64,000 bases of DNA from a virus (Duplodnaviria; Caudoviricetes): the IMG/VR virus record IMGVR_UViG_3300037458_000547, positions 1,474-65,473 of that record; one strand, 5' to 3'. The notes below the pieces were generated by a model. That model made no database searches and was not told the origin of the DNA. It worked only from the letters and a program-made list of their open reading frames with translations. Both the position numbers and the translations under genes were made by a program. This document shows positions 1 to 64,000 of this stretch, one piece after another (the stretch's first letter is position 1; each line of letters begins with the position of its first letter).

Positions 1-1
1 G

Positions 2-3000
2 GTCGCGCTGGCAGAGGAGTTCCAGGGCGAGGCCAGCAAGCAGGTCGCCAAGGAGAAGGCCAGGGGCGAGAAACAGGAGGAGCGAGACCGGAAGAAGGCG
101 GAGCGGGAGCGCCAGAAGGCCGAGAAGGACGCGGCCGAGCGCCCGGCCAAGGTGGCCTCGAAGACCAGCCGCTTCAAGAACCGCGCCTTCCGCGAGGCCG
201 CGCAGCTCGAGGCCGTAATGACTGCGGCCGAGCAGGACGGCAACTTCCGCGACAACGCCATGACGGCGGTGACCGGCTACATCGAGCAGCAGAAGGCCGA
301 GGACGGAATCGAGGCCGAGGCATGGTCGAACGTCAAGGCGTTCGTCGGCGAGGTCTCGAAAGAGAACCAGGAGTTCTGGGAGGGCCTGCAGAAAGAGGCC
401 AAGAAGCAGCGTCGCGCCCTGGACCGCCAGAAATACCGCACGCAGGAGGTCTATGACGCCGCCCTGACCGAGGCCCTGCAGGAGGCGGAGCTGCCGATCG
501 ACGCGGAGGAGGCCAAGGCGTTCCGAGCCGGCTGGGATCACATGCTCGCCGGCAAGACGGCCTCGACGCTCACCGGCGACAACATGAAGGCGCGGCGCGA
601 CGGGTACGACGCCGCCAAGAAGTGGGTTAAGCGCACCGCCCAGGGCAAGGCATGGTACGACGGCGCTCCGCTCGAGAAAGAGAAGGCCACCGGGACCCGC
701 GTGAAGCGCCGCATGGACGAGCTGCGTCGCGAAGTCGAGGCGATGACCGACCTCGAGCTGGCCTGGAAGGAGATCGAGAAGGACACCTCGCGCATCGCGC
801 TGTTCAACCCGACGCTGGCCGAGGGCGCCACGCCCGGAACGAAGCGATATGTCGAGGCCCTGCGCGACCGGATCCTGCCGCTCAAGAGCTACATCAAGAA
901 GCAGATCTTCCGGCGCCGCGGCTGGACCTTCGAGAGAAGCCTGCAGGAGGCAGCCAAGCGCGACGCCGCTTACGTCGAGGAGATCAAGAAACAGATCCTC
1001 GCCGTGACCGAGGAATACCAGAAGCTGGTGGGCGAGCTGAACGATTCGCTCGAGGGTTCTGACTCGGTTCTCGATGCGTCGACCAGGCTGACCGCGTACT
1101 ACGTCAAGCGGCCAACGCCGAACTCGCCCTACTCTCCGACCGAGCAGGCGACGAGCCTCGAGCGGTACATGCGCGACCACTTCCGGTGGTGGCACCCGTT
1201 TGTGCGCCCACTCCCGGGAAGCAACTATTACGGGAGCGAGACCCGCAGCCTCGAGGGCAAGGAGCAGGACGCCCCCGAGGAGCGCACCAAGCAGCTGCGC
1301 CACCCGCGCCTGGATCGCGTGATTCGCGAGGGGCGACGCGACATCCGCAAGGGCAAGGACGTTTCCGCCAAGGACTTCAAGGACACCTTCGGCTTCGCTG
1401 ACGTGGACATGGGCGAGTGGGTGCAGTCGCGGGAGTCTCGCGACAACTTCAACTACGCCTTCGATGCGTTCATGGACCTGGCGGACCTGATGGGGATCCC
1501 GCCGTCGGCCATCGGGTTCAACAGGACCCTGCACTTCTCGGTGGGCCGGACGGGCCGCGGCGTCGGCGCGGCCGCTCACTTCAGCGATCGCGAGAAAGTC
1601 GAGAACCCGAAGGCGGGCGAGCCCGACGAAGTCCCGAACATCAACATCACCAAGGAACACGGCGACGGGTCGCTCGCGCACGAGTGGACACACGCGCTCG
1701 ACTGGCTGAACGGCACGGTGGTCGAGGGCCGCAAGCCGACCCTGGCCACGACCGTCGATGTCGTCCAGGCGCTCAAGTACCAGGACAAGGACTGGTCGGC
1801 CGACCTCGAGTCTCAGGCGCTCGATTACCTACGCGGAAAGAAGACCTGGTGGGGCATGCCGGCGGATGCGACGCCGCGGGATCACATGGTCGAGTGGCTG
1901 CGCAACACCCACTTCCAGCGAGAGCCGACCCGGTTCTACAGCGCCGCCCTGAAGCTGGACGGCAACCAGGCCGGCAAATACTGGTCCGACAACATGGAGC
2001 TGATCGCCCGCGCCGGCGAAGCCTACATTGTCGACACGCTGATGGGCCTGCAGCAGGACACCGAGGCGGCGTTCATCGGGCCGCCTAAGCCAGCGATCAA
2101 CAACTACCTGGTGAACCCGGAATTCGCGGGCGACGGCAAGGCGAAGCCGCCCATGTACCGCGGAACGCCGTACCCGATCGGCGACGAGCGGGCGGTGATG
2201 CGCGACATCATGAAGGTCTGGTACGACGCCATCGAGGTGAAGGATGGCAAGCCGACCCTCAAGGAGAACGCGGCCGAACACCTCAACCCAGGCAAGAACT
2301 TCGAGAAGGCCAAGAGCGCCCTGCTGCTGCGCCTCGACGAACTCGAGAGCCAGGTAGCCGCGGAGAAGGCCGAGGAGGCGAAGAAGTCTGAGGAGGAGCG
2401 CCGCCAGCAGCGCGAGAAGGAAGAAGCCGAGCAGCGTGCCCGCGACGAGGCAGAGCGCAAGAAGCGCGAGGAGGCCGGGCGGATGCCGGGATGGTCCGTG
2501 GAGTCGATCCGCGCCGTCCCGGAGTTCATGGACACGCAGCCGGGTCCGCTGGGGATCCACCAGGGCATCTTCAACCTGATGACGCAGCAGCTCGCCTGGG
2601 CGCAGAAGTCCGGCGAGAAGATCACCCCGGCCATGGGGGAGCAGCGCGACTCGAATTGGTTTGAAGCCGTCGGCATCCCTCACGACCACAAGGTTCCGCC
2701 CATCTGGGAGAACCCGCAGGTCGACAGCGAGGACCTGCCCCCCAAGGAAGATCCGAATGCGATCTCCAAGGAGGAGCGCGACAAGCTGATCGAGGACATC
2801 TTCGCCCTGGACGACGAGGCGGAGGAGGCCCCCGGAGAGGAGCCAGAGGCCGACAAGCCCGCGAAGCCGAAGAAGCCCCGCGGCGAGGCCAAGCCCCGCG
2901 AACCGAAACAGCCCGGCGAAAAGCGCGAGCCCAGACCGAAGGCGGCTACGGACAAGACCGCAGGCGAGCTGATCCGCGAAGCCGGTAAGCTCGGCGTGAA

Positions 3001-6000
3001 GGGCATCGACGAGGCTCTGACCGGCCTGGCCGAGCTGTTCGGCGCCAGCAAGGGCGGGCGACTCAACTCGTTCCCGGCCGGCTTCGACCAGGAGGCGTAT
3101 GCGAGGGCCAAGCCGCACTTCCAGGCCGCGCTCGCCGCGTTCAAGGCGGCCGGACGGACGCTGGCCGACTTCATCGCGGTCATCAAGGCAGCCGTCCCGA
3201 AGGAGCTGCGCCCCGGCTACATGGTCATGCTCAAGCAGTACGCTGATGAGCAGGACCTCTATAACGATCTCAGCACGAAGGAGGAGCGCGATGGCCGATC
3301 ATCCATTGAACCGTCTGATCAACAAGGTGCAGCTCCTCAACCAAAACGCCCAGAACAAGGCTTGCCTGGGGATGCTGCCGGAGGGTCGTCTACAGGACCC
3401 GAAGCAGATCCACAGCGTCGGCCTCGCGCTGATGGGGGTGGAGTTCCTGAAGAAGGCGGACTACAAGGACCTCCGGTCACTGGTGCCGGAGCTGGAGGCA
3501 ACGCTGGCGCAGGTCCTGGAGCTGCCCCCGGAGAGGCAGCAGGCGGCGCTGTGGGCGGAGGACGAGGACGGGACACCGGCGGTGTCACCGGCGGAGCTGG
3601 CGCAGATGTCGCGGGAGGAAGCGGCGACAACGCTCCTGCAGAATCTGCTGTAGAGGGGCTGTTCGAGGACTACACCCCAGCCAAGGTCAAGATCGAGGGG
3701 GCGCAGCCGCACCCTGGAGACCTGGTGCAGTCGGCCGCCATGAACTCGGTCGAGCCCCCCGACCCGACCTACACGCCCGACCTTCCGCCCGAGACGATCG
3801 CGCAGGGCAAGCTGTCGATCGCGCAGCTCGAGTCCATCGTCTACGGCAACATGGCGTTCCAGCAGTTCCTGCCGAACGGCGAGCGCATGGGGTTCGCCAT
3901 CGGGGATGGCACGGGTGTCGGCAAAGGCCGCGAGATCGCGGGATTCATCCTCGACCAGTGGCGCCGCGGGAACAAGAAGCACATCTGGGTCACCGAGAAG
4001 ATCGACCTCGGCGCCGACGCGCTGCGCGACATGCTGGGGGTCGGCCTCGACGTGCCGATCCTCATGTACGACCGGCCGAAGAAGTGGCCCAAGCCGGGCC
4101 AGGACAACTTCCGCCCGCTGAACCTGCAGCGCGACAAGAAAGCGCCGCTGCAGTTCGGTGAGGGCGTGGTCATCGTCACCTACGACAACCTGCGCAGCGC
4201 CGGCGGGAGGATCGTCGAGAACCTGACGACCTGGGCCGGCAAGGGCTACGAAGGCATGCTGGTGTTCGACGAGGCGCACTCGCTCGGCAACGCCGTCGCC
4301 AAGAAGGGTCTCCAGCCGAGCAAGAAGGCCGCCGCCGGCATGAGGCTGGCTGAGGGCCTGCGCATGAGCAGGACGCTGTACGTCTCGGCGACCATGGCGA
4401 CCGAGCCGCGCAACCTCGGGTTCCTGCAGCGACTGGGTCTGTGGGGCGACGGAACGGCGTTCGCCAATGCCGCCGATTTCATCGACAACATCTCCTCGCT
4501 CGGCAAGGTAGCGATGGAGACCGTGGCCCGCGACATGAAGGCGCTCGGCCTCTATATCTCGCGCACGCTGTCCTACAAGCCGGTGAAGTTCCAGCCGTTG
4601 CATCACCGGGCTGACGCCGACGAAGCGCAGCTCTATGACGATGCTGCAAAGCTGTGGGACACGCTGCGCACCGAAATCCAGATGGCGATGGCGTGGTCTG
4701 GCCTGGGCGACAACACGATGTCGCAATACTGGGGAGCCCACCAGCGGTTCTTCAACCTGTTCATGACCTCGCTGTCGACTTCCGCCGTCATCGACCAGAT
4801 CAGGGCGGTGACGACCGGAGAGAGTGGCGGGACGGCCGTCGTCCAGCTCGTCAATCACTATGGCTCGATGACCGAGGAAATGGCCGCCAAGGGGCCGGAT
4901 CCGAACGAGTCCGACGAGGAGGCGGAAGACGAGAGCCTGTCGATGACGCCGGCGCAGATCATCGAGAGCTGGATCGAAAAGAAGTTCCCGGTCTACAACT
5001 ACGTTCCGGTGCCCGGGGTCAACCCGAAGACGGGCAAGCCGACCGTGAAGTGGGAGCCCGTAAGGGGCCCGGACGGCAAGCCGATGGAGGTCAAAGAGCT
5101 GGTAGCGCGTCGCGACTACATGCTTGGGCTGGCCCGCAGGCTCGGCAAGAACGCGAAGATGCCCGGCAACCCGATCAACATGATCGTGGAGGCATTCCCG
5201 GACCAGACCGTGGAGGTGTCCGGGCGGAACAAGCGGTATCTGCGCAAGACGGCGAACGGCAAGACCGAGATCATCGAGGAGGTCCGGGCTGACGAGGTAA
5301 TCGCGAAGGAGCTGGAGGACTTCCAGGAGGACCGCAAGCGCATCCTGATCTTCTCCGAGAAGGGCGGCACCGGGTTCTCGTATCACGCCAGCAAGGAGCC
5401 GAAGAACAAGAACCGCCGGCAGCGCCACCATTTCGTTCTGCAGGCCGGCTGGAAGGCCGACAAGACGTTCCAGGGCATGGGGCGCACGCACCGAACCTTC
5501 CAGGAGTCGGCGCCGATCTACTACCTGGTGAAGACCGACATCGAGGCGCAGTCGCGCTTCATCTCGTCGATCGCCAGCCGCCTCGGGCAGCTCGGGGCAC
5601 TCGCCATGGGCGAGCGCAAGGGCGCGAGCCAGGGGCTGTTCCAGGGCGACGAGGACATTCAGGACGAGTACGGCCACCTGGCGCTACAGCAGATCTTCCG
5701 GGACATCTACGATGGTCGCGCCACGATCACGGCGCCACCGGAAAGGACGGGGACGGTAGAGACCGACCTCGAGAACCTGATGATGGCGCTGCGCGTGCCC
5801 GCCGAGAAGATGGGCGACGTGTTCGACATCCTGCGAAGCGCGAACACCGACCAGCGATACGCCCAGGATGTCGCCCGGCAGATGTTCCGCGCTGGCGACA
5901 TGAGCCCGCCAGACCCGCGGAAGATGACCAACCGGGTCCTCGAGGACCTGTCCATCCTGGTCGAGCGCCATCAGTCGGCGCGGCTTGGGCGCACGCGCAC

Positions 6001-9000
6001 GATGCGGTTCAACGAGATCCTGCGCCTGATGGGCAAGGAGCCGTTGCCGCCTCACTCGCAGTGGCAGCCGGGCGTGGCGCCGGACATGCACGACTTCCTC
6101 AACCGATCGCTCGGCCTGACGATCAAGAACACCGACGGCTACGACGGCGTGATGAAGCAGCTGTTCTCGCTGTTCAACGACCGCCGCGAGGACATGATCC
6201 TGCAGGCCAAGGAAAACGGGACCTTCGACGAGGGGCTCGAGCTGATCCCGGCCATCGCGGTCAAGAAAGTCATCGACAAGGTGGTGTCTCGCGAGACGCG
6301 CACCGGGGCGGCGACCCGCTATCTCGAACTCGAGCTGACCCAGAAGGAGACCATCAACACCTTCCAGGAGATCGAGCAGCTTGCCGCTGTATCGGGGCCG
6401 CAGTTCGTCGGCTACTTCCGGGACAACACCGACGGCAAGGTCTTCGCCGTCATCCAGCGCAGGTCGCAGATCGCCGGACAGTCGCGAGGCCAGCGTTGGG
6501 ACGTGACCGGAGCGCCCCGGACGATCGACAACGTGGACAACATCCAGCGCGGCGGCCAGGAGCGGCTGGTGGACAAGGAGGGGCCGACCTTCAAGGGTCA
6601 GGCGTTCTCCGTGCGCAAGGAGCCGGCGGCCGCGAAGTTCGATGCCACCCCATTGATCGTGGCGGCCCGCGAAGGCGGGGTTACCGCCATGCAAGAGAAG
6701 GCCGCCAGGGACTTCCAGGGCTACATCAAGGATCACTCGCCTGCAGAGCAGGCGGTTATGCGCGAGGCTGTCGCCGAGGCCCGTGACCGCATCGCCAAGG
6801 CGTACTCGGCATGGACGGCCTCGCAGGCTGGTCTGGAGCCCGCCGAGAAAATCGCCTTCGCCATGAACTCGTTTGTAGTCTCGAAGAAGGCCGACGGCTA
6901 CCCGGAAACCTTCTGGGCGACCACCCTGATCGAGGTGTTCAATGAGCGCGGCCCGGAGTACGCGGCCGAGTACGTCAAGCGGCAGCTCGGCGAGAACAGC
7001 GGCAGCGAGCTGATGCAGGAGGCGATCAACGAAGCCTGGGCGCGGGTGCAGAAGGAAGCGGTGACGGCCGTCGCCCCGCGGCGCGTGAGGCATTACGAGG
7101 CCCTGAATTCGCCGCGGATCACCTCGGCCCCGACATTCGGATCCAGCACCGCAGACCCGAAGGATCCTCGCAACTGGGCCGAGCGGGCCTGGGGCGATGC
7201 CCTGGCGGCCGCGCCCAAGACCAAGACGGTCACCCAGCACATGATCGCCGGCGCCACCCTGCCGGTGTGGGACAAGTTCGACCCGGGCCAGAAGATCCGC
7301 GTGGGCCGCGTCAAGACTGGTGACGAGACGATTCTGGGTCGGCTCATCAAAGAGGCCGACCTCGATCGCGTGCTGCAGAGACTGGGCGTCAACATCCTCG
7401 GCGAGCTAACGCCGATCAAGTTGATGGGCCGCATCATGCGCGGGCAGAGCGTTGCGCTGGCCAATGGCGTGAAGCTCATGAAGGACCGCTACAACAACGC
7501 CAGCGTGATCCGCCTGTACGTCGACTCCTACGAGGCACGGGCGGCAGAGAAAGTGCTGATGGACGCTGGCTCGCCCGAGCGCATTGCCATGGAGGTGTCC
7601 GGAGTTCGATTCACGACCCGGAAGACCTCATGGGGATCTGAAAACCTGTTCATCTACATCGAGGGCGGCGACTCCCGCGCCATGGAGACGGTTCTAAAGT
7701 GGTCTCCGGCCATGGCCCTGCAGGGCACGATGGCGTCGCGCTCCGGCGCGAAGCCGGCCCGCGGCTCGAGCGTCGCCCAAGTGCGCGAGTGGATCGCGCC
7801 CATGGTGCGGGAGCTGGGCTCGGTGGTGCGCTTCGAGGTAGTCCAGTCGGTGTCTGAGCTGGGTGACGACACCGTGAACTCGGACACCGAGGGCGTCTAC
7901 TGGCGCGGCACGAACGTCGTCTCGCTGGTGGCCGATCAGCTGCCCTCCCAGGGCCGGGCCGCCCGCGTCGCGATCCACGAGGTCTTCGGGCATCTGGCGC
8001 CCGAGGCGCATCCGCTGTTCGCGGACGCGATCGACGGAATCCTGCGGCTCAAGGCGATGGGCCACCAGAAGATCGTGGCCGCCTGGGACAAGGTCGCCGC
8101 GCTCGAGCCCACGCTCGACAAGCGCGACCATGCCGCCGAAGTCCTGGCCCGGATCGCCGAGGCAGGCGTCGAGGTCGCGCCGCTCGAGAAGCTCAAGGCG
8201 AAGATCCTCGGTCTGTTGCGCAAGGTGTTTCCGGGCATCGAGTTCCGCGAGTACGAGGTCCGGGCGTTCATCGCCAACGCCGGCAAGGCGCTCATGAAGC
8301 GGGCGCAGAAGACACAGGCCGGTCTCGAGCGGCGGGCCCGCGGCGGCGACGCCAACGCCCGGGAGTTCCTCGGGCAGCTGTGGGCGGAGGCCAACGGCCC
8401 GTGGATCGAGGAGGGCCGGCGCAATGACGAGCTGACCGACGAGGAGTGGCTCGGCACGCGAGCCCACCTGGATCGCGCCTACTCCCGTTCCGCAGACATG
8501 ACGGCCGACGAGGAGGCGAGCTACGAGCGCCTGTTCGGACGCTCTCGCAAGCCGCTGTCGCTGCGCGACCATGCCCGGGGGTGGGTGCAGCGGCTGAAGA
8601 ACATCGACGCGCTGGAGCTGCGCCAGGGTGTGGTGGACGCCTACGCCTCGGTGAAAGACCTCGAGGAGGGGCAGTACGGCGAGGTCCTCGACGCCGCGGA
8701 CTCCGCCTGGAAGGCCATGCTTGCCACTCGCAACCATGCCTCGGTGATGGCGGCGGTCATGAGCAAGGGCGTGCCGAAGCTGATCGACGGCGTTTACCAG
8801 CCGGTCGCGGGCCGCAAGGGGTTCCTCGAGATCCTTCGGCCGCTGGTCGAGCATTCCGACGGCAACCTGATCGACCACTGGCAGCTGTGGGCAGCCGCCA
8901 ATCGTGCGCAGCGGCTCATCAGCGAGGGCAAAGAGCAGCGCATGTCGATGGTCGACATCCAGCGCGGCCTGGCGCTCGGGGTTCGGTATCCGTTCTTCAG

Positions 9001-11131
9001 GGACGTGCTGACCGACTGGACCGAGTTCAACAAGCAGGCGCTGGACATGGCCCAGGAGGCCGGCATTCTCGACGCCGGGATGCGCAGCATCTGGGAGAAG
9101 GACGACTACGTCCCCTTCTATCGGGTCCTCGACGAGCTGGACGTGATGGCGCCCGGCAAGAAACGCGGGTTCTCAGGGCAAAAGGCGCTCATCAAGAAGC
9201 TGAAAGGCGGCGAGGCGCCGCTCAACGATGTCATCGAGAACATGGTGATGAACACCAGCTCGCTGATCGACCGCAGCTTCAAGAACATCGCCATGCAGCG
9301 CGTCGTGGGTCTGGCCGAGGGGAACGGGATGACGCGCATCCCGAAGGCGGTCCAGGGCGCGATGTTCTCTGAGGACCAGGTGGAGCGGGCCCTGTCGGCG
9401 AACGGCGTGAACATCGACCAGATGACGCCGACCGACCGAGACCGGTACGTCAAGCTGTTCAGGCGCGTCGCTCCGGTCGGCCACAACGTCGTGTCGGTCT
9501 ACCGGGACGGCAAGCCGGAGTTCTTCCAGGTGGAAGACCCGCTGCTGCTGCGCTCGATCCTGGGCCTGGGTGCGGACCAGATCAGCGACGTGTTCAACCT
9601 GTTCGTGGGCGCCAAGCGGTTCCTGACCAGCATGGTCACGGCCGACCCGGCGTTCATGGGCGCGAACCTGATCCGCGACACGCTGGCGAACTGGATCCAG
9701 TCCGGCATCGAGGGCAACCCGCTGAAGGGCGCGATCAAGGGCATGGCCAAGTCCCTCAAGGAGGACGAGTCGGTCTGGCGAATCATGATGGCCGGCGGCG
9801 GCGGCGGCGGGTACTACGACTCGAACCCCGAGGACATTAAGAAGCTGCTGCGCAATCACGTCCCGGCGCACCAGATCAGCGGGTTCATGGACACCATCAT
9901 CAGCCCGAAGCGGCTGTGGAAGGCGTGGCACCGCATCGGCGCCGCGACCGAGAACGCGAATCGCCTGGCGGTCTATGAGGCGGTGAAGAAGGCCGGCGGC
10001 ACCGAGGCCGAGGCGATCTACCAGGCCCGCGACGTGCTGAACTTCACCATGAGCGGCGATCACGCGGCGGTCCGCCACCTGGTCGCGATGGTGCCGTTCA
10101 TGAACGCCCGCATCCAGGGCCTGTACCGCCTCTCTCGAGGCTACAAGGATCACCCGCAGTCGTTCCTGATCCGCGGCCTGTCGCTGATGGCCGCCACCAT
10201 GGCGCTCGCGGCCGCAAACCTCGGCGACGACGAGTACGAGGAGCTGCCGGAGTGGGACAAGGACATCTACTGGCACGTCTTCCTGCCGCCGGATGCAGAA
10301 GGCAAGCGGGCGCACTACCGCATCCCGAAGCCCTTTGAGCTGGGCATCATCTTCGGCACGATTCCGGAGCGGCTGTTCAGGGCGACCTCGGGAGCCGACG
10401 ACACCAAGGATTTCGCTCGCTCGATGGGCCGGGCGATCTCCGACACCCTGGCGTTCAACCCGATCCCGCAGCTGGTCAAGCCGGCAGTGGAGCAGTACGC
10501 CAATCGCTCGATGTTCACGGGCTCGGCGATCGTCGGTCACGCCGAGCAGAACCTGATTCCCGAGAAGCAGTACACGCCCTGGACCTCTGAAACGGCGCGG
10601 GTGATGGCCGAGCTGATGCCTGGGTTTGCGCCCGAGTGGGCCCGCAGCCCGCGGCGCCTCGAGCATGCGGTCCGCGCCTACGCCGGCACCCTGGGCATGT
10701 ATGCGCTGTCGGCGGCCGACTTCTTCACGCGCCGCATCGGCGACTTCCCGGAGCCGCCCACGGGTAAGATCTACGAGATGCCGGTGATCTCGAGGTTCGT
10801 GCGCGACCCCGATCCGCGCATCACCAAGTACAGCGACGAGCTGTACGAGATGCTCGACGAGGCCAATGCGCTGTTCTCGACGGTGAAGCGGCTGCAGAAG
10901 TCCGGCCAGAAGGAGGAAGCCAAGTCCATGCGCGAGGAGAACATCGAGAAGCTGCGGGCGCGGAAGTCGCTCAATGACATCGCCGGCAACGTGCGCAAGC
11001 TCAACAACCAGATCCGGATGACGATGGTCTCCAATCTCGAGCCGGACGAGAAGCGCCGGCGGATCGACCTGCTCACCGAGCGCAAGAACGACCAGATGCG
11101 TCGCATCCAGCGTTTCGAGGGCGTGTTCTGA
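2..11131 (+). CDS. Giant polyvalent (internal virion-type) protein, 5'-partial: LPD1-like zincin peptidase, Strawberry-notch-type SF2 helicase, second HExxH domain, LPD38-like C-terminus
   Basis: Frame is open from base 2 (VALAEEFQG...), so 152 is not the true start. Motifs: GSLAHEWTHALD (~1670-1703); YWSDNMELIARAGEAY and YPIGDER (LPD1-like); GDGTGVGKGRE, FDEAH, YVSAT, QGMGRTHRTFQ (Strawberry notch); AIHEVFGH (~7970); YRIPKPFELG (LPD38-like). Confidence 0.9.
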   Translation, partial: VALAEEFQGEASKQVAKEKARGEKQEERDRKKAERERQKAEKDAAERPAKVASKTSRFKNRAFREAAQLEAVMTAAEQDGNFRDNAMTAVTGYIEQQKAEDGIEAEAWSNVKAFVGEVSKENQEFWEGLQKEAKKQRRALDRQKYRTQEVYDAALTEALQEAELPIDAEEAKAFRAGWDHMLAGKTASTLTGDNMKARRDGYDAAKKWVKRTAQGKAWYDGAPLEKEKATGTRVKRRMDELRREVEAMTDLELAWKEIEKDTSRIALFNPTLAEGATPGTKRYVEALRDRILPLKSYIKKQIFRRRGWTFERSLQEAAKRDAAYVEEIKKQILAVTEEYQKLVGELNDSLEGSDSVLDASTRLTAYYVKRPTPNSPYSPTEQATSLERYMRDHFRWWHPFVRPLPGSNYYGSETRSLEGKEQDAPEERTKQLRHPRLDRVIREGRRDIRKGKDVSAKDFKDTFGFADVDMGEWVQSRESRDNFNYAFDAFMDLADLMGIPPSAIGFNRTLHFSVGRTGRGVGAAAHFSDREKVENPKAGEPDEVPNINITKEHGDGSLAHEWTHALDWLNGTVVEGRKPTLATTVDVVQALKYQDKDWSADLESQALDYLRGKKTWWGMPADATPRDHMVEWLRNTHFQREPTRFYSAALKLDGNQAGKYWSDNMELIARAGEAYIVDTLMGLQQDTEAAFIGPPKPAINNYLVNPEFAGDGKAKPPMYRGTPYPIGDERAVMRDIMKVWYDAIEVKDGKPTLKENAAEHLNPGKNFEKAKSALLLRLDELESQVAAEKAEEAKKSEEERRQQREKEEAEQRARDEAERKKREEAGRMPGWSVESIRAVPEFMDTQPGPLGIHQGIFNLMTQQLAWAQKSGEKITPAMGEQRDSNWFEAVGIPHDHKVPPIWENPQVDSEDLPPKEDPNAISKEERDKLIEDIFALDDEAEEAPGEEPEADKPAKPKKPRGEAKPREPKQPGEKREPRPKAATDKTAGELIREAGKLGVKGIDEALTGLAELFGASKGGRLNSFPAGFDQEAYARAKPHFQAALAAFKAAGRTLADFIAVIKAAVPKELRPGYMVMLKQYADEQDLYNDLSTKEERDGRSSIEPSDQQGAAPQPKRPEQGLPGDAAGGSSTGPEADPQRRPRADGGGVPEEGGLQGPPVTGAGAGGNAGAGPGAAPGEAAGGAVGGGRGRDTGGVTGGAGADVAGGSGDNAPAESAVEGLFEDYTPAKVKIEGAQPHPGDLVQSAAMNSVEPPDPTYTPDLPPETIAQGKLSIAQLESIVYGNMAFQQFLPNGERMGFAIGDGTGVGKGREIAGFILDQWRRGNKKHIWVTEKIDLGADALRDMLGVGLDVPILMYDRPKKWPKPGQDNFRPLNLQRDKKAPLQFGEGVVIVTYDNLRSAGGRIVENLTTWAGKGYEGMLVFDEAHSLGNAVAKKGLQPSKKAAAGMRLAEGLRMSRTLYVSATMATEPRNLGFLQRLGLWGDGTAFANAADFIDNISSLGKVAMETVARDMKALGLYISRTLSYKPVKFQPLHHRADADEAQLYDDAAKLWDTLRTEIQMAMAWSGLGDNTMSQYWGAHQRFFNLFMTSLSTSAVIDQIRAVTTGESGGTAVVQLVNHYGSMTEEMAAKGPDPNESDEEAEDESLSMTPAQIIESWIEKKFPVYNYVPVPGVNPKTGKPTVKWEPVRGPDGKPMEVKELVARRDYMLGLARRLGKNAKMPGNPINMIVEAFPDQTVEVSGRNKRYLRKTANGKTEIIEEVRADEVIAKELEDFQEDRKRILIFSEKGGTGFSYHASKEPKNKNRRQRHHFVLQAGWKADKTFQGMGRTHRTFQESAPIYYLVKTDIEAQSRFISSIASRLGQLGALAMGERKGASQGLFQGDEDIQDEYGHLALQQIFRDIYDGRATITAPPERTGTVETDLENLMMALRVPAEKMGDVFDILRSANTDQRYAQDVARQMFRAGDMSPPDPRKMTNRVLEDLSILVERHQSARLGRTRTMRFNEILRLMGKEPLPPHSQWQPGVAPDMHDFLNRSLGLTIKNTDGYDGVMKQLFSLFNDRREDMILQAKENGTFDEGLELIPAIAVKKVIDKVVSRETRTGAATRYLELELTQKETINTFQEIEQLAAVSGPQFVGYFRDNTDGKVFAVIQRRSQIAGQSRGQRWDVTGAPRTIDNVDNIQRGGQERLVDKEGPTFKGQAFSVRKEPAAAKFDATPLIVAAREGGVTAMQEKAARDFQGYIKDHSPAEQAVMREAVAEARDRIAKAYSAWTASQAGLEPAEKIAFAMNSFVVSKKADGYPETFWATTLIEVFNERGPEYAAEYVKRQLGENSGSELMQEAINEAWARVQKEAVTAVAPRRVRHYEALNSPRITSAPTFGSSTADPKDPRNWAERAWGDALAAAPKTKTVTQHMIAGATLPVWDKFDPGQKIRVGRVKTGDETILGRLIKEADLDRVLQRLGVNILGELTPIKLMGRIMRGQSVALANGVKLMKDRYNNASVIRLYVDSYEARAAEKVLMDAGSPERIAMEVSGVRFTTRKTSWGSENLFIYIEGGDSRAMETVLKWSPAMALQGTMASRSGAKPARGSSVAQVREWIAPMVRELGSVVRFEVVQSVSELGDDTVNSDTEGVYWRGTNVVSLVADQLPSQGRAARVAIHEVFGHLAPEAHPLFADAIDGILRLKAMGHQKIVAAWDKVAALEPTLDKRDHAAEVLARIAEAGVEVAPLEKLKAKILGLLRKVFPGIEFREYEVRAFIANAGKALMKRAQKTQAGLERRARGGDANAREFLGQLWAEANGPWIEEGRRNDELTDEEWLGTRAHLDRAYSRSADMTADEEASYERLFGRSRKPLSLRDHARGWVQRLKNIDALELRQGVVDAYASVKDLEEGQYGEVLDAADSAWKAMLATRNHASVMAAVMSKGVPKLIDGVYQPVAGRKGFLEILRPLVEHSDGNLIDHWQLWAAANRAQRLISEGKEQRMSMVDIQRGLALGVRYPFFRDVLTDWTEFNKQALDMAQEAGILDAGMRSIWEKDDYVPFYRVLDELDVMAPGKKRGFSGQKALIKKLKGGEAPLNDVIENMVMNTSSLIDRSFKNIAMQRVVGLAEGNGMTRIPKAVQGAMFSEDQVERALSANGVNIDQMTPTDRDRYVKLFRRVAPVGHNVVSVYRDGKPEFFQVEDPLLLRSILGLGADQISDVFNLFVGAKRFLTSMVTADPAFMGANLIRDTLANWIQSGIEGNPLKGAIKGMAKSLKEDESVWRIMMAGGGGGGYYDSNPEDIKKLLRNHVPAHQISGFMDTIISPKRLWKAWHRIGAATENANRLAVYEAVKKAGGTEAEAIYQARDVLNFTMSGDHAAVRHLVAMVPFMNARIQGLYRLSRGYKDHPQSFLIRGLSLMAATMALAAANLGDDEYEELPEWDKDIYWHVFLPPDAEGKRAHYRIPKPFELGIIFGTIPERLFRATSGADDTKDFARSMGRAISDTLAFNPIPQLVKPAVEQYANRSMFTGSAIVGHAEQNLIPEKQYTPWTSETARVMAELMPGFAPEWARSPRRLEHAVRAYAGTLGMYALSAADFFTRRIGDFPEPPTGKIYEMPVISRFVRDPDPRITKYSDELYEMLDEANALFSTVKRLQKSGQKEEAKSMREENIEKLRARKSLNDIAGNVRKLNNQIRMTMVSNLEPDEKRRRIDLLTERKNDQMRRIQRFEGVF
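3291..3653 (+). CDS. Nested (overprinted) 120-aa helical protein inside the giant ORF
   Basis: AAGGAGGAG at 3278-3286 precedes ATG 3291. Third-position GC bias moves from the host frame to this frame over exactly this interval. Ends at TAG 3653. Confidence 0.7.
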   Translation: MADHPLNRLINKVQLLNQNAQNKACLGMLPEGRLQDPKQIHSVGLALMGVEFLKKADYKDLRSLVPELEATLAQVLELPPERQQAALWAEDEDGTPAVSPAELAQMSREEAATTLLQNLL

Positions 11132-11202
11132 TGGAGTACATCTCCTGGTTGCTGCTGATTGCGTTAGTGTGGGGGCTGCTGAAAGACCTGAGTCGAGACT
11201 AA
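11131..11202 (+). CDS. 23-aa hydrophobic peptide (MEYISWLLLIALVWGLLKDLSRD)
   Basis: TGATG overlap with the giant ORF stop; one transmembrane-like stretch. Confidence 0.45.
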   Translation: MEYISWLLLIALVWGLLKDLSRD

Positions 11203-11211
11203 GGAGTGACC

Positions 11212-11565
11212 ATGAGACGCATGATCGTGCTGCTGATTGGACTGCTGCCGGTGGTGGCCTTTGCCGCCGAGGACAACACGGTGAGATGGGTATCGCCCAC
11301 GACCTACGAGAACGGCGAGGCGCTGCCTCCGGAGGACATCGCAAAGTTTCTGATCAACGTGACGTGGCAGGGCGAGCCCCAGGCGGTCCTCGAGGCCCCA
11401 GGCAACACAAACGCTTATGTCCACCACGTCAGCTCCCGCGGGCTGTGGTGCTACACGATGCAGACGGTGTCGGTGGACAACCAGGTCTCGGACGTGAGCA
11501 ATCAAGCCTGCAAGACGGTGACGCACGGCAAGCCGAGGCCGCCGACTTCCGTGACGGTTGAGTGA
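11212..11565 (+). CDS. Secreted protein: signal peptide plus fibronectin-type-III-like domain
   Basis: SD AAGGAG; MRRMIVLLIGLLPVVAFA-AE signal; VRWVSPTTYENG...CYTMQTV...SDVSNQAC...PRPPTSVTV pattern. Confidence 0.65.
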   Translation: MRRMIVLLIGLLPVVAFAAEDNTVRWVSPTTYENGEALPPEDIAKFLINVTWQGEPQAVLEAPGNTNAYVHHVSSRGLWCYTMQTVSVDNQVSDVSNQACKTVTHGKPRPPTSVTVE

Positions 11566-11864
11566 GCTACCGCCACCGGGTCTCCCGTGACCACAACCAC
11601 TCGGAGGTCACGGGAGTCCTCGATCAGCTGTTCGTCCCCTACATCGACCTGTCGCCGCTGGGGGACGGCATCCCCGATCTGGTCGTGGACAACCACGGCC
11701 AGCTCGAGCTGTGGGAGGTCAAGAACCCGGCCAACTGGTACGGCAAGAAGGGCCTGAACGCGAACCAGTCCAAGTGGGCGAAGACCTGGCGCGGCAAGCC
11801 GGTGCGCGTGATCCGCACGGTGGACGATGCGCTGATCGCCCTGGGGGTGAAAATCGGGGCTTGA
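11562..11864 (+). CDS. VRR-NUC-like PD-(D/E)xK nuclease
   Basis: GIPDLVV...WEVKNP...LNANQSKW...WRG...VIRTVDDAL. Confidence 0.8.
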   Translation: MSYRHRVSRDHNHSEVTGVLDQLFVPYIDLSPLGDGIPDLVVDNHGQLELWEVKNPANWYGKKGLNANQSKWAKTWRGKPVRVIRTVDDALIALGVKIGA

Positions 11865-11893
11865 AAAGCAAAGGGCCAGTGGTATGCTGGCCC
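11861..11893 (+). promoter_or_regulatory. Sigma70-type promoter with an inverted repeat across the -10
   Basis: TTGAAA-16-TATGCT with an extended-10 TGn; GGGCCAG-N7-CTGGCCC at 11873-11893. Confidence 0.6.
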
Positions 11894-11894
11894 T

Positions 11895-12200
11895 CGCTCG
11901 GTCGCTTAGCAGGCGATTCGAGGGTACTCGCGATACCCCCTCCTGTAGGGTCATTATCCCCACCCTCTCCCCGCCCTGCAAGCACCGGCCGTCTCGAACG
12001 GACGGGCAACACCAGCGTTCGTGACGTAGCCGCCAGACTGGGGGATTCGTCCAACTGGCAGCGCCACGGGTTAGCGGAGAGGGCGCGACGACACCGCAAG
12101 GTGAAAGCAACTCCGCAGCGTCTACCGGCTCCGGCGGGCAGACGCCCGTTCCTCCTGGCCTCGTGCCGGGATGGGACGGGTGCGCCACCTCACCAGCAAG
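11895..12200 (+). ncRNA. Candidate structured RNA or long 5' leader
   Basis: About 300 nt without a credible CDS, containing several stacked stems (see finding). Confidence 0.35.
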
Positions 12201-12210
12201 CAGAAAGGGG

Positions 12211-12528
12211 ATGAAGATGGCAGATGAGCTGAAACCTCAGGTCGATAGCCAATGGTCGAAGGTCGGGGATCTGCCGAAGCTGAACAGGACCCACAATCCC
12301 TATGACCCCCCGTTCCACACGTGGCCACCCGAGGTCCTCGAGGCGTACAAGACCTTCCCGAAGATCAGCGGGACGAACGCCCCGATCAACGATCAGACCT
12401 GGCCGCAGTGGCGCCAGTGGGCGAAGGACTACGCCGATCGCCGCGAGCTGTGGCCCGGCAAGCTGAAGGACTACATCGCGGAGCGGAAGCGTCAGGAGGA
12501 CAAGAAGAAGTCCTCGCAAGGCCAGTAG
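12211..12528 (+). CDS. Hypothetical Trp/Pro-rich protein
   Basis: SD AAAGGGG before ATG; phage-like codon usage. Confidence 0.65.
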   Translation: MKMADELKPQVDSQWSKVGDLPKLNRTHNPYDPPFHTWPPEVLEAYKTFPKISGTNAPINDQTWPQWRQWAKDYADRRELWPGKLKDYIAERKRQEDKKKSSQGQ

Positions 12529-12603
12529 CGTCCGAGCAATACCTAGCAACAGTTATCAGCGGTTAACACCAGTTAACACAGGTTAATTCACCGAAAAGAA
12601 TCC

Positions 12604-12655
12604 TTGACGGCTACGCGCTGGGCATGTAGACTCCTTTCGTCAATTCAATGGAGGG
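12604..12655 (+). promoter_or_regulatory. Early promoter, operator and CAATGGAGGG leader
   Basis: TTGACG-17-TAGACT; operator TACGCGC-TGG-GCATGTA at 12612-12628. Confidence 0.8.
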
Positions 12656-12659
12656 ACCG

Positions 12660-13577
12660 ATGTCAAATCAACTGGTTCGTTACGAAGAATCCCTGTCGAA
12701 GCAGCTCGCTCGGCAGTGGTCGAAGGCCAAGGAGGGGGACCTGAAATGGTCGGCCGAGAAGCAGTACGCCCTCAACATCCTCCGCAAGAACCCGTACCTG
12801 ATGACCTGCACGCCGGAGAGCTTCGCCATGGCGATGCTCGACGTGGCGTTCACCGGCCTGTCGCTCAGCCCGACCCTGGGCCACGCCTACCTGATCCCCT
12901 ACAAGGGCGAGATCCAGTTCAAGCCCAGCTACAAGGGCCTGGAGCATCTCGTCTACCGCGCCGGGACGGTGGTCAGCGTCCAGGCGGTGCTGGTGCGCGA
13001 CGGGGACTCGTTTCAGGTGCAGACCATCAACAACCGGCGGTCGATCCATCACGTCGAGCATGCCAAGCCGGGCGCCAAGGTGATCGCCGCCTACGCCATC
13101 CTGAAGTACGCCAACGGCGGAGAGTACGTCGAGGTCATGAGCGGCCTCGAGCTGGATGCGGTCGAGCGCCAGGCGAAGTCCGTGCCGAAGGGCGGCGCCG
13201 TGTGGGACGGCCCGTGGAAGGGCGAGATGCAGAAGAAGGCCGTGGTTCGCCGCGCTCTCAAGCACGCCCCGCTGGACAACGGTGGCCGCATGGAGAAAGT
13301 TCTGGCGATCTCCGACAAGTACGACCCGGTCGACTTCGAGCCCACGCCGAAACCCGAGGAGACCGGGCCGACCGTGCTGGTCTCCGATCGGCAGGCGCTC
13401 GAGGTTCACGCCATGCTCACCGAGGGCGGCCTGCCCGCGGATCGAGCGGATGCGTGGATGGTCAAGATGGCCGAGGCGCTGGGGTACACGAAGTTCTCCG
13501 AGATCCCCGCGGACCGCTTCGAGGATGCCGCGAAGCGCCTCAAGGATCGGCTCGACAAATGGGGGGCAGCACAGTGA
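12660..13577 (+). CDS. recT: RecT-family single-strand annealing protein
   Basis: CTPESFAMAMLDVAFTGLSL...GHAYLIPY...PSYKGL; W...KGEMQKKAVVRRALK. Start at 12660 follows the GGAGGG SD. Confidence 0.9.
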   Translation: MSNQLVRYEESLSKQLARQWSKAKEGDLKWSAEKQYALNILRKNPYLMTCTPESFAMAMLDVAFTGLSLSPTLGHAYLIPYKGEIQFKPSYKGLEHLVYRAGTVVSVQAVLVRDGDSFQVQTINNRRSIHHVEHAKPGAKVIAAYAILKYANGGEYVEVMSGLELDAVERQAKSVPKGGAVWDGPWKGEMQKKAVVRRALKHAPLDNGGRMEKVLAISDKYDPVDFEPTPKPEETGPTVLVSDRQALEVHAMLTEGGLPADRADAWMVKMAEALGYTKFSEIPADRFEDAAKRLKDRLDKWGAAQ

Positions 13578-13909
13578 CCGCGTTCACCATCACCTTGCTC
13601 AGGCATGCGCCAACCAAGAGCGATACCCGTACATGGATGGTCGGATCCAGCCCTGACTCCGAGACGTGCCTCGAGGAACTTCGCAAGATGATCGAGGAAG
13701 GACACCCTGGGTTGAATGCCGGCGACATCACCATGCTGACGGTGTTGCTCGGATCCTCCGAATTGGAGAGCTGCGGCTGCCTGGGCTGTCTTGCCGCCGC
13801 AATGGGCGGGCTGATCAGGTACACGCCGAAGGAGACCCTTGAGTCCATGGTCAAGCTGATCGGCCAAGGCTGGATCCTCATGGAGGGAAGCGATGAGCGC
13901 CCAAATTGA
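13574..13909 (+). CDS. Hypothetical protein
   Basis: GTGA overlap with the recT stop. Confidence 0.55.
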   Translation: MTAFTITLLRHAPTKSDTRTWMVGSSPDSETCLEELRKMIEEGHPGLNAGDITMLTVLLGSSELESCGCLGCLAAAMGGLIRYTPKETLESMVKLIGQGWILMEGSDERPN

Positions 13910-14237
13910 CTGGGTGGAGGGCGGCCGCCGCAAGCGGGCCGGGATTCGCCAGGCCGTGGATCACGAGCATGAATCGTGGAAGCTGCTGTACCAGGGGACG
14001 GCCACGGGCTACGTCCGGTCTCTCGACAAGGGCGTGACCTTCACTTCAGAGCAGGTTCGCTCGGTCGTCCACAAGACGGCCGGTGAGCCGCACCACCCGA
14101 ACGTCTGGGGAGCCATGTTCAATGGTTGCCTCAGGCAGTGGATCAAGCTGGGCTGGGTAGAGTTCACCGGCCAGTTTCTGGATGCCACTAACAGCCAGGC
14201 CCATCGTCGGGCCATTCGTCTCTACAGAAGGGTCTGA
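13893..14237 (+). CDS. Hypothetical phage protein (PHHPNVWGA motif)
   Basis: SD GGAGGG; coupled to neighbouring genes. Confidence 0.65.
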   Translation: MSAQIDWVEGGRRKRAGIRQAVDHEHESWKLLYQGTATGYVRSLDKGVTFTSEQVRSVVHKTAGEPHHPNVWGAMFNGCLRQWIKLGWVEFTGQFLDATNSQAHRRAIRLYRRV

Positions 14238-14255
14238 CGACCCAGGAGGGGTTTG

Positions 14256-14669
14256 ATGAGCAGGAACTGTCTGAACATCGAGAAGCGCGACCGGCTGCTG
14301 AACTGGATGCGCCTCAACCATGCCCACCTCGAGACCATCTCGAGGCGGGATGCCGCCAAGAAGGCGACCGAGGAACTCGGGTTTCCGGTCACCGAGACCA
14401 ACTGCACCGGGCTGCAGAGCATTACCGGCGTGAAGTTCGCCCGCCAGGCCCGTGATCCGAACAAGCCCAAGCGCAAGCGCAAGGCGACCGCCGAGCAGAA
14501 GATCGAACTGCTGTTCCTCACCATAAAGTCGATGTCGAACATCCTGCATGCGCTGACGCTGTCGCATGCCAAGCTGAGCAAGGAACTCGGCGTGAAGCTC
14601 GACGTTCAGCTCGACGACCTGGCCGAGAACCTGCGCCTTCAGGCGGAGTCCGATACGAGGGTGCAGTGA
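14256..14669 (+). CDS. Hypothetical protein, possible N-terminal HTH
   Basis: SD AGGAGGGG; RRDAAKKATEELGFPVT segment. Confidence 0.6.
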   Translation: MSRNCLNIEKRDRLLNWMRLNHAHLETISRRDAAKKATEELGFPVTETNCTGLQSITGVKFARQARDPNKPKRKRKATAEQKIELLFLTIKSMSNILHALTLSHAKLSKELGVKLDVQLDDLAENLRLQAESDTRVQ

Positions 14670-15307
14670 CCCCCGGGGAGCATGCCCAGCTTCGGCAGCA
14701 CTGCCTGACCGCGTCCCGGGCGAAGCGGCTGCTCACGGGCAGCTACAAGGTCTGGAACACGCTGGCCAAGGAGATGCGGGCCGAGCAGCGTGTTCTCGGC
14801 CGGGCCCCGAAGTCGATCCCGTCCCTGCACTGGGGCGTGAAGCACGAGCCGTGGCTGCGGGCGGAGGTCTGGGAGCGTTACCCGGCATGGGAGATCGAGC
14901 CGGTCGAGTTCCAGATGTTCCACGGGGAACATCCCTTGCTCTCGAGGCATTGCGGAGCCTCTCCGGACGGAAGGGTCCTGCCGAGGGGCTGGGGCTACGA
15001 AGGCAAATGCCCCTACGATCCGGAGATTCATGCCGGCTACCTGGAGCGCACTACGGTCCCGGAGGAGTACATCCCCCAGGTCCAGTGGTCGCTGTGGGTG
15101 ACGGGCTGGCCCGGCTGGATCTTCGCCTCAGGAGACCCGCGCCGCACCGATGACGGCAGGCTACTGGTCCGCGCTGCCGAGCCCGACCTGGCGATGCACC
15201 AGAAGTTCGAGGAGCTGGCCACCCGGTTCCTCGAGAGCTACCTGGCCGGCGAGTCGTTCCAGCCCGTGTCGGGCTCGGCCGCCAAGCTGGCGGAGATGTT
15301 CAAGTGA
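14666..15307 (+). CDS. YqaJ/lambda-exonuclease-family recombination nuclease
   Basis: WGVKHEP; GASPDG...YEGKCP...YIPQVQWSLWVTG; lies downstream of RecT. Confidence 0.88.
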   Translation: MTPGEHAQLRQHCLTASRAKRLLTGSYKVWNTLAKEMRAEQRVLGRAPKSIPSLHWGVKHEPWLRAEVWERYPAWEIEPVEFQMFHGEHPLLSRHCGASPDGRVLPRGWGYEGKCPYDPEIHAGYLERTTVPEEYIPQVQWSLWVTGWPGWIFASGDPRRTDDGRLLVRAAEPDLAMHQKFEELATRFLESYLAGESFQPVSGSAAKLAEMFK

Positions 15308-15549
15308 GCCGCAGCCGCTGCCTGCTGCATCGCACCCGCCTGAAGGCGTTTCAGGCGTTCTGCGAGGAGCGGGGATGGGTGGCCGAGCCCACGAAAGGGA
15401 TCTATGAGGTCCTGAGGATGCGGCACCCGGAGGAGATCGCTCCGATGATCGTCTATCGTCGGATCGAGATTAAGGAGCATCTCACCGTCTACGGGACGGG
15501 GGTGAAGCTCGCCATTGAGTTCGTACATCAGAAACGGAGGGTGACATGA
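15304..15549 (+). CDS. Hypothetical protein
   Basis: GTGA-coupled ORF with typical codon usage. Confidence 0.6.
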   Translation: MSRSRCLLHRTRLKAFQAFCEERGWVAEPTKGIYEVLRMRHPEEIAPMIVYRRIEIKEHLTVYGTGVKLAIEFVHQKRRVT

Positions 15550-16259
15550 CCGAAGTGACCGTACCCGAGACCCCGCGCTCACAGGAGCTGATCGCGGCGG
15601 CCGAAGTGCTGCTCGACCGAGCGGGCAAGTTCCAGGTGATCCAGACTCCGGCCGAGGCGGAGCTGGCCGCGGAATACCGCGCCCGGGTAAATCAGCAGAT
15701 CAAGGACCTCGACGCCGAACGCCTCGACATGGGCGCCGGGCTGCGCGAGACGCTGCTCAAGATCAATACCCGGTTCAACGCCCCGATCGAGGCCCTCAAG
15801 GCCAAGCTGGGCATCGTCGACCTGGCGCTCAAGGGCTACATGGCTCAGCAGCGGGCGCTCGCCGAGGCCGCCGAGCGAGCCCGCCGCGAGCAGGAGGAGG
15901 CTCGCAAGCGGGAGGAGGCTCGTCGCCTGGCCGAGATCGAGGCCGCCCGCAAGGCAGCCGAGGAGGCCAACCTGCCGCCGCCGGAGCCCGAGCCGCTGCC
16001 GGCGCCCATCCCCGATCCGGTCCCGGAGTTCACGACCACCCGGATCGAGGGCTCCTACGGATCCAAGGTCGGCACCCGAGAGGTGTGGAAGTACCGCATC
16101 GCGGACATCAAGAAGGTCCCCGAGCAGTTCCTGGTGCCGGTGGAAGACCGGGTGAACAAGGGGGCCCTGAACGCGCTGGCCCGGTCCATGAAGGACAAGG
16201 CCAAGGTGAAGGGCATCGAGTTCTACGCGGACGAGACGCTGCAATCGAGGGTGTCCTGA
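15546..16259 (+). CDS. Coiled-coil protein of the recombination module
   Basis: Long E/A/R-rich helix, Pro-rich linker, C-terminal W.Y.I.DIKKVP..FL motif. Confidence 0.7.
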   Translation: MTEVTVPETPRSQELIAAAEVLLDRAGKFQVIQTPAEAELAAEYRARVNQQIKDLDAERLDMGAGLRETLLKINTRFNAPIEALKAKLGIVDLALKGYMAQQRALAEAAERARREQEEARKREEARRLAEIEAARKAAEEANLPPPEPEPLPAPIPDPVPEFTTTRIEGSYGSKVGTREVWKYRIADIKKVPEQFLVPVEDRVNKGALNALARSMKDKAKVKGIEFYADETLQSRVS

Positions 16260-16528
16260 TGTTCAGGCGAGACAAGGGGACGATGTGGCCCCAGCCCGAG
16301 AACGTCATCAGCGGGAAGACGCTGATGGACATCATCAAGAACCGGATCGAGGACCCGTTCGTGGAGATGGACGGGCGGACTTATGTCCGGTTCGATCGAA
16401 TCACGGCCACCGGCCGCTTTGCGGTGGTCGGGCTCCGCGGCATCGACCTGTTCTCTGTCCCGATCGACGGCTCGATGCAGGAGACCCTGGTGCTGGAGAT
16501 TCGCGGGCTGGTCGAGGTGACCCCATGA
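16259..16528 (+). CDS. Hypothetical protein
   Basis: TGATG overlap with the upstream gene. Confidence 0.6.
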   Translation: MFRRDKGTMWPQPENVISGKTLMDIIKNRIEDPFVEMDGRTYVRFDRITATGRFAVVGLRGIDLFSVPIDGSMQETLVLEIRGLVEVTP

Positions 16529-17217
16529 GCGACGGCATCATTGCGTTCCACGAGCTGGTCACCGTCAGGTCCTGGACGGACTCGAGTACCCGCGGGCCCT
16601 CGATCAAGGTCGGGCTGTCCTCCCGGGACTCGCTGGCCGCCTTCGAGAAGATCACCCGGCGGGCCGGGAAGCGGGCCGGGCAGCGATTCGCCTCGGTCTG
16701 GCAGATGGACCCGCCGGACGGCGAGGAGGCCCGCAGCATCGACCTGTGGTTCGCCGGCGCCAACTGGGCCCACCAGGACGGCGCCTCGGTGAAATTCTCG
16801 CTGACCGACGAGGGGCTCGACTGGTTCAGGACCGGGCTCCTGCCGATGGAGGCCGACGACAAGCCGGTCCCTTACTGGCTGACGCTGGTGCAGATCGACG
16901 AGGACGAGAAGCCGATCGACCAGGGGAAGGCCGAGCGCCTCGAGGAGGGGCTCAAGGGCGGCCCCAAGAGCAAGCGCGTGGCCATGCTCTGCCAGCAGAA
17001 GGACTTTCAGGCGTATGTCTCGTACCGCACCAACCTGCGCTGCGAGACCATGGAGGATGCGGACGCCTGGGTGAAGGCGCAGACCGGCGTGGCGTCGAAG
17101 CGCGACTTCGACCACAATCCGGACGCCTGGAGCATGTTCGAGGCTCGCGTGATGAGCCCGTTCATCCGCTGGGGAGAGGGGTCGAAGTGGCGTGACGAAG
17201 ACGATGACGATTCGTGA
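16525..17217 (+). CDS. Hypothetical phage protein
   Basis: ATGA overlap; C-terminal GVASKRDFDHN...PFIRW motif. Confidence 0.7.
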   Translation: MSDGIIAFHELVTVRSWTDSSTRGPSIKVGLSSRDSLAAFEKITRRAGKRAGQRFASVWQMDPPDGEEARSIDLWFAGANWAHQDGASVKFSLTDEGLDWFRTGLLPMEADDKPVPYWLTLVQIDEDEKPIDQGKAERLEEGLKGGPKSKRVAMLCQQKDFQAYVSYRTNLRCETMEDADAWVKAQTGVASKRDFDHNPDAWSMFEARVMSPFIRWGEGSKWRDEDDDDS

Positions 17218-17530
17218 ACACTGGGACCGGGTGGCCGACCTGGGTTGCATCCTGTCGGGCGCACAGTCGCCGACGCTGCACCACTGTCACGGCGGGAGCC
17301 TGCGAGAGATCGGTATTCACAAGGGCCTGGGGCAGAAGACCTCGGACTTCCTGGTGATTCCCCTGGCGCCCCGGTTCCATACCGGGGAATATGGGATCGA
17401 CGTGATCCCGGTCTGGGAGTGGGAACACCGCTTCGGCCGGCAGGTCGATCATTTGGACGAGCTGTGTCAGTCGCTGGGCTACAACGTCTGGGAGCTGGCC
17501 GGAGTGAAAAGGAGGGTCGAAGGATGCTGA
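17192..17530 (+). CDS. Ref/DUF968-like HNH-type nuclease
   Basis: VADLGCI...LHH...GLGQKTSDFLVIPLAPRFH. Start could be ATG 17204. Confidence 0.75.
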   Translation: MTKTMTIREHWDRVADLGCILSGAQSPTLHHCHGGSLREIGIHKGLGQKTSDFLVIPLAPRFHTGEYGIDVIPVWEWEHRFGRQVDHLDELCQSLGYNVWELAGVKRRVEGC

Positions 17531-17712
17531 TGCTAGCGCGAAAGGAAGGCGAGGCGATCATGGTCGGGGACGAGATCCGTATCGTGATCGTCAGCGTGGA
17601 GGGCCGGAACATCAAGGTGGGCGTCGAGGCCCCCAGGGACATTCCGGTCCATCGTGAGGAGGTCTACCGGCGGATTCGCAGCAATGGAAGTGGGACTCGA
17701 GCAGCTGATTGA
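17524..17712 (+). CDS. csrA: Carbon storage regulator CsrA/RsmA-family RNA-binding protein
   Basis: MLMLARKEGEAIMVGDEIRIVIVSVEGRNIKVGVEAPRDIPVHREEVYRRI follows the CsrA pattern throughout. Confidence 0.95.
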   Translation: MLMLARKEGEAIMVGDEIRIVIVSVEGRNIKVGVEAPRDIPVHREEVYRRIRSNGSGTRAAD

Positions 17713-18481
17713 CGCGGCCGCGACCCACGAGGACACGGGGCGCGTCGCGGGGCAGCCGAGGGTGGACAATCCCGCGCTGAGGCGCAAGTCGGTGCCTCCG
17801 GAGCCCGGCGAGCCGGAACTGCTGGGAGAGTCAGCGCCGGTCATGGCCGGCGGGCTGCGCCGTCGCCTCCTACAGCGGGAGAATGCCAGGCAGAGGCGCC
17901 TGCACTTCGCTCGCGTGCTGGTTGCAACCGGCTGGGACGCTGAGAAGGCGCTGCTGGATTCCGGCTATTCGGGTCGGGCAGGCAGCAGGAACATCAGCGA
18001 AGCATGCAGCGTCATGCTGAAGCACCCGGACGTGATCTCCGAGGTCGAGCGTCTGCGCCTGGTCCTCGAGCAGCAGGCGGACGTGGCCACGATCGACCTG
18101 GCCAAGGAGTGGGTCTCGATCGCCTCCTCGGACATCTTCGACTACTTCGACGAGGTCGATGACGGAGATGGCGTCAGGCTGGCCCTGAAGCCCAAGGCCG
18201 AGATCAGCAAGGCGGCCCGCCGCTCGGTGAAGGCCGTCAAGATCCGGCGCAACAAGCGCACCACCAAGGACGGCGATCAGATCGAGACCGAGGACATCGA
18301 GGTGCAGCTCTGGGACAAGCATTCGGCCCTCGACTCCCTGGCGAAGATCCAGGGGCTGTACCAGGACAAGAAGGCGGACGCCATCAATAACCTGGCCTCG
18401 AAGATCGCCGAGCGGACCGAGAAGGCTCGCCGGCGCATGGGGCGGACGTTCGACGCCGGGGCCCTCGAGGGGCCGGGTTGA
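17684..18481 (+). CDS. terS: Terminase small subunit
   Basis: AEKALLDSGYS HTH; ASSDIFDYF; EVQLWDKHSALDSLAKIQGLY; lies upstream of TerL. Confidence 0.8.
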   Translation: MEVGLEQLIDAAATHEDTGRVAGQPRVDNPALRRKSVPPEPGEPELLGESAPVMAGGLRRRLLQRENARQRRLHFARVLVATGWDAEKALLDSGYSGRAGSRNISEACSVMLKHPDVISEVERLRLVLEQQADVATIDLAKEWVSIASSDIFDYFDEVDDGDGVRLALKPKAEISKAARRSVKAVKIRRNKRTTKDGDQIETEDIEVQLWDKHSALDSLAKIQGLYQDKKADAINNLASKIAERTEKARRRMGRTFDAGALEGPG

Positions 18482-18495
18482 CCGCTGTGCGGGTA
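18479..18495. promoter_or_regulatory. Operator-like site before the TerL unit
   Basis: TGACCGC-TGT-GCGGGTA; 15 bp (CCGCTGTGCGGGTAG) identical to the 31144-31158 site; overlaps TTGACC. Confidence 0.5.
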
Positions 18496-18535
18496 GCAGA
18501 CAGAATATGACCGGCACAGCAGGTAGGGTTCAGTC

Positions 18536-18742
18536 ATGCACCGGCCGATCGTCATCGCTGGTAGCCTGGCTCAGTTCGCAGACTGGTGCCGGGTCCACCA
18601 GACCAACCCCATCGCCGCGATCTACGTTCGCAGCGAGGCTGAGCTGCGTTCGGCCCTCTGCAAGACCCGGGACGTGTTCCTGTGGGGCGACTACGACCAG
18701 ACCCCGGCGTACCGTGCGTGGCGGCTGAAGCAGGCCGCCTGA
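18536..18742 (+). CDS. Hypothetical protein
   Basis: 68-aa ORF between terS and terL. Confidence 0.55.
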   Translation: MHRPIVIAGSLAQFADWCRVHQTNPIAAIYVRSEAELRSALCKTRDVFLWGDYDQTPAYRAWRLKQAA

Positions 18743-20199
18743 AGGACGACGAGGACCTGCTAGGGGAACTGGTGGCCCGCTGCTATGCGGACCCCGAGCT
18801 GTTCGTCCACACGATGTACCCCTGGGGCGAGCCCGGGACCTTCCTGGCCAACGAAACGGGCCCGGACGAGTGGCAGACCGCCGCTCTCCGGGCCCTGGGC
18901 GAGGAGGTCCGCGAGCAGGAGAACCTCGAGGAGTTGATGAGGCGGGCGATCCGCTTCGCGGTCGCCTCCGGCCACGGTGTCGGCAAGACGGCGTTCGTGG
19001 CGTGGATCATCCAGTGGTTCATCTCCACCCGGCCGTTCCCACAGATCGTGGTGACGGCGAACACCCGCACCCAGCTCACCACCAAGACCTGGCGCGAGCT
19101 GGCCAAGTGGCACTCGGTCTCCCTGAACAGCCACTGGTTCGAGTGGAGCGCGACCCAGTTCAAGCTGGTCGCCCGGCCGGACCTGTGGTTTGCCACGGCT
19201 GTCCCCTGGTCGGTCTCCAATGCCCAGGCATTCGCCGGCACGCACGAGGCCCACGTCCTGATGGTGTTCGACGAGGCGTCGAACATCGAGGACATCATCT
19301 GGGAGACGGCCGAGGGCGCCATGACCACCCCGGGGTCGATGTGGCTGTGCCTCGGCAACCCGGTGAAGAACACGGGCCGCTTCCGGGAGTGCTGGACCCG
19401 GTTCCGGGATCGCTGGACCACCTTCCAGGTGGACGCCCGCAAGGCCAAGAAGGCCAACCAGATCGAGATCCGGCAGTGGATCGAGGACTACGGCCTCGAG
19501 TCGGACTTCGTGAAGACCCGCATCCTGGGCGAGTTCCCGTCCTCCTCGCCCCTGCAGATGATCCCGGTGGACCTGGTGGACGAGGCAGTGGCTCGCGAGG
19601 TGAAGTGGGAGAACATCCCGGTCACCACCCCGAAGCTGATGGGAGTCGACGTGGCCCGCTCGGGCTCGGCCCAGTCGGTCATCCTGTTCCGCCAGGGCCC
19701 GAAGCTGCTGAAGGACATCTACGCCTATCGCATCCCGGACCTGATGCTGCTGGCGGCCCAGGTGGCGAAGAAGATCAACGACTACAAGCCCGACGTGGTG
19801 TTCATCGACGCGACCGGCATGGGCGTCGGGGTCTACGATCGCCTGGTTCAGCTCGGCTTCGATAACGTGGTGGCCATCTACACCGGCGACCGCAAGGAAG
19901 TGCTGGAGAAGCGGGTGTACTACAACCCCCGCATCGAGAGCTGGGCGCGGCTCAAGACGTGGCTGCGCACAGCCGACATCCCCGACCACCGTCCACTGCG
20001 CGAGGACCTCATCGGGCCCGAGTATTTCTTCGATCAGGCACAGCTCATGCGGCTCGAGTCGAAGGAGGACATGGCGGCCCGCGGCATCCCCTCGCCGGAC
20101 TTCGCGGATGCCCTGGCGCTCACCTTCTCGCAGGCCGTTCCCGTGAAGCGCGTTTACGGGCATGATGATGAATACTCGAACGAGCCCGAGGTCGTGTGA
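18682..20199 (+). CDS. terL: Terminase large subunit
   Basis: ASGHGVGKT Walker A; VFDEAS Walker B; GVDVAR, IDATGMG and SPDFADALALTF nuclease motifs. Exact start uncertain. Confidence 0.95.
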   Translation: MGRLRPDPGVPCVAAEAGRLKDDEDLLGELVARCYADPELFVHTMYPWGEPGTFLANETGPDEWQTAALRALGEEVREQENLEELMRRAIRFAVASGHGVGKTAFVAWIIQWFISTRPFPQIVVTANTRTQLTTKTWRELAKWHSVSLNSHWFEWSATQFKLVARPDLWFATAVPWSVSNAQAFAGTHEAHVLMVFDEASNIEDIIWETAEGAMTTPGSMWLCLGNPVKNTGRFRECWTRFRDRWTTFQVDARKAKKANQIEIRQWIEDYGLESDFVKTRILGEFPSSSPLQMIPVDLVDEAVAREVKWENIPVTTPKLMGVDVARSGSAQSVILFRQGPKLLKDIYAYRIPDLMLLAAQVAKKINDYKPDVVFIDATGMGVGVYDRLVQLGFDNVVAIYTGDRKEVLEKRVYYNPRIESWARLKTWLRTADIPDHRPLREDLIGPEYFFDQAQLMRLESKEDMAARGIPSPDFADALALTFSQAVPVKRVYGHDDEYSNEPEVV

Positions 20200-20525
20200 T
20201 GGATCGGTACGGTGTCCTGGCGCAGGCCGCCCCAGTCGCCACGGTGACGGTCAACCTGTACTGGGTTCCGCGAGGCCAGAAGGTCGAGAACGCCCGCATC
20301 ATCTCCTGCAACCGCAGTGCCGTGCCGGCCGCGGTCCGGATCGCCGTCGCACCGGAGGGCGCCGCCGACTCGCTCGAGCAGTTCATTGCCTATGACAAGG
20401 AGGTCCCATCGTTGGATACTGTGGCCTCCGTTGAGATGGTCCTGGGGGAGCGGAGTGTCGTGAGGGTGACATCGGACACGGGTGACGTTTCGTTCACGCT
20501 TTTCGGGAAAGAACAGACCCTGTGA
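20196..20525 (+). CDS. Small beta-rich putative virion protein
   Basis: Coupled to terL; alternating hydrophobic strands. Confidence 0.6.
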   Translation: MMDRYGVLAQAAPVATVTVNLYWVPRGQKVENARIISCNRSAVPAAVRIAVAPEGAADSLEQFIAYDKEVPSLDTVASVEMVLGERSVVRVTSDTGDVSFTLFGKEQTL

Positions 20526-20536
20526 GGAGTTAAGCA

Positions 20537-20947
20537 ATGGCGATCAAGATGTCATCGACGGTGCGTGATGCCCGCCTGGACGCGATCGAGACGGCGATCG
20601 GCGCGACCGCAGTTCTCAAGATCCGCACGGGCGCCCCGCCCACCAACATCTCGGATGCGGACTCGGGCACGGTGCTGGCCACGCTGACGCTGCCCTCAGA
20701 CTGGATGGCGGCGGCCTCCGGCGGCTCGAAGGCCAAGGCCGGGACCTGGGAAGATGCCTCAGCGGATGCCGCGGGGACCGCGGGCCACTTCCGCATCTAC
20801 GCCTCCAACGGCACCACCCAGCACATGCAGGGCACCATCACCAGTGTCGCCGTCGGCACGGGCGACATGCTGCTCGACAACGACGTGCTGGCCTCCGGGC
20901 AGACCGTGACGGTCACGAGCTTCACGCTCACGGACGGCAATGCATAA
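20537..20947 (+). CDS. Putative virion structural protein, paralog A
   Basis: RDARLDAI...FRIY.S.GTT...VGTGD...TDGNA; paralog of 35832-36236. Confidence 0.75.
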   Translation: MAIKMSSTVRDARLDAIETAIGATAVLKIRTGAPPTNISDADSGTVLATLTLPSDWMAAASGGSKAKAGTWEDASADAAGTAGHFRIYASNGTTQHMQGTITSVAVGTGDMLLDNDVLASGQTVTVTSFTLTDGNA

Positions 20948-20973
20948 GTAACCGGTAACGGGCGGCGGCTGCC

Positions 20974-23076
20974 GTGGCCATCAACATCCGCGAGGGTCGC
21001 TGGGGCGTCAGCCGCATCGTGCAGGAGGCGGATGGCGGCTACGCCGTCGCCGCGATGCTGCAGACCCCGCGGCTCGCGGATCAGGTCAGCGCCTACTACC
21101 CGCCCCTACAGGACGGCGTCTACCCAGTCGGGTGGGCGCTGGTTCACCTCGTCGGCAACATCGGCACGCCCGACGCAGACACGCGGCTGCTGCCTGATCG
21201 TCTGACGACGGCGACGGTCGGGGACCTCACGCAGCAGCAGCGGAACACGCTGCGCAACGTCCTCGAGCAAGCCCTCTCCGCCTACAGCTACGTTGACCGC
21301 TACGGCGCCACGATCAACAAGGCGGCGTTTCAGGCGGCGGGCTACTCGCTCTCGACGCCGATCTTCCGGATTCTCCGCGACGTGTACGAGTACCTCGGAC
21401 ACAGCGAGACGCGGCCCGTGCAGGCGGTGCCAGAGTCGCACAACACCGAGTACCTCGACAACTTCTCGACGGACCCGTCGAGCCGGTGGACGGCGGACAG
21501 CGCAACGCTGACGTGGGACAGCGGAAATAGCGAACTCGACAGCTTCCTCACCAGCAACACGCTCTGGCGCTACACCGCAAACGACCCGGGCTCCATCGAG
21601 CATGAGGCGCAGGTTACGCTGCAAAGCCAAGGCACCGCGGGATCTTCAAATCGCACGCCCGGCCCGCTGGTGCGTGGCTCCGCGACGAGCAACGGCTACC
21701 AGATCCACGATAACGGCGACGACGTAATCCCGCTCGCCCGCTGGAATAGCGGGACGCGCACCGCGCTCGCCGCCATCACGGGAAACACCGCCCGTAACCC
21801 CGGAGATTTCCAGACGTTGCGCCTCGCCGCTTCCGGCGCGGCCGGCTCCGCGGTCGTTCTGTCCTATTGGCAGACAGTTCACGGTGCGACCAAGCCGAGC
21901 GATCCAGGGTGGATTGGAGTCGATGAGACACCGGGGTTTACGACGTACTCCGACACCGACGCAACTAACCGGCACGACGATTCTGACGATATTTACTGCG
22001 GAATCGGAGGTAGGTCTGCCGCCTCTGATTCCGACCCGCGCCTGAGCTTCTGGAAGTCGCGGGCGATCAGTGACCGAGGCGGCGGCTCGATCTCGGCCTC
22101 GCTCAGCAAGACGCTGGACACGATCGGGCTCAGCACCTCGATCGAGACGCCGGCCCAGGCCAGCCTGGCGCGGACCCTGGACGGGATCGGGCTCAGCACC
22201 TCGATCGAGACGCCGGCCGTCGCCTCGCTCAGCCGGACCCTGGACGGGATCGGGCTCAGCGCCCAGGGCTCGGTGGGCACGGTCATCAGCGAGGCCACGC
22301 TCAGCCGCACGCTGGACTCCGTCTCGCTCACCACCTCAGTCGAGACACCCGCCAGGGCGACGCTCGCCGGGACGCTGGGCAGCGTTGGACTCACCACCTC
22401 AGTCGAGACCCCGGCTCGAGCCGCCCTGGGCGCCACCCTGGGCGGAGTCACCCTCTCAGCCACGGGCTCCATCGGTCAGCTCGTCAGCGAAGCCTCGCTC
22501 AGTCAGACGCTGGCCTCGATCTCGCTGACGGCGGCCGCGGACACGCCGGCAAAGGGGTCGCTCACCTCCTCGCTGTCGAGCGTCAGTCTGGCGGCCGCGG
22601 TCGACACGCCCGCGAAGGCGACGCTCGCCAGGACGCTCGATGGGGTTGGGCTTGCCGCCACGGGCGTTGTCGGTGGGGTCTCGGAGGCCACGCTCGCCGC
22701 CACGCTGGCCGGCTTGACCCTGGCGGCCGCCGTCGATACGCCCGCTCGGGCATCACTGGCGAGAACACTCGACGGCATCGGGCTGAGCGCGGCCGGAGAG
22801 GTCACCGGTCTGGCGGACATTCAGGCGTCGCTGGCGAAGACGCTGGATGCCGCGACACTGGTCTCTGCCGGCACGATCCGGGTCGCGGCGACGCTGGCCC
22901 GCAGCCTGGACTCCATCGGGCTCAGCGCGACGGCGACGCTCGGAGGGGCAATCGCCAGCGCCGCGATCACGCTGGAGGACGCGAGCCTGTTCGGCCGCGG
23001 CAAGGTCTATGCGGCCGGGACGCCCGGGGTTTCCGGGACGGTCGGCCGCATCCACATGACCGCCTTCATGAGTTGA
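20974..23076 (+). CDS. Fibre/adhesin-like protein: lectin-like beta domain plus Ala/Ser/Thr tandem repeats
   Basis: N-terminal W/G/S/T-rich beta domain; C-terminal repeats of about 20 aa (ASL.RTLDGIGLS..ETP). Confidence 0.65.
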   Translation: MAINIREGRWGVSRIVQEADGGYAVAAMLQTPRLADQVSAYYPPLQDGVYPVGWALVHLVGNIGTPDADTRLLPDRLTTATVGDLTQQQRNTLRNVLEQALSAYSYVDRYGATINKAAFQAAGYSLSTPIFRILRDVYEYLGHSETRPVQAVPESHNTEYLDNFSTDPSSRWTADSATLTWDSGNSELDSFLTSNTLWRYTANDPGSIEHEAQVTLQSQGTAGSSNRTPGPLVRGSATSNGYQIHDNGDDVIPLARWNSGTRTALAAITGNTARNPGDFQTLRLAASGAAGSAVVLSYWQTVHGATKPSDPGWIGVDETPGFTTYSDTDATNRHDDSDDIYCGIGGRSAASDSDPRLSFWKSRAISDRGGGSISASLSKTLDTIGLSTSIETPAQASLARTLDGIGLSTSIETPAVASLSRTLDGIGLSAQGSVGTVISEATLSRTLDSVSLTTSVETPARATLAGTLGSVGLTTSVETPARAALGATLGGVTLSATGSIGQLVSEASLSQTLASISLTAAADTPAKGSLTSSLSSVSLAAAVDTPAKATLARTLDGVGLAATGVVGGVSEATLAATLAGLTLAAAVDTPARASLARTLDGIGLSAAGEVTGLADIQASLAKTLDAATLVSAGTIRVAATLARSLDSIGLSATATLGGAIASAAITLEDASLFGRGKVYAAGTPGVSGTVGRIHMTAFMS
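22080..22960 (+). repeat. Coding tandem repeats (ASLSRTLDGIGLS/TSIETPA units)
   Basis: Recurrent GACGGGATCGGGCTCAGC and ACCTCGATCGAGACGCCGGC strings, in frame. Confidence 0.85.
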
Positions 23077-23130
23077 CCGGTACGCGCAGGGCGCGTAGAC
23101 TGTAACCGTCACCAGCTCATCAACGGAGGG
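23073..23130 (+). promoter_or_regulatory. Early promoter, perfect operator palindrome and leader
   Basis: TTGACC-17-TAGACT; TACGCGC-AGG-GCGCGTA at 23081-23097; CAACGGAGGG at 23121. Confidence 0.85.
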
Positions 23131-23136
23131 ACCATC

Positions 23137-23541
23137 ATGCAGCTCAACGTCACACTCGAGATTCCCGAGACCCATCTGTGCGACCTGCTCACCACCGCAT
23201 GGGAGGGCGGCTCGGACCACTGGACGCCGGCCTACGACGCGAGGTCGGTGCGCCGCAAAGAGCCCGTCGAGGGCGAGATCCTGCGCGAGCTGGACGTGAT
23301 CCGGATCGTCTACCAGACGCCGGACGGGAACGACGAGTTCAACGAGCCCGTGCAGACGAACGAGGTCGGCCCGGAGCAGATTGCGGCCGCCATCGGCGCC
23401 GTCATGAATGGCGCGGTCGAGGTCGGGGACCATATCCGCAAGGACATCGAGAACAACATCAACGAGGTCGGCGCCTGCGACGCGGACACCGCGGACGTGC
23501 TGCTGCAGGTCGCCACCTTCGGCAGCATCATCTATGGTTAG
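23137..23541 (+). CDS. Hypothetical acidic protein
   Basis: First gene after a promoter cassette. Confidence 0.75.
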   Translation: MQLNVTLEIPETHLCDLLTTAWEGGSDHWTPAYDARSVRRKEPVEGEILRELDVIRIVYQTPDGNDEFNEPVQTNEVGPEQIAAAIGAVMNGAVEVGDHIRKDIENNINEVGACDADTADVLLQVATFGSIIYG

Positions 23542-23872
23542 TCGGCGCCAGGTGCTGATGGGGGCCCTGCTCCTTCCTGCGGCTCGATTCCTCGGGCCCT
23601 GTCCATCGAGTCCTCCGGTATGGGCGGCCGGGCTCGACACCGGAGAGGTGAAGCTGTGGGGTCAGCTCCTCGTCGGAAATGAGCCGTGGGGCTCGCCTTT
23701 TGCGCTCGTCGCGGAGCCGGCGACCGAGGGCAGGATCGCGATCAGTTGTCCGGAGAGGATCGAGCTGGAGGCCGCTCCCTGCGGCGGAATGCTCGCCATC
23801 GAGGTGCATGGGGCGCACGGGTTCATCGGGAGGTTCCCCGTCGCGAACCACATCGTCGAGGCGAGCGTCTAG
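23534..23872 (+). CDS. Hypothetical protein with a twin-arginine-like N-terminus
   Basis: MVSRRQVLMGALLLPAA. Confidence 0.5.
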   Translation: MVSRRQVLMGALLLPAARFLGPCPSSPPVWAAGLDTGEVKLWGQLLVGNEPWGSPFALVAEPATEGRIAISCPERIELEAAPCGGMLAIEVHGAHGFIGRFPVANHIVEASV

Positions 23873-23877
23873 TGGTC

Positions 23878-24063
23878 ATGCGGGTCTTTGTGACGCGCCT
23901 GTTCCACTGCCCGGAGTGCGACTCAATCTACGATCTCCCGGTGCCAGAGGGCGACCAGCAGGACGTACACCGGATTTGCAGTCGCTGCTGGCGCCGGTTC
24001 TACGCTGAGTCGGATCGCGACAGCCCCTCTGGGCCTGTTGACGAGTACCCGCTCAGCGAGTAG
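23878..24063 (+). CDS. Small Zn-ribbon protein
   Basis: CPEC...CSRC. Confidence 0.55.
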   Translation: MRVFVTRLFHCPECDSIYDLPVPEGDQQDVHRICSRCWRRFYAESDRDSPSGPVDEYPLSE

Positions 24064-24091
24064 ACTGTAACCGTCACCAAACAATGGAGGG
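24038..24091 (+). promoter_or_regulatory. Early promoter, operator and leader
   Basis: TTGACG-17-TAGACT; TACCCGC-TCA-GCGAGTA at 24046-24062; TAGACTGTAACCGTCACCA identical to the 23096 cassette. Confidence 0.85.
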
Positions 24092-24099
24092 AATGCAAG

Positions 24100-24480
24100 G
24101 TGTACGTCTCCAAAGATGAACGCGAGTTCGAGCTTCAGGTGTTCGACGGCAAGGAATACCGGGCGATCTCCGTGGGCCGGCGGGACGATCTCGAACAAAG
24201 TCTCTACGCGATGGTCGGCAAGGTCCGGCGCCTCGTGGTGCCCGGTAAGCACCCGGCCCGGCCGAAATACCGCAGGCCGGCCCGCTACACCGGCCCGGGG
24301 GCGAGCAAGGACGCTGCGATCCTCGGTTACCTCCAGTGGGCGAAGGCCGCCGGACTGACGCAGGTCCACGCCTACGAGGGGCAGCAACTCCCGGACTTCG
24401 GCATTCAGTACCGGCGCGTGCAGGTCGGCGACTTCCTCGGCCCGGTGACGGAGGACGCGCCCGAGGTCGCCGAGGCATGA
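24100..24480 (+). CDS. Hypothetical protein
   Basis: GTG start after CAATGGAGGG. Confidence 0.65.
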   Translation: MYVSKDEREFELQVFDGKEYRAISVGRRDDLEQSLYAMVGKVRRLVVPGKHPARPKYRRPARYTGPGASKDAAILGYLQWAKAAGLTQVHAYEGQQLPDFGIQYRRVQVGDFLGPVTEDAPEVAEA

Positions 24481-24632
24481 GGACAGCCAAGCTCCCCTGT
24501 GGATGCGTCCACGAACTCGAGCGCGAGAGGTGGGCGCATCTGTGCCCTGCTCACCAGCAGGAATTCACCGAGACCCACCAGAGGTGGGCTGAAGAACACA
24601 AGGAGGCCCGACGTGAGAACCACCGTCAGTGA
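24477..24632 (+). CDS. Small Cys/His protein
   Basis: PCGC...LCPAH; ATGA coupling. Confidence 0.55.
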   Translation: MRTAKLPCGCVHELERERWAHLCPAHQQEFTETHQRWAEEHKEARRENHRQ

Positions 24633-24930
24633 GCTGAAGCTGAAGCTGTGTCACCGGACGCTGGCCAATGACACCTTCGAGACCTGCGAGGGCCCGAGGT
24701 GCATGGCATGGAGGTGGGGCCGGATGCCCGAGAACCGCCGCATGAGCAACTACAGTCAGCGGCGGGCGACCACTGAGCCCGAGCGCCCGGCCTACGTCCC
24801 GGCGTCGTTCATCTTTGTGCCCTTCGACGAGGTGGACGGCACGCACGCGCACTGGCTGGAAACCGACGAGGAGGCGGAGGCGCGGCGCACCGGCTACTGC
24901 GGCCTCGCTGGAGTGCCTGAGCATGCCTGA
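24613..24930 (+). CDS. Hypothetical Cys-containing protein
   Basis: SD AGGAGG; CEGPRCMAWRW...GYCGLAG. Confidence 0.6.
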   Translation: MRTTVSELKLKLCHRTLANDTFETCEGPRCMAWRWGRMPENRRMSNYSQRRATTEPERPAYVPASFIFVPFDEVDGTHAHWLETDEEAEARRTGYCGLAGVPEHA

Positions 24931-25231
24931 TCTCACCACCGAAACTCGACGCATCTGCAAGGGCAACACCTTCTGGCAGAAACGAGTCGCCGGCTCGCAG
25001 GGCGACACCTACACGGTCCTGTGGGGGCCGACTCCAGGTGGACCGTACCAGTACGGCTGGCACTGCGACTGCAAGGGATTCCAGTTCCGTCAGTCCTGCA
25101 AGCACGTTGCCGCTGCTGAGCTGGAACGCTGCACCGCGGGCGAGGACGCCTTCGCCGGCGGCCCGGGGCTCGACTCCGAGACCTGCCCGAAGTGCGGCGG
25201 CGAGACCACCATCATCCAAATCACCACCTGA
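24923..25231 (+). CDS. SWIM zinc-finger protein
   Basis: YTV...WHCDCKGFQFRQSCKHV plus C-terminal CPKCGG. Confidence 0.8.
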   Translation: MPDLTTETRRICKGNTFWQKRVAGSQGDTYTVLWGPTPGGPYQYGWHCDCKGFQFRQSCKHVAAAELERCTAGEDAFAGGPGLDSETCPKCGGETTIIQITT

Positions 25232-25240
25232 GGAGGGGTC

Positions 25241-25984
25241 ATGAAAGAGCAATGGACGGTCGAGTATCGAGATTGGATCGGGCGGAGCAAGCAGGGCTAC
25301 ATGGTGCGCCGCCTGAGGAAGGGCCGCGGCAAGTGGCGCTACCGGTTCGACAAGGTGCCGGAACACGTCAAGACCTTCCTGCACCTCAAGCCCGTCCCGG
25401 TGCGAGGCACCTCGAACATGGTGCTGTCCAGCATCCGCTCGGAGGCCAAACTGCACGAGTGCCGGGTCACCTTCCCGGCGCGGGCCCGGGATCGGTTCCT
25501 GTGCGAGATCGAGTCGCCTCCTCACGAGAGGGGTTACCGGGCCTTCTCGCCGCGCACCCTTGCTCACCTGTTCCACTGGGCGGACAGCCCGGCCGAACTC
25601 TACCGGCTCGCCTACAAGTACACCGATTGCGGCCCGGCCATCGGGTTCAAGCTGGAGGGCAAGGCGCCCATCTACTGCGACTCGCTGCGTGAGCTGGGGA
25701 CGTGGGCGGAGATGACCGGCCGCGGCGAGCGGGTCGAGTACCTGACCGTGAGCAGCATCGTCGAGGGCGTGGACACCGAGACCGAAACCGTCGAGGTCCC
25801 GTGTGAGCCGCTCGACACCCTCGTTTCCCGATGGGGGGAGGCTATCGAGGAAGTGAACCGGCAGGCCAAAGACATCTGGAACGAGACTCACGGCTGCGAG
25901 AAGTGCGGGCCCGAGAGTGAGTGTGGCTATCGCGTCATCAATCCCAAGTGCCGCGCCTGCAAGGGGCGTGGAGTCATCCTGTGA
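25241..25984 (+). CDS. Hypothetical protein with a C-terminal Zn finger
   Basis: SD GAGGAGG; CEKC...CRACKG. Confidence 0.7.
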   Translation: MKEQWTVEYRDWIGRSKQGYMVRRLRKGRGKWRYRFDKVPEHVKTFLHLKPVPVRGTSNMVLSSIRSEAKLHECRVTFPARARDRFLCEIESPPHERGYRAFSPRTLAHLFHWADSPAELYRLAYKYTDCGPAIGFKLEGKAPIYCDSLRELGTWAEMTGRGERVEYLTVSSIVEGVDTETETVEVPCEPLDTLVSRWGEAIEEVNRQAKDIWNETHGCEKCGPESECGYRVINPKCRACKGRGVIL

Positions 25985-26001
25985 TCCCCGATAGGCGGGT
26001 A
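25985..26001. promoter_or_regulatory. Operator-like palindrome
   Basis: TCCCCGA-TAG-GCGGGTA, intergenic. Confidence 0.55.
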
Positions 26002-26104
26002 TCCCCTCAGCGGGTGCGGCGGGATGAGGCGGGCGCCTCGCCGCTGCTGATTTATGCGGTGATTCTGCTGGTAATCGCATTGCTCGGCCTCGCGTTGTGA
26101 GGGC

Positions 26105-26155
26105 TTGCATTCTCACGCGCCGCGAGTAGACTGGAGGCGTGGCAACAACGGAGGG
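26105..26155 (+). promoter_or_regulatory. Early promoter, degenerate operator and leader
   Basis: TTGCAT-16-TAGACT; right half-site GCGAGTA; CAACGGAGGG at 26146. Confidence 0.7.
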
Positions 26156-26158
26156 ACC

Positions 26159-26443
26159 ATGACCAAGAAACCGCCGACAGTGACACTCTGGTATTTCGAG
26201 TTCTGCACGAATGGACTCGGCGTGTGGGACCGAATGTGGGCCGCCTCACGCTCGGAGCTGGCCAAAGAGCGCCAGTGGCTGAAAGACATCAACAGCAAGC
26301 TGGACGACAAGATGACTCCAGGCGACGAGCTGGACGGATCACAGGGGCAGCACGGCCCGGCGCGGTCGGTCAAGGTGGAGCTGACTGCCGAGGGCGTCCT
26401 CCACTTCGCCCAGAACTTCGCGGTTGATCAGGGGAGCTGCTGA
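26159..26443 (+). CDS. Hypothetical protein
   Basis: ATG after CAACGGAGGGACC. Confidence 0.7.
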   Translation: MTKKPPTVTLWYFEFCTNGLGVWDRMWAASRSELAKERQWLKDINSKLDDKMTPGDELDGSQGQHGPARSVKVELTAEGVLHFAQNFAVDQGSC

Positions 26444-26754
26444 TGCCATTCCCCACTGGAGACCTGAGGGGCCGGGTGGAAAAGCTGGAATCCCGGAATG
26501 AAGAATTGGCCCGCGTCCTGCGCGAGGTGTCCGCCGTCATCGACGCAATGCAGGCGCCCGCGGAGATCGACGAGGCATTCCCCGAGGACCCCGACGAGGA
26601 TCGCGCCAGCATCAACGACCAGCATTGCTTCGGCACGTTCAGGAGCTGGGGGCTCACCAACATCGACGGCGCCGACAACGCCCGCCCGGTGGTGATCGAG
26701 TGGCCGGACCTGAGCTGGGCCCGCGACCAGATTACGAAGGTGCTGGCGTCATGA
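26443..26754 (+). CDS. Hypothetical protein
   Basis: TGATG coupling. Confidence 0.6.
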   Translation: MPFPTGDLRGRVEKLESRNEELARVLREVSAVIDAMQAPAEIDEAFPEDPDEDRASINDQHCFGTFRSWGLTNIDGADNARPVVIEWPDLSWARDQITKVLAS

Positions 26755-26933
26755 GCCGCAGGCCCGACATCATGCTGACCCTGCCCGCCCTGCTCGGGCA
26801 TGCCGACCAGCAGGCCGAGGACCGGCTCACCTCTAAGCGTGAGGACGCCTGCCAGTGGATGCGCGAGCGGGGAATCGAGGTCCTCAGCGACCCGCTGCCG
26901 CCGGAGCGGTTCGGGCGGGAGGCGCGGCCATGA
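26751..26933 (+). CDS. Hypothetical protein
   Basis: ATGA coupling. Confidence 0.55.
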   Translation: MSRRPDIMLTLPALLGHADQQAEDRLTSKREDACQWMRERGIEVLSDPLPPERFGREARP

Positions 26934-27211
26934 TCGAGCTGACGTGGCACGCCATCGACGCCGAGGGGGAGGAGGAGTGCGGGGCTTTCGAGGTCCCGGA
27001 GTCCTGCACGCTCGCTGAGCTGGTCGAGGCGGCGCTAGCTGACCTTGAGGAACGCTCCGGGTCCTTCAATGACTACATGGGCGAGCCGGTCGGGTTGCGG
27101 ATTGAGTTCCCGTGCGCCGCTCGCGGCCTGTGGCTGGATGTTTCCGCGCACTTGACATCCCCGCAGGGCGGGGAGCAAGCTAACACCGTCCCAACTCAGA
27201 ACGGAGGTTGA
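26930..27211 (+). CDS. Hypothetical acidic protein
   Basis: SD GGGAGG; ATGA coupling. Confidence 0.55.
   Translation: MIELTWHAIDAEGEEECGAFEVPESCTLAELVEAALADLEERSGSFNDYMGEPVGLRIEFPCAARGLWLDVSAHLTSPQGGEQANTVPTQNGG
27152..27207 (+). promoter_or_regulatory. Promoter, perfect operator palindrome and variant leader
   Basis: TTGACA at 27152; TCCCCGC-AGG-GCGGGGA at 27158-27174; AACGGAGG leader. The -10 is weak. Confidence 0.65.
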
Positions 27212-27213
27212 AA

Positions 27214-27567
27214 ATGGGTGACAGAGTGTTGTTCCAAGTGATCAAGGCGGCAGAGGATTCGGTCGAGTTCTCCCCCGTCATCTACGGCCACAACGCGGGT
27301 GACGCGGCGCCGACCATCGTGGCCCAGCTCGCCATTCAGATGCGCGACCGCATGGGGGATGTGAGCTACTGGGCGGCGCGGCTGGTCGAGGTCCTGTGCC
27401 AGACTGACCCGGGCGGATGCCTCAGCATCGGCATCTGGAACGCAGATGCAATCCTGACCGCGAAGGACTCGCACGGGGACGCCGGGGTGGTCCTCATCAA
27501 CGCCGACAACGGCGCCGCGATGTACCTCGGCGGTTACTACAATGCCGATGGCCGGGAGGTCGAATGA
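27214..27567 (+). CDS. Hypothetical protein
   Basis: SD GGAGG before ATG. Confidence 0.7.
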   Translation: MGDRVLFQVIKAAEDSVEFSPVIYGHNAGDAAPTIVAQLAIQMRDRMGDVSYWAARLVEVLCQTDPGGCLSIGIWNADAILTAKDSHGDAGVVLINADNGAAMYLGGYYNADGREVE

Positions 27568-28019
27568 CCCTCACCATCCGCAACGTGTCCGAGTCCGAGC
27601 GGCTGGAGTTCTTCCCGCGTCACTTTGGCCCGATGGCGATGATGACCGTCGAGGCCCGCGTCTTTCACTACGCGAGGCAGTCCCTGCGCGATGAGCGCAC
27701 CGGTGAGCCGGCCTACGCCGGGGGCGTGTGGGAGTTCTCCGAAGCCAGCAACGGCGCCGGTTGGATGTGGCCCCGATCGGTCCCGGAGCGGGTGGACCTC
27801 GGGCCGGTCGGGGAGCTGGGCGGGGATGTCCGGGGACTCTCCCGGGTGGCCGCCGGCCTCGCGCTGACGTGCATCGCGGTGAACCATGAGCTGTGGCGCC
27901 TGCACGAGGAGCAAGGCGACTGCGCCGCCACGCGCAAGCTGGACGAGCAGTGGCGGCTGTTGATGGAGGCCGCGAGCGAGTGCGATGAGGCAGGGAAGAT
28001 ACTGGAATGGCTCGATTGA
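27564..28019 (+). CDS. KlcA/ArdB-family antirestriction protein
   Basis: [11 protein letters not shown]; Y.GG.WEF...NGAGWMWP; LS..AAGL; terminal A..I..WLD. Confidence 0.8.
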
Positions 28020-28040
28020 GCCTCAGCACAAGCCGCAACG

Positions 28041-28070
28041 GAGGGCGCCCATTCGGGCGCCCTCTTGCTA
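28041..28070 (+). terminator. Perfect 10-bp hairpin, probable intrinsic terminator
   Basis: GAGGGCGCCC-ATTC-GGGCGCCCTC followed by TTGCTATT. Confidence 0.65.
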
Positions 28071-28128
28071 TTGCGCCCCTACCCGCGGGGCGCGTAGCAT
28101 ACAAGCGTGGATGGTCCACAATGGAGGG
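28071..28128 (+). promoter_or_regulatory. Promoter, operator and leader
   Basis: TTGCGC-18-TAGCAT; TACCCGC-GGG-GCGCGTA at 28080-28096; CAATGGAGGG at 28119. Confidence 0.7.
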
Positions 28129-28135
28129 TAGATCA

Positions 28136-28621
28136 ATGCAGCGACAGTTATTCACAAAGGTCGGGCGCCGCTACAAGCCGGCCCCGGCGGAAACCGTGTG
28201 CGAAGCGGCGGCGGCGTATCTGGCCGCGCCCCTGATGCGCGGGCCCGCAATCGTCAACCCCCGGGTTACCCGGGAATATCTGCGCACCCTGCTGGGGATG
28301 CGCGAGCGGGAAGGCTTCGCGGTGGTGTTCCTCGACAACCGGCACCGGGTCATTGCGACTGAGGTGATGTTCGAGGGGACCATTGACGGCGCCAGCGTTC
28401 ACCCGCGGGAAGTGGTCAAAGCGGCTCTCAGGCAAAACGCCGCGGCGATCATCCTCGCCCACAATCACCCGAGCGGGAATCCCGAGCCCAGTGCGGCCGA
28501 CGAGCTGATTACCCAGCGGCTCCGGGATGCGCTGGCACTGGTGGACATCCGGGTACTGGATCATCTGATTGTGGCCCCGGGCGGCTTTGCCGTGTCCTTT
28601 GCCGAGCGGGGGCTGATATGA
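28136..28621 (+). CDS. radC: RadC-like JAB/MPN domain protein
   Basis: [11 protein letters not shown]...[15 protein letters not shown]...[15 protein letters not shown]...LDHLIV. Confidence 0.95.
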
Positions 28622-28851
28622 GCCACTATGACCCCCTGTATGAGGCAATCGAGCGGGGCGATGAGGACTGCTCTCACGCCTTCGCGCACCCGGGCGGGAA
28701 CTCGGCGCTCCGGGCCGCCAGTCGCCGCAATCCCCGCAACCTGCCCTGTCCGACGTGCGGCGAGCCCAATCGCCTGACACCGGCGGACCGCGCCCGCGGG
28801 TATCAGTGCGATGCGTGCGCGGACCGGGCCGAACGTGGATGGGACTACTGA
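28618..28851 (+). CDS. Small Zn-finger protein
   Basis: CPTC...YQCDAC. Confidence 0.7.
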
Positions 28852-29279
28852 TGCTGCGCACCCGGGAACTGGCGGACCTGCTGCGCAGGAACTGGGGACG
28901 GCACCGCCCCTACACCCGGAAGCAACTGATCGAGGTGCTGACCGAGGATGCCCGCCGGCGGCTGCCGCGGATTGATCGGCTGATCAATGAGCGGGCCCAG
29001 TGGCGGGCGCACATTGACGCCAACACCGAGGGCGGGCGCGTGGCTCTCTGCCGCTCCGGGATGGATTGCGACTGCGTGACGTACACCGACGCCCGGGTGA
29101 TCCCGGCGCCGGTGTCGGTCGTGGCGTGGCTCCGGGAGTTCGACCAGCACTGCGAGTGGCTGGACGGCCCGGAATCGACATGGTTCGACAAGCCGAGCCG
29201 GGTCACCGAGGGCCACGAGTCGCGGGATTTAGTCCTGGAGGCGTATGAGGACGGGCATCCGCACGTCATTCACCTGTAA
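28851..29279 (+). CDS. Hypothetical protein
   Basis: TGATG coupling; GMDCDC motif. Confidence 0.65.
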   Translation: MLRTRELADLLRRNWGRHRPYTRKQLIEVLTEDARRRLPRIDRLINERAQWRAHIDANTEGGRVALCRSGMDCDCVTYTDARVIPAPVSVVAWLREFDQHCEWLDGPESTWFDKPSRVTEGHESRDLVLEAYEDGHPHVIHL

Positions 29280-29297
29280 CAACGGAGGGACCAACAG

Positions 29298-29543
29298 ATG
29301 ACACTCATGAAAGCCCTCGACCTGTGCAGGGCGCTCCGCGCTCAGGGACTCCGCCCCCGCAGCTACTCAGGGCGCGGGATGTACGGGAAGGAGTGTGTCG
29401 GGGCCAGCCTCGACAGCGACAGCGACCTCGATACCGAGGGCCTACCTCGGGCAACGTGGGACAGCTTGGGGAAAGGGGTGATCGCCTATTGGCCTGCCGT
29501 GAAGTGGACCCGCGAGTGCGAGCGGATCTACCCGGAGGAATGA
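29298..29543 (+). CDS. Hypothetical protein
   Basis: CAACGGAGGG leader; RSYSGRGMYGKECVG...WDSLGKGVIAYWP. Confidence 0.75.
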   Translation: MTLMKALDLCRALRAQGLRPRSYSGRGMYGKECVGASLDSDSDLDTEGLPRATWDSLGKGVIAYWPAVKWTRECERIYPEE

Positions 29544-29668
29544 TGGAAGCCTTCGCATGGCTGGTCATCCTGACCGTATGGGTCTCCCTGCTCTGGATAG
29601 GCGGAGTGATCGGGGAGTGGATGCTGCACCGCAACAAGAAAGATCCGGGAGGAAATCCGGAGGGGTGA
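29543..29668 (+). CDS. 41-aa single-TM peptide
   Basis: TGATG coupling; MEAFAWLVILTVWVSLLWIGGVIG. Confidence 0.55.
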   Translation: MEAFAWLVILTVWVSLLWIGGVIGEWMLHRNKKDPGGNPEG

Positions 29669-29675
29669 GGTAAGG

Positions 29676-29835
29676 GGAGGTTAAGGACGGTAGGGCCAGC
29701 ATTAAGCTGGTCTTATCGTTTGGGGAGGAGGGACAAGGGATAGGACAGGGACAGCGAGGGACGCGGGGGATGCGGGATGCGTGCAGGACGTAGGGTCTGC
29801 CCGGATGGATTCCCGGGAGCCGGGGGAACTGCGGA
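29676..29835 (+). ncRNA. GGA-dense, G-rich non-coding segment (Csr/Rsm sponge or G-quadruplex candidate)
   Basis: 17 GGA in 160 nt by hand count, six as ANGGA; seven GGG tracts in 29722-29776. Confidence 0.35.
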
Positions 29836-29929
29836 CTATGCTTAGCCGACTGGTATTGACAACTGCCTAATAGTGGAGGACGCTACAGGTGAGGGCCAAT
29901 CCCGGCTCTCACAACGGAGGGTGAGAAGC

Positions 29930-30112
29930 ATGAGAACCGAGAAAGTCCGCTGCCCTATCTGCCGCGGGACTGGTAACCGTGGCCACGGCTTGTGGAACAT
30001 CCTGACGCAGTGCGTCGTGTGCGCCGGCACGGGCAAGGTGGAAGTCCACGCCCGCCGGGAGTCGCGCCGCGACCTCTGGCGCGAGTTCTGCCGCGAGGAG
30101 GCACGACGATGA
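29930..30112 (+). CDS. DnaJ-type zinc-finger miniprotein
   Basis: CPICRGTG...CVVCAGTGK; CAACGGAGGG leader at 29912. Confidence 0.7.
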   Translation: MRTEKVRCPICRGTGNRGHGLWNILTQCVVCAGTGKVEVHARRESRRDLWREFCREEARR

Positions 30113-30426
30113 CCCGCCGCGCTACCCTGCTCGATACCCCCTGCCTCGTGACCCTGACCCGCTACGGGGCCAATGGCGGCCGGAACGTCGCCATCCTGCT
30201 GACGGTGGACGATGAGACCCGCGAGCCCTATGACACCGTGACGACGTGGATACCGGGTTTGGCTGCCGATGAGGTAGCCATACGGGACGATGAGATCCCG
30301 GGCCGGGCCGAGTCCATGATCAAGGCCGAACTGATCTTTCCTCAGGTCCTGAGGCGAGCCCTGTCCGGCTGGATCACGATCCCTGTCTATCGGCTGGTGC
30401 CCGGCGTGGCGGAGGCGGCCAAGTGA
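30109..30426 (+). CDS. Hypothetical protein
   Basis: ATGA coupling. Confidence 0.65.
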   Translation: MTRRATLLDTPCLVTLTRYGANGGRNVAILLTVDDETREPYDTVTTWIPGLAADEVAIRDDEIPGRAESMIKAELIFPQVLRRALSGWITIPVYRLVPGVAEAAK

Positions 30427-30602
30427 GCCGCCCGGATGATGAGAAGGACGCGGCGCGTTACCGCAAGCTCTGCGCCCTTCCCTATCCTGAGGCGGCGCGG
30501 ATCATGCAGTACCTGAAACCGGACTGTGACGCCATGCTGGACAGGTACATTGAGCAATTCGGGCCAGAGCCGGCGGACAAGGCGGCGGAGAAAGTCAAGT
30601 GA
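30423..30602 (+). CDS. Hypothetical 59-aa protein
   Basis: GTGA coupling at both ends (MSRPDDEKDAARYRKL...). Confidence 0.55.
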   Translation: MSRPDDEKDAARYRKLCALPYPEAARIMQYLKPDCDAMLDRYIEQFGPEPADKAAEKVK

Positions 30603-30877
30603 GCCGCGTGCCCTGCCCGAGGTGTCACGGGGAGTGGTACAGGGATCTTGAGCCCGGGACCGGCCTGCCTTACGCCTGCTACCGGTGCGGGAACACGGGC
30701 GAGGTCAATGCTCCTCACGGTGCCTGCCCGGGATGCGGCGAGGCGCTGCTGGAGGGCGAGGGCGAGGCGCTCGGGGGGATCTGCTACGACTGCACCGAGG
30801 ACGCGAAGGGACGCGCCCAGTGGCTCGGAGCGTATGAGGGCGGAGGCCCGACGCTGAGGGGCCAGACAGAGAGGTAG
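30599..30877 (+). CDS. Multi-CxxC zinc-binding protein
   Basis: CPRC, CYRC, CPGC, CYDC. Confidence 0.65.
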   Translation: MSRVPCPRCHGEWYRDLEPGTGLPYACYRCGNTGEVNAPHGACPGCGEALLEGEGEALGGICYDCTEDAKGRAQWLGAYEGGGPTLRGQTER

Positions 30878-30888
30878 AGAGGCGAGGC

Positions 30889-30920
30889 GAGGCCCGGGGG
30901 TCGCAAGGCTCCCGGGCCTC
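30889..30920. terminator. 14-bp hairpin with a GCAA tetraloop
   Basis: GAGGCCCGGG-GGTC-GCAA-GGCT-CCCGGGCCTC; no clear U tract. Confidence 0.5.
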
Positions 30921-31132
30921 ATGCTGTCCGGAAGGAGCGCAGGGGGCGCAGGATCGCAGGGGACCCCCCGAGGGACCGGCGCTCCGCAGCCCGACCCGCG
31001 AGGCGGCCCGGCCCGAAAGGAAATGATCGCGGGGCTTGGCCCTGCTCTACGGGTTCACCCCTCTCTCCTACCCCCCTCCTGGCTTTCCCGCCGGGCCATT
31101 TTTTTTGGGGGAGCATTTTTCCCCAGGACCCC

Positions 31133-31177
31133 TTGACCTCTCCCCGCTGTGCGGGTAGTCTCCTGGTCATGGAGGTG
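31133..31177 (+). promoter_or_regulatory. Promoter and operator
   Basis: TTGACC-17-TAGTCT; TCCCCGC-TGT-GCGGGTA at 31141-31157; SD ATGGAGGT. Confidence 0.8.
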
Positions 31178-31182
31178 ACGCC

Positions 31183-31305
31183 ATGAAACGACCGGATTGG
31201 GTGGTAGATCTGTGGGAAGTGACGCTGGTCCTGGCAGTGCTGCTGTTCGGGTTCTGGCTGATGCAGGGCGGTGGCTACATCCCCGGCTTCGGGAGGGTGG
31301 AATGA
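31183..31305 (+). CDS. 40-aa single-TM peptide
   Basis: MKRPDWVVDLWEVTLVLAVLLFGFWLMQGGG...; strong SD. Confidence 0.6.
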   Translation: MKRPDWVVDLWEVTLVLAVLLFGFWLMQGGGYIPGFGRVE

Positions 31306-31658
31306 AGCCCTGTCCGTGGTGCGGGAGCCGCGAAGGCGAGGTCTTGCAGCCGCCCGGATCGACGTTCCGCTGGCGGGCCTGGGTGTGCGGCTGCGGGGTG
31401 GTGGGCCCCGAGATCCGGATCCAGACCCTGGGCGAGGGGACGAAGGAGGAGTGGGAGGCGCGGGCCCGGCAGGCGGCCATGGCGGCCTGGAACGACCGCA
31501 GGGACGATGCCGAGAAGCTGCGCGACGTGCTGAGGCGGTTCCTGGAGCTGCCGGTGCGGGTCCGGAGCCAGGGCGGCTACATCCGTCTCGACGAGACGCA
31601 GGATGAGCTGCGGCTGTGGGCCGAGGCCATGGAGCTGCTCAAGGGAGGGGCGCCATGA
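31302..31658 (+). CDS. Lar-like (restriction alleviation) Zn-ribbon protein
   Basis: MKPCPWCG...WVCGCGVVGP...A..AWNDR. Confidence 0.6.
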   Translation: MKPCPWCGSREGEVLQPPGSTFRWRAWVCGCGVVGPEIRIQTLGEGTKEEWEARARQAAMAAWNDRRDDAEKLRDVLRRFLELPVRVRSQGGYIRLDETQDELRLWAEAMELLKGGAP

Positions 31659-31855
31659 CTGACCGGATCGAGATCTACCGGACGAGCAGCCAGGTCCCGT
31701 TCGCCAGCGTCGCGTCGTCCTTTCAGCCGCAGAAAGGCGATCTTGTCTACGTCCTGGGTGCGACCTGGAAGGTGGTCGGACTGTCGTTCGCGATCGACGA
31801 CCTCGGCGACCGGGCGCGGATGCGCTGCAACCTGATCGTGAGGAAGGCGCGATGA
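31655..31855 (+). CDS. Hypothetical protein
   Basis: SD GGAGGG; ATGA coupling. Confidence 0.6.
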   Translation: MTDRIEIYRTSSQVPFASVASSFQPQKGDLVYVLGATWKVVGLSFAIDDLGDRARMRCNLIVRKAR

Positions 31856-32028
31856 TCGTCCGCTACGGGGACCTGCACGACGACGAGAAGCATCGCGGCA
31901 AGATCCTGCTGTTCATCCGCGGCCGGTGGGACCCGGATGCCGAACTGGGTCGACTCGAGGAGCTGCTCTCGCTGCGGGCCGCGATCGACCAGTTCCTGTT
32001 CCTGGAGGCGAAACGTGACCGTCCGTGA
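31852..32028 (+). CDS. Hypothetical 58-aa protein
   Basis: ATGA coupling (MIVRYGDLHDD...). Confidence 0.5.
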   Translation: MIVRYGDLHDDEKHRGKILLFIRGRWDPDAELGRLEELLSLRAAIDQFLFLEAKRDRP

Positions 32029-32242
32029 CCCCCCGCCGGATCTCGAGCTGCGGCTCGCCCGGCAGAAGGGCGAGGACTTCGAGTGGGCCTTCAACCGGTT
32101 CATGGACCTGCTCCTGGAGGAGGTCGAGGAGGCGAACTTCGACGACCGGACCCGCGATCGGGTGCGGCTGGCGATCCTTGGCGCGGCCGAGCGGCTGTAC
32201 GGCGAGCATCGCGATCGGCAGGACCAGGGGAAGGCGCCATGA
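32015..32242 (+). CDS. Hypothetical protein
   Basis: SD GGAGG before GTG. Confidence 0.55.
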   Translation: MTVRDPPPDLELRLARQKGEDFEWAFNRFMDLLLEEVEEANFDDRTRDRVRLAILGAAERLYGEHRDRQDQGKAP

Positions 32243-32499
32243 GTGACCTGGAACAGCGGATCGCGGCGCTGCCGGAGTGGCCGGACCCGGATGAGCCAAT
32301 GTTCAAGCAGGAACGACTCGCGTGGTCTAGTGACGCCGCCCTCGCCCGCCTCGCGCTGGCGCTGGAGTGGATCAATACCCGCGTTCCTCACCTAGAGGGA
32401 TGCCCGTGGCGCGGACTGACCCGCGATGCTCAGGGGCTGCTACCTGACTGTCGCTGCGGCCGTGACGCCATGCTCGCCGCGTTGGAGGTGCCGAAGTGA
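32239..32499 (+). CDS. Hypothetical protein ending LAALEVPK
   Basis: ATGA coupling; ends in the junction repeat. Confidence 0.6.
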   Translation: MSDLEQRIAALPEWPDPDEPMFKQERLAWSSDAALARLALALEWINTRVPHLEGCPWRGLTRDAQGLLPDCRCGRDAMLAALEVPK

Positions 32500-32717
32500 A
32501 CAACTGGCAATACAGCGACGCGACTGATGAGATCATTTGCGAAATCTGCGGCGGCAAGCAAGGCGTCGGGATACGCCGGGTGATGTTCGACGGTTTCTGC
32601 TGCAAGCATTGCCTGTATGTCTGGTATGAGGGCGCTGGCGTTGACTCGGACGCGGTGAGAGCCGCCTCACTGAAACGTCAGGAGTCCTTGCTCGCCGCGT
32701 TGGAGGTGCCGAAGTGA
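32496..32717 (+). CDS. Small Cys-rich protein ending LAALEVPK
   Basis: CEICGG...FCCKHC; GTGA start inside the repeat. Confidence 0.6.
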   Translation: MNNWQYSDATDEIICEICGGKQGVGIRRVMFDGFCCKHCLYVWYEGAGVDSDAVRAASLKRQESLLAALEVPK

Positions 32718-33049
32718 GCAATACCCCGAGGACCGACGCATTCTGGTTTGAGCGTAACCGGCGTCCTTCTGACGCGGCATGGCTCAGATACGCACGCACG
32801 CTAGAGCGCGAGCTGGCTGAGAAAAACGATCTAATTACGGGACTGCCGACGATTTGCCGCCGTTATGAGGCGCAGATAGATGGCCTGCGCCGCGAGCTGG
32901 CCGAGGCGCGGTTAGACGGAGAGTGCTATCACAGCTTGTGCGGGCTTATCAGAGCCAACCCAAACGCGCTCGCTGGTGAGCTGTTGGAATGGTTCAAGGG
33001 TGAATCCGCCATCGACGCGGCTATGGTTGCCGAGGAGGTGCCGAAGTGA
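32714..33049 (+). CDS. Hypothetical protein ending EEVPK
   Basis: MSNTPRTDA start; coiled-coil segment. Confidence 0.6.
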   Translation: MSNTPRTDAFWFERNRRPSDAAWLRYARTLERELAEKNDLITGLPTICRRYEAQIDGLRRELAEARLDGECYHSLCGLIRANPNALAGELLEWFKGESAIDAAMVAEEVPK

Positions 33050-33243
33050 GCGCCACGTATTCTCGTGACTACAGGGCGGTATTTCATATGTGCAATTGCG
33101 TCGGGCCGCAAAAGGGCCGACCGCTTTGCCCATGCCGTATGGCTCACGTCATCGTGCGAAACGGCCGCTACATCGAACCCGAGCGCGATCTTGGGCCGGC
33201 GATACCAGATGACCTTCCGAAGCTGGAGGTGCCCCGTGGATGA
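33046..33243 (+). CDS. Small Cys-rich protein ending LEVPRG
   Basis: CNCVGP...PLCPCRM. Confidence 0.6.
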   Translation: MSATYSRDYRAVFHMCNCVGPQKGRPLCPCRMAHVIVRNGRYIEPERDLGPAIPDDLPKLEVPRG

Positions 33244-33895
33244 CTACACCGTGACTTGCGCACGATGCGGGCATGACTTGCCCGTGTCTAAGGCGGCAGC
33301 CGAGGAAGGCGACGAGTGGGAATGCCTGCCGTGCAACAAGATGCACCACGAACTCGACCGCCTGCTCCGCGAACTGGCCGAGGAGCGGACCATGATACTC
33401 AACTACCAGCTTGAGGGTCGCGACGGGAGCGGGATCGACCGCCTAAGCCGCGAGAACACCAGCCTGCGCGAGCAGCTGGCTGCCGCCCAGTCGAAAGAGG
33501 TCTGCACGGTCGCGCACACCGAGGAGTCGCTCGAGTTCTGCCAGGCGTGCAAGATCGAGCAATTGCGCAAAGAGGCCGACGAGGACGCCCTGTTGCGCCA
33601 GCGCATGAGGCGCATCCTGCGGCGGACCGCCGACGCGCTGCACGGCGGCTCCCTGGAGGACGGGTACTGGTCGTGGCACGACCTGCCGGAGATTGCAGAG
33701 CGCCTGCGCCGCGAAGGGAATGAGGCCGCCGAGCGCGAGGCGCTGCTGAAGACCCGGTTGGCAGACGCCCAGGAGAAGATGGCCCGCGTCCTGCGCGACG
33801 GCATCCAGAAGGCCCCCTGCCCGACCCCGAAGCAGTGGAAGCAGATGCAGGACTTCGCGACCGGCTGGCTGGCCGTCGTCGAGAGCGAGCGATGA
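33236..33895 (+). CDS. Zn-finger plus coiled-coil protein
   Basis: CARC...CLPC, CQAC; GTG after GGAGGT. Confidence 0.6.
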   Translation: MDDYTVTCARCGHDLPVSKAAAEEGDEWECLPCNKMHHELDRLLRELAEERTMILNYQLEGRDGSGIDRLSRENTSLREQLAAAQSKEVCTVAHTEESLEFCQACKIEQLRKEADEDALLRQRMRRILRRTADALHGGSLEDGYWSWHDLPEIAERLRREGNEAAEREALLKTRLADAQEKMARVLRDGIQKAPCPTPKQWKQMQDFATGWLAVVESER

Positions 33896-34245
33896 GCGAC
33901 GCGATCGACCGCGCCGCGGCCGCCCTCGGGGCGAGGGTCCACCAGCGCCAGCTCGAGGTCGAGAGCGCCCTGGCGAGGCACTGTCCGGAGTTCCCTCTCG
34001 CCCTGCTGCGCCAGGCGTTCGGGGCCCGCCTGGAGTCGGTGCGGACGCCGGACATCGACTACGGGCCCGATCCGCCGGCGGCAGTGCCCCTGTCGGAGCC
34101 CTGGGTGCGCCCCAAGCCGCCGAAGGGCGACTACCCGGTGGTGGTGGCGCAGATGAGCCCGGAAAAACGCAGATTCCTGCGCCGCAAACGGTTGCCGCGT
34201 GTACGCAGAGCGGGTATGATGAGAGACTATGGACACCACGAATAA
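33892..34245 (+). CDS. Hypothetical protein
   Basis: ATGA coupling; the 3' end overlaps the HTH promoter. Confidence 0.5.
   Translation: MSDAIDRAAAALGARVHQRQLEVESALARHCPEFPLALLRQAFGARLESVRTPDIDYGPDPPAAVPLSEPWVRPKPPKGDYPVVVAQMSPEKRRFLRRKRLPRVRRAGMMRDYGHHE
34192..34220 (+). promoter_or_regulatory. Promoter of the HTH gene with a degenerate operator
   Basis: TTGCCG-17-TATGAT; right half-site GCGGGTA at 34210-34216. Confidence 0.65.
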
Positions 34246-34477
34246 AAGGATCATGGAGATCCGCAACGAGATCGGCCTGACGCGCTCCGAGTTGTCGATC
34301 ATCACCGGCTACTCGCGCTCCTACGTCGACAACTGGCTGACCAGCCCGAAGTCGGCCAACTACCGCGAGGCCCCGGAGAACGCGGTACGGCTGCTGGAGC
34401 TGGAGACCGGCATCGTCAAGCCGCGCTTTGTCGGCCGCCGGCTCAAGACCCTGCAGGTCCTGAGGGACATCGCGTGA
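34229..34477 (+). CDS. XRE/Cro-type HTH transcriptional regulator
   Basis: IRNEIGLTRSELSIITGYSRSYVDNWL; the only clear stand-alone HTH gene in the window. Confidence 0.8.
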   Translation: MDTTNKRIMEIRNEIGLTRSELSIITGYSRSYVDNWLTSPKSANYREAPENAVRLLELETGIVKPRFVGRRLKTLQVLRDIA

Positions 34478-34626
34478 AGGGGCGTCGCGTGATGGAGAAG
34501 AACCGCAGCCACACCAAGAAAGGCCCGGGGCGCATGCCGTTCCATCGGGCGCCCCGGGCCAGCGATGCCGAGCGCCGCTCGCGCAGCCATTTGCCCGGAC
34601 AACCCAACTTCAAGAGGGAGAGCTGA
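34474..34626 (+). CDS. Small basic protein
   Basis: GTGA and TGATG coupling on both sides. Confidence 0.4.
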   Translation: MKGRRVMEKNRSHTKKGPGRMPFHRAPRASDAERRSRSHLPGQPNFKRES

Positions 34627-34769
34627 TGCCCAGCAAGACCAAGAAGCAGGCGAGGTTCATGGCCGCCTGCGCCCACGGGGCGGGCTACAAGACCTGCCCG
34701 CCTGAGAAGGTGGCGCGGGAGTTCAACCAGGCTGACAAGAAGGCCGGGACGCTGAGGAAGAAGAAGTGA
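34626..34769 (+). CDS. Small basic phage protein (MPSKTKKQARFMAACAHG...)
   Basis: SD GAGGGAG; MPSK.KKQ.RFMAA pattern seen in small phage proteins. Confidence 0.65.
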   Translation: MPSKTKKQARFMAACAHGAGYKTCPPEKVAREFNQADKKAGTLRKKK

Positions 34770-35185
34770 AGTCGCTGAACAAGATTCAGCTGATCGGCAA
34801 CGTCGGGAAGGACCCCGAGCTGCGACACACCGGCTCGGGCGTGGCCGTCGCCGAGTTCTCGCTGGCCACCGGCGAGCGGTGGAAGGACAAGCAGACCGGT
34901 GAGGTCAAGGAGCGGACCGAGTGGCACACCATCGTCGCCTGGGACAAGCTCGCCGAGAACGTGAACGTCTATGTCGCCAAGGGCATGCGGATCTACGTCG
35001 AGGGGGCGCTGCGCACCGAGAAGTACGAGAAGGACGGGCAGGCCCACTACCGCACCAAGGTCCAGGCGAAGGACGTGATCTTCCTCGGCTCGACGGGTGA
35101 AAAGACCGACACGGCCAAGCCCGCAGAGAAGCCCGCCGCGAAGCCCGCTCCGGCCGACAACTTCGACGACGACATCCCGTTCTGA
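34766..35185 (+). CDS. ssb: Single-stranded DNA-binding protein
   Basis: LNKIQLIGNVGKDPELR...TEWHTIV...YVEGALRT; C-terminal DDDIPF. Confidence 0.97.
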   Translation: MKSLNKIQLIGNVGKDPELRHTGSGVAVAEFSLATGERWKDKQTGEVKERTEWHTIVAWDKLAENVNVYVAKGMRIYVEGALRTEKYEKDGQAHYRTKVQAKDVIFLGSTGEKTDTAKPAEKPAAKPAPADNFDDDIPF

Positions 35186-35186
35186 C

Positions 35187-35480
35187 ATGAAAGACATCGA
35201 CCGCGAAGAAGGCGTCGTCCGGCTCGACGGGCTGGACGACGCGATCATCGGGCTCGCGTTCCGGCACGTCTCGGTGCCCTCGCCTGTGCTGTGCTACGAC
35301 CAGTCGAAGATCGTCGAGATCCTCATGGTCAGGGACGGCATGACCTTCGAGGAGGCGCAGGAGTTTTTCGAGTTCAACATCGCCTGCCTGTGGGCAGGAG
35401 ATGGCACGCCCATCTTCCTCGAGCCCGCCTCGCTCGATGAGATCGCCGAACACCTTGAGTTCGACAAGGCGAGCGAGTAA
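35187..35480 (+). CDS. Conserved hypothetical phage protein
   Basis: DGLDDAIIG...YD..KI...GMT.EEA.EFFEFNI...GTPIF. Confidence 0.75.
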   Translation: MKDIDREEGVVRLDGLDDAIIGLAFRHVSVPSPVLCYDQSKIVEILMVRDGMTFEEAQEFFEFNIACLWAGDGTPIFLEPASLDEIAEHLEFDKASE

Positions 35481-35489
35481 AAAGGGGCC

Positions 35490-35681
35490 ATGTGGCCCCT
35501 GCTGTTCTGGCCGGACTCGTTCTCAGCCTTCTGGGACGTGACCGGCTCGGATACAGCGGACACCACGACGATCGGGTTCGAGATCTCTCTGGTCGTCAGC
35601 GCGGCAGCGACCTTCCTGAAAGGCATGCCGCTGTGGCTCTGGACGAACCAGGAAAACGACTTCGTGAGGCTCAGTGAATGA
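35490..35681 (+). CDS. Small Trp-rich putative virion peptide
   Basis: LFWPDSFSAFWDV resembles motifs in 42745-43833. Confidence 0.5.
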   Translation: MWPLLFWPDSFSAFWDVTGSDTADTTTIGFEISLVVSAAATFLKGMPLWLWTNQENDFVRLSE

Positions 35682-35863
35682 AGATCGCAGGCATGGTGAC
35701 TCCCCCTGCAGACATGGTGGCCGCGGCGCGACGTGACCTGTCGGCCGACGGTTTCGCACAACTGATGCAGCTCACGGGCGGGAATCCTCCAACCCCCGCG
35801 CAACTCGTGACTGCGGTGGAGGAGGAGCGCAATGGCAATCGGTCTGGCAGTCACCCTTCGTAA
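35678..35863 (+). CDS. Hypothetical protein
   Basis: ATGA coupling. Confidence 0.45.
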   Translation: MKIAGMVTPPADMVAAARRDLSADGFAQLMQLTGGNPPTPAQLVTAVEEERNGNRSGSHPS

Positions 35864-36236
35864 TTCCCGTCTCGACGCGATCACCACCCGGGCGGGCGCC
35901 TCGGCCCTCCTCAGAATCTACTCAGGCACGCGCCCGGCGACGGGCGGCGCGGAGACCACGCTCCTCGCGCAGCTGACCTGCAACTCGACGTTCGCCCCGG
36001 CCGCCGTCAACGGCGTGCTGACGCTGAACTCGATCGCCACCCAGACCTCCGCGGCCGGAACGGGAACCGCCTCCTGGTTCCGCATCTACCGCTCCGATGG
36101 CACCACGCACGTCCTCGACGGCTCGGTGTCCACCATCGCGGTCGGCACGGGGGACCTGCAGCTCGACGATACGGCGATCGTCGCCGGCGGCACGGTCGCC
36201 ATCTCGAGCGCGTCGTTCACCGAGGGCAACGCCTAG
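35832..36236 (+). CDS. Putative virion structural protein, paralog B
   Basis: SD GGAGGAG; RNSRLDAI...FRIY.SDGTT...VGTGD...TEGNA. Confidence 0.75.
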   Translation: MAIGLAVTLRNSRLDAITTRAGASALLRIYSGTRPATGGAETTLLAQLTCNSTFAPAAVNGVLTLNSIATQTSAAGTGTASWFRIYRSDGTTHVLDGSVSTIAVGTGDLQLDDTAIVAGGTVAISSASFTEGNA

Positions 36237-36251
36237 CCCTGAGGAGAGCCC

Positions 36252-36656
36252 ATGGCCCGGAAAGGGACTCCGAAGGGCGGCCTGGACGAAATCACCGAAC
36301 GCGCCTACGTCAATGGCGCGGATTTCACCCTCGTCGCCTACACCAACACGCCCGACTCGCTCGGGGATGACACGGTGGTCGCCGACCTCGTGCAGCCCGC
36401 CCAGAACAACGGCTACGCGCCGATCCTGCTGGACGGCGTCTGGGCGACTGCGGACGGCATCGTGACCTACGATCACGGCACGCCCGACTTCCCGACCTGG
36501 ACAGCCTCAGGCGCCTGGTCGGCCCCGGTAACGGGGGTGGCCGTGATCTTCGGGACGAGAGTCATCCACTTCGTCGACTACAACGACAGCGGCGGTTCCT
36601 GGGTGGCGTCCAACGGCCGCAAGCTCGCGGTGGATATCACCAACATGCTCGGGTAG
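36252..36656 (+). CDS. Putative virion structural beta-protein
   Basis: SD GAGGAG; Gly/Thr/Asp-rich; lies within the fibre module. Confidence 0.65.
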   Translation: MARKGTPKGGLDEITERAYVNGADFTLVAYTNTPDSLGDDTVVADLVQPAQNNGYAPILLDGVWATADGIVTYDHGTPDFPTWTASGAWSAPVTGVAVIFGTRVIHFVDYNDSGGSWVASNGRKLAVDITNMLG

Positions 36657-36659
36657 CCC

Positions 36660-39600
36660 GTGGCCATCCGCTTCAGAAACCGCAAGGGCAGCTTCGGGCA
36701 GACCTCCTCGGCACTGAGCGGCGTGACCGCAGCGGTCCTCGGCGCATACACGCCGGCCTCCCAGAGGATCGGCCAGCTGGCGGCGGCGATCGGCCAGCTC
36801 GCGGCCTCAATGCGCGGCCGCTACGTCGTCAACAGCGAATACTCCGGGTCGCTGTCGGCATCGCTCAGCGGCGCCGCGGCCGCGATGAGGGGCGTCTTTC
36901 AGTCATCCGGGAATCCGCCGCTATGGACTGACAACCTGGGAGATTTCTTCTCGGTCGAGCCGAACACGGCGTTTTCGTACACGTTCACCGCGTCGGACGC
37001 CGATAGCGATCCAATCGTGTTCTCGTATGCAGTGCCTCCGGCGGGCATCGTGATCACAGAGCATCCTCAGGTCGGCAACTCCAGGAGCGTGACCGTCTCG
37101 AGCGCCGGGCTGCCGGTGCCAAGCCCCCCCGCCATTCCGGATAGCTACGAGGTGGCGATCGACTCCCTGGATATCACCACCGACGACATTGCCCAGGTCA
37201 CCGTGGTCGCCAGCGAGGCAGCTGCGTGGACCATTGGCCACGCATTTGCAGAAAACGACGCTCCCCATTACGTCACCGCCAATGCCGACGCGGTGCAGGT
37301 CGACGTACTGAACCGGTGGCCAAACAACAGCGTCAAGTTCGCCCTCATCAGCGCCATCTCTCCGCCCGGGACGATCACGATCCAGGCGGCATCGGCTGCG
37401 CCAACCGGGCCGCTTGTCGCCGAAATCGAGGCCGGCGACGTAGGCGAGACGGGCGTGACCATTGACGGCGAGTTCGTGTCGCTGGGTGCCGCAATAGCGG
37501 GGGCCAGTCTGATCGGCTATGCCGGGCCCCCTGGAGTACGCCCGCCGCAGCCCGGGAAGTTCCGTGACCGGATCTCCGGTCATGTGATGCGCGAGTCGCA
37601 TTACTACGCGCCGGTGACGAGCAAGACCGGGCTCGCGGTCATCTGGTACGTCCGCAAGTACGCCAACGGCCAGGTCGAGGTCGACACCGCCGTCGAGAAC
37701 GGCTGGTTCGGGTTCGCGGCCCAGAATCAGACCTATACGGCTTCGGTCACGGTCAACGGCACGGTTCGGGCGTGGCACGATGGCGTGCTGTCGCGCAGCA
37801 TCGTCCACACGGCGCACTCACGATGGTCAAGGGTGGACTGGGCCGGGTCGCAAACAACCGCCGAGGTGCTGCACGACACGCAGTACCTCATGTCAACGCG
37901 CCTGACCCCGAACTACGGCTGGGAGGTCCCGACGAGCGAGGCGGCCTTCACCGCGGACAACCACGGGCGCACCATTGGCTCGGTGACGGCTGACGAGGCG
38001 AATGCGCCGACACCGATGGACCGCACTTTCTGGCGGCCCGCGCAGGCGGCCGGCGGAGAGAACATCTGCGACCAGATCGGGTTGCTGCCGTCGTGGGAGG
38101 GCGTCTATCTTCGGACGGGCGACCCCCGCGCCCGTCATGCCGTGCTTCTCGGCGGGCGCACATGGCAGCAGTGGATCCAGACGTGGCGGCGCGATGAGCG
38201 GACGCTGGCCCTGCCGAGATTTGATGACGTGTCCAGATTCGAGCGGCTCACGACAAACGAGGAGCGCGAGCATCAGCCGTCCACGGGGTATCTCTCGTAC
38301 CTGCTGACCGGGCGATGCTATTTCCTGGAAACGCAGCAGAACATGGCGGAGTTCAATTTCTTCACCGCGCCGCCCCTTAACCCCTGGCCGGAAAACGAGA
38401 GCGGCGGAAGGGGCGTGGGGCCGAGGCGCGGGATCGTCTCGTCGAACGTCTATTCGACCCGTGGCGTGGCGTGGCCGCTGCGCAACTTCGCCAATGCCTT
38501 GTGCATCACTCCAGATGCCGACCCTTTGCGCGAGGACCTGGCGCTTGGGTGGGTCAACACGATGGACTACTACTGGGGCCTGCAGCGGGACAACACCGCC
38601 ATGAAGAACGACCTCGGGGTGGTTTGGACAACCAGCTGCGACACCTTCTACAGCGACGGGACCAACATCGACGCAGACCCGACGACGATCGTCTTCCCCT
38701 CCGGCGGGGCGCCGATGTACGCGGTCCTGTATGACGACACCCCCGCCGGCAAGAACCTGCTCGGGTATGTGATCCTGAGTGGAGCGGAAGTCGGCGTTGG
38801 CGGGTCCATCCAGATCGACCTGAACTCGACCACCTCAACGACGTGGAAACGCTATCTGGCGTTCGAGCCCCGTGTCGTAGACGGGACGATCAACATCCAC
38901 TCCGACACGTTCAAATACTGCGTCGTCACCTCGAGCTATGTCCCATCCACAAGCCACGCGACCCTGGCGGACGTTAGTGCGTATCGAGTCGCCGGGACAG
39001 CGGACACGACGCTGGCCAACTTCGGGTACGACCCCCTCAATGGCGCTGCATGCGGGTTCGGGTATCTGACGACGCTCGACCCGGCCACCCAGCAGGAGGG
39101 AGACCCGGTGCCCGGCAGGCCGCTCGTGAACCTCGTGAGAATCGGCGCGTGGCAACACTCGTTCATGTCGGCGACGCTCGGCCTTGCGCGGGGATACAAG
39201 CTGGTGATCGGGCAGGCGCAGAGCGATCTCGAGGAGCTGCACGCCTTCAGCGTCCAGTTTCCAATCGGGCGAATGGGGTTCACCTACGACAACAGCGGAT
39301 TCTCGTGGCTCCGGTGCGGGACGTACTACGAGCCCGTCGGTATCTCGTCGATTCCATATCCGTCGCAGAGCCTCCTCAACCCTCCGGCGAGCTTCTTCCC
39401 GTCGTGGCGAGCCTGCTACGAGTTCAACCGGGACTACTGGGGTGCGCTGGACATTGATGACAGCGACACGACCCAGCCGATCTTCTGCAGCTGGGGGAAT
39501 TCGGTCGGCGCATCGCTGCCCGGGTTTGATCCAAGCCCGACGCCAGAGACGATCGACACGTCGAACAACATCACCTCCCTCCCGAGGCTCGTCCCGACGC

Positions 39601-39758
39601 GCTCGATGGTGATGTCGCTGGCACTGGGCGCAGACTACAGCGTGCCAGGGGCGCGTGAGGCTTATGACAAGCTCATGAACTCAGGCGTTTACAGCGACGA
39701 CGCGACAGCCCGGCAGAATCTCGCGAATGCCCCGCGCTACATGGTGACCCCGCGATGA
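36660..39758 (+). CDS. Large fibre-attached glycan lyase/depolymerase-like protein
   Basis: N-terminal L.G..AA anchor repeats; Ig-like segment; VLNRWPNNSVKFA and DQIGLLPSWE...RGVAWPLR segments reminiscent of alpha/alpha-barrel lyases. Enzyme call is tentative. Confidence 0.5.
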   Translation: MAIRFRNRKGSFGQTSSALSGVTAAVLGAYTPASQRIGQLAAAIGQLAASMRGRYVVNSEYSGSLSASLSGAAAAMRGVFQSSGNPPLWTDNLGDFFSVEPNTAFSYTFTASDADSDPIVFSYAVPPAGIVITEHPQVGNSRSVTVSSAGLPVPSPPAIPDSYEVAIDSLDITTDDIAQVTVVASEAAAWTIGHAFAENDAPHYVTANADAVQVDVLNRWPNNSVKFALISAISPPGTITIQAASAAPTGPLVAEIEAGDVGETGVTIDGEFVSLGAAIAGASLIGYAGPPGVRPPQPGKFRDRISGHVMRESHYYAPVTSKTGLAVIWYVRKYANGQVEVDTAVENGWFGFAAQNQTYTASVTVNGTVRAWHDGVLSRSIVHTAHSRWSRVDWAGSQTTAEVLHDTQYLMSTRLTPNYGWEVPTSEAAFTADNHGRTIGSVTADEANAPTPMDRTFWRPAQAAGGENICDQIGLLPSWEGVYLRTGDPRARHAVLLGGRTWQQWIQTWRRDERTLALPRFDDVSRFERLTTNEEREHQPSTGYLSYLLTGRCYFLETQQNMAEFNFFTAPPLNPWPENESGGRGVGPRRGIVSSNVYSTRGVAWPLRNFANALCITPDADPLREDLALGWVNTMDYYWGLQRDNTAMKNDLGVVWTTSCDTFYSDGTNIDADPTTIVFPSGGAPMYAVLYDDTPAGKNLLGYVILSGAEVGVGGSIQIDLNSTTSTTWKRYLAFEPRVVDGTINIHSDTFKYCVVTSSYVPSTSHATLADVSAYRVAGTADTTLANFGYDPLNGAACGFGYLTTLDPATQQEGDPVPGRPLVNLVRIGAWQHSFMSATLGLARGYKLVIGQAQSDLEELHAFSVQFPIGRMGFTYDNSGFSWLRCGTYYEPVGISSIPYPSQSLLNPPASFFPSWRACYEFNRDYWGALDIDDSDTTQPIFCSWGNSVGASLPGFDPSPTPETIDTSNNITSLPRLVPTRSMVMSLALGADYSVPGAREAYDKLMNSGVYSDDATARQNLANAPRYMVTPR

Positions 39759-41185
39759 GCCTAAGGACGCTTCGGTTTTCGGTGAGGGCAGCCAGCCCTA
39801 TCGCGAATACGGTCATTGGCCAGATTGCGGCGGCCATGCCTCCCGGGACGTACTCGTACCAGCTGGCCGATCCTGCATGGCGCTGGCTCGCCGAGACGCA
39901 TCCGGCCCGGCCCGCCGGTAACCAGACCTTCAATGACCCCGTGGATCATTGGGGGCTCGAGACGACCGCTGTGATTCGGGATGCAGACCCGCTTAACGCG
40001 AGGCGGTGGCACGAGAGCTACAACAACCTGCCGGCCAACAGCCGGCAGCTGCTCTGCGGGCTTGGCGGCCCATCGCAGAGCTACTGGGACTCCACTGCCC
40101 ACGAGTGGCTGCATATCGCCGGGACGACGGGATCCGCCGATACCACGCATGGCCTGATGAGGTACAGGGCCGAAACGGACACCTTCAGCAAATACTCCGG
40201 GAGAGGGTATCTCCCAGAGGGAGGGCTCGACCGGACGTATTGCCTGTGGCCAGGGCGCGGAGGGGCCCACAACTTCTCCGGCTGCTCCTTCGATCCCGTG
40301 CGGAGAAGGCTCTACAGGGTACTGGGCCAGCACAATGTCGGAATCGGGTCGCCGGTACAGGTCTGTTATGCGGACCTGGCCGGCATGAACACCGACCCCA
40401 ACAATCGCGGGTGGCTCGGCACGCTCGGCCCAGAGATCCCATCTAACCTGTCGTGGCCGCAATCGCGGTTCGCCCCGGATCGTGGGCCGATGGGGCAGAT
40501 CTTCTGCCTGTTCACGTCAAGCGGCATGACGACGCCGAAGGTGTTTGACGTTGCGACCCAGTCATGGAGTTCTGTCGGGTGGAGTTCGACATTCCCGTCG
40601 CCGCCCGCCGGCAACGACCCGGTTAACGACACCACGCCATTTGTCCCTCGATTCCCGGCGACGATCTACTACGAGGGATACGACTACATCGCCACCCTGG
40701 TTGATGGGGAAAATCAGACCTGGCGCGTTCCGCTGCCGGCAAACCCGTCCGCGACAGATGGCAGCGACATCCCGCCCCCTGAGAAGAACCTGGCGCCGTG
40801 CCCGGTGGCGATGGACGCGAGCGGGTATGCGACAGGCACGCACACGAACCTTACCGCCATGAACGGCAAAATCTACGCCTTTCACAACGACCAAGAATGG
40901 GACCTCGAGAATCCGGTGCGTGACGGAGGGGTCTTTGCGTACACGGTCCCGACGGCTCCCGGCGATCCCGGCAGCTGGGCGCGGGTCGGCGACATCTGGG
41001 ACGAGTCACTGAGGGCGCTGCTGGAGACGCAGGGGACCTCTCTGCTCGACCCGGCCCCGATGGACAGGGCCAGCTACCAATGCACGGCGGCCGCAATTCC
41101 CGAGCTGGGCGTGGTCTTGATCATCTGGCAGCCCTACAGTGTTCACGCAGTCGGCTTTCTGTGGAAGCCGCCGGTCGGAGGTTGA
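39755..41185 (+). CDS. Beta-propeller-like putative receptor-binding protein
   Basis: Repeated (Y/F)D...W strands; visibly more A/T-ending codons. Confidence 0.5.
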   Translation: MSLRTLRFSVRAASPIANTVIGQIAAAMPPGTYSYQLADPAWRWLAETHPARPAGNQTFNDPVDHWGLETTAVIRDADPLNARRWHESYNNLPANSRQLLCGLGGPSQSYWDSTAHEWLHIAGTTGSADTTHGLMRYRAETDTFSKYSGRGYLPEGGLDRTYCLWPGRGGAHNFSGCSFDPVRRRLYRVLGQHNVGIGSPVQVCYADLAGMNTDPNNRGWLGTLGPEIPSNLSWPQSRFAPDRGPMGQIFCLFTSSGMTTPKVFDVATQSWSSVGWSSTFPSPPAGNDPVNDTTPFVPRFPATIYYEGYDYIATLVDGENQTWRVPLPANPSATDGSDIPPPEKNLAPCPVAMDASGYATGTHTNLTAMNGKIYAFHNDQEWDLENPVRDGGVFAYTVPTAPGDPGSWARVGDIWDESLRALLETQGTSLLDPAPMDRASYQCTAAAIPELGVVLIIWQPYSVHAVGFLWKPPVGG

Positions 41186-41929
41186 ATGACCTACCCAGCT
41201 TTTTCGCTGACCGAGAATGTCGGTTGGAGATTCACCGAAGGGGCGTCCGGCCTAAGCCATTCATTCCCGGTGCCGAACACGTCGGCTACGGCCGGGTCAC
41301 TGCTGCTGGCGGTGATCGGGGCGGGTACAGAGCGGGAGTTCACGGGCTGGACCTCAGGCTGGGAGATTCTTTACAGCGAGGCCGCTGCATCATTGGCGGG
41401 CAACACGATCTTGCTGGCGAAAAAGGCCGTCGGCGGAGAAACGGAGCTGAGCGTTACGAGCAGTGGCAACACAAAGGCGAATGCGATCATCTTCGAGATT
41501 ACCGGGTGGCAGGGTGACGACTCGGCCAGCTTCGCCAACAGCCTCATCTGGGGCGTGGCGGAACATCCAATCTCGACGACGGTCCCAAACCCTCCGTCGA
41601 TCGACACGACGGCCGTGCGGGACTACCTGTGCTTGGCGGTCGTCGCGGTGCCTGGCCCCAACACGGGCACTATCGTTGCCGACGGCAACTTTACCGAGGT
41701 CAAGACGCACCTGGATGCCACCAGCGCCGGCGCAAGCCTGTCGGCGTGGTATCGTCAATTCGCTGGAGGCGCCGCGCTTGATCCTGTGGCATTCAGCGGC
41801 TTCGTCACAGCGAGAGACGCGGTGGCGTTCACGATCGCGGTGCTGCCGGAGGTGTCGTCTGGACGGGCCCCATACCTCGGCGGCCTGAGCGGCGGTATGA
41901 TCGAAATGAACGGAAACCTCGGAGGATAG
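41186..41929 (+). CDS. Putative fibre-module beta-protein
   Basis: Two Thr/Ala/Gly-rich strand repeats; atypical codon usage. Confidence 0.6.
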   Translation: MTYPAFSLTENVGWRFTEGASGLSHSFPVPNTSATAGSLLLAVIGAGTEREFTGWTSGWEILYSEAAASLAGNTILLAKKAVGGETELSVTSSGNTKANAIIFEITGWQGDDSASFANSLIWGVAEHPISTTVPNPPSIDTTAVRDYLCLAVVAVPGPNTGTIVADGNFTEVKTHLDATSAGASLSAWYRQFAGGAALDPVAFSGFVTARDAVAFTIAVLPEVSSGRAPYLGGLSGGMIEMNGNLGG

Positions 41930-41933
41930 GGCC

Positions 41934-42743
41934 ATGCTGCTTTCACGCTTCAACGGTTCGACGGGCCTCACCCTCCGGGTGAAGCTGCGCGACTCGAGCC
42001 AGTCAGACGGCCGCGGCCTGGTGAACCTGACGCCCTCCTCGAGCGGCCTGAGGATCAGCACGATCGCCAGCAGCGAGGCCACCGCGGTCGCCTACACGCA
42101 GGCCGGCGGGACCATCGAGACCATCGCGACCCTCGGGGTCTGGGCGGCCCCCACGGCAGGATCCTGCCGCTTCCGCGAGGTCGACGCGACCAACCACCCG
42201 GGCGTGTACGAGCTGCAGTTCGCAGACGCCCGTTTCGCGGTATCCAACTCGAAGCACGTTCTGGTGTCGATCTCCGGCGCCGCGAATCTTGAGCAAACGG
42301 ACTTCGTGATCGACCAGGGCGCGAGCGCCGATGTCCGCCTCTGGAACGGCACGCTGGTTCCGACCCCGCACGCCGCCGGTTACCCGATCGTCACGGTCAA
42401 GGACGGCACCGGAACGGGAGAGATCGACACGGCGAGCGGCCGCGTCCTGCTGACGAACGGCAGCATCACGGCCTCGTCGTTCGCCGCGGGCGCGATCGAC
42501 GCCTCGGCGCTGGCGGCAGATGCCGGCACCGAAATCGCAGCTGCAGTCCTCGCGGCCGTGGTCGAGTCGCAGGGCAGCATCACTCTGGCGCAGGCGGTGC
42601 GGCTCATGCTGGGCGTTCTGGCCGGCGTCACGACGGTCTCGGGGGCAACCTTCACCGTCAAGACCTCGGATGGCGTGGCAACCCGGGCGACCTTCACCCT
42701 CAACGCCAGCAAAGAGCGCACAGCGGTCACGCTGAACCCGTAA
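41934..42743 (+). CDS. Putative virion fibre component
   Basis: ITASSFAAGAIDASALAAD; TLAQAVRLMLGVLAG C-terminal motif. Confidence 0.65.
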   Translation: MLLSRFNGSTGLTLRVKLRDSSQSDGRGLVNLTPSSSGLRISTIASSEATAVAYTQAGGTIETIATLGVWAAPTAGSCRFREVDATNHPGVYELQFADARFAVSNSKHVLVSISGAANLEQTDFVIDQGASADVRLWNGTLVPTPHAAGYPIVTVKDGTGTGEIDTASGRVLLTNGSITASSFAAGAIDASALAADAGTEIAAAVLAAVVESQGSITLAQAVRLMLGVLAGVTTVSGATFTVKTSDGVATRATFTLNASKERTAVTLNP

Positions 42744-42744
42744 T

Positions 42745-43833
42745 GTGGCCAGCCTTTTCTACACCACCAACTTCTGGCCTGAAGAACTCTGGCCAGAAGG
42801 GTTCTGGGGCGACCCTAGCGCAGTAATCACCGGCTCATCCGGGCTGATTGTCGCGGACCTTGGCGGGGTCTCGGCCAATCTGGTCGGCGACTTCGGGGCA
42901 GGGGAGTCGTCCGGAATCCTCGTGTCCGCCCTGGCTGGCGTCACCGCCAGTTTCGGCGGCACGATCGCCTACGTCACGAACTTCGATCTTGACCTGAACA
43001 TCAGCGTCAACACGACGCTGATTGATCAGCCGGCGGTCAGTGGCGCGATCAGCGTCACGCTGGGAGATGACTCTGCTGCGTTCGCTGGCGCCTCCTGGGA
43101 GGGCAGCTTCACGGGAGGCGTGCTGGGTCTGTACGAGACCCTGTGGCCAACAACCTTCTGGGATGTCCGGCTGTTCCCTGACGGGTACTGGCCGAAAGGC
43201 GGTTTCCTCGAGGATATAGCCTCGTCGATCGAGGGATCGTTCTCCGACGCCCCCGGGCAGTACACCAGCTTCATCGCCACGGCGCTCGATCCTGTCACGG
43301 CGCTGCTGAGCGGGCGCTTCACCGAGCGCCAGCAGTTCAACGGTCAGCTGCTGGCGACGCTTGATGGCGCAACGGCGTCCCTGGCCGGAGCCTCGGAGCG
43401 GCCGGTATTCGCGGGGGCGATCTACTCCGACTTTGACGGCGTCTCATCGTCGATCGTCGGCTTGTCGACCCTGGCCGGATCGTACCTTGGCCAGGTGAGA
43501 TCGACGCTGACCGGGGTAGCGGGTCAGCTGCGCGGCGAATACCGGGTCCTGTCGCGAGACGGCGGGATTTACACCGTCCTGGAGGACCTGATTGGCGAGG
43601 CCCTCGGCATCGCGGTCCCCGAGGGGAGCAAGGTCGGCCAGGTCAGGGCCGGGTTGTTTGGTGTCAGCATGCTCGGCGATGGCACCTTCGTCACCCCGAG
43701 GATGCGGGCGAAGCCCGACGTGCCGACGGTGACGGAGATCGACTGGAAAACGCTGTGCGACCAGCACAATCTGGGCCTCCCGGAGGAGGTGGACTATGAA
43801 TTCTCGAACGGACGCAGGTTCTATCAGTCATGA
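42745..43833 (+). CDS. Fibre scaffold-like protein with Trp-rich motifs and L.GV.A repeats
   Basis: NFWPEELWPEGFWG and LWPTTFWDVRLFPDGYWP; repeated L.GV...L.G units. Confidence 0.6.
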   Translation: MASLFYTTNFWPEELWPEGFWGDPSAVITGSSGLIVADLGGVSANLVGDFGAGESSGILVSALAGVTASFGGTIAYVTNFDLDLNISVNTTLIDQPAVSGAISVTLGDDSAAFAGASWEGSFTGGVLGLYETLWPTTFWDVRLFPDGYWPKGGFLEDIASSIEGSFSDAPGQYTSFIATALDPVTALLSGRFTERQQFNGQLLATLDGATASLAGASERPVFAGAIYSDFDGVSSSIVGLSTLAGSYLGQVRSTLTGVAGQLRGEYRVLSRDGGIYTVLEDLIGEALGIAVPEGSKVGQVRAGLFGVSMLGDGTFVTPRMRAKPDVPTVTEIDWKTLCDQHNLGLPEEVDYEFSNGRRFYQS

Positions 43834-44336
43834 GTGAGTACGTTTCGACCGCCCGCGACCTGAAATGCAGAGCCTCGACCGTGCTTCTGGTCAAGCGCAT
43901 GGCCGATCTGCTCGAAAAGCACTACCCGGGGTGGATGTGGTGCGTCCAACCCGACGACCGCGGGGGCGTCATCAACCTGTTTTCGCTGCGGCTGAGCGCA
44001 GAATGGGGCTACCGCTTCCGAATCATGGACATCCAGGGCGATCCGAGGGCCGCGGACCCGAAAATCGTGGCCGCCGGGGGCGAAATTCTCGAGCGTTTCC
44101 GGGTTCCGAGGGGCCTGTACCGCTACGAGGACTGGAAAGAGGCCCCAAAGGACATCGCCGGGCTCGCTCGAGCCGATATTTCCGACAAGAAGGCCAGTAC
44201 GCGGCGATTTCAGCGCGATGAGGCGCTCTCGAACGCCCTGAAGAACGGCATGGCGAAGCTCCAGATCCGCGACACGCCGACGGCGACCGGAACCCACCGC
44301 GAATTGGCCCTGAGACTGGGAGGCAACGATGGCTAA
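43830..44336 (+). CDS. Hypothetical protein upstream of the portal
   Basis: LEKHYPGWMW; AGGEILERF. Confidence 0.7.
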   Translation: MSEYVSTARDLKCRASTVLLVKRMADLLEKHYPGWMWCVQPDDRGGVINLFSLRLSAEWGYRFRIMDIQGDPRAADPKIVAAGGEILERFRVPRGLYRYEDWKEAPKDIAGLARADISDKKASTRRFQRDEALSNALKNGMAKLQIRDTPTATGTHRELALRLGGNDG

Positions 44337-46611
44337 GCAGGACCAGGCGCCCCTGGAGGACGGTCTCGAGGCCGCGCTCGAGGAAGCGGACGAGGGCGGG
44401 TGGATCACGGAGTCGGAGGAGGACCAGCAGTGGGTTCAGAGGTCTCGCGGCGCCTTCGTCGCCTCTGACGAGTGGTTCAACAACTCGATCCGGCGTGACG
44501 TGGAGATGGCGCTGTCCAATTTCCGCTCCAAGCACCCCGCCGGATCGCGCTACAACACCACCTACTACGAGAAGCGGTCGCGCCTGTTCCGCCCCAAGAC
44601 GCGGGCGATGGTGCGCCGCAGCGAAGCGGCGGCCGCCCTGGCGTTCTTCTCGACCGCCGACTGCGTGGCCTGCACGGCCTACAACGACGCCGACCCCAAG
44701 CAGCGCCTGGCCGCGGAGATCCATCAGGCCCTGCTGAACGACCGGATGGAAGATCCGGACATGGCCTGGTTCCTGACCGTGATCGGCGGGGTCCAGGATG
44801 CGCTGACAACGGGCGTGGTCTGCTCACGGCAGACCTGGGAATACCTGTCCGAGACCTTCAGCGGCGACCAGGGCAAGAGCTACGAGGTCGTGCAGCTCGA
44901 CCGCCCCAGCGTTGACCTGATCCCGCTCGAGAACATCCGCATCAGCCCCACCTCGGACTGGCGTCGGCCGATCGAATCGAGCCCATTCGTCATCGAGATG
45001 GTCCCGATGTACGTCTACGAGATCAAGGAGCGGATGAAGCGGCTGGACGCGAATGGCGAGCCGATCTACCGCACGATGCCGGAGGGCATGCTGTACGCGG
45101 CCGTGAAGCAGGACTGGGACTCGATCCGCCGCGCCAGAGAGGGCAACCGGGTCGACAAGTACGATACTGTCAAGAACGTCTCCGATTACGAGACGGTGTG
45201 GGTCCACAAGAACATCATGCGGCGCGGTGGCCGAGACTGGGTGTTCGACACCGTCGGCACCTACCTGATGCTGTCCTCGAGCGTGAAGCCGCTTGAGGAG
45301 GTCTACCATACCGGGCGCCGGCCCTACGCGATGGGCTTCTGTGTCATCGAGACGCATAAGCAGTACCCGAGCAGCCCGGTGATGCTGTCCTCCAACCTGC
45401 AGGAGGAGGCCAACGATCTCGCCAACCTGCGCATCGACAACATCCGCCTGGCGCTGCAGAAGCGGTGGCTGGTCAGGCGCGGCGCCGGCGTGGACACCAA
45501 CTCCCTGATGAGGGGCATCGCCAGCTCGGTCACCTATGCGGCCAACCCGCAGACTGACGTGAAGGAGCTAACCACCAACGACGTGACGCAAAGCTCCTAC
45601 GCGGAGCAGGACCGCATCAATCTCGACTTCGACGAGCTGGTCGGCGCGTTCTCGCAGTCCTCGGTGGCCACCAACCGACACCTGAACCAGACCGTGGGCG
45701 GCATGAACATGCTGTCGGCGGATGCCTCGCAGATCCAGGAATACCAGATCCGCACCGTGGCGGAGACCTGGCTCGAGCCGGTCCTGAAGCAGCTCGTCCA
45801 GCTCGAGTCGGTGTACGAGTCCGACGAGGAGATCCTCAGGAAGGTCGGCGAGCAGCTCGGGGTCAGCGTCGAGGAGATGATGGCGGTCATGCGCGAGCGG
45901 ACCAAGGTCAAGGTGAACGTCGGCTTCAACGCCACCAACCCGGAGAAGCGCATCCAGCGCCTGGCCCTGGGCCTGGCGACGCTCGGCCAGTATTTCCCGC
46001 AGGTCGTCCAGCAGGGCGACACCCGCGAGATCGCCAAGGAGATCTTCGGCGCCCTCGGCTACAAGGACGCCTCGCGCTTCCTGCCGATGCTCAAGCAGCA
46101 GCCCGGCGAGGACCCGCGGATCCAGCAGCTCATGCAGCAGATCGAGCAGCTCACCCAGATGCTGCAGACCAAGCAGCTCGAGAACCAGGCGAAGATCGAC
46201 GTGGCCAACATCAACGCCGAGGCGAAGATCGCGGTCGCCAAGATGCAGGGCGAGATCGAGATGATGAAGCTGCAGTCCGGCAACGACCTCGACCTGCTCA
46301 AGACCAAGCTCAAGGACCGCCTCGAGCAGGTCGATCGCCAGCTCGCCATCGAGGCCCAGGACGTGCGCCGCCGCGAGCTGTACCTGCAGCGCGAGGCGCT
46401 CTCGCACAGCATCCAGCAGGCGGACCGCGAGTACGCGCTCAAGGTCGCCGAGTTCGGCCGCGCCGGCCAGGAAATGGGCGACGAGGAAGACGGCGACGAG
46501 GGGGGCGACGAGGGCGAGGGAGCGGAGGACTTGAAAGGTACTGACAAGGCGGGTACGTTGAGCCGCGGTCAATACGGGTCGGTTCCGCAGATGACAGACG
46601 CGAATGACTGA
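44329..46611 (+). CDS. Portal protein (podovirus/P22-like)
   Basis: 760 aa; FRPKTRAMVR; LQEEANDLANLRIDNIRL; long C-terminal coiled coil; position before scaffold and capsid. Confidence 0.85.
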   Translation: MAKQDQAPLEDGLEAALEEADEGGWITESEEDQQWVQRSRGAFVASDEWFNNSIRRDVEMALSNFRSKHPAGSRYNTTYYEKRSRLFRPKTRAMVRRSEAAAALAFFSTADCVACTAYNDADPKQRLAAEIHQALLNDRMEDPDMAWFLTVIGGVQDALTTGVVCSRQTWEYLSETFSGDQGKSYEVVQLDRPSVDLIPLENIRISPTSDWRRPIESSPFVIEMVPMYVYEIKERMKRLDANGEPIYRTMPEGMLYAAVKQDWDSIRRAREGNRVDKYDTVKNVSDYETVWVHKNIMRRGGRDWVFDTVGTYLMLSSSVKPLEEVYHTGRRPYAMGFCVIETHKQYPSSPVMLSSNLQEEANDLANLRIDNIRLALQKRWLVRRGAGVDTNSLMRGIASSVTYAANPQTDVKELTTNDVTQSSYAEQDRINLDFDELVGAFSQSSVATNRHLNQTVGGMNMLSADASQIQEYQIRTVAETWLEPVLKQLVQLESVYESDEEILRKVGEQLGVSVEEMMAVMRERTKVKVNVGFNATNPEKRIQRLALGLATLGQYFPQVVQQGDTREIAKEIFGALGYKDASRFLPMLKQQPGEDPRIQQLMQQIEQLTQMLQTKQLENQAKIDVANINAEAKIAVAKMQGEIEMMKLQSGNDLDLLKTKLKDRLEQVDRQLAIEAQDVRRRELYLQREALSHSIQQADREYALKVAEFGRAGQEMGDEEDGDEGGDEGEGAEDLKGTDKAGTLSRGQYGSVPQMTDAND

Positions 46612-46951
46612 TCTCGAGGGCTACGGCGGAGAGCCCCAGGGCGCCGAAGCTGAGCTGAGGCGACGCCTTGGCGAGCATGATTTCCTGGTGGACCTGTTCC
46701 AGCTGGGCGAGCAGATGCAGGGGTTCATCGAGACCCCGGCCGGCGCCTTCCTGTTCAAGACGCTGCAGGACAACGTGAACTCCGGGCTGAAGGGTTTGCT
46801 GGGCGAGCCCTCCTGCGACACCGAGTCCGCCCGCAAGCTGTTTGCCCAGGCCAAGACCTCCTGGACGGCCCTGTCGCTGATCCAGGAGACGCTGCAGATG
46901 GGCCGAGTAGCAACCCGAATGATGTCCGAGATGGATGAGGTGACGCCGTGA
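46604..46951 (+). CDS. Small portal-adjacent protein
   Basis: Position typical of podovirus head modules. Confidence 0.65.
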   Translation: MTDLEGYGGEPQGAEAELRRRLGEHDFLVDLFQLGEQMQGFIETPAGAFLFKTLQDNVNSGLKGLLGEPSCDTESARKLFAQAKTSWTALSLIQETLQMGRVATRMMSEMDEVTP

Positions 46952-48105
46952 CAGACGAAACGCAGAACGATCCCGCCGAAGTCGTGACCCAGGTCGTGAC
47001 CGAGGTCCCCGATGGCCCGACCGAGCTTGCGAACCAGGAGGGTCCGGCGGACCCCAACCTGAACCCGCCGCTCACGAGCCGCGCCGCGCCCTCGGACGAC
47101 AAGCCCAAGGCGAAGCCGGAGCCGGCCTACAAGTACGACAAGCGCAAGGAGATCTACGCCCGTCGGTCGCAGATCCAGCAGGCCGAGCAGGCGGCCAGCG
47201 ACGAGATCTTCGACGAGGGCCGGGCGACGACCGCGCTGCCTCGCCCGACCAGCGAGGAACGCGCCGAGCCAGCAACTCATGTTGCAACTGGCGACGAATT
47301 GGTTACCATCAAGGTGTACGGCGAGGAGCGGCGAGTTCCGAAGGCCGAAGTCGATGAAGCAGGCGGCATTGCGGCCTACCAGAAGGCGGCAGCAGCGGCC
47401 GAGAAAGCCCGGATCGAGCAACAGCGGGCGCGACTTCAGGCCGAGGAGCAGCGAATGCTCCGCGTCGCAGAAAATCTGAGGAATGGGCTGGACGAGAACG
47501 GACAGCCACTTGCTCCGAAACCACCCCCTCAGGGCGTTCCGGCAATCAGCAAGGAAGCACTCGAGGCCGCTGTGAAGGGCCTCTATTCGGGAGACGCCGA
47601 GGAAGCGGCGGCCGCGCTCGAGAAGCTGGTCACCCAGATCCAGGGCCGCGCCGGAACCACCAACGAGGTCTCTCCCGAGGTTGTAAGAGCCGTCGAGGCT
47701 CGCGTGCTGGAACGGATGGAGGAACGGGAGACCCTCAGGACCGAGGAGCAGGATGTCGCGGAGGCCAACCGGATCTTCCGGGAGGACTTCAAGGACATCG
47801 CAGATGACCCGGACATGATGCTGTGGGCGAAGGGCCTGGCGAACACGCTGAGCCAAGACCCCGAGTACAGCGGAAAGTCCAGGTCAGAGATCGCCAGGAC
47901 GGTCGGCACTCGCATCCGAGAAAAGCTGGGCCGCCCCGCGCAGAAGTCCGAGCTGGACAGCCGGCGCGAACTCAAGCGCACCCTCCCGTCCCCCAACAGC
48001 GGCTCAGGCCGTGTTCCAGTCCAAGAGCCCAAGCGGTTCCCGACGAACGCTGACTACATTCAACAGCTTCGCCGGAACAGCGGGAGCAATTCAGCTCCGC
48101 GTTGA
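46948..48105 (+). CDS. Capsid scaffolding protein
   Basis: Acidic, helical and low-complexity; immediately before the capsid gene. Confidence 0.75.
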   Translation: MTDETQNDPAEVVTQVVTEVPDGPTELANQEGPADPNLNPPLTSRAAPSDDKPKAKPEPAYKYDKRKEIYARRSQIQQAEQAASDEIFDEGRATTALPRPTSEERAEPATHVATGDELVTIKVYGEERRVPKAEVDEAGGIAAYQKAAAAAEKARIEQQRARLQAEEQRMLRVAENLRNGLDENGQPLAPKPPPQGVPAISKEALEAAVKGLYSGDAEEAAAALEKLVTQIQGRAGTTNEVSPEVVRAVEARVLERMEERETLRTEEQDVAEANRIFREDFKDIADDPDMMLWAKGLANTLSQDPEYSGKSRSEIARTVGTRIREKLGRPAQKSELDSRRELKRTLPSPNSGSGRVPVQEPKRFPTNADYIQQLRRNSGSNSAPR

Positions 48106-48133
48106 ACCGGCCTGACAATGGGAGACTGAAACA

Positions 48134-49129
48134 ATGGCTGGCCAACTCTGGGCAGTGAACGAAAGAGGCGGGTACATGTACTCGGACGAGCTGAGCAACA
48201 CGCTCCGCACGGCCCTGCAGCCCGTCGTGAAATTCCGGCAGTTCTGCGACGCCAAGGACGCCATGGACAAGGGTCTGGGCAAGGGCGATGCGTTCCAGTG
48301 GAACATCTACAGCGACGTGGTCGACGGCGGCACGGAGCTGGCCGAACAGCAGACCATGCCCGAGACCAACTTCACCATCAAGCAGGCGAGCCTGACGGTG
48401 AAGGAGCTGGGCAACTCGGTGCCGTTCAGCGGCCTGCTCGACAACCTGTCGAAGCAGCCGGTGACCGAGATCATCCACAAGGTCCTGAAGAACGACTGCA
48501 AGAAGACGCTGGACGCGCAGGCGTGGGCGCAGTTCGACGCCACCCCGCTCAAGGTTCAGGCGTCCTCGGGCACCTCCACGACGGCAGTCACGGTGGTCGA
48601 GTCGGGCTCGATCGGCCTGACCAACAACGTCGCCTTCGGCAAGGACCACGTCAAGGCGATCGTGGATGCCATGAAGGAGCGCAACATCCCGCCGTACCAG
48701 GGCGACGACTACTACGCCATCGCGTGGCCGTCGACGTTCCGGACCATGAAGAACAGCCTCGAGTCGATCTACCAGTACGTCGAGACGGGGTTCACCCGGA
48801 TCATGAACGGCGAGATCGGCCGCTACGAGAGCATGCGGTTCGTCGAGCAGACGAACATCGCCAAGGGCGGCGCCGAGGACTCCACGACCTACACCCCCCG
48901 GGTGGCCGACCGCTGGAACAACCTGGTGTCGGACTGGATCTACTTCTTCGGCGAGGACACGGTCGCCGAGGCGCTGATCATCCCCGAGGAGATCCGCGGC
49001 AAGATCCCGGGCGACTACGGCCGCAGCCGCGGCGTGGCCTGGTACTATCTGGGCGGCTTCGGGATCGTGCATGGATCGGCCGGTGCGGCCGCCAACCTGC
49101 GCATCATGAAGTGGGAGAGCGCGGCCTGA
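48134..49129 (+). CDS. Major capsid protein (N4-gp56-like HK97 fold)
   Basis: KFRQFCD...GKGDAFQWN...L.E....P...FT...S.TVKELGN; GEIGRYESMRFVE; DYGRSRGVAWYYLGGF; very strong codon bias. Confidence 0.9.
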   Translation: MAGQLWAVNERGGYMYSDELSNTLRTALQPVVKFRQFCDAKDAMDKGLGKGDAFQWNIYSDVVDGGTELAEQQTMPETNFTIKQASLTVKELGNSVPFSGLLDNLSKQPVTEIIHKVLKNDCKKTLDAQAWAQFDATPLKVQASSGTSTTAVTVVESGSIGLTNNVAFGKDHVKAIVDAMKERNIPPYQGDDYYAIAWPSTFRTMKNSLESIYQYVETGFTRIMNGEIGRYESMRFVEQTNIAKGGAEDSTTYTPRVADRWNNLVSDWIYFFGEDTVAEALIIPEEIRGKIPGDYGRSRGVAWYYLGGFGIVHGSAGAAANLRIMKWESAA

Positions 49130-49148
49130 GCCGCGCTGGAGAACAGAC

Positions 49149-49538
49149 ATGGCATACGATCTTCCGGTCCGAGTTTCCTACAGCCTGGGCTCGCAGAACT
49201 TCACGAGCGCGTTCGCGACGGCCCTCAAGCCGCCGAAGGGCGCCAAGGGCGGCCGCGTGGTGGACATCCACCTCCAGCCGTCCGTGACGTTCACTCAGGT
49301 CACCACCCCGGGCTACGTCCGGGTCGGCACCAGCGGCGACGCCGACAAGTACGCGCAGCTCAACTGCGGTGCGGCGGCGGCCACCGACGCCTACAACATG
49401 AGCGACGGCGGCACCTGGGGTGAGACGATCGACCTGGTGCGCGACAGCATCACCCAGGTCGAGGTGGTCACCGTGGCCCCGACCGGCGGCACGCCGGCCG
49501 GCACGGGCATCGTCACCGTCGTCGTCGACTGGTTCTAA
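49149..49538 (+). CDS. Capsid decoration/cement-like protein
   Basis: Follows the capsid gene; strong codon bias; beta-rich. Confidence 0.6.
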   Translation: MAYDLPVRVSYSLGSQNFTSAFATALKPPKGAKGGRVVDIHLQPSVTFTQVTTPGYVRVGTSGDADKYAQLNCGAAAATDAYNMSDGGTWGETIDLVRDSITQVEVVTVAPTGGTPAGTGIVTVVVDWF

Positions 49539-49548
49539 GGAGAAACAC

Positions 49549-49713
49549 ATGGCCACGAGAGAAGCAAACACCCAGGGCGGGACGCTCGAGAGCGGCTGCG
49601 CGTACAAGCAGCCGGCCAAGAGCGAAGCCACCCACAAGCACGGCAACGCACAGCGCCAGACCCCGCAGAGCCCGCCGGCGACCAGCGCCCCGGGCGGCCA
49701 CAAGATCAAGTAA
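49549..49713 (+). CDS. 54-aa low-complexity protein
   Basis: SD AAGGAG. Confidence 0.6.
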   Translation: MATREANTQGGTLESGCAYKQPAKSEATHKHGNAQRQTPQSPPATSAPGGHKIK

Positions 49714-49736
49714 CGGTCTCCTGTGGAGTGACACTC

Positions 49737-49767
49737 AGAGGGGCCGCCCAGTGCGGCCCCTCTTTGT
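49737..49767 (+). terminator. Intrinsic terminator after the capsid genes
   Basis: AGAGGGGCCGC-CCAGT-GCGGCCCCTCT-TTGT. Confidence 0.75.
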
Positions 49768-49779
49768 CTGGAGGCAGCC

Positions 49780-49974
49780 ATGCGGCGATCCGTGCGTGAT
49801 TTCGAGCGTGCCGACCCGATGTACCCCGCGGACTACGGGATCTCGGCGCTGTACGCTGTGGAGGCCATGCGGCCCGAGCAGCCAGTCAGAATCCCGCGGC
49901 AAAGCGAGGTTCGGGCTCAGCAGATGAAGGATGGCGTGATCTGCCGGGACCCGATTCGATATTGGGAGTGGTGA
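49780..49974 (+). CDS. Hypothetical protein
   Basis: SD GGAGG. Confidence 0.55.
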   Translation: MRRSVRDFERADPMYPADYGISALYAVEAMRPEQPVRIPRQSEVRAQQMKDGVICRDPIRYWEW

Positions 49975-49975
49975 C

Positions 49976-50395
49976 ATGGATCTCGACTTCAGCCGAGCTG
50001 CCCTCGTGTACGGCAGCTCCAGGGCCGCTTATTTCCTGAACGGCCAGTATTACACCGCCGACGGCAAGCCGATTAGCTTCGAGGAGGCCGCTCAGCCTGA
50101 CCCCAAAGACCTCGAGGCCGAGGCGGCCAGACAGGCGGCTACCGAGGCCCTCCCCTCTGTGACGACCATCGCCGCTCCGCCGAAGGCAGAGGAGCCGGTG
50201 GCGATCGTCGATCGGCCAGTCGAGCGGACGACCGAGGTCGACGCCAAGTGGGGTGAAGATCGTCAGCTGAGGCTCAAGACGCTGAGCGGCCACATGCTGG
50301 CCACCATGGTCATGAAGGCCGGCGGCACGCCGGCGACCGGGGTCGGCTCGAAGAAGAAGAACATCTCCTGGCTGCTGGAGAACGTGAAGTCGTGA
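49976..50395 (+). CDS. Hypothetical protein
   Basis: SD GGGAG; Ala/Glu-rich linker. Confidence 0.65.
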   Translation: MDLDFSRAALVYGSSRAAYFLNGQYYTADGKPISFEEAAQPDPKDLEAEAARQAATEALPSVTTIAAPPKAEEPVAIVDRPVERTTEVDAKWGEDRQLRLKTLSGHMLATMVMKAGGTPATGVGSKKKNISWLLENVKS

Positions 50396-51057
50396 ACTTC
50401 CGTCAGCTCTGCCAGGACCTCGTCGAGGAGCTGGGCATCTCCGGCGGCACGGGGCCGAACACGGTCGAGAATCAGACCGGCGAGTACGCGAACGTGGTTC
50501 GCTGGATCGCCGAGTCCTCGCTGTGGATCGACAACCTGTGGCGCGACTGGAAGTACCTGTGGGTCCAGTACGAGACCACCCTGACCGGGCAGAGCATCGC
50601 CACCGGCGCCCGCGAGATCGACCGCTCGAGCGTGTGGATCAACGCCGGGACCTACACGGCCCGGCAGCTCGAGTGGCAGGAGTGGCGACTGATGCGGGAG
50701 ACGCTCAATCGCACTCCGGTCACCGGGACGCCCGTGTACTTCTCGGTGGATCCTGCGGGGACGCTGTTCCTGGATCGGCCGGTCACCAGCCTGCCGATCC
50801 GGCTCGAGTTCTGGAAGCGCCCGACGCGCCTGGTCGCAGACAACGATGAGCCCGATCTCCCGGAGGAGTACCACCGCATCATCATCTGCCGGGCGGCGAT
50901 CATGTACGGCAACCGCGAGGCGGCGGCCGAGGTGATCTCCGGCATGGAGGCCGAGTACATCGACCTCCTCGAGAAGCTGCAGAGCGACCAGCTCGAGCCG
51001 TTCCGGAACGAGCGCATGGCCGGTCAGGACACCCCCCTGTACCTGAGGCACCCGTAA
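50392..51057 (+). CDS. Head-tail adaptor-like protein
   Basis: MNFRQLCQDLVEELG...WRDWKYLW...PDLPEEYHRIII..A; position. Confidence 0.7.
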   Translation: MNFRQLCQDLVEELGISGGTGPNTVENQTGEYANVVRWIAESSLWIDNLWRDWKYLWVQYETTLTGQSIATGAREIDRSSVWINAGTYTARQLEWQEWRLMRETLNRTPVTGTPVYFSVDPAGTLFLDRPVTSLPIRLEFWKRPTRLVADNDEPDLPEEYHRIIICRAAIMYGNREAAAEVISGMEAEYIDLLEKLQSDQLEPFRNERMAGQDTPLYLRHP

Positions 51058-53159
51058 TGGACCTGGTCTCGGCACGCAGGTTCACGAGGAAACTCCCGAA
51101 CCTGGTGTCGGACCGCGACAGCTTCCCGTTCCAGGGCGGGCTGAATCTCGTCGACACCCCGCTACAGGTCAGGCCGGGCCAGCTCATGGCCTGTAAGAAC
51201 TACGAGGTGGCGATGCGCGGCGGGTATGAGCGCATCGAGGGATTCGAGCGGCTCGACGGGCGGCCCAAGCCCTCGGAGGCGCTGTACTGGATCCTGTACT
51301 TCGTCGGCGGCAACTCGAACTACTACCCGGCCCTGGGCGCCACCGTGAATGGCGCGACCAGCGGCGCATCGGGCGTCACGATTTCAACGGCCGATTCGAC
51401 TCAGCCCGAGGGGTATCTCGCGCTGCGCTCTGTGAGCGGCACGTTCATCGACGGTGAGAACGTGCGGGTCGGCGGCACTGCCTTTGGCGTGATCCACGGC
51501 ACGCCTACGGCCAACGACGCCTCGACCGACGAGGAGCATGCGGAGTACCTGCACACAGTCCAGGAGTACGCCAGGGCGCAGATCGAGGCGGTCCCCGGAG
51601 AGGGTCCCGTGCTGGGTGTGGCCGTCTACAACGGCGTCGCCTACGCGATCCGCAACAACCTGGGCTCGTCGGCCGCGATCATGCACAAGGCGACCGCTTC
51701 CGGATGGGAGCCCGTCGCCATGGGCCGACGGCTGGCGTTCGACGCGGGCAACACCGCGCCGGCGATCAACGAGACGATTACCGGCGCCAGCGGCGCGACC
51801 GGAGTGGTGCGCAGGATCGTCATCACCAAGGGCGACTGGGATACGCACGACGCCGAGGGGTACTTCATCCTTTCGGGCGTTACCGGGGCGTTCGTCGACA
51901 ATGACACGCTGACCAGCCCGAGCGGAGCTGCGGTGGCGGTTGGGACGGATACCGCTCAGTCGCTGCCCGCCGGCGGCCGCTATGACTTCCGCGTCCACAA
52001 CTTCTATGGCGAGGATGCCCGGAAGCGGCTCTACGGCGTCAACCAGGTCGGCAAGGCATTCGAGTTCCAGAACACTCCGGAGTTCCTGTGCTTCCTCGAG
52101 ACCGGCACGAGTGATGACCGCCCGACCCACCTGGCGATCCACAAGAATCAGCTGTGGCTCAGCTTCCGCGGCGGCTCGATCCAGAAGTCCGGCACTGGCG
52201 AGCCCTCGGACTGGACCGCCATCACCGGCGCGTTCGAGCTGGCGGTAGGCGACAACGTCACGGGGTTGCTCGAGGAAGTGGGCGGGGCGCTGTTCGCGTT
52301 CTCGCGCAACAGCACCCGCGTCATCACCGGCAATGAGGCGGACGGCTATAGCAACGACAACTTCGGCGTTGAGACTGGCGCCTATGAAGGGTCGATCCAG
52401 CGTTTCGGCCAGGGCTTCTTCATCGACGACCGCGGCTTTACGACGCTCGCGGCCGCCCAGGACTTCGGCAACTTCTCCTCGAACAACGTCTCGGCCCTGA
52501 TCGAGCCGCTGATCCGAGAGCTGAAGAACATGATCGTGACCAGCGTCTCGGCACGATCGAAGAACCGCCTGCGCTACTTCTTCTCGAACGGCCGGGTGAT
52601 CTCGGTCGGGTTCATCGGAAAGAAGATCGGCGGATTCACGACCTGCGACTACGGCATCAGCGTCAAGTGCGCCTTCTCCGGCGAAGACGCGGACGGCAAT
52701 GAGCTGCTGCTGATGGGGTCGGAAACTGGGTACGTCTACCAGGCCGACTCCGGCACCTCGTTCGACGGCGAGCCGATCCAGGCGTTCGCCCGCCTGGTGT
52801 TCCACCACTCCGGGGTGCCGTCGCGCATCAAGCGGTATCGCCTTGCGCACGTCGACCTCTCGACTCGCGGGCCCACCTCGCTTCGCGCCACGGTGGACTA
52901 CTCGAATGCCGATCCGACCTCGAGCTTCGAGCCCGTGAAGGACGTGACCATGACCGGCGGCGGCGGCTTCTGGGACGTGTCGAACTGGAACGAATTTCGC
53001 TGGAGCGCCGGAATCCAGGCCCAGGCCACCTTCAAGCTGGAGGGCTCTGGATATAACATCGGGCTCCTGTTCTCGAGCGAGGCAGCAGATGAGCTGCCGC
53101 ACACGCTGAACGGAGTGACCTTCCATGAGTCGATGCGGCGCCTGAACAGGAGTACCTGA
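51057..53159 (+). CDS. Tail nozzle/stabilisation protein (P22 gp10 or tubular-B-like)
   Basis: 700-aa beta-rich protein; FQGGLNLVD; position after the adaptor. Confidence 0.75.
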   Translation: MDLVSARRFTRKLPNLVSDRDSFPFQGGLNLVDTPLQVRPGQLMACKNYEVAMRGGYERIEGFERLDGRPKPSEALYWILYFVGGNSNYYPALGATVNGATSGASGVTISTADSTQPEGYLALRSVSGTFIDGENVRVGGTAFGVIHGTPTANDASTDEEHAEYLHTVQEYARAQIEAVPGEGPVLGVAVYNGVAYAIRNNLGSSAAIMHKATASGWEPVAMGRRLAFDAGNTAPAINETITGASGATGVVRRIVITKGDWDTHDAEGYFILSGVTGAFVDNDTLTSPSGAAVAVGTDTAQSLPAGGRYDFRVHNFYGEDARKRLYGVNQVGKAFEFQNTPEFLCFLETGTSDDRPTHLAIHKNQLWLSFRGGSIQKSGTGEPSDWTAITGAFELAVGDNVTGLLEEVGGALFAFSRNSTRVITGNEADGYSNDNFGVETGAYEGSIQRFGQGFFIDDRGFTTLAAAQDFGNFSSNNVSALIEPLIRELKNMIVTSVSARSKNRLRYFFSNGRVISVGFIGKKIGGFTTCDYGISVKCAFSGEDADGNELLLMGSETGYVYQADSGTSFDGEPIQAFARLVFHHSGVPSRIKRYRLAHVDLSTRGPTSLRATVDYSNADPTSSFEPVKDVTMTGGGGFWDVSNWNEFRWSAGIQAQATFKLEGSGYNIGLLFSSEAADELPHTLNGVTFHESMRRLNRST

Positions 53160-53896
53160 TGTCGAGCCGTTTCTGGACCTTCGTCGCCAACCTGATCCCG
53201 GGCCAGACAGCCCGATCGGAGCAGGTCAATTCCAAGTTCGCCGAGATCGACGAGGCGCTCGAGAAAGTCGCCCTCGAGATGGACCGGTCGATTCGATTCA
53301 CCTACGGCACGCCCACGGAGGCGACCTACCAAAGCACGTTCAGCGACTCGCAGCGTGCCGGCAAGTCGCTTGGGTTCGACGGGGCGGGCGCCCTGACGAT
53401 CCTCAACGCCGGGTTCGTATGGAAGGGCGACTGGCAGCCCTCGACGTTCTACACGGTCAACGACGTGGTGCGGGCGCCGGCGGCCTACAACTACAGCATC
53501 TACCTCTGCGTCTCCGCGCACACCTCGACCAGCTCGTTCAATCCGTCGAGCTGGTCCGTGATGATCGACCTGACCGAGGCCAGAAAGAGCCTGATCCTGC
53601 ACCAGCTGGTCAACGGCCCGCAGAGCAACTACCCGCTGACCGCCGGCCAGGATGTCATGGTGAACGTGTCGGGCGGGGCGGTGAGTTTCCTGCTGCCTGC
53701 CACGCCGAGCATCAGCGACCAGCCCATCAACATCATGCACGTCGGCGGGGTGATCGGTGATAACCCCATCACCATCAACGGCAACGGCAAGGCGATCATG
53801 GGCCTCAATGAGCCGATGATCGTCGACACGTCGAACGCCAGCTTCGGACTGGCGTTCTGCAACGACGCCCTCGGGTGGCGAATCAGGGGCGTCTGA
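53159..53896 (+). CDS. Tail-fibre anchor protein
   Basis: [12 protein letters not shown] attachment region; [17 protein letters not shown] carbohydrate-binding-type motif. Confidence 0.7.
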
Positions 53897-54579
53897 TGAG
53901 CAACTACCTGCAGTGGCGCTACCGCGGGCCGACAGGTCAGCCCGGCCCCACGGGAATCGCTGGACCCCCGGGGCTGACTGGGGACACGGGACCGGTCGGA
54001 CCCCCGGGCCCAGTTGGCCCCGTGGGGCCTGTCGGAACAGCCGGCCCGCCCGGCCCTCCGGGGCCGACCGGAAACCCCGGGCCCATTGGGCCCTCCGGCC
54101 CCCTGGGCCCCACCGGTCTCACGGGTCCCGTCGGCCCCATCGGCCCGGCAGGATCCATTGGTCCGCCCGGACCCACCGGACCCACCGGTCCCGCCGGAAC
54201 TTCAAACGTCCCCGGTCCGCCGGGGCCCGTCGGTCCTTTCGGACCCACCGGCCCTGCTGGCCCCACCGGCCCTGCTGGTGCGGCGGGCCCCACCGGCCCG
54301 ATCGGCCCCACCGGCCCGGCGGGTCCCATCGGTCCATCCGGCGCAACAGGCGCAACGGGTCCCACGGGACTCACGGGCCCCACTGGGCCCGTCGGCCCGA
54401 CTGGACTCACCGGCCTGACCGGGCTCACCGGACCCACCGGCCCGACGGGTCCTCCGGGGCCCCAGGGCAACCCGGGCCCGATTGGACCTACTGGCCCGAC
54501 GGGCCTCACTGGGCCTCCGGGTCCCACCGGTCCCACCGGCCCGATCGGACCGATCGGCCCAGCGGGTCCGCCCGGGTAA
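53896..54579 (+). CDS. Collagen-like protein 1 (almost entirely Gly-X-Y)
   Basis: Short [10 protein letters not shown] head, then about 70 [12 protein letters not shown] triplets up to the stop. Confidence 0.85.
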
Positions 54580-55572
54580 ATGAGCGTCCTGTCGCAGTTC
54601 GATACCCACGAGGTCGGCGTGATCGGCCCCGTGGGACTGATGGGTCCGCGAGGCCAGCAAGGCCCCACCGGACCCACCGGGGCGATCGGCGTGACGGGCC
54701 CGGAAGGCCCGCAAGGGCCGGGCGAAGACCTCGGCATCGCGGGTCCCGTGGGCCCGGTCGGCCCGCAAGGCCCGCCCGGCCCGACAGGTCCTGTCGGCGT
54801 CCGCGGTCCAACGGGACCCAGGGGCCCCGCTGGCCCCCCAGGAATTGGCCCGGTCGGGCCTGTTGGACCTCCAGGACCTCCGGGTGCGTCACCCCCCGGC
54901 CCCCCTGGACCCACGGGCTCGACTGGGCCTTCTGGCCTCACCGGCCCGCCGGGGCCTGTTGGTCCGTCGCCCGCTGGCCCCGCTGGACCGACGGGGCCCG
55001 CTGGCCCGCCGGGACCGACTGGCCTATCGCCGATAGGCCCGACGGGGCCCACGGGGCTCACCGGGCCTGCTGGCCCGACTGGGCCCCAGGGATTAAGAGG
55101 GCCCACGGGGCTCACCGGTCCAACCGGACCCACCGGCCCGACTGGACTCAGCATGCCTGGTCCTGCAGGCCCAAGAGGACCCACCGGCAGCGTTGGCCCG
55201 GTTGGACCGATAGGTCCTGCCGGCCCCACGGGTCCCATGGGCCCTGCGGGACTCAATCTCACGGTTACCCCGAGCAGCAGCGAGGTGACCAGCTCCGGCA
55301 ACACCGGCGCGAGATACGTTCAGTCGACCGTGTTCTCGGCGTCCGAGACCGGCGGGTTCCCGCCCGTGACCTATTCCTGGCACAGCCTCTCGGCGGGAGC
55401 CGAGTTCCTGAATCCGACCAATGCCTCGTCGCAGATCATCCGCGCCCTGGTGGGCCTGTGGGAGATCTATACCGGCGGGGCGACCTGCACCATCACCGAC
55501 TCGAAGGGCAACCAGTCCTCGGAGAACGTGTCGGTGGTGCTGAGAAACTACGGCGTTGGGCCGCAACCGTAA
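54580..55572 (+). CDS. Collagen-like protein 2 with a C-terminal beta (Ig-like) domain
   Basis: Interrupted Gly-Pro-X runs, then [10 protein letters not shown]...[11 protein letters not shown]. Confidence 0.85.
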
Positions 55573-55584
55573 GAGGGTGACACC

Positions 55585-56217
55585 ATGAGCGAACTTCCGT
55601 ATCCGATCCGCCCCGAGCAACAGGTCTTCCTGCCGACCCATGTCCAGTGGTCAGGCGACAACCGCATGTTCTCGCCCGAGGAGTGCAAGCAGATCATCCG
55701 CGCCGGCGAGGAGCTTGGGCTCGGCTTCGCCATGATCGGCAACGGCGGGAACAACACCGGCATCGTCGACAAGAGCTACCGGTGCGTGAAGTCGACCTCG
55801 CTGTGGAGGCAGAAGAAGCAGGACCTGACCTGGGTCTACGATCGCATCGCCTCGAAGATCGCCTGGGCGAATCGCGACTTCTACCGTTTCGACCTCACCG
55901 GGCTCGGCGAGCCGCCGCAGTTCCTCAAGTACGAGGTCCTCGAGGGCGAGCCGCCGGGGCACTACGACTGGCACCAGGACTTCGGCGGAGGGCTGTCCTC
56001 GAACCGCAAGCTGTCGCTGGTGGTCCAGCTCTCCGATCCTGCGGACTACACGGGCTGCCGCCTGCGTCTGATGGACGGCAAGGAATGGGAGCCCCTGTAT
56101 ATCCAGCAGGGCGACGCCTTGTGCTTCCCGAGCTGGGCGCCGCATCGAGTGACTCCGATCGAGTCCGGGGTGCGCTACGCCCTGGCGGTGTGGATCCACG
56201 GACCCCAGTTCAGATGA
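55585..56217 (+). CDS. 2OG-Fe(II) oxygenase, prolyl-4-hydroxylase/PKHD-like
   Basis: YDWHQD (HxD), RKLSLVVQLSDP..Y.G, FPSWAPHRVTPI.SG.RYALAVW. Confidence 0.92.
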   Translation: MSELPYPIRPEQQVFLPTHVQWSGDNRMFSPEECKQIIRAGEELGLGFAMIGNGGNNTGIVDKSYRCVKSTSLWRQKKQDLTWVYDRIASKIAWANRDFYRFDLTGLGEPPQFLKYEVLEGEPPGHYDWHQDFGGGLSSNRKLSLVVQLSDPADYTGCRLRLMDGKEWEPLYIQQGDALCFPSWAPHRVTPIESGVRYALAVWIHGPQFR

Positions 56218-56229
56218 GGAGAGGCCCGG

Positions 56230-56649
56230 TTGAGTACGTTCATTGACGGCAATCTCGATCGCAGCCGGGCGCTCTATCTGCTGGTGATGCAGGATGCGGC
56301 CTACCGCGGCATGGCGGACAACTGGCCGCGCCCTCGCTGGTGCAAGTTTCGCTCAGACAGCGACCACCTCTTTGTGCTGGCGTGGATGAATCGGGCCTGC
56401 GCGGACAGGTTCTATACCCACTGCGATCCGCGCCGGGTCATTGGCCACTGCGATCGCGTGTGTTGGTCGGACGAGAATTCCGCCAAGTACGCCGCGACCG
56501 ACGAGGAGGCCGTGCGGAGGGCTGGCGAGATCGTCGAATGCCACGAGCCGACGCAAAACGGGCTCGTGCGTGTCACGAAGTTCGCCTTCCGCTCCAACAG
56601 CCCGGACCTGTCGGGCTGGTTCGTGTACGGTGAGTGCCCAGATGAATGA
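56230..56649 (+). CDS. Hypothetical Cys/Trp-rich protein
   Basis: SD GAGGAGAGG; TTG start. Confidence 0.6.
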   Translation: MSTFIDGNLDRSRALYLLVMQDAAYRGMADNWPRPRWCKFRSDSDHLFVLAWMNRACADRFYTHCDPRRVIGHCDRVCWSDENSAKYAATDEEAVRRAGEIVECHEPTQNGLVRVTKFAFRSNSPDLSGWFVYGECPDE

Positions 56650-56965
56650 GAAAGACGACTGGGCCTGGCCCGCCTTGATTCACACCCTTCAGCAGGACAT
56701 CTCGCGGCTTCACGCGGCAGTCGAGACCCTGCGGAACGATCATCAGGCGTCACGCGACCGCTACCAGGCCGAGGTCGCGAGGCTGGTGGATCAGCTTCGC
56801 GCCGTTCAGCAGCAGCTCGAGCCGATCGTGAAGGACAGGTCGGCCACCCAGAATGACCGCCGAGAGATCGGCGTGCGCTGGGCCGAGCGGGCCGGCTGGG
56901 GGCTGCTGCTGGGAGTGGGGTATGCGATCTGGCACTACATCACCAACCATCTGCACGCCAAATGA
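56642..56965 (+). CDS. Coiled-coil protein with a C-terminal TM segment (holin-like candidate)
   Basis: Heptad region followed by WAERAGWGLLLGVGYAIWHYI. Confidence 0.55.
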   Translation: MNEKDDWAWPALIHTLQQDISRLHAAVETLRNDHQASRDRYQAEVARLVDQLRAVQQQLEPIVKDRSATQNDRREIGVRWAERAGWGLLLGVGYAIWHYITNHLHAK

Positions 56966-57159
56966 GCGAGTTCCATGCTGTGCTGCTCTCGGACCACCTG
57001 ATGGACGCCCTCAGGGCGCTCAACGAGGTCCGTGAGATCATGGGGAAGGCCCGCGTCGAGCCGCCGCACTACGCGGCCGTGCTGAACGAGGTGACCCAGG
57101 CCGAGCTGGCCATCGCCCGCGTGATCGGGCTGGTGGCCGGCGCCCCTAGCCACAACTGA
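56962..57159 (+). CDS. Hypothetical protein
   Basis: ATGA coupling. Confidence 0.55.
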   Translation: MSEFHAVLLSDHLMDALRALNEVREIMGKARVEPPHYAAVLNEVTQAELAIARVIGLVAGAPSHN

Positions 57160-57168
57160 GGAGCGAAC

Positions 57169-57354
57169 ATGGCAAAGAGCAAAGAGGAAAAGCAGGCCGA
57201 GAAGGAGCGGAAGGCCCAGATCCGGGCGATCGGCTGGGAGCTGCTCTTTCTGACCGCGATGGCGAGTTCCAAGAAAGAGCGGTGGCAGGTCGTCATCGAG
57301 AAGTGGGACGACTGGAAGCAGGTCCTGATTGAACAGGCTGCCGCCGAATATTGA
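57169..57354 (+). CDS. Hypothetical protein
   Basis: SD GAGGAG. Confidence 0.55.
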   Translation: MAKSKEEKQAEKERKAQIRAIGWELLFLTAMASSKKERWQVVIEKWDDWKQVLIEQAAAEY

Positions 57355-57514
57355 GCTGCAGCTCGAGTCCGTCCGCACGAGGATCGAGCTGCTGCGACTG
57401 GCGTGGCTGCAGACCTGCGAAAAGGAGTGCTTCCCTCCCATAGAGAAGGACCTGGAGATTCTGCAGCGCGAGTTCCAGGATCTCGAAGCGATGGTGCGCG
57501 AGGTGGTACGCTGA
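57329..57514 (+). CDS. Hypothetical helical protein
   Basis: Fills the gap; start uncertain. Confidence 0.4.
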   Translation: MNRLPPNIELQLESVRTRIELLRLAWLQTCEKECFPPIEKDLEILQREFQDLEAMVREVVR

Positions 57515-57535
57515 GCCGCGACGCGGAGAACCGAC

Positions 57536-58873
57536 ATGGCAACGAACCCAGAAGACCTGTTCCAGCTGCCCAAGCCGCCGGACCTCGAGCCGCCCAAGCC
57601 CGCGCAGCAGGAGACGGCGTTGTCCGCCCAGGGGGCGAAGGCGCCGACCACGATCAACCCGGAGATGGCCTCGACGGCTCAGCCGCTGTTCGAGGGCACG
57701 CAGACCGACGCGCCGACACTCGGCATGAGCGCCGCGGCCGCGCCCCCCGCGAGAGCCTCCCTGGTATCGACGGGAGGTACAACCACCGAAGGGCCCTTCT
57801 CGCAAGAAGACCGGACCTTCAGGCCCTACATTTCCCGCGTGGACCAGCCCACCGAGACGGTCGCCGGACAGCTCAAGAGCCTGTTCGACGAGGGCAACCC
57901 GCTACTGGTGCAGGCGCGTCAGCGGGCCAGCGCGGCCGCCGCCGGCCGCGGCCTGCAGAACTCGAGCCTGGCGATGGGCGCCTCGCAGCTCGCGCAGATG
58001 AACGCGGCACTGCCGATCGCCCAGCAGGACGCCGCGACCTACTCGCAGCGGGCGATGCAGAACGCGCAGACCATCAACGATTTCCGCATGGCGGAGATGT
58101 CCTATTACCAGGAGCTGGGCAAGCTCAAAGAGCAGGGCAACATCAACGCCTACCTGACCGGCCTGCAGGCGGGCTACGAGAAGGAGCTGGCCACCCTGAA
58201 CGGCCAGATCACCAAGGAGGTCCACAACCTCGACCACGCCAACAGGCTGATCGAGCAGGCCAAGCAGGGCGACATCGACGCCCAGCTGATGGCCGTGAAG
58301 TATGGCTTCGATTCCAAGCTCTCGGCCGAGGAGAACCTGCATCGCCTGTCGCAGATCGCCGCGCAGGGCGACGTGAACGCCAAGCTGCAACTGCAGCAGT
58401 TCAACTTCGACACGATGCTGAAGGACCAGGAGGGCGGGATCCAGCTCAAGCTCGAGGACAAGCGATTCCAGAACAACCAGAACCTGCTGCTGGTCGAGTA
58501 CCAGCAGCGCGGAATCCTGACCGAGCAGGAAGCCCAGGACGAGATGGAGCGCCTCAACCAGCAGCACCAGAACACGCTCGAGCAGATCGAGGCGCAGGCG
58601 GCCGCCACCTCGGACGTGGCCGACAAGGACCGCTCAGCTCAGCTGCAGGCGCAGTACCTCACGGCCGTCGCGGCCCGCCAAGCCTCGGCCTCGGCTGAGA
58701 TCACCCAGATCTACACCACGCCGAAACTCAGCTCGACGCAGCAGAATACCGGTGTCGCGAACGCCTACTCGCGCCTGGACTCCGACCTCTCGGCGCTGGC
58801 CGCCTACTACGCCCAGAGTCCACTGTGGCCGAGCGGCACAGCCCCATCAGGGGGGGCCGCCGGAAACCCTTGA
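57536..58873 (+). CDS. Ejection/pilot-protein candidate
   Basis: Gln/Ala-rich coiled coil; GRGLQNSSLAMGA motif. Confidence 0.7.
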   Translation: MATNPEDLFQLPKPPDLEPPKPAQQETALSAQGAKAPTTINPEMASTAQPLFEGTQTDAPTLGMSAAAAPPARASLVSTGGTTTEGPFSQEDRTFRPYISRVDQPTETVAGQLKSLFDEGNPLLVQARQRASAAAAGRGLQNSSLAMGASQLAQMNAALPIAQQDAATYSQRAMQNAQTINDFRMAEMSYYQELGKLKEQGNINAYLTGLQAGYEKELATLNGQITKEVHNLDHANRLIEQAKQGDIDAQLMAVKYGFDSKLSAEENLHRLSQIAAQGDVNAKLQLQQFNFDTMLKDQEGGIQLKLEDKRFQNNQNLLLVEYQQRGILTEQEAQDEMERLNQQHQNTLEQIEAQAAATSDVADKDRSAQLQAQYLTAVAARQASASAEITQIYTTPKLSSTQQNTGVANAYSRLDSDLSALAAYYAQSPLWPSGTAPSGGAAGNP

Positions 58874-59364
58874 TGGCCCCCGGCGGGACGGCCGCCGGGG
58901 GCGCAGTCAAGACAGGAGGTGGCGGCCCGAAGATCTCGGTACAGGGCGGACTTCCACCCAAGCCCCCGGCCGTAAAGAGCAGCGAGAACCGCGTGTTCAA
59001 TGACATCGGAAAGTACGCCTCCGGTGGCGTCAACCTTCCGGGGACCGCCGGGCAGCTCGCCGACGTGACGGGCTATGACCCGCTGGGTCTCTTTGGCGGC
59101 GGCTCGACCTACAGCTCAAAGGCGGCGAAAAGAGCGTTCGACCCGCTGGGCGTCGTGACCTCCGACAAGAAGCCGCCGCTGCCGGCCAACATCGACCTGC
59201 AGGCCGGGACGGTCGACGTTGGCGATGGTCGCGAGCGGCTGTCCGAGGAGATGACCGCGTACCTCCGCGGCACGGGGCCGCGCCCGAAGAAGACCGACCG
59301 GAACAGGAAGATCCTGAAGCAGATCGACTCGATGCTCGAGTCCGGGTGGAAGTTCCGTGGATGA
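58873..59364 (+). CDS. Gly-rich putative internal virion protein
   Basis: TGATG coupling. Confidence 0.55.
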   Translation: MAPGGTAAGGAVKTGGGGPKISVQGGLPPKPPAVKSSENRVFNDIGKYASGGVNLPGTAGQLADVTGYDPLGLFGGGSTYSSKAAKRAFDPLGVVTSDKKPPLPANIDLQAGTVDVGDGRERLSEEMTAYLRGTGPRPKKTDRNRKILKQIDSMLESGWKFRG

Positions 59365-59840
59365 TCCGCAAGGGGCGCATAGATGACTTCCCCCGGTTCT
59401 GGGAACTCGGCAAGCGACTCCTGGAGCAGACGCCCTACTCGAGGATGGAGATTGATCGCGCCAGCGTTTCCAAGGCGTTCGGTCACTGCGTCAACAGCGC
59501 CCTCGGCTGTTGTTTCGTGGCCGAGCATGGTGGCACACTCACCGGCGTCATCCTGGGAGTGGCCCAGGACCTGTGGTGGTCGCGAAGCAGGAGTGCTTCG
59601 GACCTGATCTTCTACGCCGAAACGCCCGGCGATGGAGCCAAGCTCCTGCGGGCCTTCGAGCGATGGGCATGGAGCGTTCCTCGGGTCGGCGACGTGACGG
59701 TCGCGCAATCCAGCGGGATCGACGTGGACCGAACGGAGGCTCTCTACCGGCGCCATGGATTCAGGAGGGTCGGAGCGGTCTATGTGAAAACGAGGAGCGA
59801 CCATGAGCGGCGTAGTGAAGGGCATCAAGAAGGTCTTTAA
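59361..59840 (+). CDS. GNAT-family acetyltransferase-like protein
   Basis: MIRKG..DD...; FVAEHGGTLTG; KLLRAFERWA; EALYRRHGF. Confidence 0.8.
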   Translation: MIRKGRIDDFPRFWELGKRLLEQTPYSRMEIDRASVSKAFGHCVNSALGCCFVAEHGGTLTGVILGVAQDLWWSRSRSASDLIFYAETPGDGAKLLRAFERWAWSVPRVGDVTVAQSSGIDVDRTEALYRRHGFRRVGAVYVKTRSDHERRSEGHQEGL

Positions 59841-60786
59841 GTCCGTCGTCAACGTCGTCAAGAAGATCTGGAAGCCGCTCCTCATCGCGGCCGCGGTCTA
59901 CTTCACCGCCGGCCTGGCTCTCTCGGCTTTCGCCCCCACCGCAGCATTCGCCGCCTCCATGCCAGGCTTCGCCGGAGGAGGACTGGCCGGAGCTGGAATT
60001 GGCGCCGGCGCGACCGCCGGCACCGGTGTCTTCTCGCAGGCCGCGGCCGCGATGGGCATGGGCTCGCTCGGTTCGGCGGGCGGCCTCGCGGGCGGCGCCC
60101 TTGCGGCGGGCTCCGGCGGCCTCGGGATCTCTGGCGTAGCCGGGGCAACCGCCGCCCAGCTCTCGGCCGCCGGTTTCTCGAGCGCGGCGATCGGCGAAGG
60201 CATCGGCGCTGTCGCGGGCGGTGCCTACGGGGCGGCCGCAGGTTCCGCGGCCACGCTGGCCTCGACCAGCTCGCCCTCGCTCGTCAGCGGCGCACTGGGC
60301 TCGGGCTCGGCGGGCGCCGGCGCTCCTGTTGGAGCTGGCACGGTGCTTGGGCCTGGGGCTGGCGCCGCGCCGGCAGGCACCGGGACTGTCCTGGCCGGAT
60401 CGACTGGAGCTGCCACTGCCCCAACGGGGGCCGCGGCCGGCCTGACGCTCGGCGAGAAGATCCTGTTGGCCTCGAGCGGCACGCAGGCGCTCGGGGCGCT
60501 GATGCAGCCGAACCCCGAGGAGGCCAAGCGGTGGCAGGGCGCCTTCTACGGCACCACCTACAAAGGCGGCGGGCCGGGGCCGATCCCGGGCCCCGGGATG
60601 GAGCCGACTCCGCCCGAGAGCGAGGCGGCCAAGAAGCCGAAGGAGTCCGAGAAGCCCTCCCTGTTCGCGAGCAACATCCGGGCATCGCAGGTCGAGCAGC
60701 CCTCCCAGGGCAAGCAGAAGCCCATGGCGCCGGCCGGCGACCTGTTCCCGCGCCAGAATGCCAAGGTGAGGTACGTCAATGCCTAA
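59803..60786 (+). CDS. Ala/Gly-rich membrane-active ejection-protein candidate
   Basis: Basic KKVFKSVVNVVKK start, then long hydrophobic GxxxG-rich segments. Confidence 0.7.
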   Translation: MSGVVKGIKKVFKSVVNVVKKIWKPLLIAAAVYFTAGLALSAFAPTAAFAASMPGFAGGGLAGAGIGAGATAGTGVFSQAAAAMGMGSLGSAGGLAGGALAAGSGGLGISGVAGATAAQLSAAGFSSAAIGEGIGAVAGGAYGAAAGSAATLASTSSPSLVSGALGSGSAGAGAPVGAGTVLGPGAGAAPAGTGTVLAGSTGAATAPTGAAAGLTLGEKILLASSGTQALGALMQPNPEEAKRWQGAFYGTTYKGGGPGPIPGPGMEPTPPESEAAKKPKESEKPSLFASNIRASQVEQPSQGKQKPMAPAGDLFPRQNAKVRYVNA

Positions 60787-61564
60787 GACGCAGCAGCCCG
60801 GGAGCGAGCGCAAGGCCCGCAGCGTCCAGCGCATGGCGATGGACAACGCCGGCACCGACCTCGAGCGCATGGAAGGGAACATCACCGAGGACGAGGCCAT
60901 TCAACGCAAGGACGCCAGGACGAAAGTGGCCGTCGGCCAGGACCTGTTCAACCGCCCCGGCTACCCAACCGGCCTCCCGCCCGGCGTCGACGCGGCGAGC
61001 CTGCAGGATCCCGGCGAGGAGGCCGTCACCCCCGAGGAGCAGCAGCAGTACGACAAGATCGTGCGCTTCGCGGCGCAGCTGATCTACAAGAACCCGCGGC
61101 AGACGCTGGCCGCCATGAATCAGGCCGACCTGCCGATCCATCAGGCCGTGGGCCGGCACGCGGCGAACATCGCCCAGGTGATCGAGAACACCGCCAAGGC
61201 GAATAAGGAGCAGCTCGACCCGGACGTGCTGTGGCATGCCGGCTCCGAGGTGATCGAGATGCTCATGGACCTGGGCGTGCAGGCCAAGGCGTTCCCCCTC
61301 GACCCGGAGAGCGAGCAGTACCAGCAGGAAGCCGCCATGGCGCTCATGGAGGCCGAGAAGGCTGTCGGTGAGCGGGCCCTCAAGGACCCGAAGAAGGGCA
61401 GGGCGATCTCGGCCGAGGCCAGCGACGTGTGGGCCTGGAACATCGCCAAGGAGGTCGACTCCGGCCAGGCGTCCCCGCAGTACACGCAGATGGTCGAACA
61501 GTCCCGCCAGGCCAACAGCCCGGTTCGAGCGGGAGTGCAGGCCGCCCTGAGGAGACCGCAATGA
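60779..61564 (+). CDS. Putative internal virion protein
   Basis: Helical; located in the ejectosome block. Confidence 0.65.
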   Translation: MPKTQQPGSERKARSVQRMAMDNAGTDLERMEGNITEDEAIQRKDARTKVAVGQDLFNRPGYPTGLPPGVDAASLQDPGEEAVTPEEQQQYDKIVRFAAQLIYKNPRQTLAAMNQADLPIHQAVGRHAANIAQVIENTAKANKEQLDPDVLWHAGSEVIEMLMDLGVQAKAFPLDPESEQYQQEAAMALMEAEKAVGERALKDPKKGRAISAEASDVWAWNIAKEVDSGQASPQYTQMVEQSRQANSPVRAGVQAALRRPQ

Positions 61565-62448
61565 CCAACTGGGCAGGCGCCGTCGAGACCTTCGGCAAGG
61601 GACTCTTTGCCGTTGGCATGAAGGTCGCGCAGCGCGAGGACGACGAGATCGCCTTCATGCGCCAGAAGGCGCTGCAGGAGCTGGGGATCCAGGCACAGAA
61701 AGATCTGCAGGCCCAGAACCAGGAGTTCCTGAAGGGGCAGGCGACGGCGAGCCAGGAGCATGCCAAGGAGATGTTCGGCATGGAGACGGCGGCCCGCGCC
61801 GGCGAGCAGCAGGCCGGGTTCGCGCACGCCGAGGCGATGGCGGAGGACGCCAAGAAGTGGGATGCGCAGCGCGACGCGACCATGCGCAGCTTCCAGCTGA
61901 AGCTGAAGGAGTCGGAGACGCTGGATGATGTGATCCGGTCGACGAACGCGCAGCTTGGGGACATCGGCAAGAGCATCGACTCCTGGGAGCAGGAGCTGAT
62001 GAGCGCCCGCAGCGAGGGGGCGGACGATGCCACGATCGCCAGCTACCAGCGCCGCATCGACGCGCTCTACGCGCAGCAGGAGCAGGTTCGAGGCGCCGGC
62101 CAGGCGGCCGTCTCGAGGCTGACTGGCGGCAAGCCGGTACAGCCCGGCCCGACCAAGGAGGCGGCCGCGGAGAAGGCCGCCGGCAAGCCGGCCACCAGCA
62201 TGACGCCGCCGCAGAAAGGCCCGCCGCCCGGCGGGTACACGGGCCGGACGGGCGCGGCCGCTCCAGCGACCCAGCCGCAAGGCAGCACGCTGTTCGACTC
62301 CATCCTCGGGCCGCAGCCAGACACCGCCGAGATCAACCGCCGGATCGCTTCCGGGGTGGGCTCGTGGGCTGGCAGAACGCTCGCAGACCCCAACAACCCG
62401 ACGGGCAATATCAACCGGGACATCTACACCCGCCTTTTCGGGGAGTAG
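61561..62448 (+). CDS. Putative internal virion protein
   Basis: SD GAGGAG; Gln/Ala/Glu coiled coil. Confidence 0.7.
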   Translation: MTNWAGAVETFGKGLFAVGMKVAQREDDEIAFMRQKALQELGIQAQKDLQAQNQEFLKGQATASQEHAKEMFGMETAARAGEQQAGFAHAEAMAEDAKKWDAQRDATMRSFQLKLKESETLDDVIRSTNAQLGDIGKSIDSWEQELMSARSEGADDATIASYQRRIDALYAQQEQVRGAGQAAVSRLTGGKPVQPGPTKEAAAEKAAGKPATSMTPPQKGPPPGGYTGRTGAAAPATQPQGSTLFDSILGPQPDTAEINRRIASGVGSWAGRTLADPNNPTGNINRDIYTRLFGE

Positions 62449-62451
62449 CTG

Positions 62452-64000
62452 GTGGCCGCCAACCTGTTCGATCCCCAAGGGCCACGGCTGGCAACGGACC
62501 CGTACACCGGCGAGACCTTCGAGGTCTCCCCGGAGATCGACGCCCAGTTCCTGCCGCTGCGGCCGCGGGCGCCGCTCGAGGACCTCGAGCCCGCCCCACC
62601 GGAGCCGATGACCCCGGAGTGGTCCGACTACGGCCGCCTCATCATGCGGGGCGGAGCGGGTCTGGGCGCCGGCGCCGGCTGGGTCCTGAAAGCGATCGGA
62701 CTCGAGGACGTGGGCGGGGCGATCGAGACCCTCGGCAACGATGCCGTGGACTACTGGACGCAGAGCCTGTCTCCGGCCATGCAGAAGGAGATGGCCAAGC
62801 AGTTTGTCGTCCAGAACCCGGAGACGGGCGAGTACGAGTGGGGTGACGCGGGCCTGAGGACGGCGGCGGCGATGGGCGCTGAGTCGGTTCTCGGAACGAT
62901 GGCCGGCATGGGCGTGGGCGGCGGGATCACCAAGGTCCTGCAGGCGTTCGCCAATCCGGTCGGACGCGCTGCTCTGCAGACGGCCGTCCAGCAGGGCACC
63001 CGGACCGGGGCCACGGCTGCCCAGGCGGCCCGTGCCGCAGCGGCTGCCAAGAAGCTCGCGGTGGTCGACTCGGTGATCGGCGCGGCCGGCTTCGGCGCCG
63101 GCGAGGGCGCGGTGTCCGCGATGACCTCGGCCCCCTCGGCCTACGAGATGGTCAAGAACATGGACCCGGCGAAGCTCGCGACCAACGAGCGGTATCGCCA
63201 GGTGTTCGACTCGACCGACGAGAATATGACCTGGGAGGAGCGCCACGCCTACGCTGCTGACACGGTGGCGATGGAGGCGGCCTCTGTGGCCGGGTTCCAG
63301 GCGGGCCTCACCACGAGCCTCCTGGGCGCTCCTATGGGCGCCTTCTTCGGGCGCCTCATCGGCAAGGGCGCGGCCTCGGCGCTCTCCAAGACGCCCCTGC
63401 GGGCGGCCGCGACCGGTGCGCTCGGCGAGTCGGCCCAGGAGTTCGCGCAGTCCGGCACCGAGCAGCTCATCGCCAACAAGGCGGCGATCGGGGCCGGCGA
63501 CAAGGATAAGGACCTGTTCGAGGGCGTCCTGAACCAGGCGGTCGGCGGCGCGGTCGCCGGCGCGGTCATGGGCGGACCCTTCGGCCTGTACGAGGGCCGC
63601 CAGAACCAGCTGGCGCAGCCGCCTACTACTCAGCCCCCGGCGGGCGCGACTACCCCGCCCGTCATCCCCCCCGCGGCAGGGACTCCCCCGCCTGGGGCTG
63701 TTCCGCCGACGGTTCCGCCCGGGACTCCCCCTGGCGTTTCGCCGCCGGCGCCCGCCGCGCCAGGTGCGCCGCCGCCCGTGCAGCCGGCAACACCGCAGGC
63801 CCCGGCGGCCATCCAGTACCCGGCGGGCATGGATCCGCGCAGCAAGCCGACGGTCGAGCCGCTGGTGCAGAAAGCGCTCGCCGCCGGCGTCGATCCAGTG
63901 GTTCTCCAGGAGACGGTCAACGCGCTCGAAAAGCGCGGCCAGCTGCTGCCGACCCTCAAGAGGCTGAACGACCTGATCGCGGACGCCGGGCAGCAGCCTG
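62452..64000 (+). CDS. 3'-partial large internal virion protein, probably the N-terminus of the giant polyvalent protein
   Basis: GTG after GGGAG; open to the window end and absent from the ORF track; Ala/Gly amphipathic helices with GESAQEFAQSGTEQ, then a Pro-rich linker. Confidence 0.75.
   Translation, partial: MAANLFDPQGPRLATDPYTGETFEVSPEIDAQFLPLRPRAPLEDLEPAPPEPMTPEWSDYGRLIMRGGAGLGAGAGWVLKAIGLEDVGGAIETLGNDAVDYWTQSLSPAMQKEMAKQFVVQNPETGEYEWGDAGLRTAAAMGAESVLGTMAGMGVGGGITKVLQAFANPVGRAALQTAVQQGTRTGATAAQAARAAAAAKKLAVVDSVIGAAGFGAGEGAVSAMTSAPSAYEMVKNMDPAKLATNERYRQVFDSTDENMTWEERHAYAADTVAMEAASVAGFQAGLTTSLLGAPMGAFFGRLIGKGAASALSKTPLRAAATGALGESAQEFAQSGTEQLIANKAAIGAGDKDKDLFEGVLNQAVGGAVAGAVMGGPFGLYEGRQNQLAQPPTTQPPAGATTPPVIPPAAGTPPPGAVPPTVPPGTPPGVSPPAPAAPGAPPPVQPATPQAPAAIQYPAGMDPRSKPTVEPLVQKALAAGVDPVVLQETVNALEKRGQLLPTLKRLNDLIADAGQQP

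Follow-up and report, generated by a model that had tools for sequence, protein, structure and literature searches.

The genome of an uncultured podophage carries genes for two collagen-like tail-fibre proteins (col1 and col2) and, directly 3' of these, for an Fe(II)/2-oxoglutarate (2OG) oxygenase whose catalytic residues are intact, whose predicted fold is that of a prolyl hydroxylase and whose own clade occurs strictly together with genes for proline-rich collagens. Based on sequence comparisons and structural models, we consider it rather probable that this enzyme hydroxylates proline in the phage's own collagen fibre. The first-pass annotation of the window (the whole 64,000-nt stretch of DNA analysed here) had already raised this idea, and its description of the region (the two collagen ORFs with their coordinates and triplets, the oxygenase starting 12 nt later and the HxD...H...R motif) was confirmed. 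It had, however, regarded adjacency as the only link between enzyme and fibre, and to this can now be added clade-level synteny, the joint presence and absence of the genes and the prolyl-hydroxylase fold; that the phage modifies its own fibre is nevertheless something that we infer.

Hydroxyproline is regarded as a hallmark of animal collagen and, to our knowledge, the collagens of bacteria and phages are generally described as lacking it. Viromics papers count 'P4H' among the abundant viral auxiliary genes. The role of these viral 'P4H' genes "remains cryptic" (PMC9301287), and bacteria are said to lack prolyl hydroxylase (PMC11923368). An enzyme clade that is always found with proline-rich collagen fibre genes offers a concrete candidate substrate for such cryptic P4H genes. 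If the proposed reaction takes place, collagen hydroxylation would be present in prokaryotic viruses, and a very common family of phage genes ('P4H / 2OG-Fe(II) oxygenase', abundant in viromes) would in part be explained. Additionally, fibre assembly and stability, and hence infectivity, would hang on the oxygen, iron and 2OG of the host cell, and compact enzymes might become possible for hydroxylated recombinant collagens made in bacteria.

Table 1. Genes of the tail module and the gene that follows it, in window positions.
Feature	Product	Position	Strand	Evidence or remark
Adaptor	SU10-type head-to-tail adaptor	50392..51057	+	PF24175 SU10_adaptor 4.6e-14; tail module starts here
p700	700-aa tail/nozzle-type protein	51057..53159	+	homologues in 35 IMG/VR loci
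p245	245-aa fibre base/anchor protein	53159..53896	+	PHROG tail and tail-fibre families, residues 150-243
col1	227 aa, almost pure collagen chain	53896..54579	+	Pfam Collagen 2.3e-33; phrog_5073 tail fibre 2.9e-46
col2	330 aa, collagen and C-terminal domain	54580..55572	+	Pfam Collagen 5e-24; phrog_5073 1e-46
Oxygenase	210-aa Fe(II)/2-oxoglutarate oxygenase, predicted prolyl-hydroxylase fold	55585..56217	+	PF13640 51.5 bits; phrog_61 1e-25
p139	139-aa protein, predicted PAS-like	56230..56649	+	AF2 and Foldseek

Within the tail module (Table 1), the collagen genes come after those of the adaptor, p700 and the fibre base protein p245. The SU10-type adaptor is kept upstream of the tail module in relatives, while p700, whose homologues are 29-58% identical and whose counterparts in cultured podophages are annotated as head-closure or stabilisation proteins, served as the anchor for our survey of relatives. 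The p245 gene lies directly 5' of the collagen genes in nine related loci, and in the window its stop overlaps the start of col1 (TGATG). A fusion of p245 and col1 by a -1 frameshift was considered and rejected, since relatives show an ordinary overlapping stop/start at this junction (TGATG or ATGA).

Both collagen-like proteins score well above the Pfam cut-off for PF01391 (114.2 bits for col1 and 84.3 for col2, against 27.2) and match the PHROG tail-fibre families phrog_5073, phrog_6320 and phrog_819 (1e-33 to 1e-46). The col1 protein, which has no globular domain, holds 71 Gly-X-Y triplets in runs of 31 and 40 with one interruption; X is Pro in 53 of them, and Y is Thr in 29, Pro in 12, Ala in 9, Ile in 8 and Val in 7. 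In col2 there are 66 triplets distributed over seven runs, with Pro at X in 49 and, at Y, Thr (21), Val (9), Ala (8) and Pro (7). Proline occupies about 75% of the X positions in both chains, and X-Pro-Gly sites number only 13 in col1 and 10 in col2. The triple-helical portions are dominated by Gly-Pro-Thr triplets and have hardly any charged residues; col1 has neither Lys nor Glu, so that stabilisation by salt bridges is not available to it. Outside the repeats, relatives keep the MSNY-type N-terminus of col1, and about 100 residues at the C-terminus of col2 (roughly 55246-55569) form a domain that aligns in five loci (with the pattern TGG...Y.W...NP..SSQ...VTD..GN). This domain looks PKD/Ig-like, the leads from an Atlas search being PKD-like only (scores 0.83-0.88), and it is the one candidate in the two chains for a domain that nucleates trimers.

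The collagen region also contains rival long ORFs, one in another frame of the + strand (53913-55580) and one on the - strand (53937-55304, itself Gly-Pro-rich), and third-position GC fails to separate the reading frames or strands there. The + frame of Table 1 was chosen on the basis of the operon context, the MSNY N-terminus and the C-terminal domain conserved in relatives. As col1 and col2 share a frame here (TAA, then ATG), readthrough of the col1 stop codon was considered; it was rejected as a conserved feature because col1 and col2 differ in frame in two of the related loci (L002 and L212). A tblastn search of cultured phages with col2 returned no match, which we attribute to the low-complexity filter, which masks collagen, and to a tip domain without a cultured relative, and blastn of the region gave only a 7% match, to a minor tail gene of a Streptomyces phage.

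The oxygenase gene (ATG at 55585) is separated from the col2 stop (TAA, 55570-55572) by a gap that carries a GAGGG ribosome site. Its product belongs to the 2OG-Fe(II) superfamily, as seen in a match to PF13640 (2OG-FeII_Oxy_3) above threshold (cut-off 27 bits; residues 113-205), in the HxD...H iron triad with a further basic residue that would contact the C5 carboxylate of 2OG and in the double-stranded beta-helix of its model. The four residues concerned (H130, D132, H187 and R197) show no variation in either of two alignments, one of 32 homologues and one of 42. Collagen P4Hs bind 2OG via a Lys that follows the distal His at a distance of about 10 residues; the invariant Arg197 of the phage enzyme stands 10 positions after H187, its equivalence to the P4H Lys being assumed.

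The AF2 model of the oxygenase (pLDDT 93) points to a prolyl-hydroxylase fold. In VIA-align comparisons, solved 2OG prolyl hydroxylases match the model over 164-181 residues with Z scores of 17-21 (PPHD 21.2, TaPHD 20.4, PHD2 19.6, the algal P4H CrP4H 19.2, vCPH 17.9 and OGFOD1 16.8), and the 50 entries listed are mostly protein prolyl hydroxylases, with PiuC and Sbal_3634 as exceptions. These two are also the first matches of the oxygenase clade profile in the PDB (E 2e-9), followed by weak partial matches to the P4H of PBCV-1 (1.3e-3), P3H1 (5e-3), CrP4H (8e-3) and the B. anthracis P4H (0.08). When the PDB was searched with phmmer or with the profile, no chain of PHD2 or PPHD appeared at E <= 1, a result that still leaves room for distant kinship. 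The NCBIfam equivalogs for PiuC/YbiX (NF003972-NF003975) were scored far under their cut-offs, with at best 47 bits, against 143 for NF003974, and 26 against 399 for YbiX.

The main evidence that connects the enzyme with the fibre comes from gene neighbourhoods. A tree built from 160 homologues of phage and metagenome origin places the oxygenase of the window in an 18-member clade (support 100). Upstream DNA can be read for 14 of the clade loci, and all 14 carry a Pro-type collagen ORF on the same strand within 2 kb upstream, the gap between collagen and oxygenase often being 12-90 nt. The control loci (332 kb) contain no Gly-X-Y ORF. The whole module is repeated on a 62-kb contig of a Burkholderiales MAG and, in three lineages (L005/L104, L093 and L116), collagen genes lie on both sides of the oxygenase.

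Presence and absence are also coupled. Among the relatives that share the tail module, eight distinct loci (the window counted) have collagen and oxygenase, eight have neither over at least 5.8 kb of downstream DNA (and two more neither over 2.5-3.7 kb only), and no locus has one without the other. Where the N-terminal anchor of p245 is found without collagen, the oxygenase is absent too. Every locus with both genes falls in a single clade of the tail-module tree; the co-occurrence there therefore goes back to only one or two events in evolution, and the gene order could have been inherited.

A similar association extends to other branches of the oxygenase tree, since a second clade lies just 3' of Gly-Asn-Pro-type fibre proteins and the genes of a marine tandem-array clade are followed, after about 1.1 kb, by that of a glycine-rich protein. 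Of the informative loci of the three clades, 14/15, 19/22 and 45/49 have a Gly-rich ORF no more than 3 kb away; in the control loci, 2 of 582 ORFs are Gly-rich. Sister clades adjoin Asn-rich Gly-Asn-Pro/Ala repeats, in which Asn is as common as Pro, and proline is the one residue besides Gly that is common to the Pro-type and Gly-Asn-Pro-type partner proteins. Among the remaining loci of the oxygenase family, 47 of 66 have no Gly-rich neighbour, and in Roseobacter phage CRP-810 the family copy sits among replication genes. In the cultured Stenotrophomonas phage DLP_6, by comparison, a homologue (AAY80_072) lies immediately 5' of the gene for a tail fibre that contains short segments of collagen.

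We propose that 53159-56217 would act as a single late-operon fibre module, made up of the fibre base protein p245, the two collagen-like chains and, as a cytoplasmic prolyl hydroxylase dedicated to them, the Fe(II)/2-oxoglutarate oxygenase. The two chains would build a thin triple-helical fibre with a small Ig/PKD-like tip, and the oxygenase would hydroxylate proline in the nascent, unfolded chains, consuming O2 and 2-oxoglutarate, before these zip into trimers. In this scheme collagen is the presumed substrate and proline the presumed modified residue; the hydroxyl group might be placed on ring position 3 or 4 and on prolines at X or at Y, and it may stabilise the triple helix, which is poor in charge and dominated by Gly-Pro-Thr, or else tune its properties. 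[quoted passage not shown] Against it, several bacterial and prophage collagens fold stably without hydroxyproline (PMC11923368), so that modification may not be a requirement. In a wider and more tentative form, the proposal would be that phages own a collagen-maturation chemistry, in which this clade converts the X-position prolines of Gly-Pro-Thr-rich fibres and sister clades do likewise for Gly-Asn-Pro fibres and marine glycine-rich virion proteins; we see this as possible.

Some observations count against fibre hydroxylation. Classical collagen P4H targets Y-position proline, whereas the proline of the phage collagens is mostly at X, which is the position used by P3H. The nearest solved sequences (PiuC/YbiX and Sbal_3634) have no substrate assigned, and the best structural match, PPHD, acts on EF-Tu. 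Additionally, the phage enzyme has Arg197, presumably in place of the Lys of collagen P4Hs, and some members of its family are not linked to fibres.

Comparison with known systems shows likenesses to several of them. The vCPH of PBCV-1 (PDB 5c5t) is likewise a small, single-domain viral enzyme with the 2OG prolyl-hydroxylase fold (matched over 164 residues), and PBCV-1 also encodes Pro-rich repeat proteins; nevertheless, its virus infects eukaryotes, its gene is not beside a fibre gene, its identity to the phage oxygenase is about 21% and it binds 2OG by Lys. The vCPH substrates tested by Eriksson in 1999 were reportedly PAPK-type repeats, not Gly-X-Y collagen. With animal collagen P4H and P3H1 (PDB 8k0e), the phage system would share the hydroxylation of proline in Gly-X-Y chains that have yet to fold into the triple helix, and P3H1 has the weak profile similarity mentioned above, but the phage oxygenase has no peptide-substrate-binding domain, PDI subunit or ER, and is 210 residues long, against more than 500. 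The PPHD of Pseudomonas putida (PDB 4iw3; rmsd 2.6 A over 179 residues) is also a single domain of bacterial size, and it binds 2OG by Arg, as Arg197 of the phage enzyme presumably does. Unlike the phage enzyme, it is encoded by a cellular gene without a link to collagen genes and acts on a translation factor, and neither PPHD nor the HIF prolyl hydroxylases show a sequence-profile relation at E <= 1. PiuC/YbiX and Sbal_3634 have in common with the oxygenase the C-terminal half of the fold, with the distal His and the Arg, but the PiuC/YbiX genes adjoin TonB-dependent receptors. A precedent in reasoning is found in Iyer, Abhiman, de Souza and Aravind (2010; PMC2938197), who predicted that collagen-like or tail-collar proteins are modified by bacterial 2OG dioxygenases encoded along with them and who likewise used gene neighbourhood to propose a glycine-rich tripeptide-repeat protein as the substrate of the adjoining dioxygenase; phage dioxygenase arrays were, however, put there under secondary metabolism and not under virion collagen.

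Other roles for the oxygenase have to be weighed. Carried only as a moron where the late operon ends, it could hydroxylate a protein of the host: EF-Tu, for example, which is the substrate of Pseudomonas PPHD, or a ribosomal protein, in the manner of OGFOD1/Tpa1. In favour of this, its best structural match is the PPHD-EF-Tu complex, OGFOD1 is matched too, phrog_61, the wider phage family, carries the category 'auxiliary metabolic gene / host takeover', and family members also occur away from structural genes, as in CRP-810. We consider this unlikely, because every informative clade member adjoins collagen, with the oxygenase between collagen genes in three lineages, because the enzyme is lost along with the collagen genes, because the sequence profile finds collagen-type P4H and P3H but, at E <= 1, neither PPHD nor PHD2, and because its place in the late operon is more suggestive of a structural role than of early takeover. 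It is quite unlikely that the fibre is the substrate and is modified elsewhere than on proline, by oxidation of Thr, Val, Ile or Asn or by the priming of sites for host glycosylation: the structural neighbours with a known substrate are all prolyl hydroxylases, proline is common to both types of partner protein, and col1, lacking Lys altogether, cannot undergo lysyl hydroxylation. The same synteny would nonetheless be expected in that case, 2OG oxygenases are chemically versatile, and the sister clades do stand beside Asn-rich repeats.

The evidence from closest sequences and from inheritance bears on a role with small molecules or iron, as in PiuC/YbiX, in which the collagen linkage would be inherited gene order without function. 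PiuC and Sbal_3634 are the nearest solved sequences, the genes for PiuC/YbiX have links with TonB receptors and with iron homeostasis, and the loci with collagen and oxygenase form a single clade of the tail-module tree; yet the equivalog scores are far under the cut-offs, and inheritance alone explains poorly why independent clades are tied to different glycine-rich repeat proteins, which makes this role very unlikely. Finally, since the gene sits inside a structural operon, its product could be a catalytically idle assembly chaperone of the fibre or a minor virion component, but the iron and 2OG residues are invariant even in 42 diverged homologues, which indicates selection for catalysis, and we hold an idle enzyme to be highly improbable.

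The gene downstream of the oxygenase, p139, does not seem to take part in the proposed fibre hydroxylation. The first-pass annotation had rightly described its product as rich in Cys and Trp (7 Cys and 6 Trp), and 55 homologues with 49-99% identity show that the ORF is real and conserved. Its suggested part as a folding or modification partner, however, was rejected: p139 is absent from all the collagen-oxygenase relatives compared by BLAST, homologues at 66-69% identity lie on contigs without collagen or oxygenase within 7 kb, and in one locus (L129) the homologue directly follows a non-collagen tail-fibre gene. The protein has no Pfam or PHROG match, and its AF2 model (pLDDT 89.6), for which Foldseek finds LOV/PAS domains (TM about 0.55), predicts a PAS-like fold. 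The p139 gene is adjacent to the collagen-oxygenase module, yet outside it.

In the rest of the region, promoter and terminator scans gave nothing above chance, and a search of Rfam with 50000-60000 gave nothing. A Pfam scan of 19 larger ORFs of the window found no glycosyltransferase and no other modifying enzyme, which counts in favour of fibre hydroxylation by the oxygenase. An assignment to the N4-like phages, with a 3,709-aa ORF as the N4-type virion RNA polymerase, was considered and rejected, since Pfam identifies this ORF as a polyvalent protein and the portal is of the SU10 type. The domains of the polyvalent protein are an AAA_34/Strawberry-notch helicase, LPD1 and LPD38.

The window covers nearly the whole of a 65,473-bp IMG/VR virus record, rated complete by CheckV, and its G+C content ranges from 64 to 72%. 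Based on the Pfam matches of the giant ORF (a polyvalent protein) and of the SU10-type portal and adaptor, the virus is podophage-like, with an SU10-type head-tail connector; an N4-like phage, as first suggested by the 3,709-aa ORF, was ruled out by these same matches. Its closest cultured relatives, judged by the 700-aa tail protein, share only ~31% identity.

Features of the window discussed in the text
Feature	Position	Strand	Assignment
3,709-aa giant ORF	2-11131		Polyvalent protein: AAA_34/Strawberry-notch helicase, LPD1, LPD38 (Pfam); not an N4-type RNA polymerase
Portal	44329-46611		SU10-type (Pfam)
Adaptor	50392-51057	+	SU10-type (Pfam)
700-aa tail protein	51057-53159	+	
245-aa fibre base protein	53159-53896	+	
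col1	53896-54579	+	Pfam Collagen 2.3e-33; PHROG tail-fibre families 1e-46
col2	54580-55572	+	Pfam Collagen 5e-24; PHROG tail-fibre families 1e-46
2OG-Fe(II) oxygenase	55585-56217	+	PF13640, 51.5 bits (cut-off 27); phrog_61, 1e-25
139-aa ORF	56230-56649	+	PAS/LOV-like model

The first of the two collagen-like fibre genes, col1, is almost wholly collagen (71 Gly-X-Y triplets with a single interruption and no globular domain); Pro occupies X in 53 of the 71, the Y position holds mainly Thr (29), Pro (12), Ala (9), Ile (8) and Val (7), and Lys and Glu are both absent. In col2, seven runs totalling 66 triplets, with Pro in 49 X positions, precede a globular end of ~100 aa. The oxygenase starts 12 nt further on, behind a GAGGG ribosome site. 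The first-pass description of this stretch was accurate. The two collagen genes lie in one frame, the TAA of col1 being followed at once by the ATG of col2 (window 54577-54582). This arrangement recurs in the related loci L003 and L005; since it is not kept in L002 or L212, readthrough of the col1 stop is unlikely. The collagen repeat also opens a 555-aa Arg-rich ORF in another forward frame (53913-55580) and an antisense 455-aa ORF (- strand, 53937-55304), likewise Gly-Pro-rich; these two ORFs, which arise only from the GGN-CCN-NNN codon pattern, could be mis-annotated by gene callers. Third-position GC did not discriminate between the competing frames and strands of this region, and the frames were chosen on operon context, a conserved MSNY-type N-terminus and a C-terminal domain alignable across five diverged loci.

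In the oxygenase, which carries no signal peptide, H130, D132, H187 and R197 are invariant in alignments of 32 and 42 homologues. Its AlphaFold2 model is confident (pLDDT 93, pTM 0.88), and the structural neighbours found with Foldseek and VIA-align are mostly protein prolyl hydroxylases, led by Pseudomonas putida PPHD (Z 21.2) and followed by Trichoplax PHD (20.4), PHD2 (19.6) and Chlamydomonas P4H (19.2), with lower scores for PBCV-1 vCPH (17.9), PiuC (17.1) and OGFOD1 (16.8). Among solved proteins, PiuC and Sbal_3634 are closest in sequence; after them a clade profile retrieved from the PDB, as weak and partial matches, PBCV-1 P4H (1.3e-3) and P3H1 (5e-3), and, weaker still, an algal P4H (8e-3) and Bacillus anthracis P4H (0.08); PHD2 and PPHD were absent from this search at E <= 1. 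Against the NCBIfam PiuC/YbiX equivalog models the enzyme scores far under the cut-offs. Taken together, the structural neighbours and profile matches make the label "prolyl-hydroxylase-like" well supported at the level of the modelled fold, whereas membership of any single characterised subfamily is not supported.

Adjacency had been regarded as the only link between the enzyme and the collagen genes; this is no longer the case. A survey anchored on the 700-aa tail protein (35 related IMG/VR loci fetched) yielded eight distinct loci, the window included, with both collagen genes and oxygenase, and eight with neither in at least 5.8 kb of downstream DNA (as in two more where only 2.5-3.7 kb is readable); none of the relatives surveyed had one without the other. 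The enzyme is likewise missing from loci where the fibre base protein retains its N-terminal anchor but the fibre is of a non-collagen type. All loci with both form one clade (support 99) in the tree of the tail protein, so this co-occurrence counts as one or two evolutionary events, not eight. At the base of this clade, with unresolved placement, stands L105 (IMG/VR 3300010430_000035), which lacks fibre base protein, collagen genes and oxygenase together, suggesting that the whole fibre module was exchanged as a unit.

A second line of evidence is the phylogeny of 160 homologues of the oxygenase, drawn from IMG/VR and from JGI metagenome contigs, in which the window's enzyme falls in an 18-row clade (support 100). 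In all 14 rows readable upstream, a Pro-type collagen ORF on the same strand precedes the enzyme by no more than 2 kb, commonly by 12-90 nt; the remaining four rows are cut off by the contig end. The enzyme sits between collagen genes in three lineages, and the entire module is repeated on a 62-kb contig from the bin of a Burkholderiales MAG. Other clades have other partners: in one of 24 rows the enzyme is just downstream of large fibre proteins made of Gly-Asn-Pro/Ala repeats, and in a 52-row marine clade of tandem arrays a 330-450-aa glycine-rich protein lies ~1.1 kb downstream. When Gly-rich neighbours are taken to be same-strand ORFs within 3 kb that are at least 150 aa long and reach 30% Gly or more over 120 aa, they occur at 14/15, 19/22 and 45/49 informative loci of the window's, Gly-Asn and marine clades, respectively, and in 19/66 of the remaining rows, against 2 of 582 ORFs in 332 kb of controls fetched with unrelated queries. 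Under a stricter Gly-X-Y criterion, no such ORF was found in these controls or in the rest of the window. The counts lack phylogenetic independence, but the match of enzyme clade to repeat-protein type is what an enzyme-substrate relationship predicts. The marine contigs (L012-L084, e.g. L045:3667-7051) carry tandem trios of 2OG oxygenases (PF13759, PF13640, PF13640), and the glycine-rich protein after them combines GNPGN/GNAGN repeats with a conserved end that reads ...PG.SYP..VG..GG.V.ISW.PQ.

In the proposed mechanism, the oxygenase would be made from the late operon alongside the fibre proteins and, in the cytoplasm, would hydroxylate Pro of the unfolded collagen chains ahead of trimerisation. 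Bann and Bachinger reportedly found in 2000 that 4-Hyp in the X position stabilises the helix of Gly-Hyp-Thr repeats. A stabilising modification is plausible because col1 has no charged pairs for salt bridges and because Ac-(Gly-Pro-Thr)10-NH2 has been reported as a random coil unless modified (PMC11923368). Pfam scans revealed no glycosyltransferase among the larger ORFs of the window. Against the mechanism we count the confinement of tail-module co-occurrence to a single clade, an Arg as presumed 2OG binder where collagen P4Hs have Lys, and the closest solved sequences, PiuC and Sbal_3634, neither of which has a known substrate. Also counted against it is that unmodified bacterial collagens can be stable (PMC11923368). 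Weighing these points against synteny, clade co-occurrence and the modelled prolyl-hydroxylase fold, hydroxylation by the phage of its own fibre, as first proposed, is the best reading, and one that we favour slightly.

Collagen-modifying enzymes are known in mimivirus. Chloroviruses already offer the pairing of a viral prolyl hydroxylase with Pro-rich substrates of the virus itself (PDB 5c5t). Iyer et al. 2010 (PMC2938197) used gene neighbourhoods to predict that collagen-like or tail-collar proteins are modified by some of the bacterial dioxygenases encoded with them, and assigned cyanophage dioxygenase arrays to secondary metabolism; according to a Baltic virome paper, what viruses use P4H for "remains cryptic" (PMC9301287). 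Our full-text literature searches found no paper in which a 2OG oxygenase of a phage is connected with a collagen-like tail fibre. The system would belong to a known kind, in which a virus encodes both a prolyl hydroxylase and the repeat protein that it modifies, here in a bacteriophage whose fibre is a true Gly-Pro-X collagen and whose enzyme comes from a dedicated clade.

Among cultured phages, Stenotrophomonas phage DLP_6 has an oxygenase homologue immediately upstream of a tail-fibre gene in which several short collagen segments occur, and fibre hydroxylation could be studied in this phage in the laboratory. In this T4-like phage (vB_SmaS-DLP_6, KU682439.2; L125:4968-10606) the stop of AAY80_072 abuts the very large AAY80_073, which has at least five such segments. 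The copy in Roseobacter phage CRP-810 lies among replication genes, and the family is therefore not exclusively fibre-linked. Cultured Novosphingobium genomes (L227:2976-9235, Novosphingobium sp. PhB57, and 15 more loci among L221-L249) carry a PF13640 oxygenase with 30-34% identity to the phage enzyme, preceded by a ShlB/FhaC-type two-partner-secretion transporter and followed by a ParB-like HTH gene. Next on this strand, 1.3-4 kb downstream of the oxygenase, is a lipoprotein in which Gly-Pro-Ser/Thr triplets form a long collagen region (Pfam Collagen 5e-11). In these culturable hosts, the arrangement may correspond to the phage pairing at the cellular level.

The 139-aa ORF downstream of the oxygenase is a real, conserved gene (55 homologues), whose model (pLDDT 89.6) resembles stand-alone PAS/LOV domains (TM ~0.55). 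Its suggested role as a folding or modification partner is rejected, given that BLAST did not find it in any collagen-oxygenase relative compared and that homologues with 66-69% identity occur on contigs without collagen or oxygenase within 7 kb, in one case (L129) directly 3' of a non-collagen tail-fibre gene. Several collagen-oxygenase relatives have a conserved 445-aa gene within ~2-4 kb downstream of the enzyme (only 250 nt in L212). In the window, four small genes (56230-57351) lie between the two: those for the PAS-like protein and for a coiled-coil protein whose C-terminus has a hydrophobic segment (within 56441-56965), and two more ORFs, of 65 and 61 aa. This block resembles an insertion specific to the lineage, placed after the fibre module and ahead of the genes conserved downstream. 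Unrelated phage contigs (L126-L129) also carry the 139-aa, 174-aa and 65-aa genes as a group.
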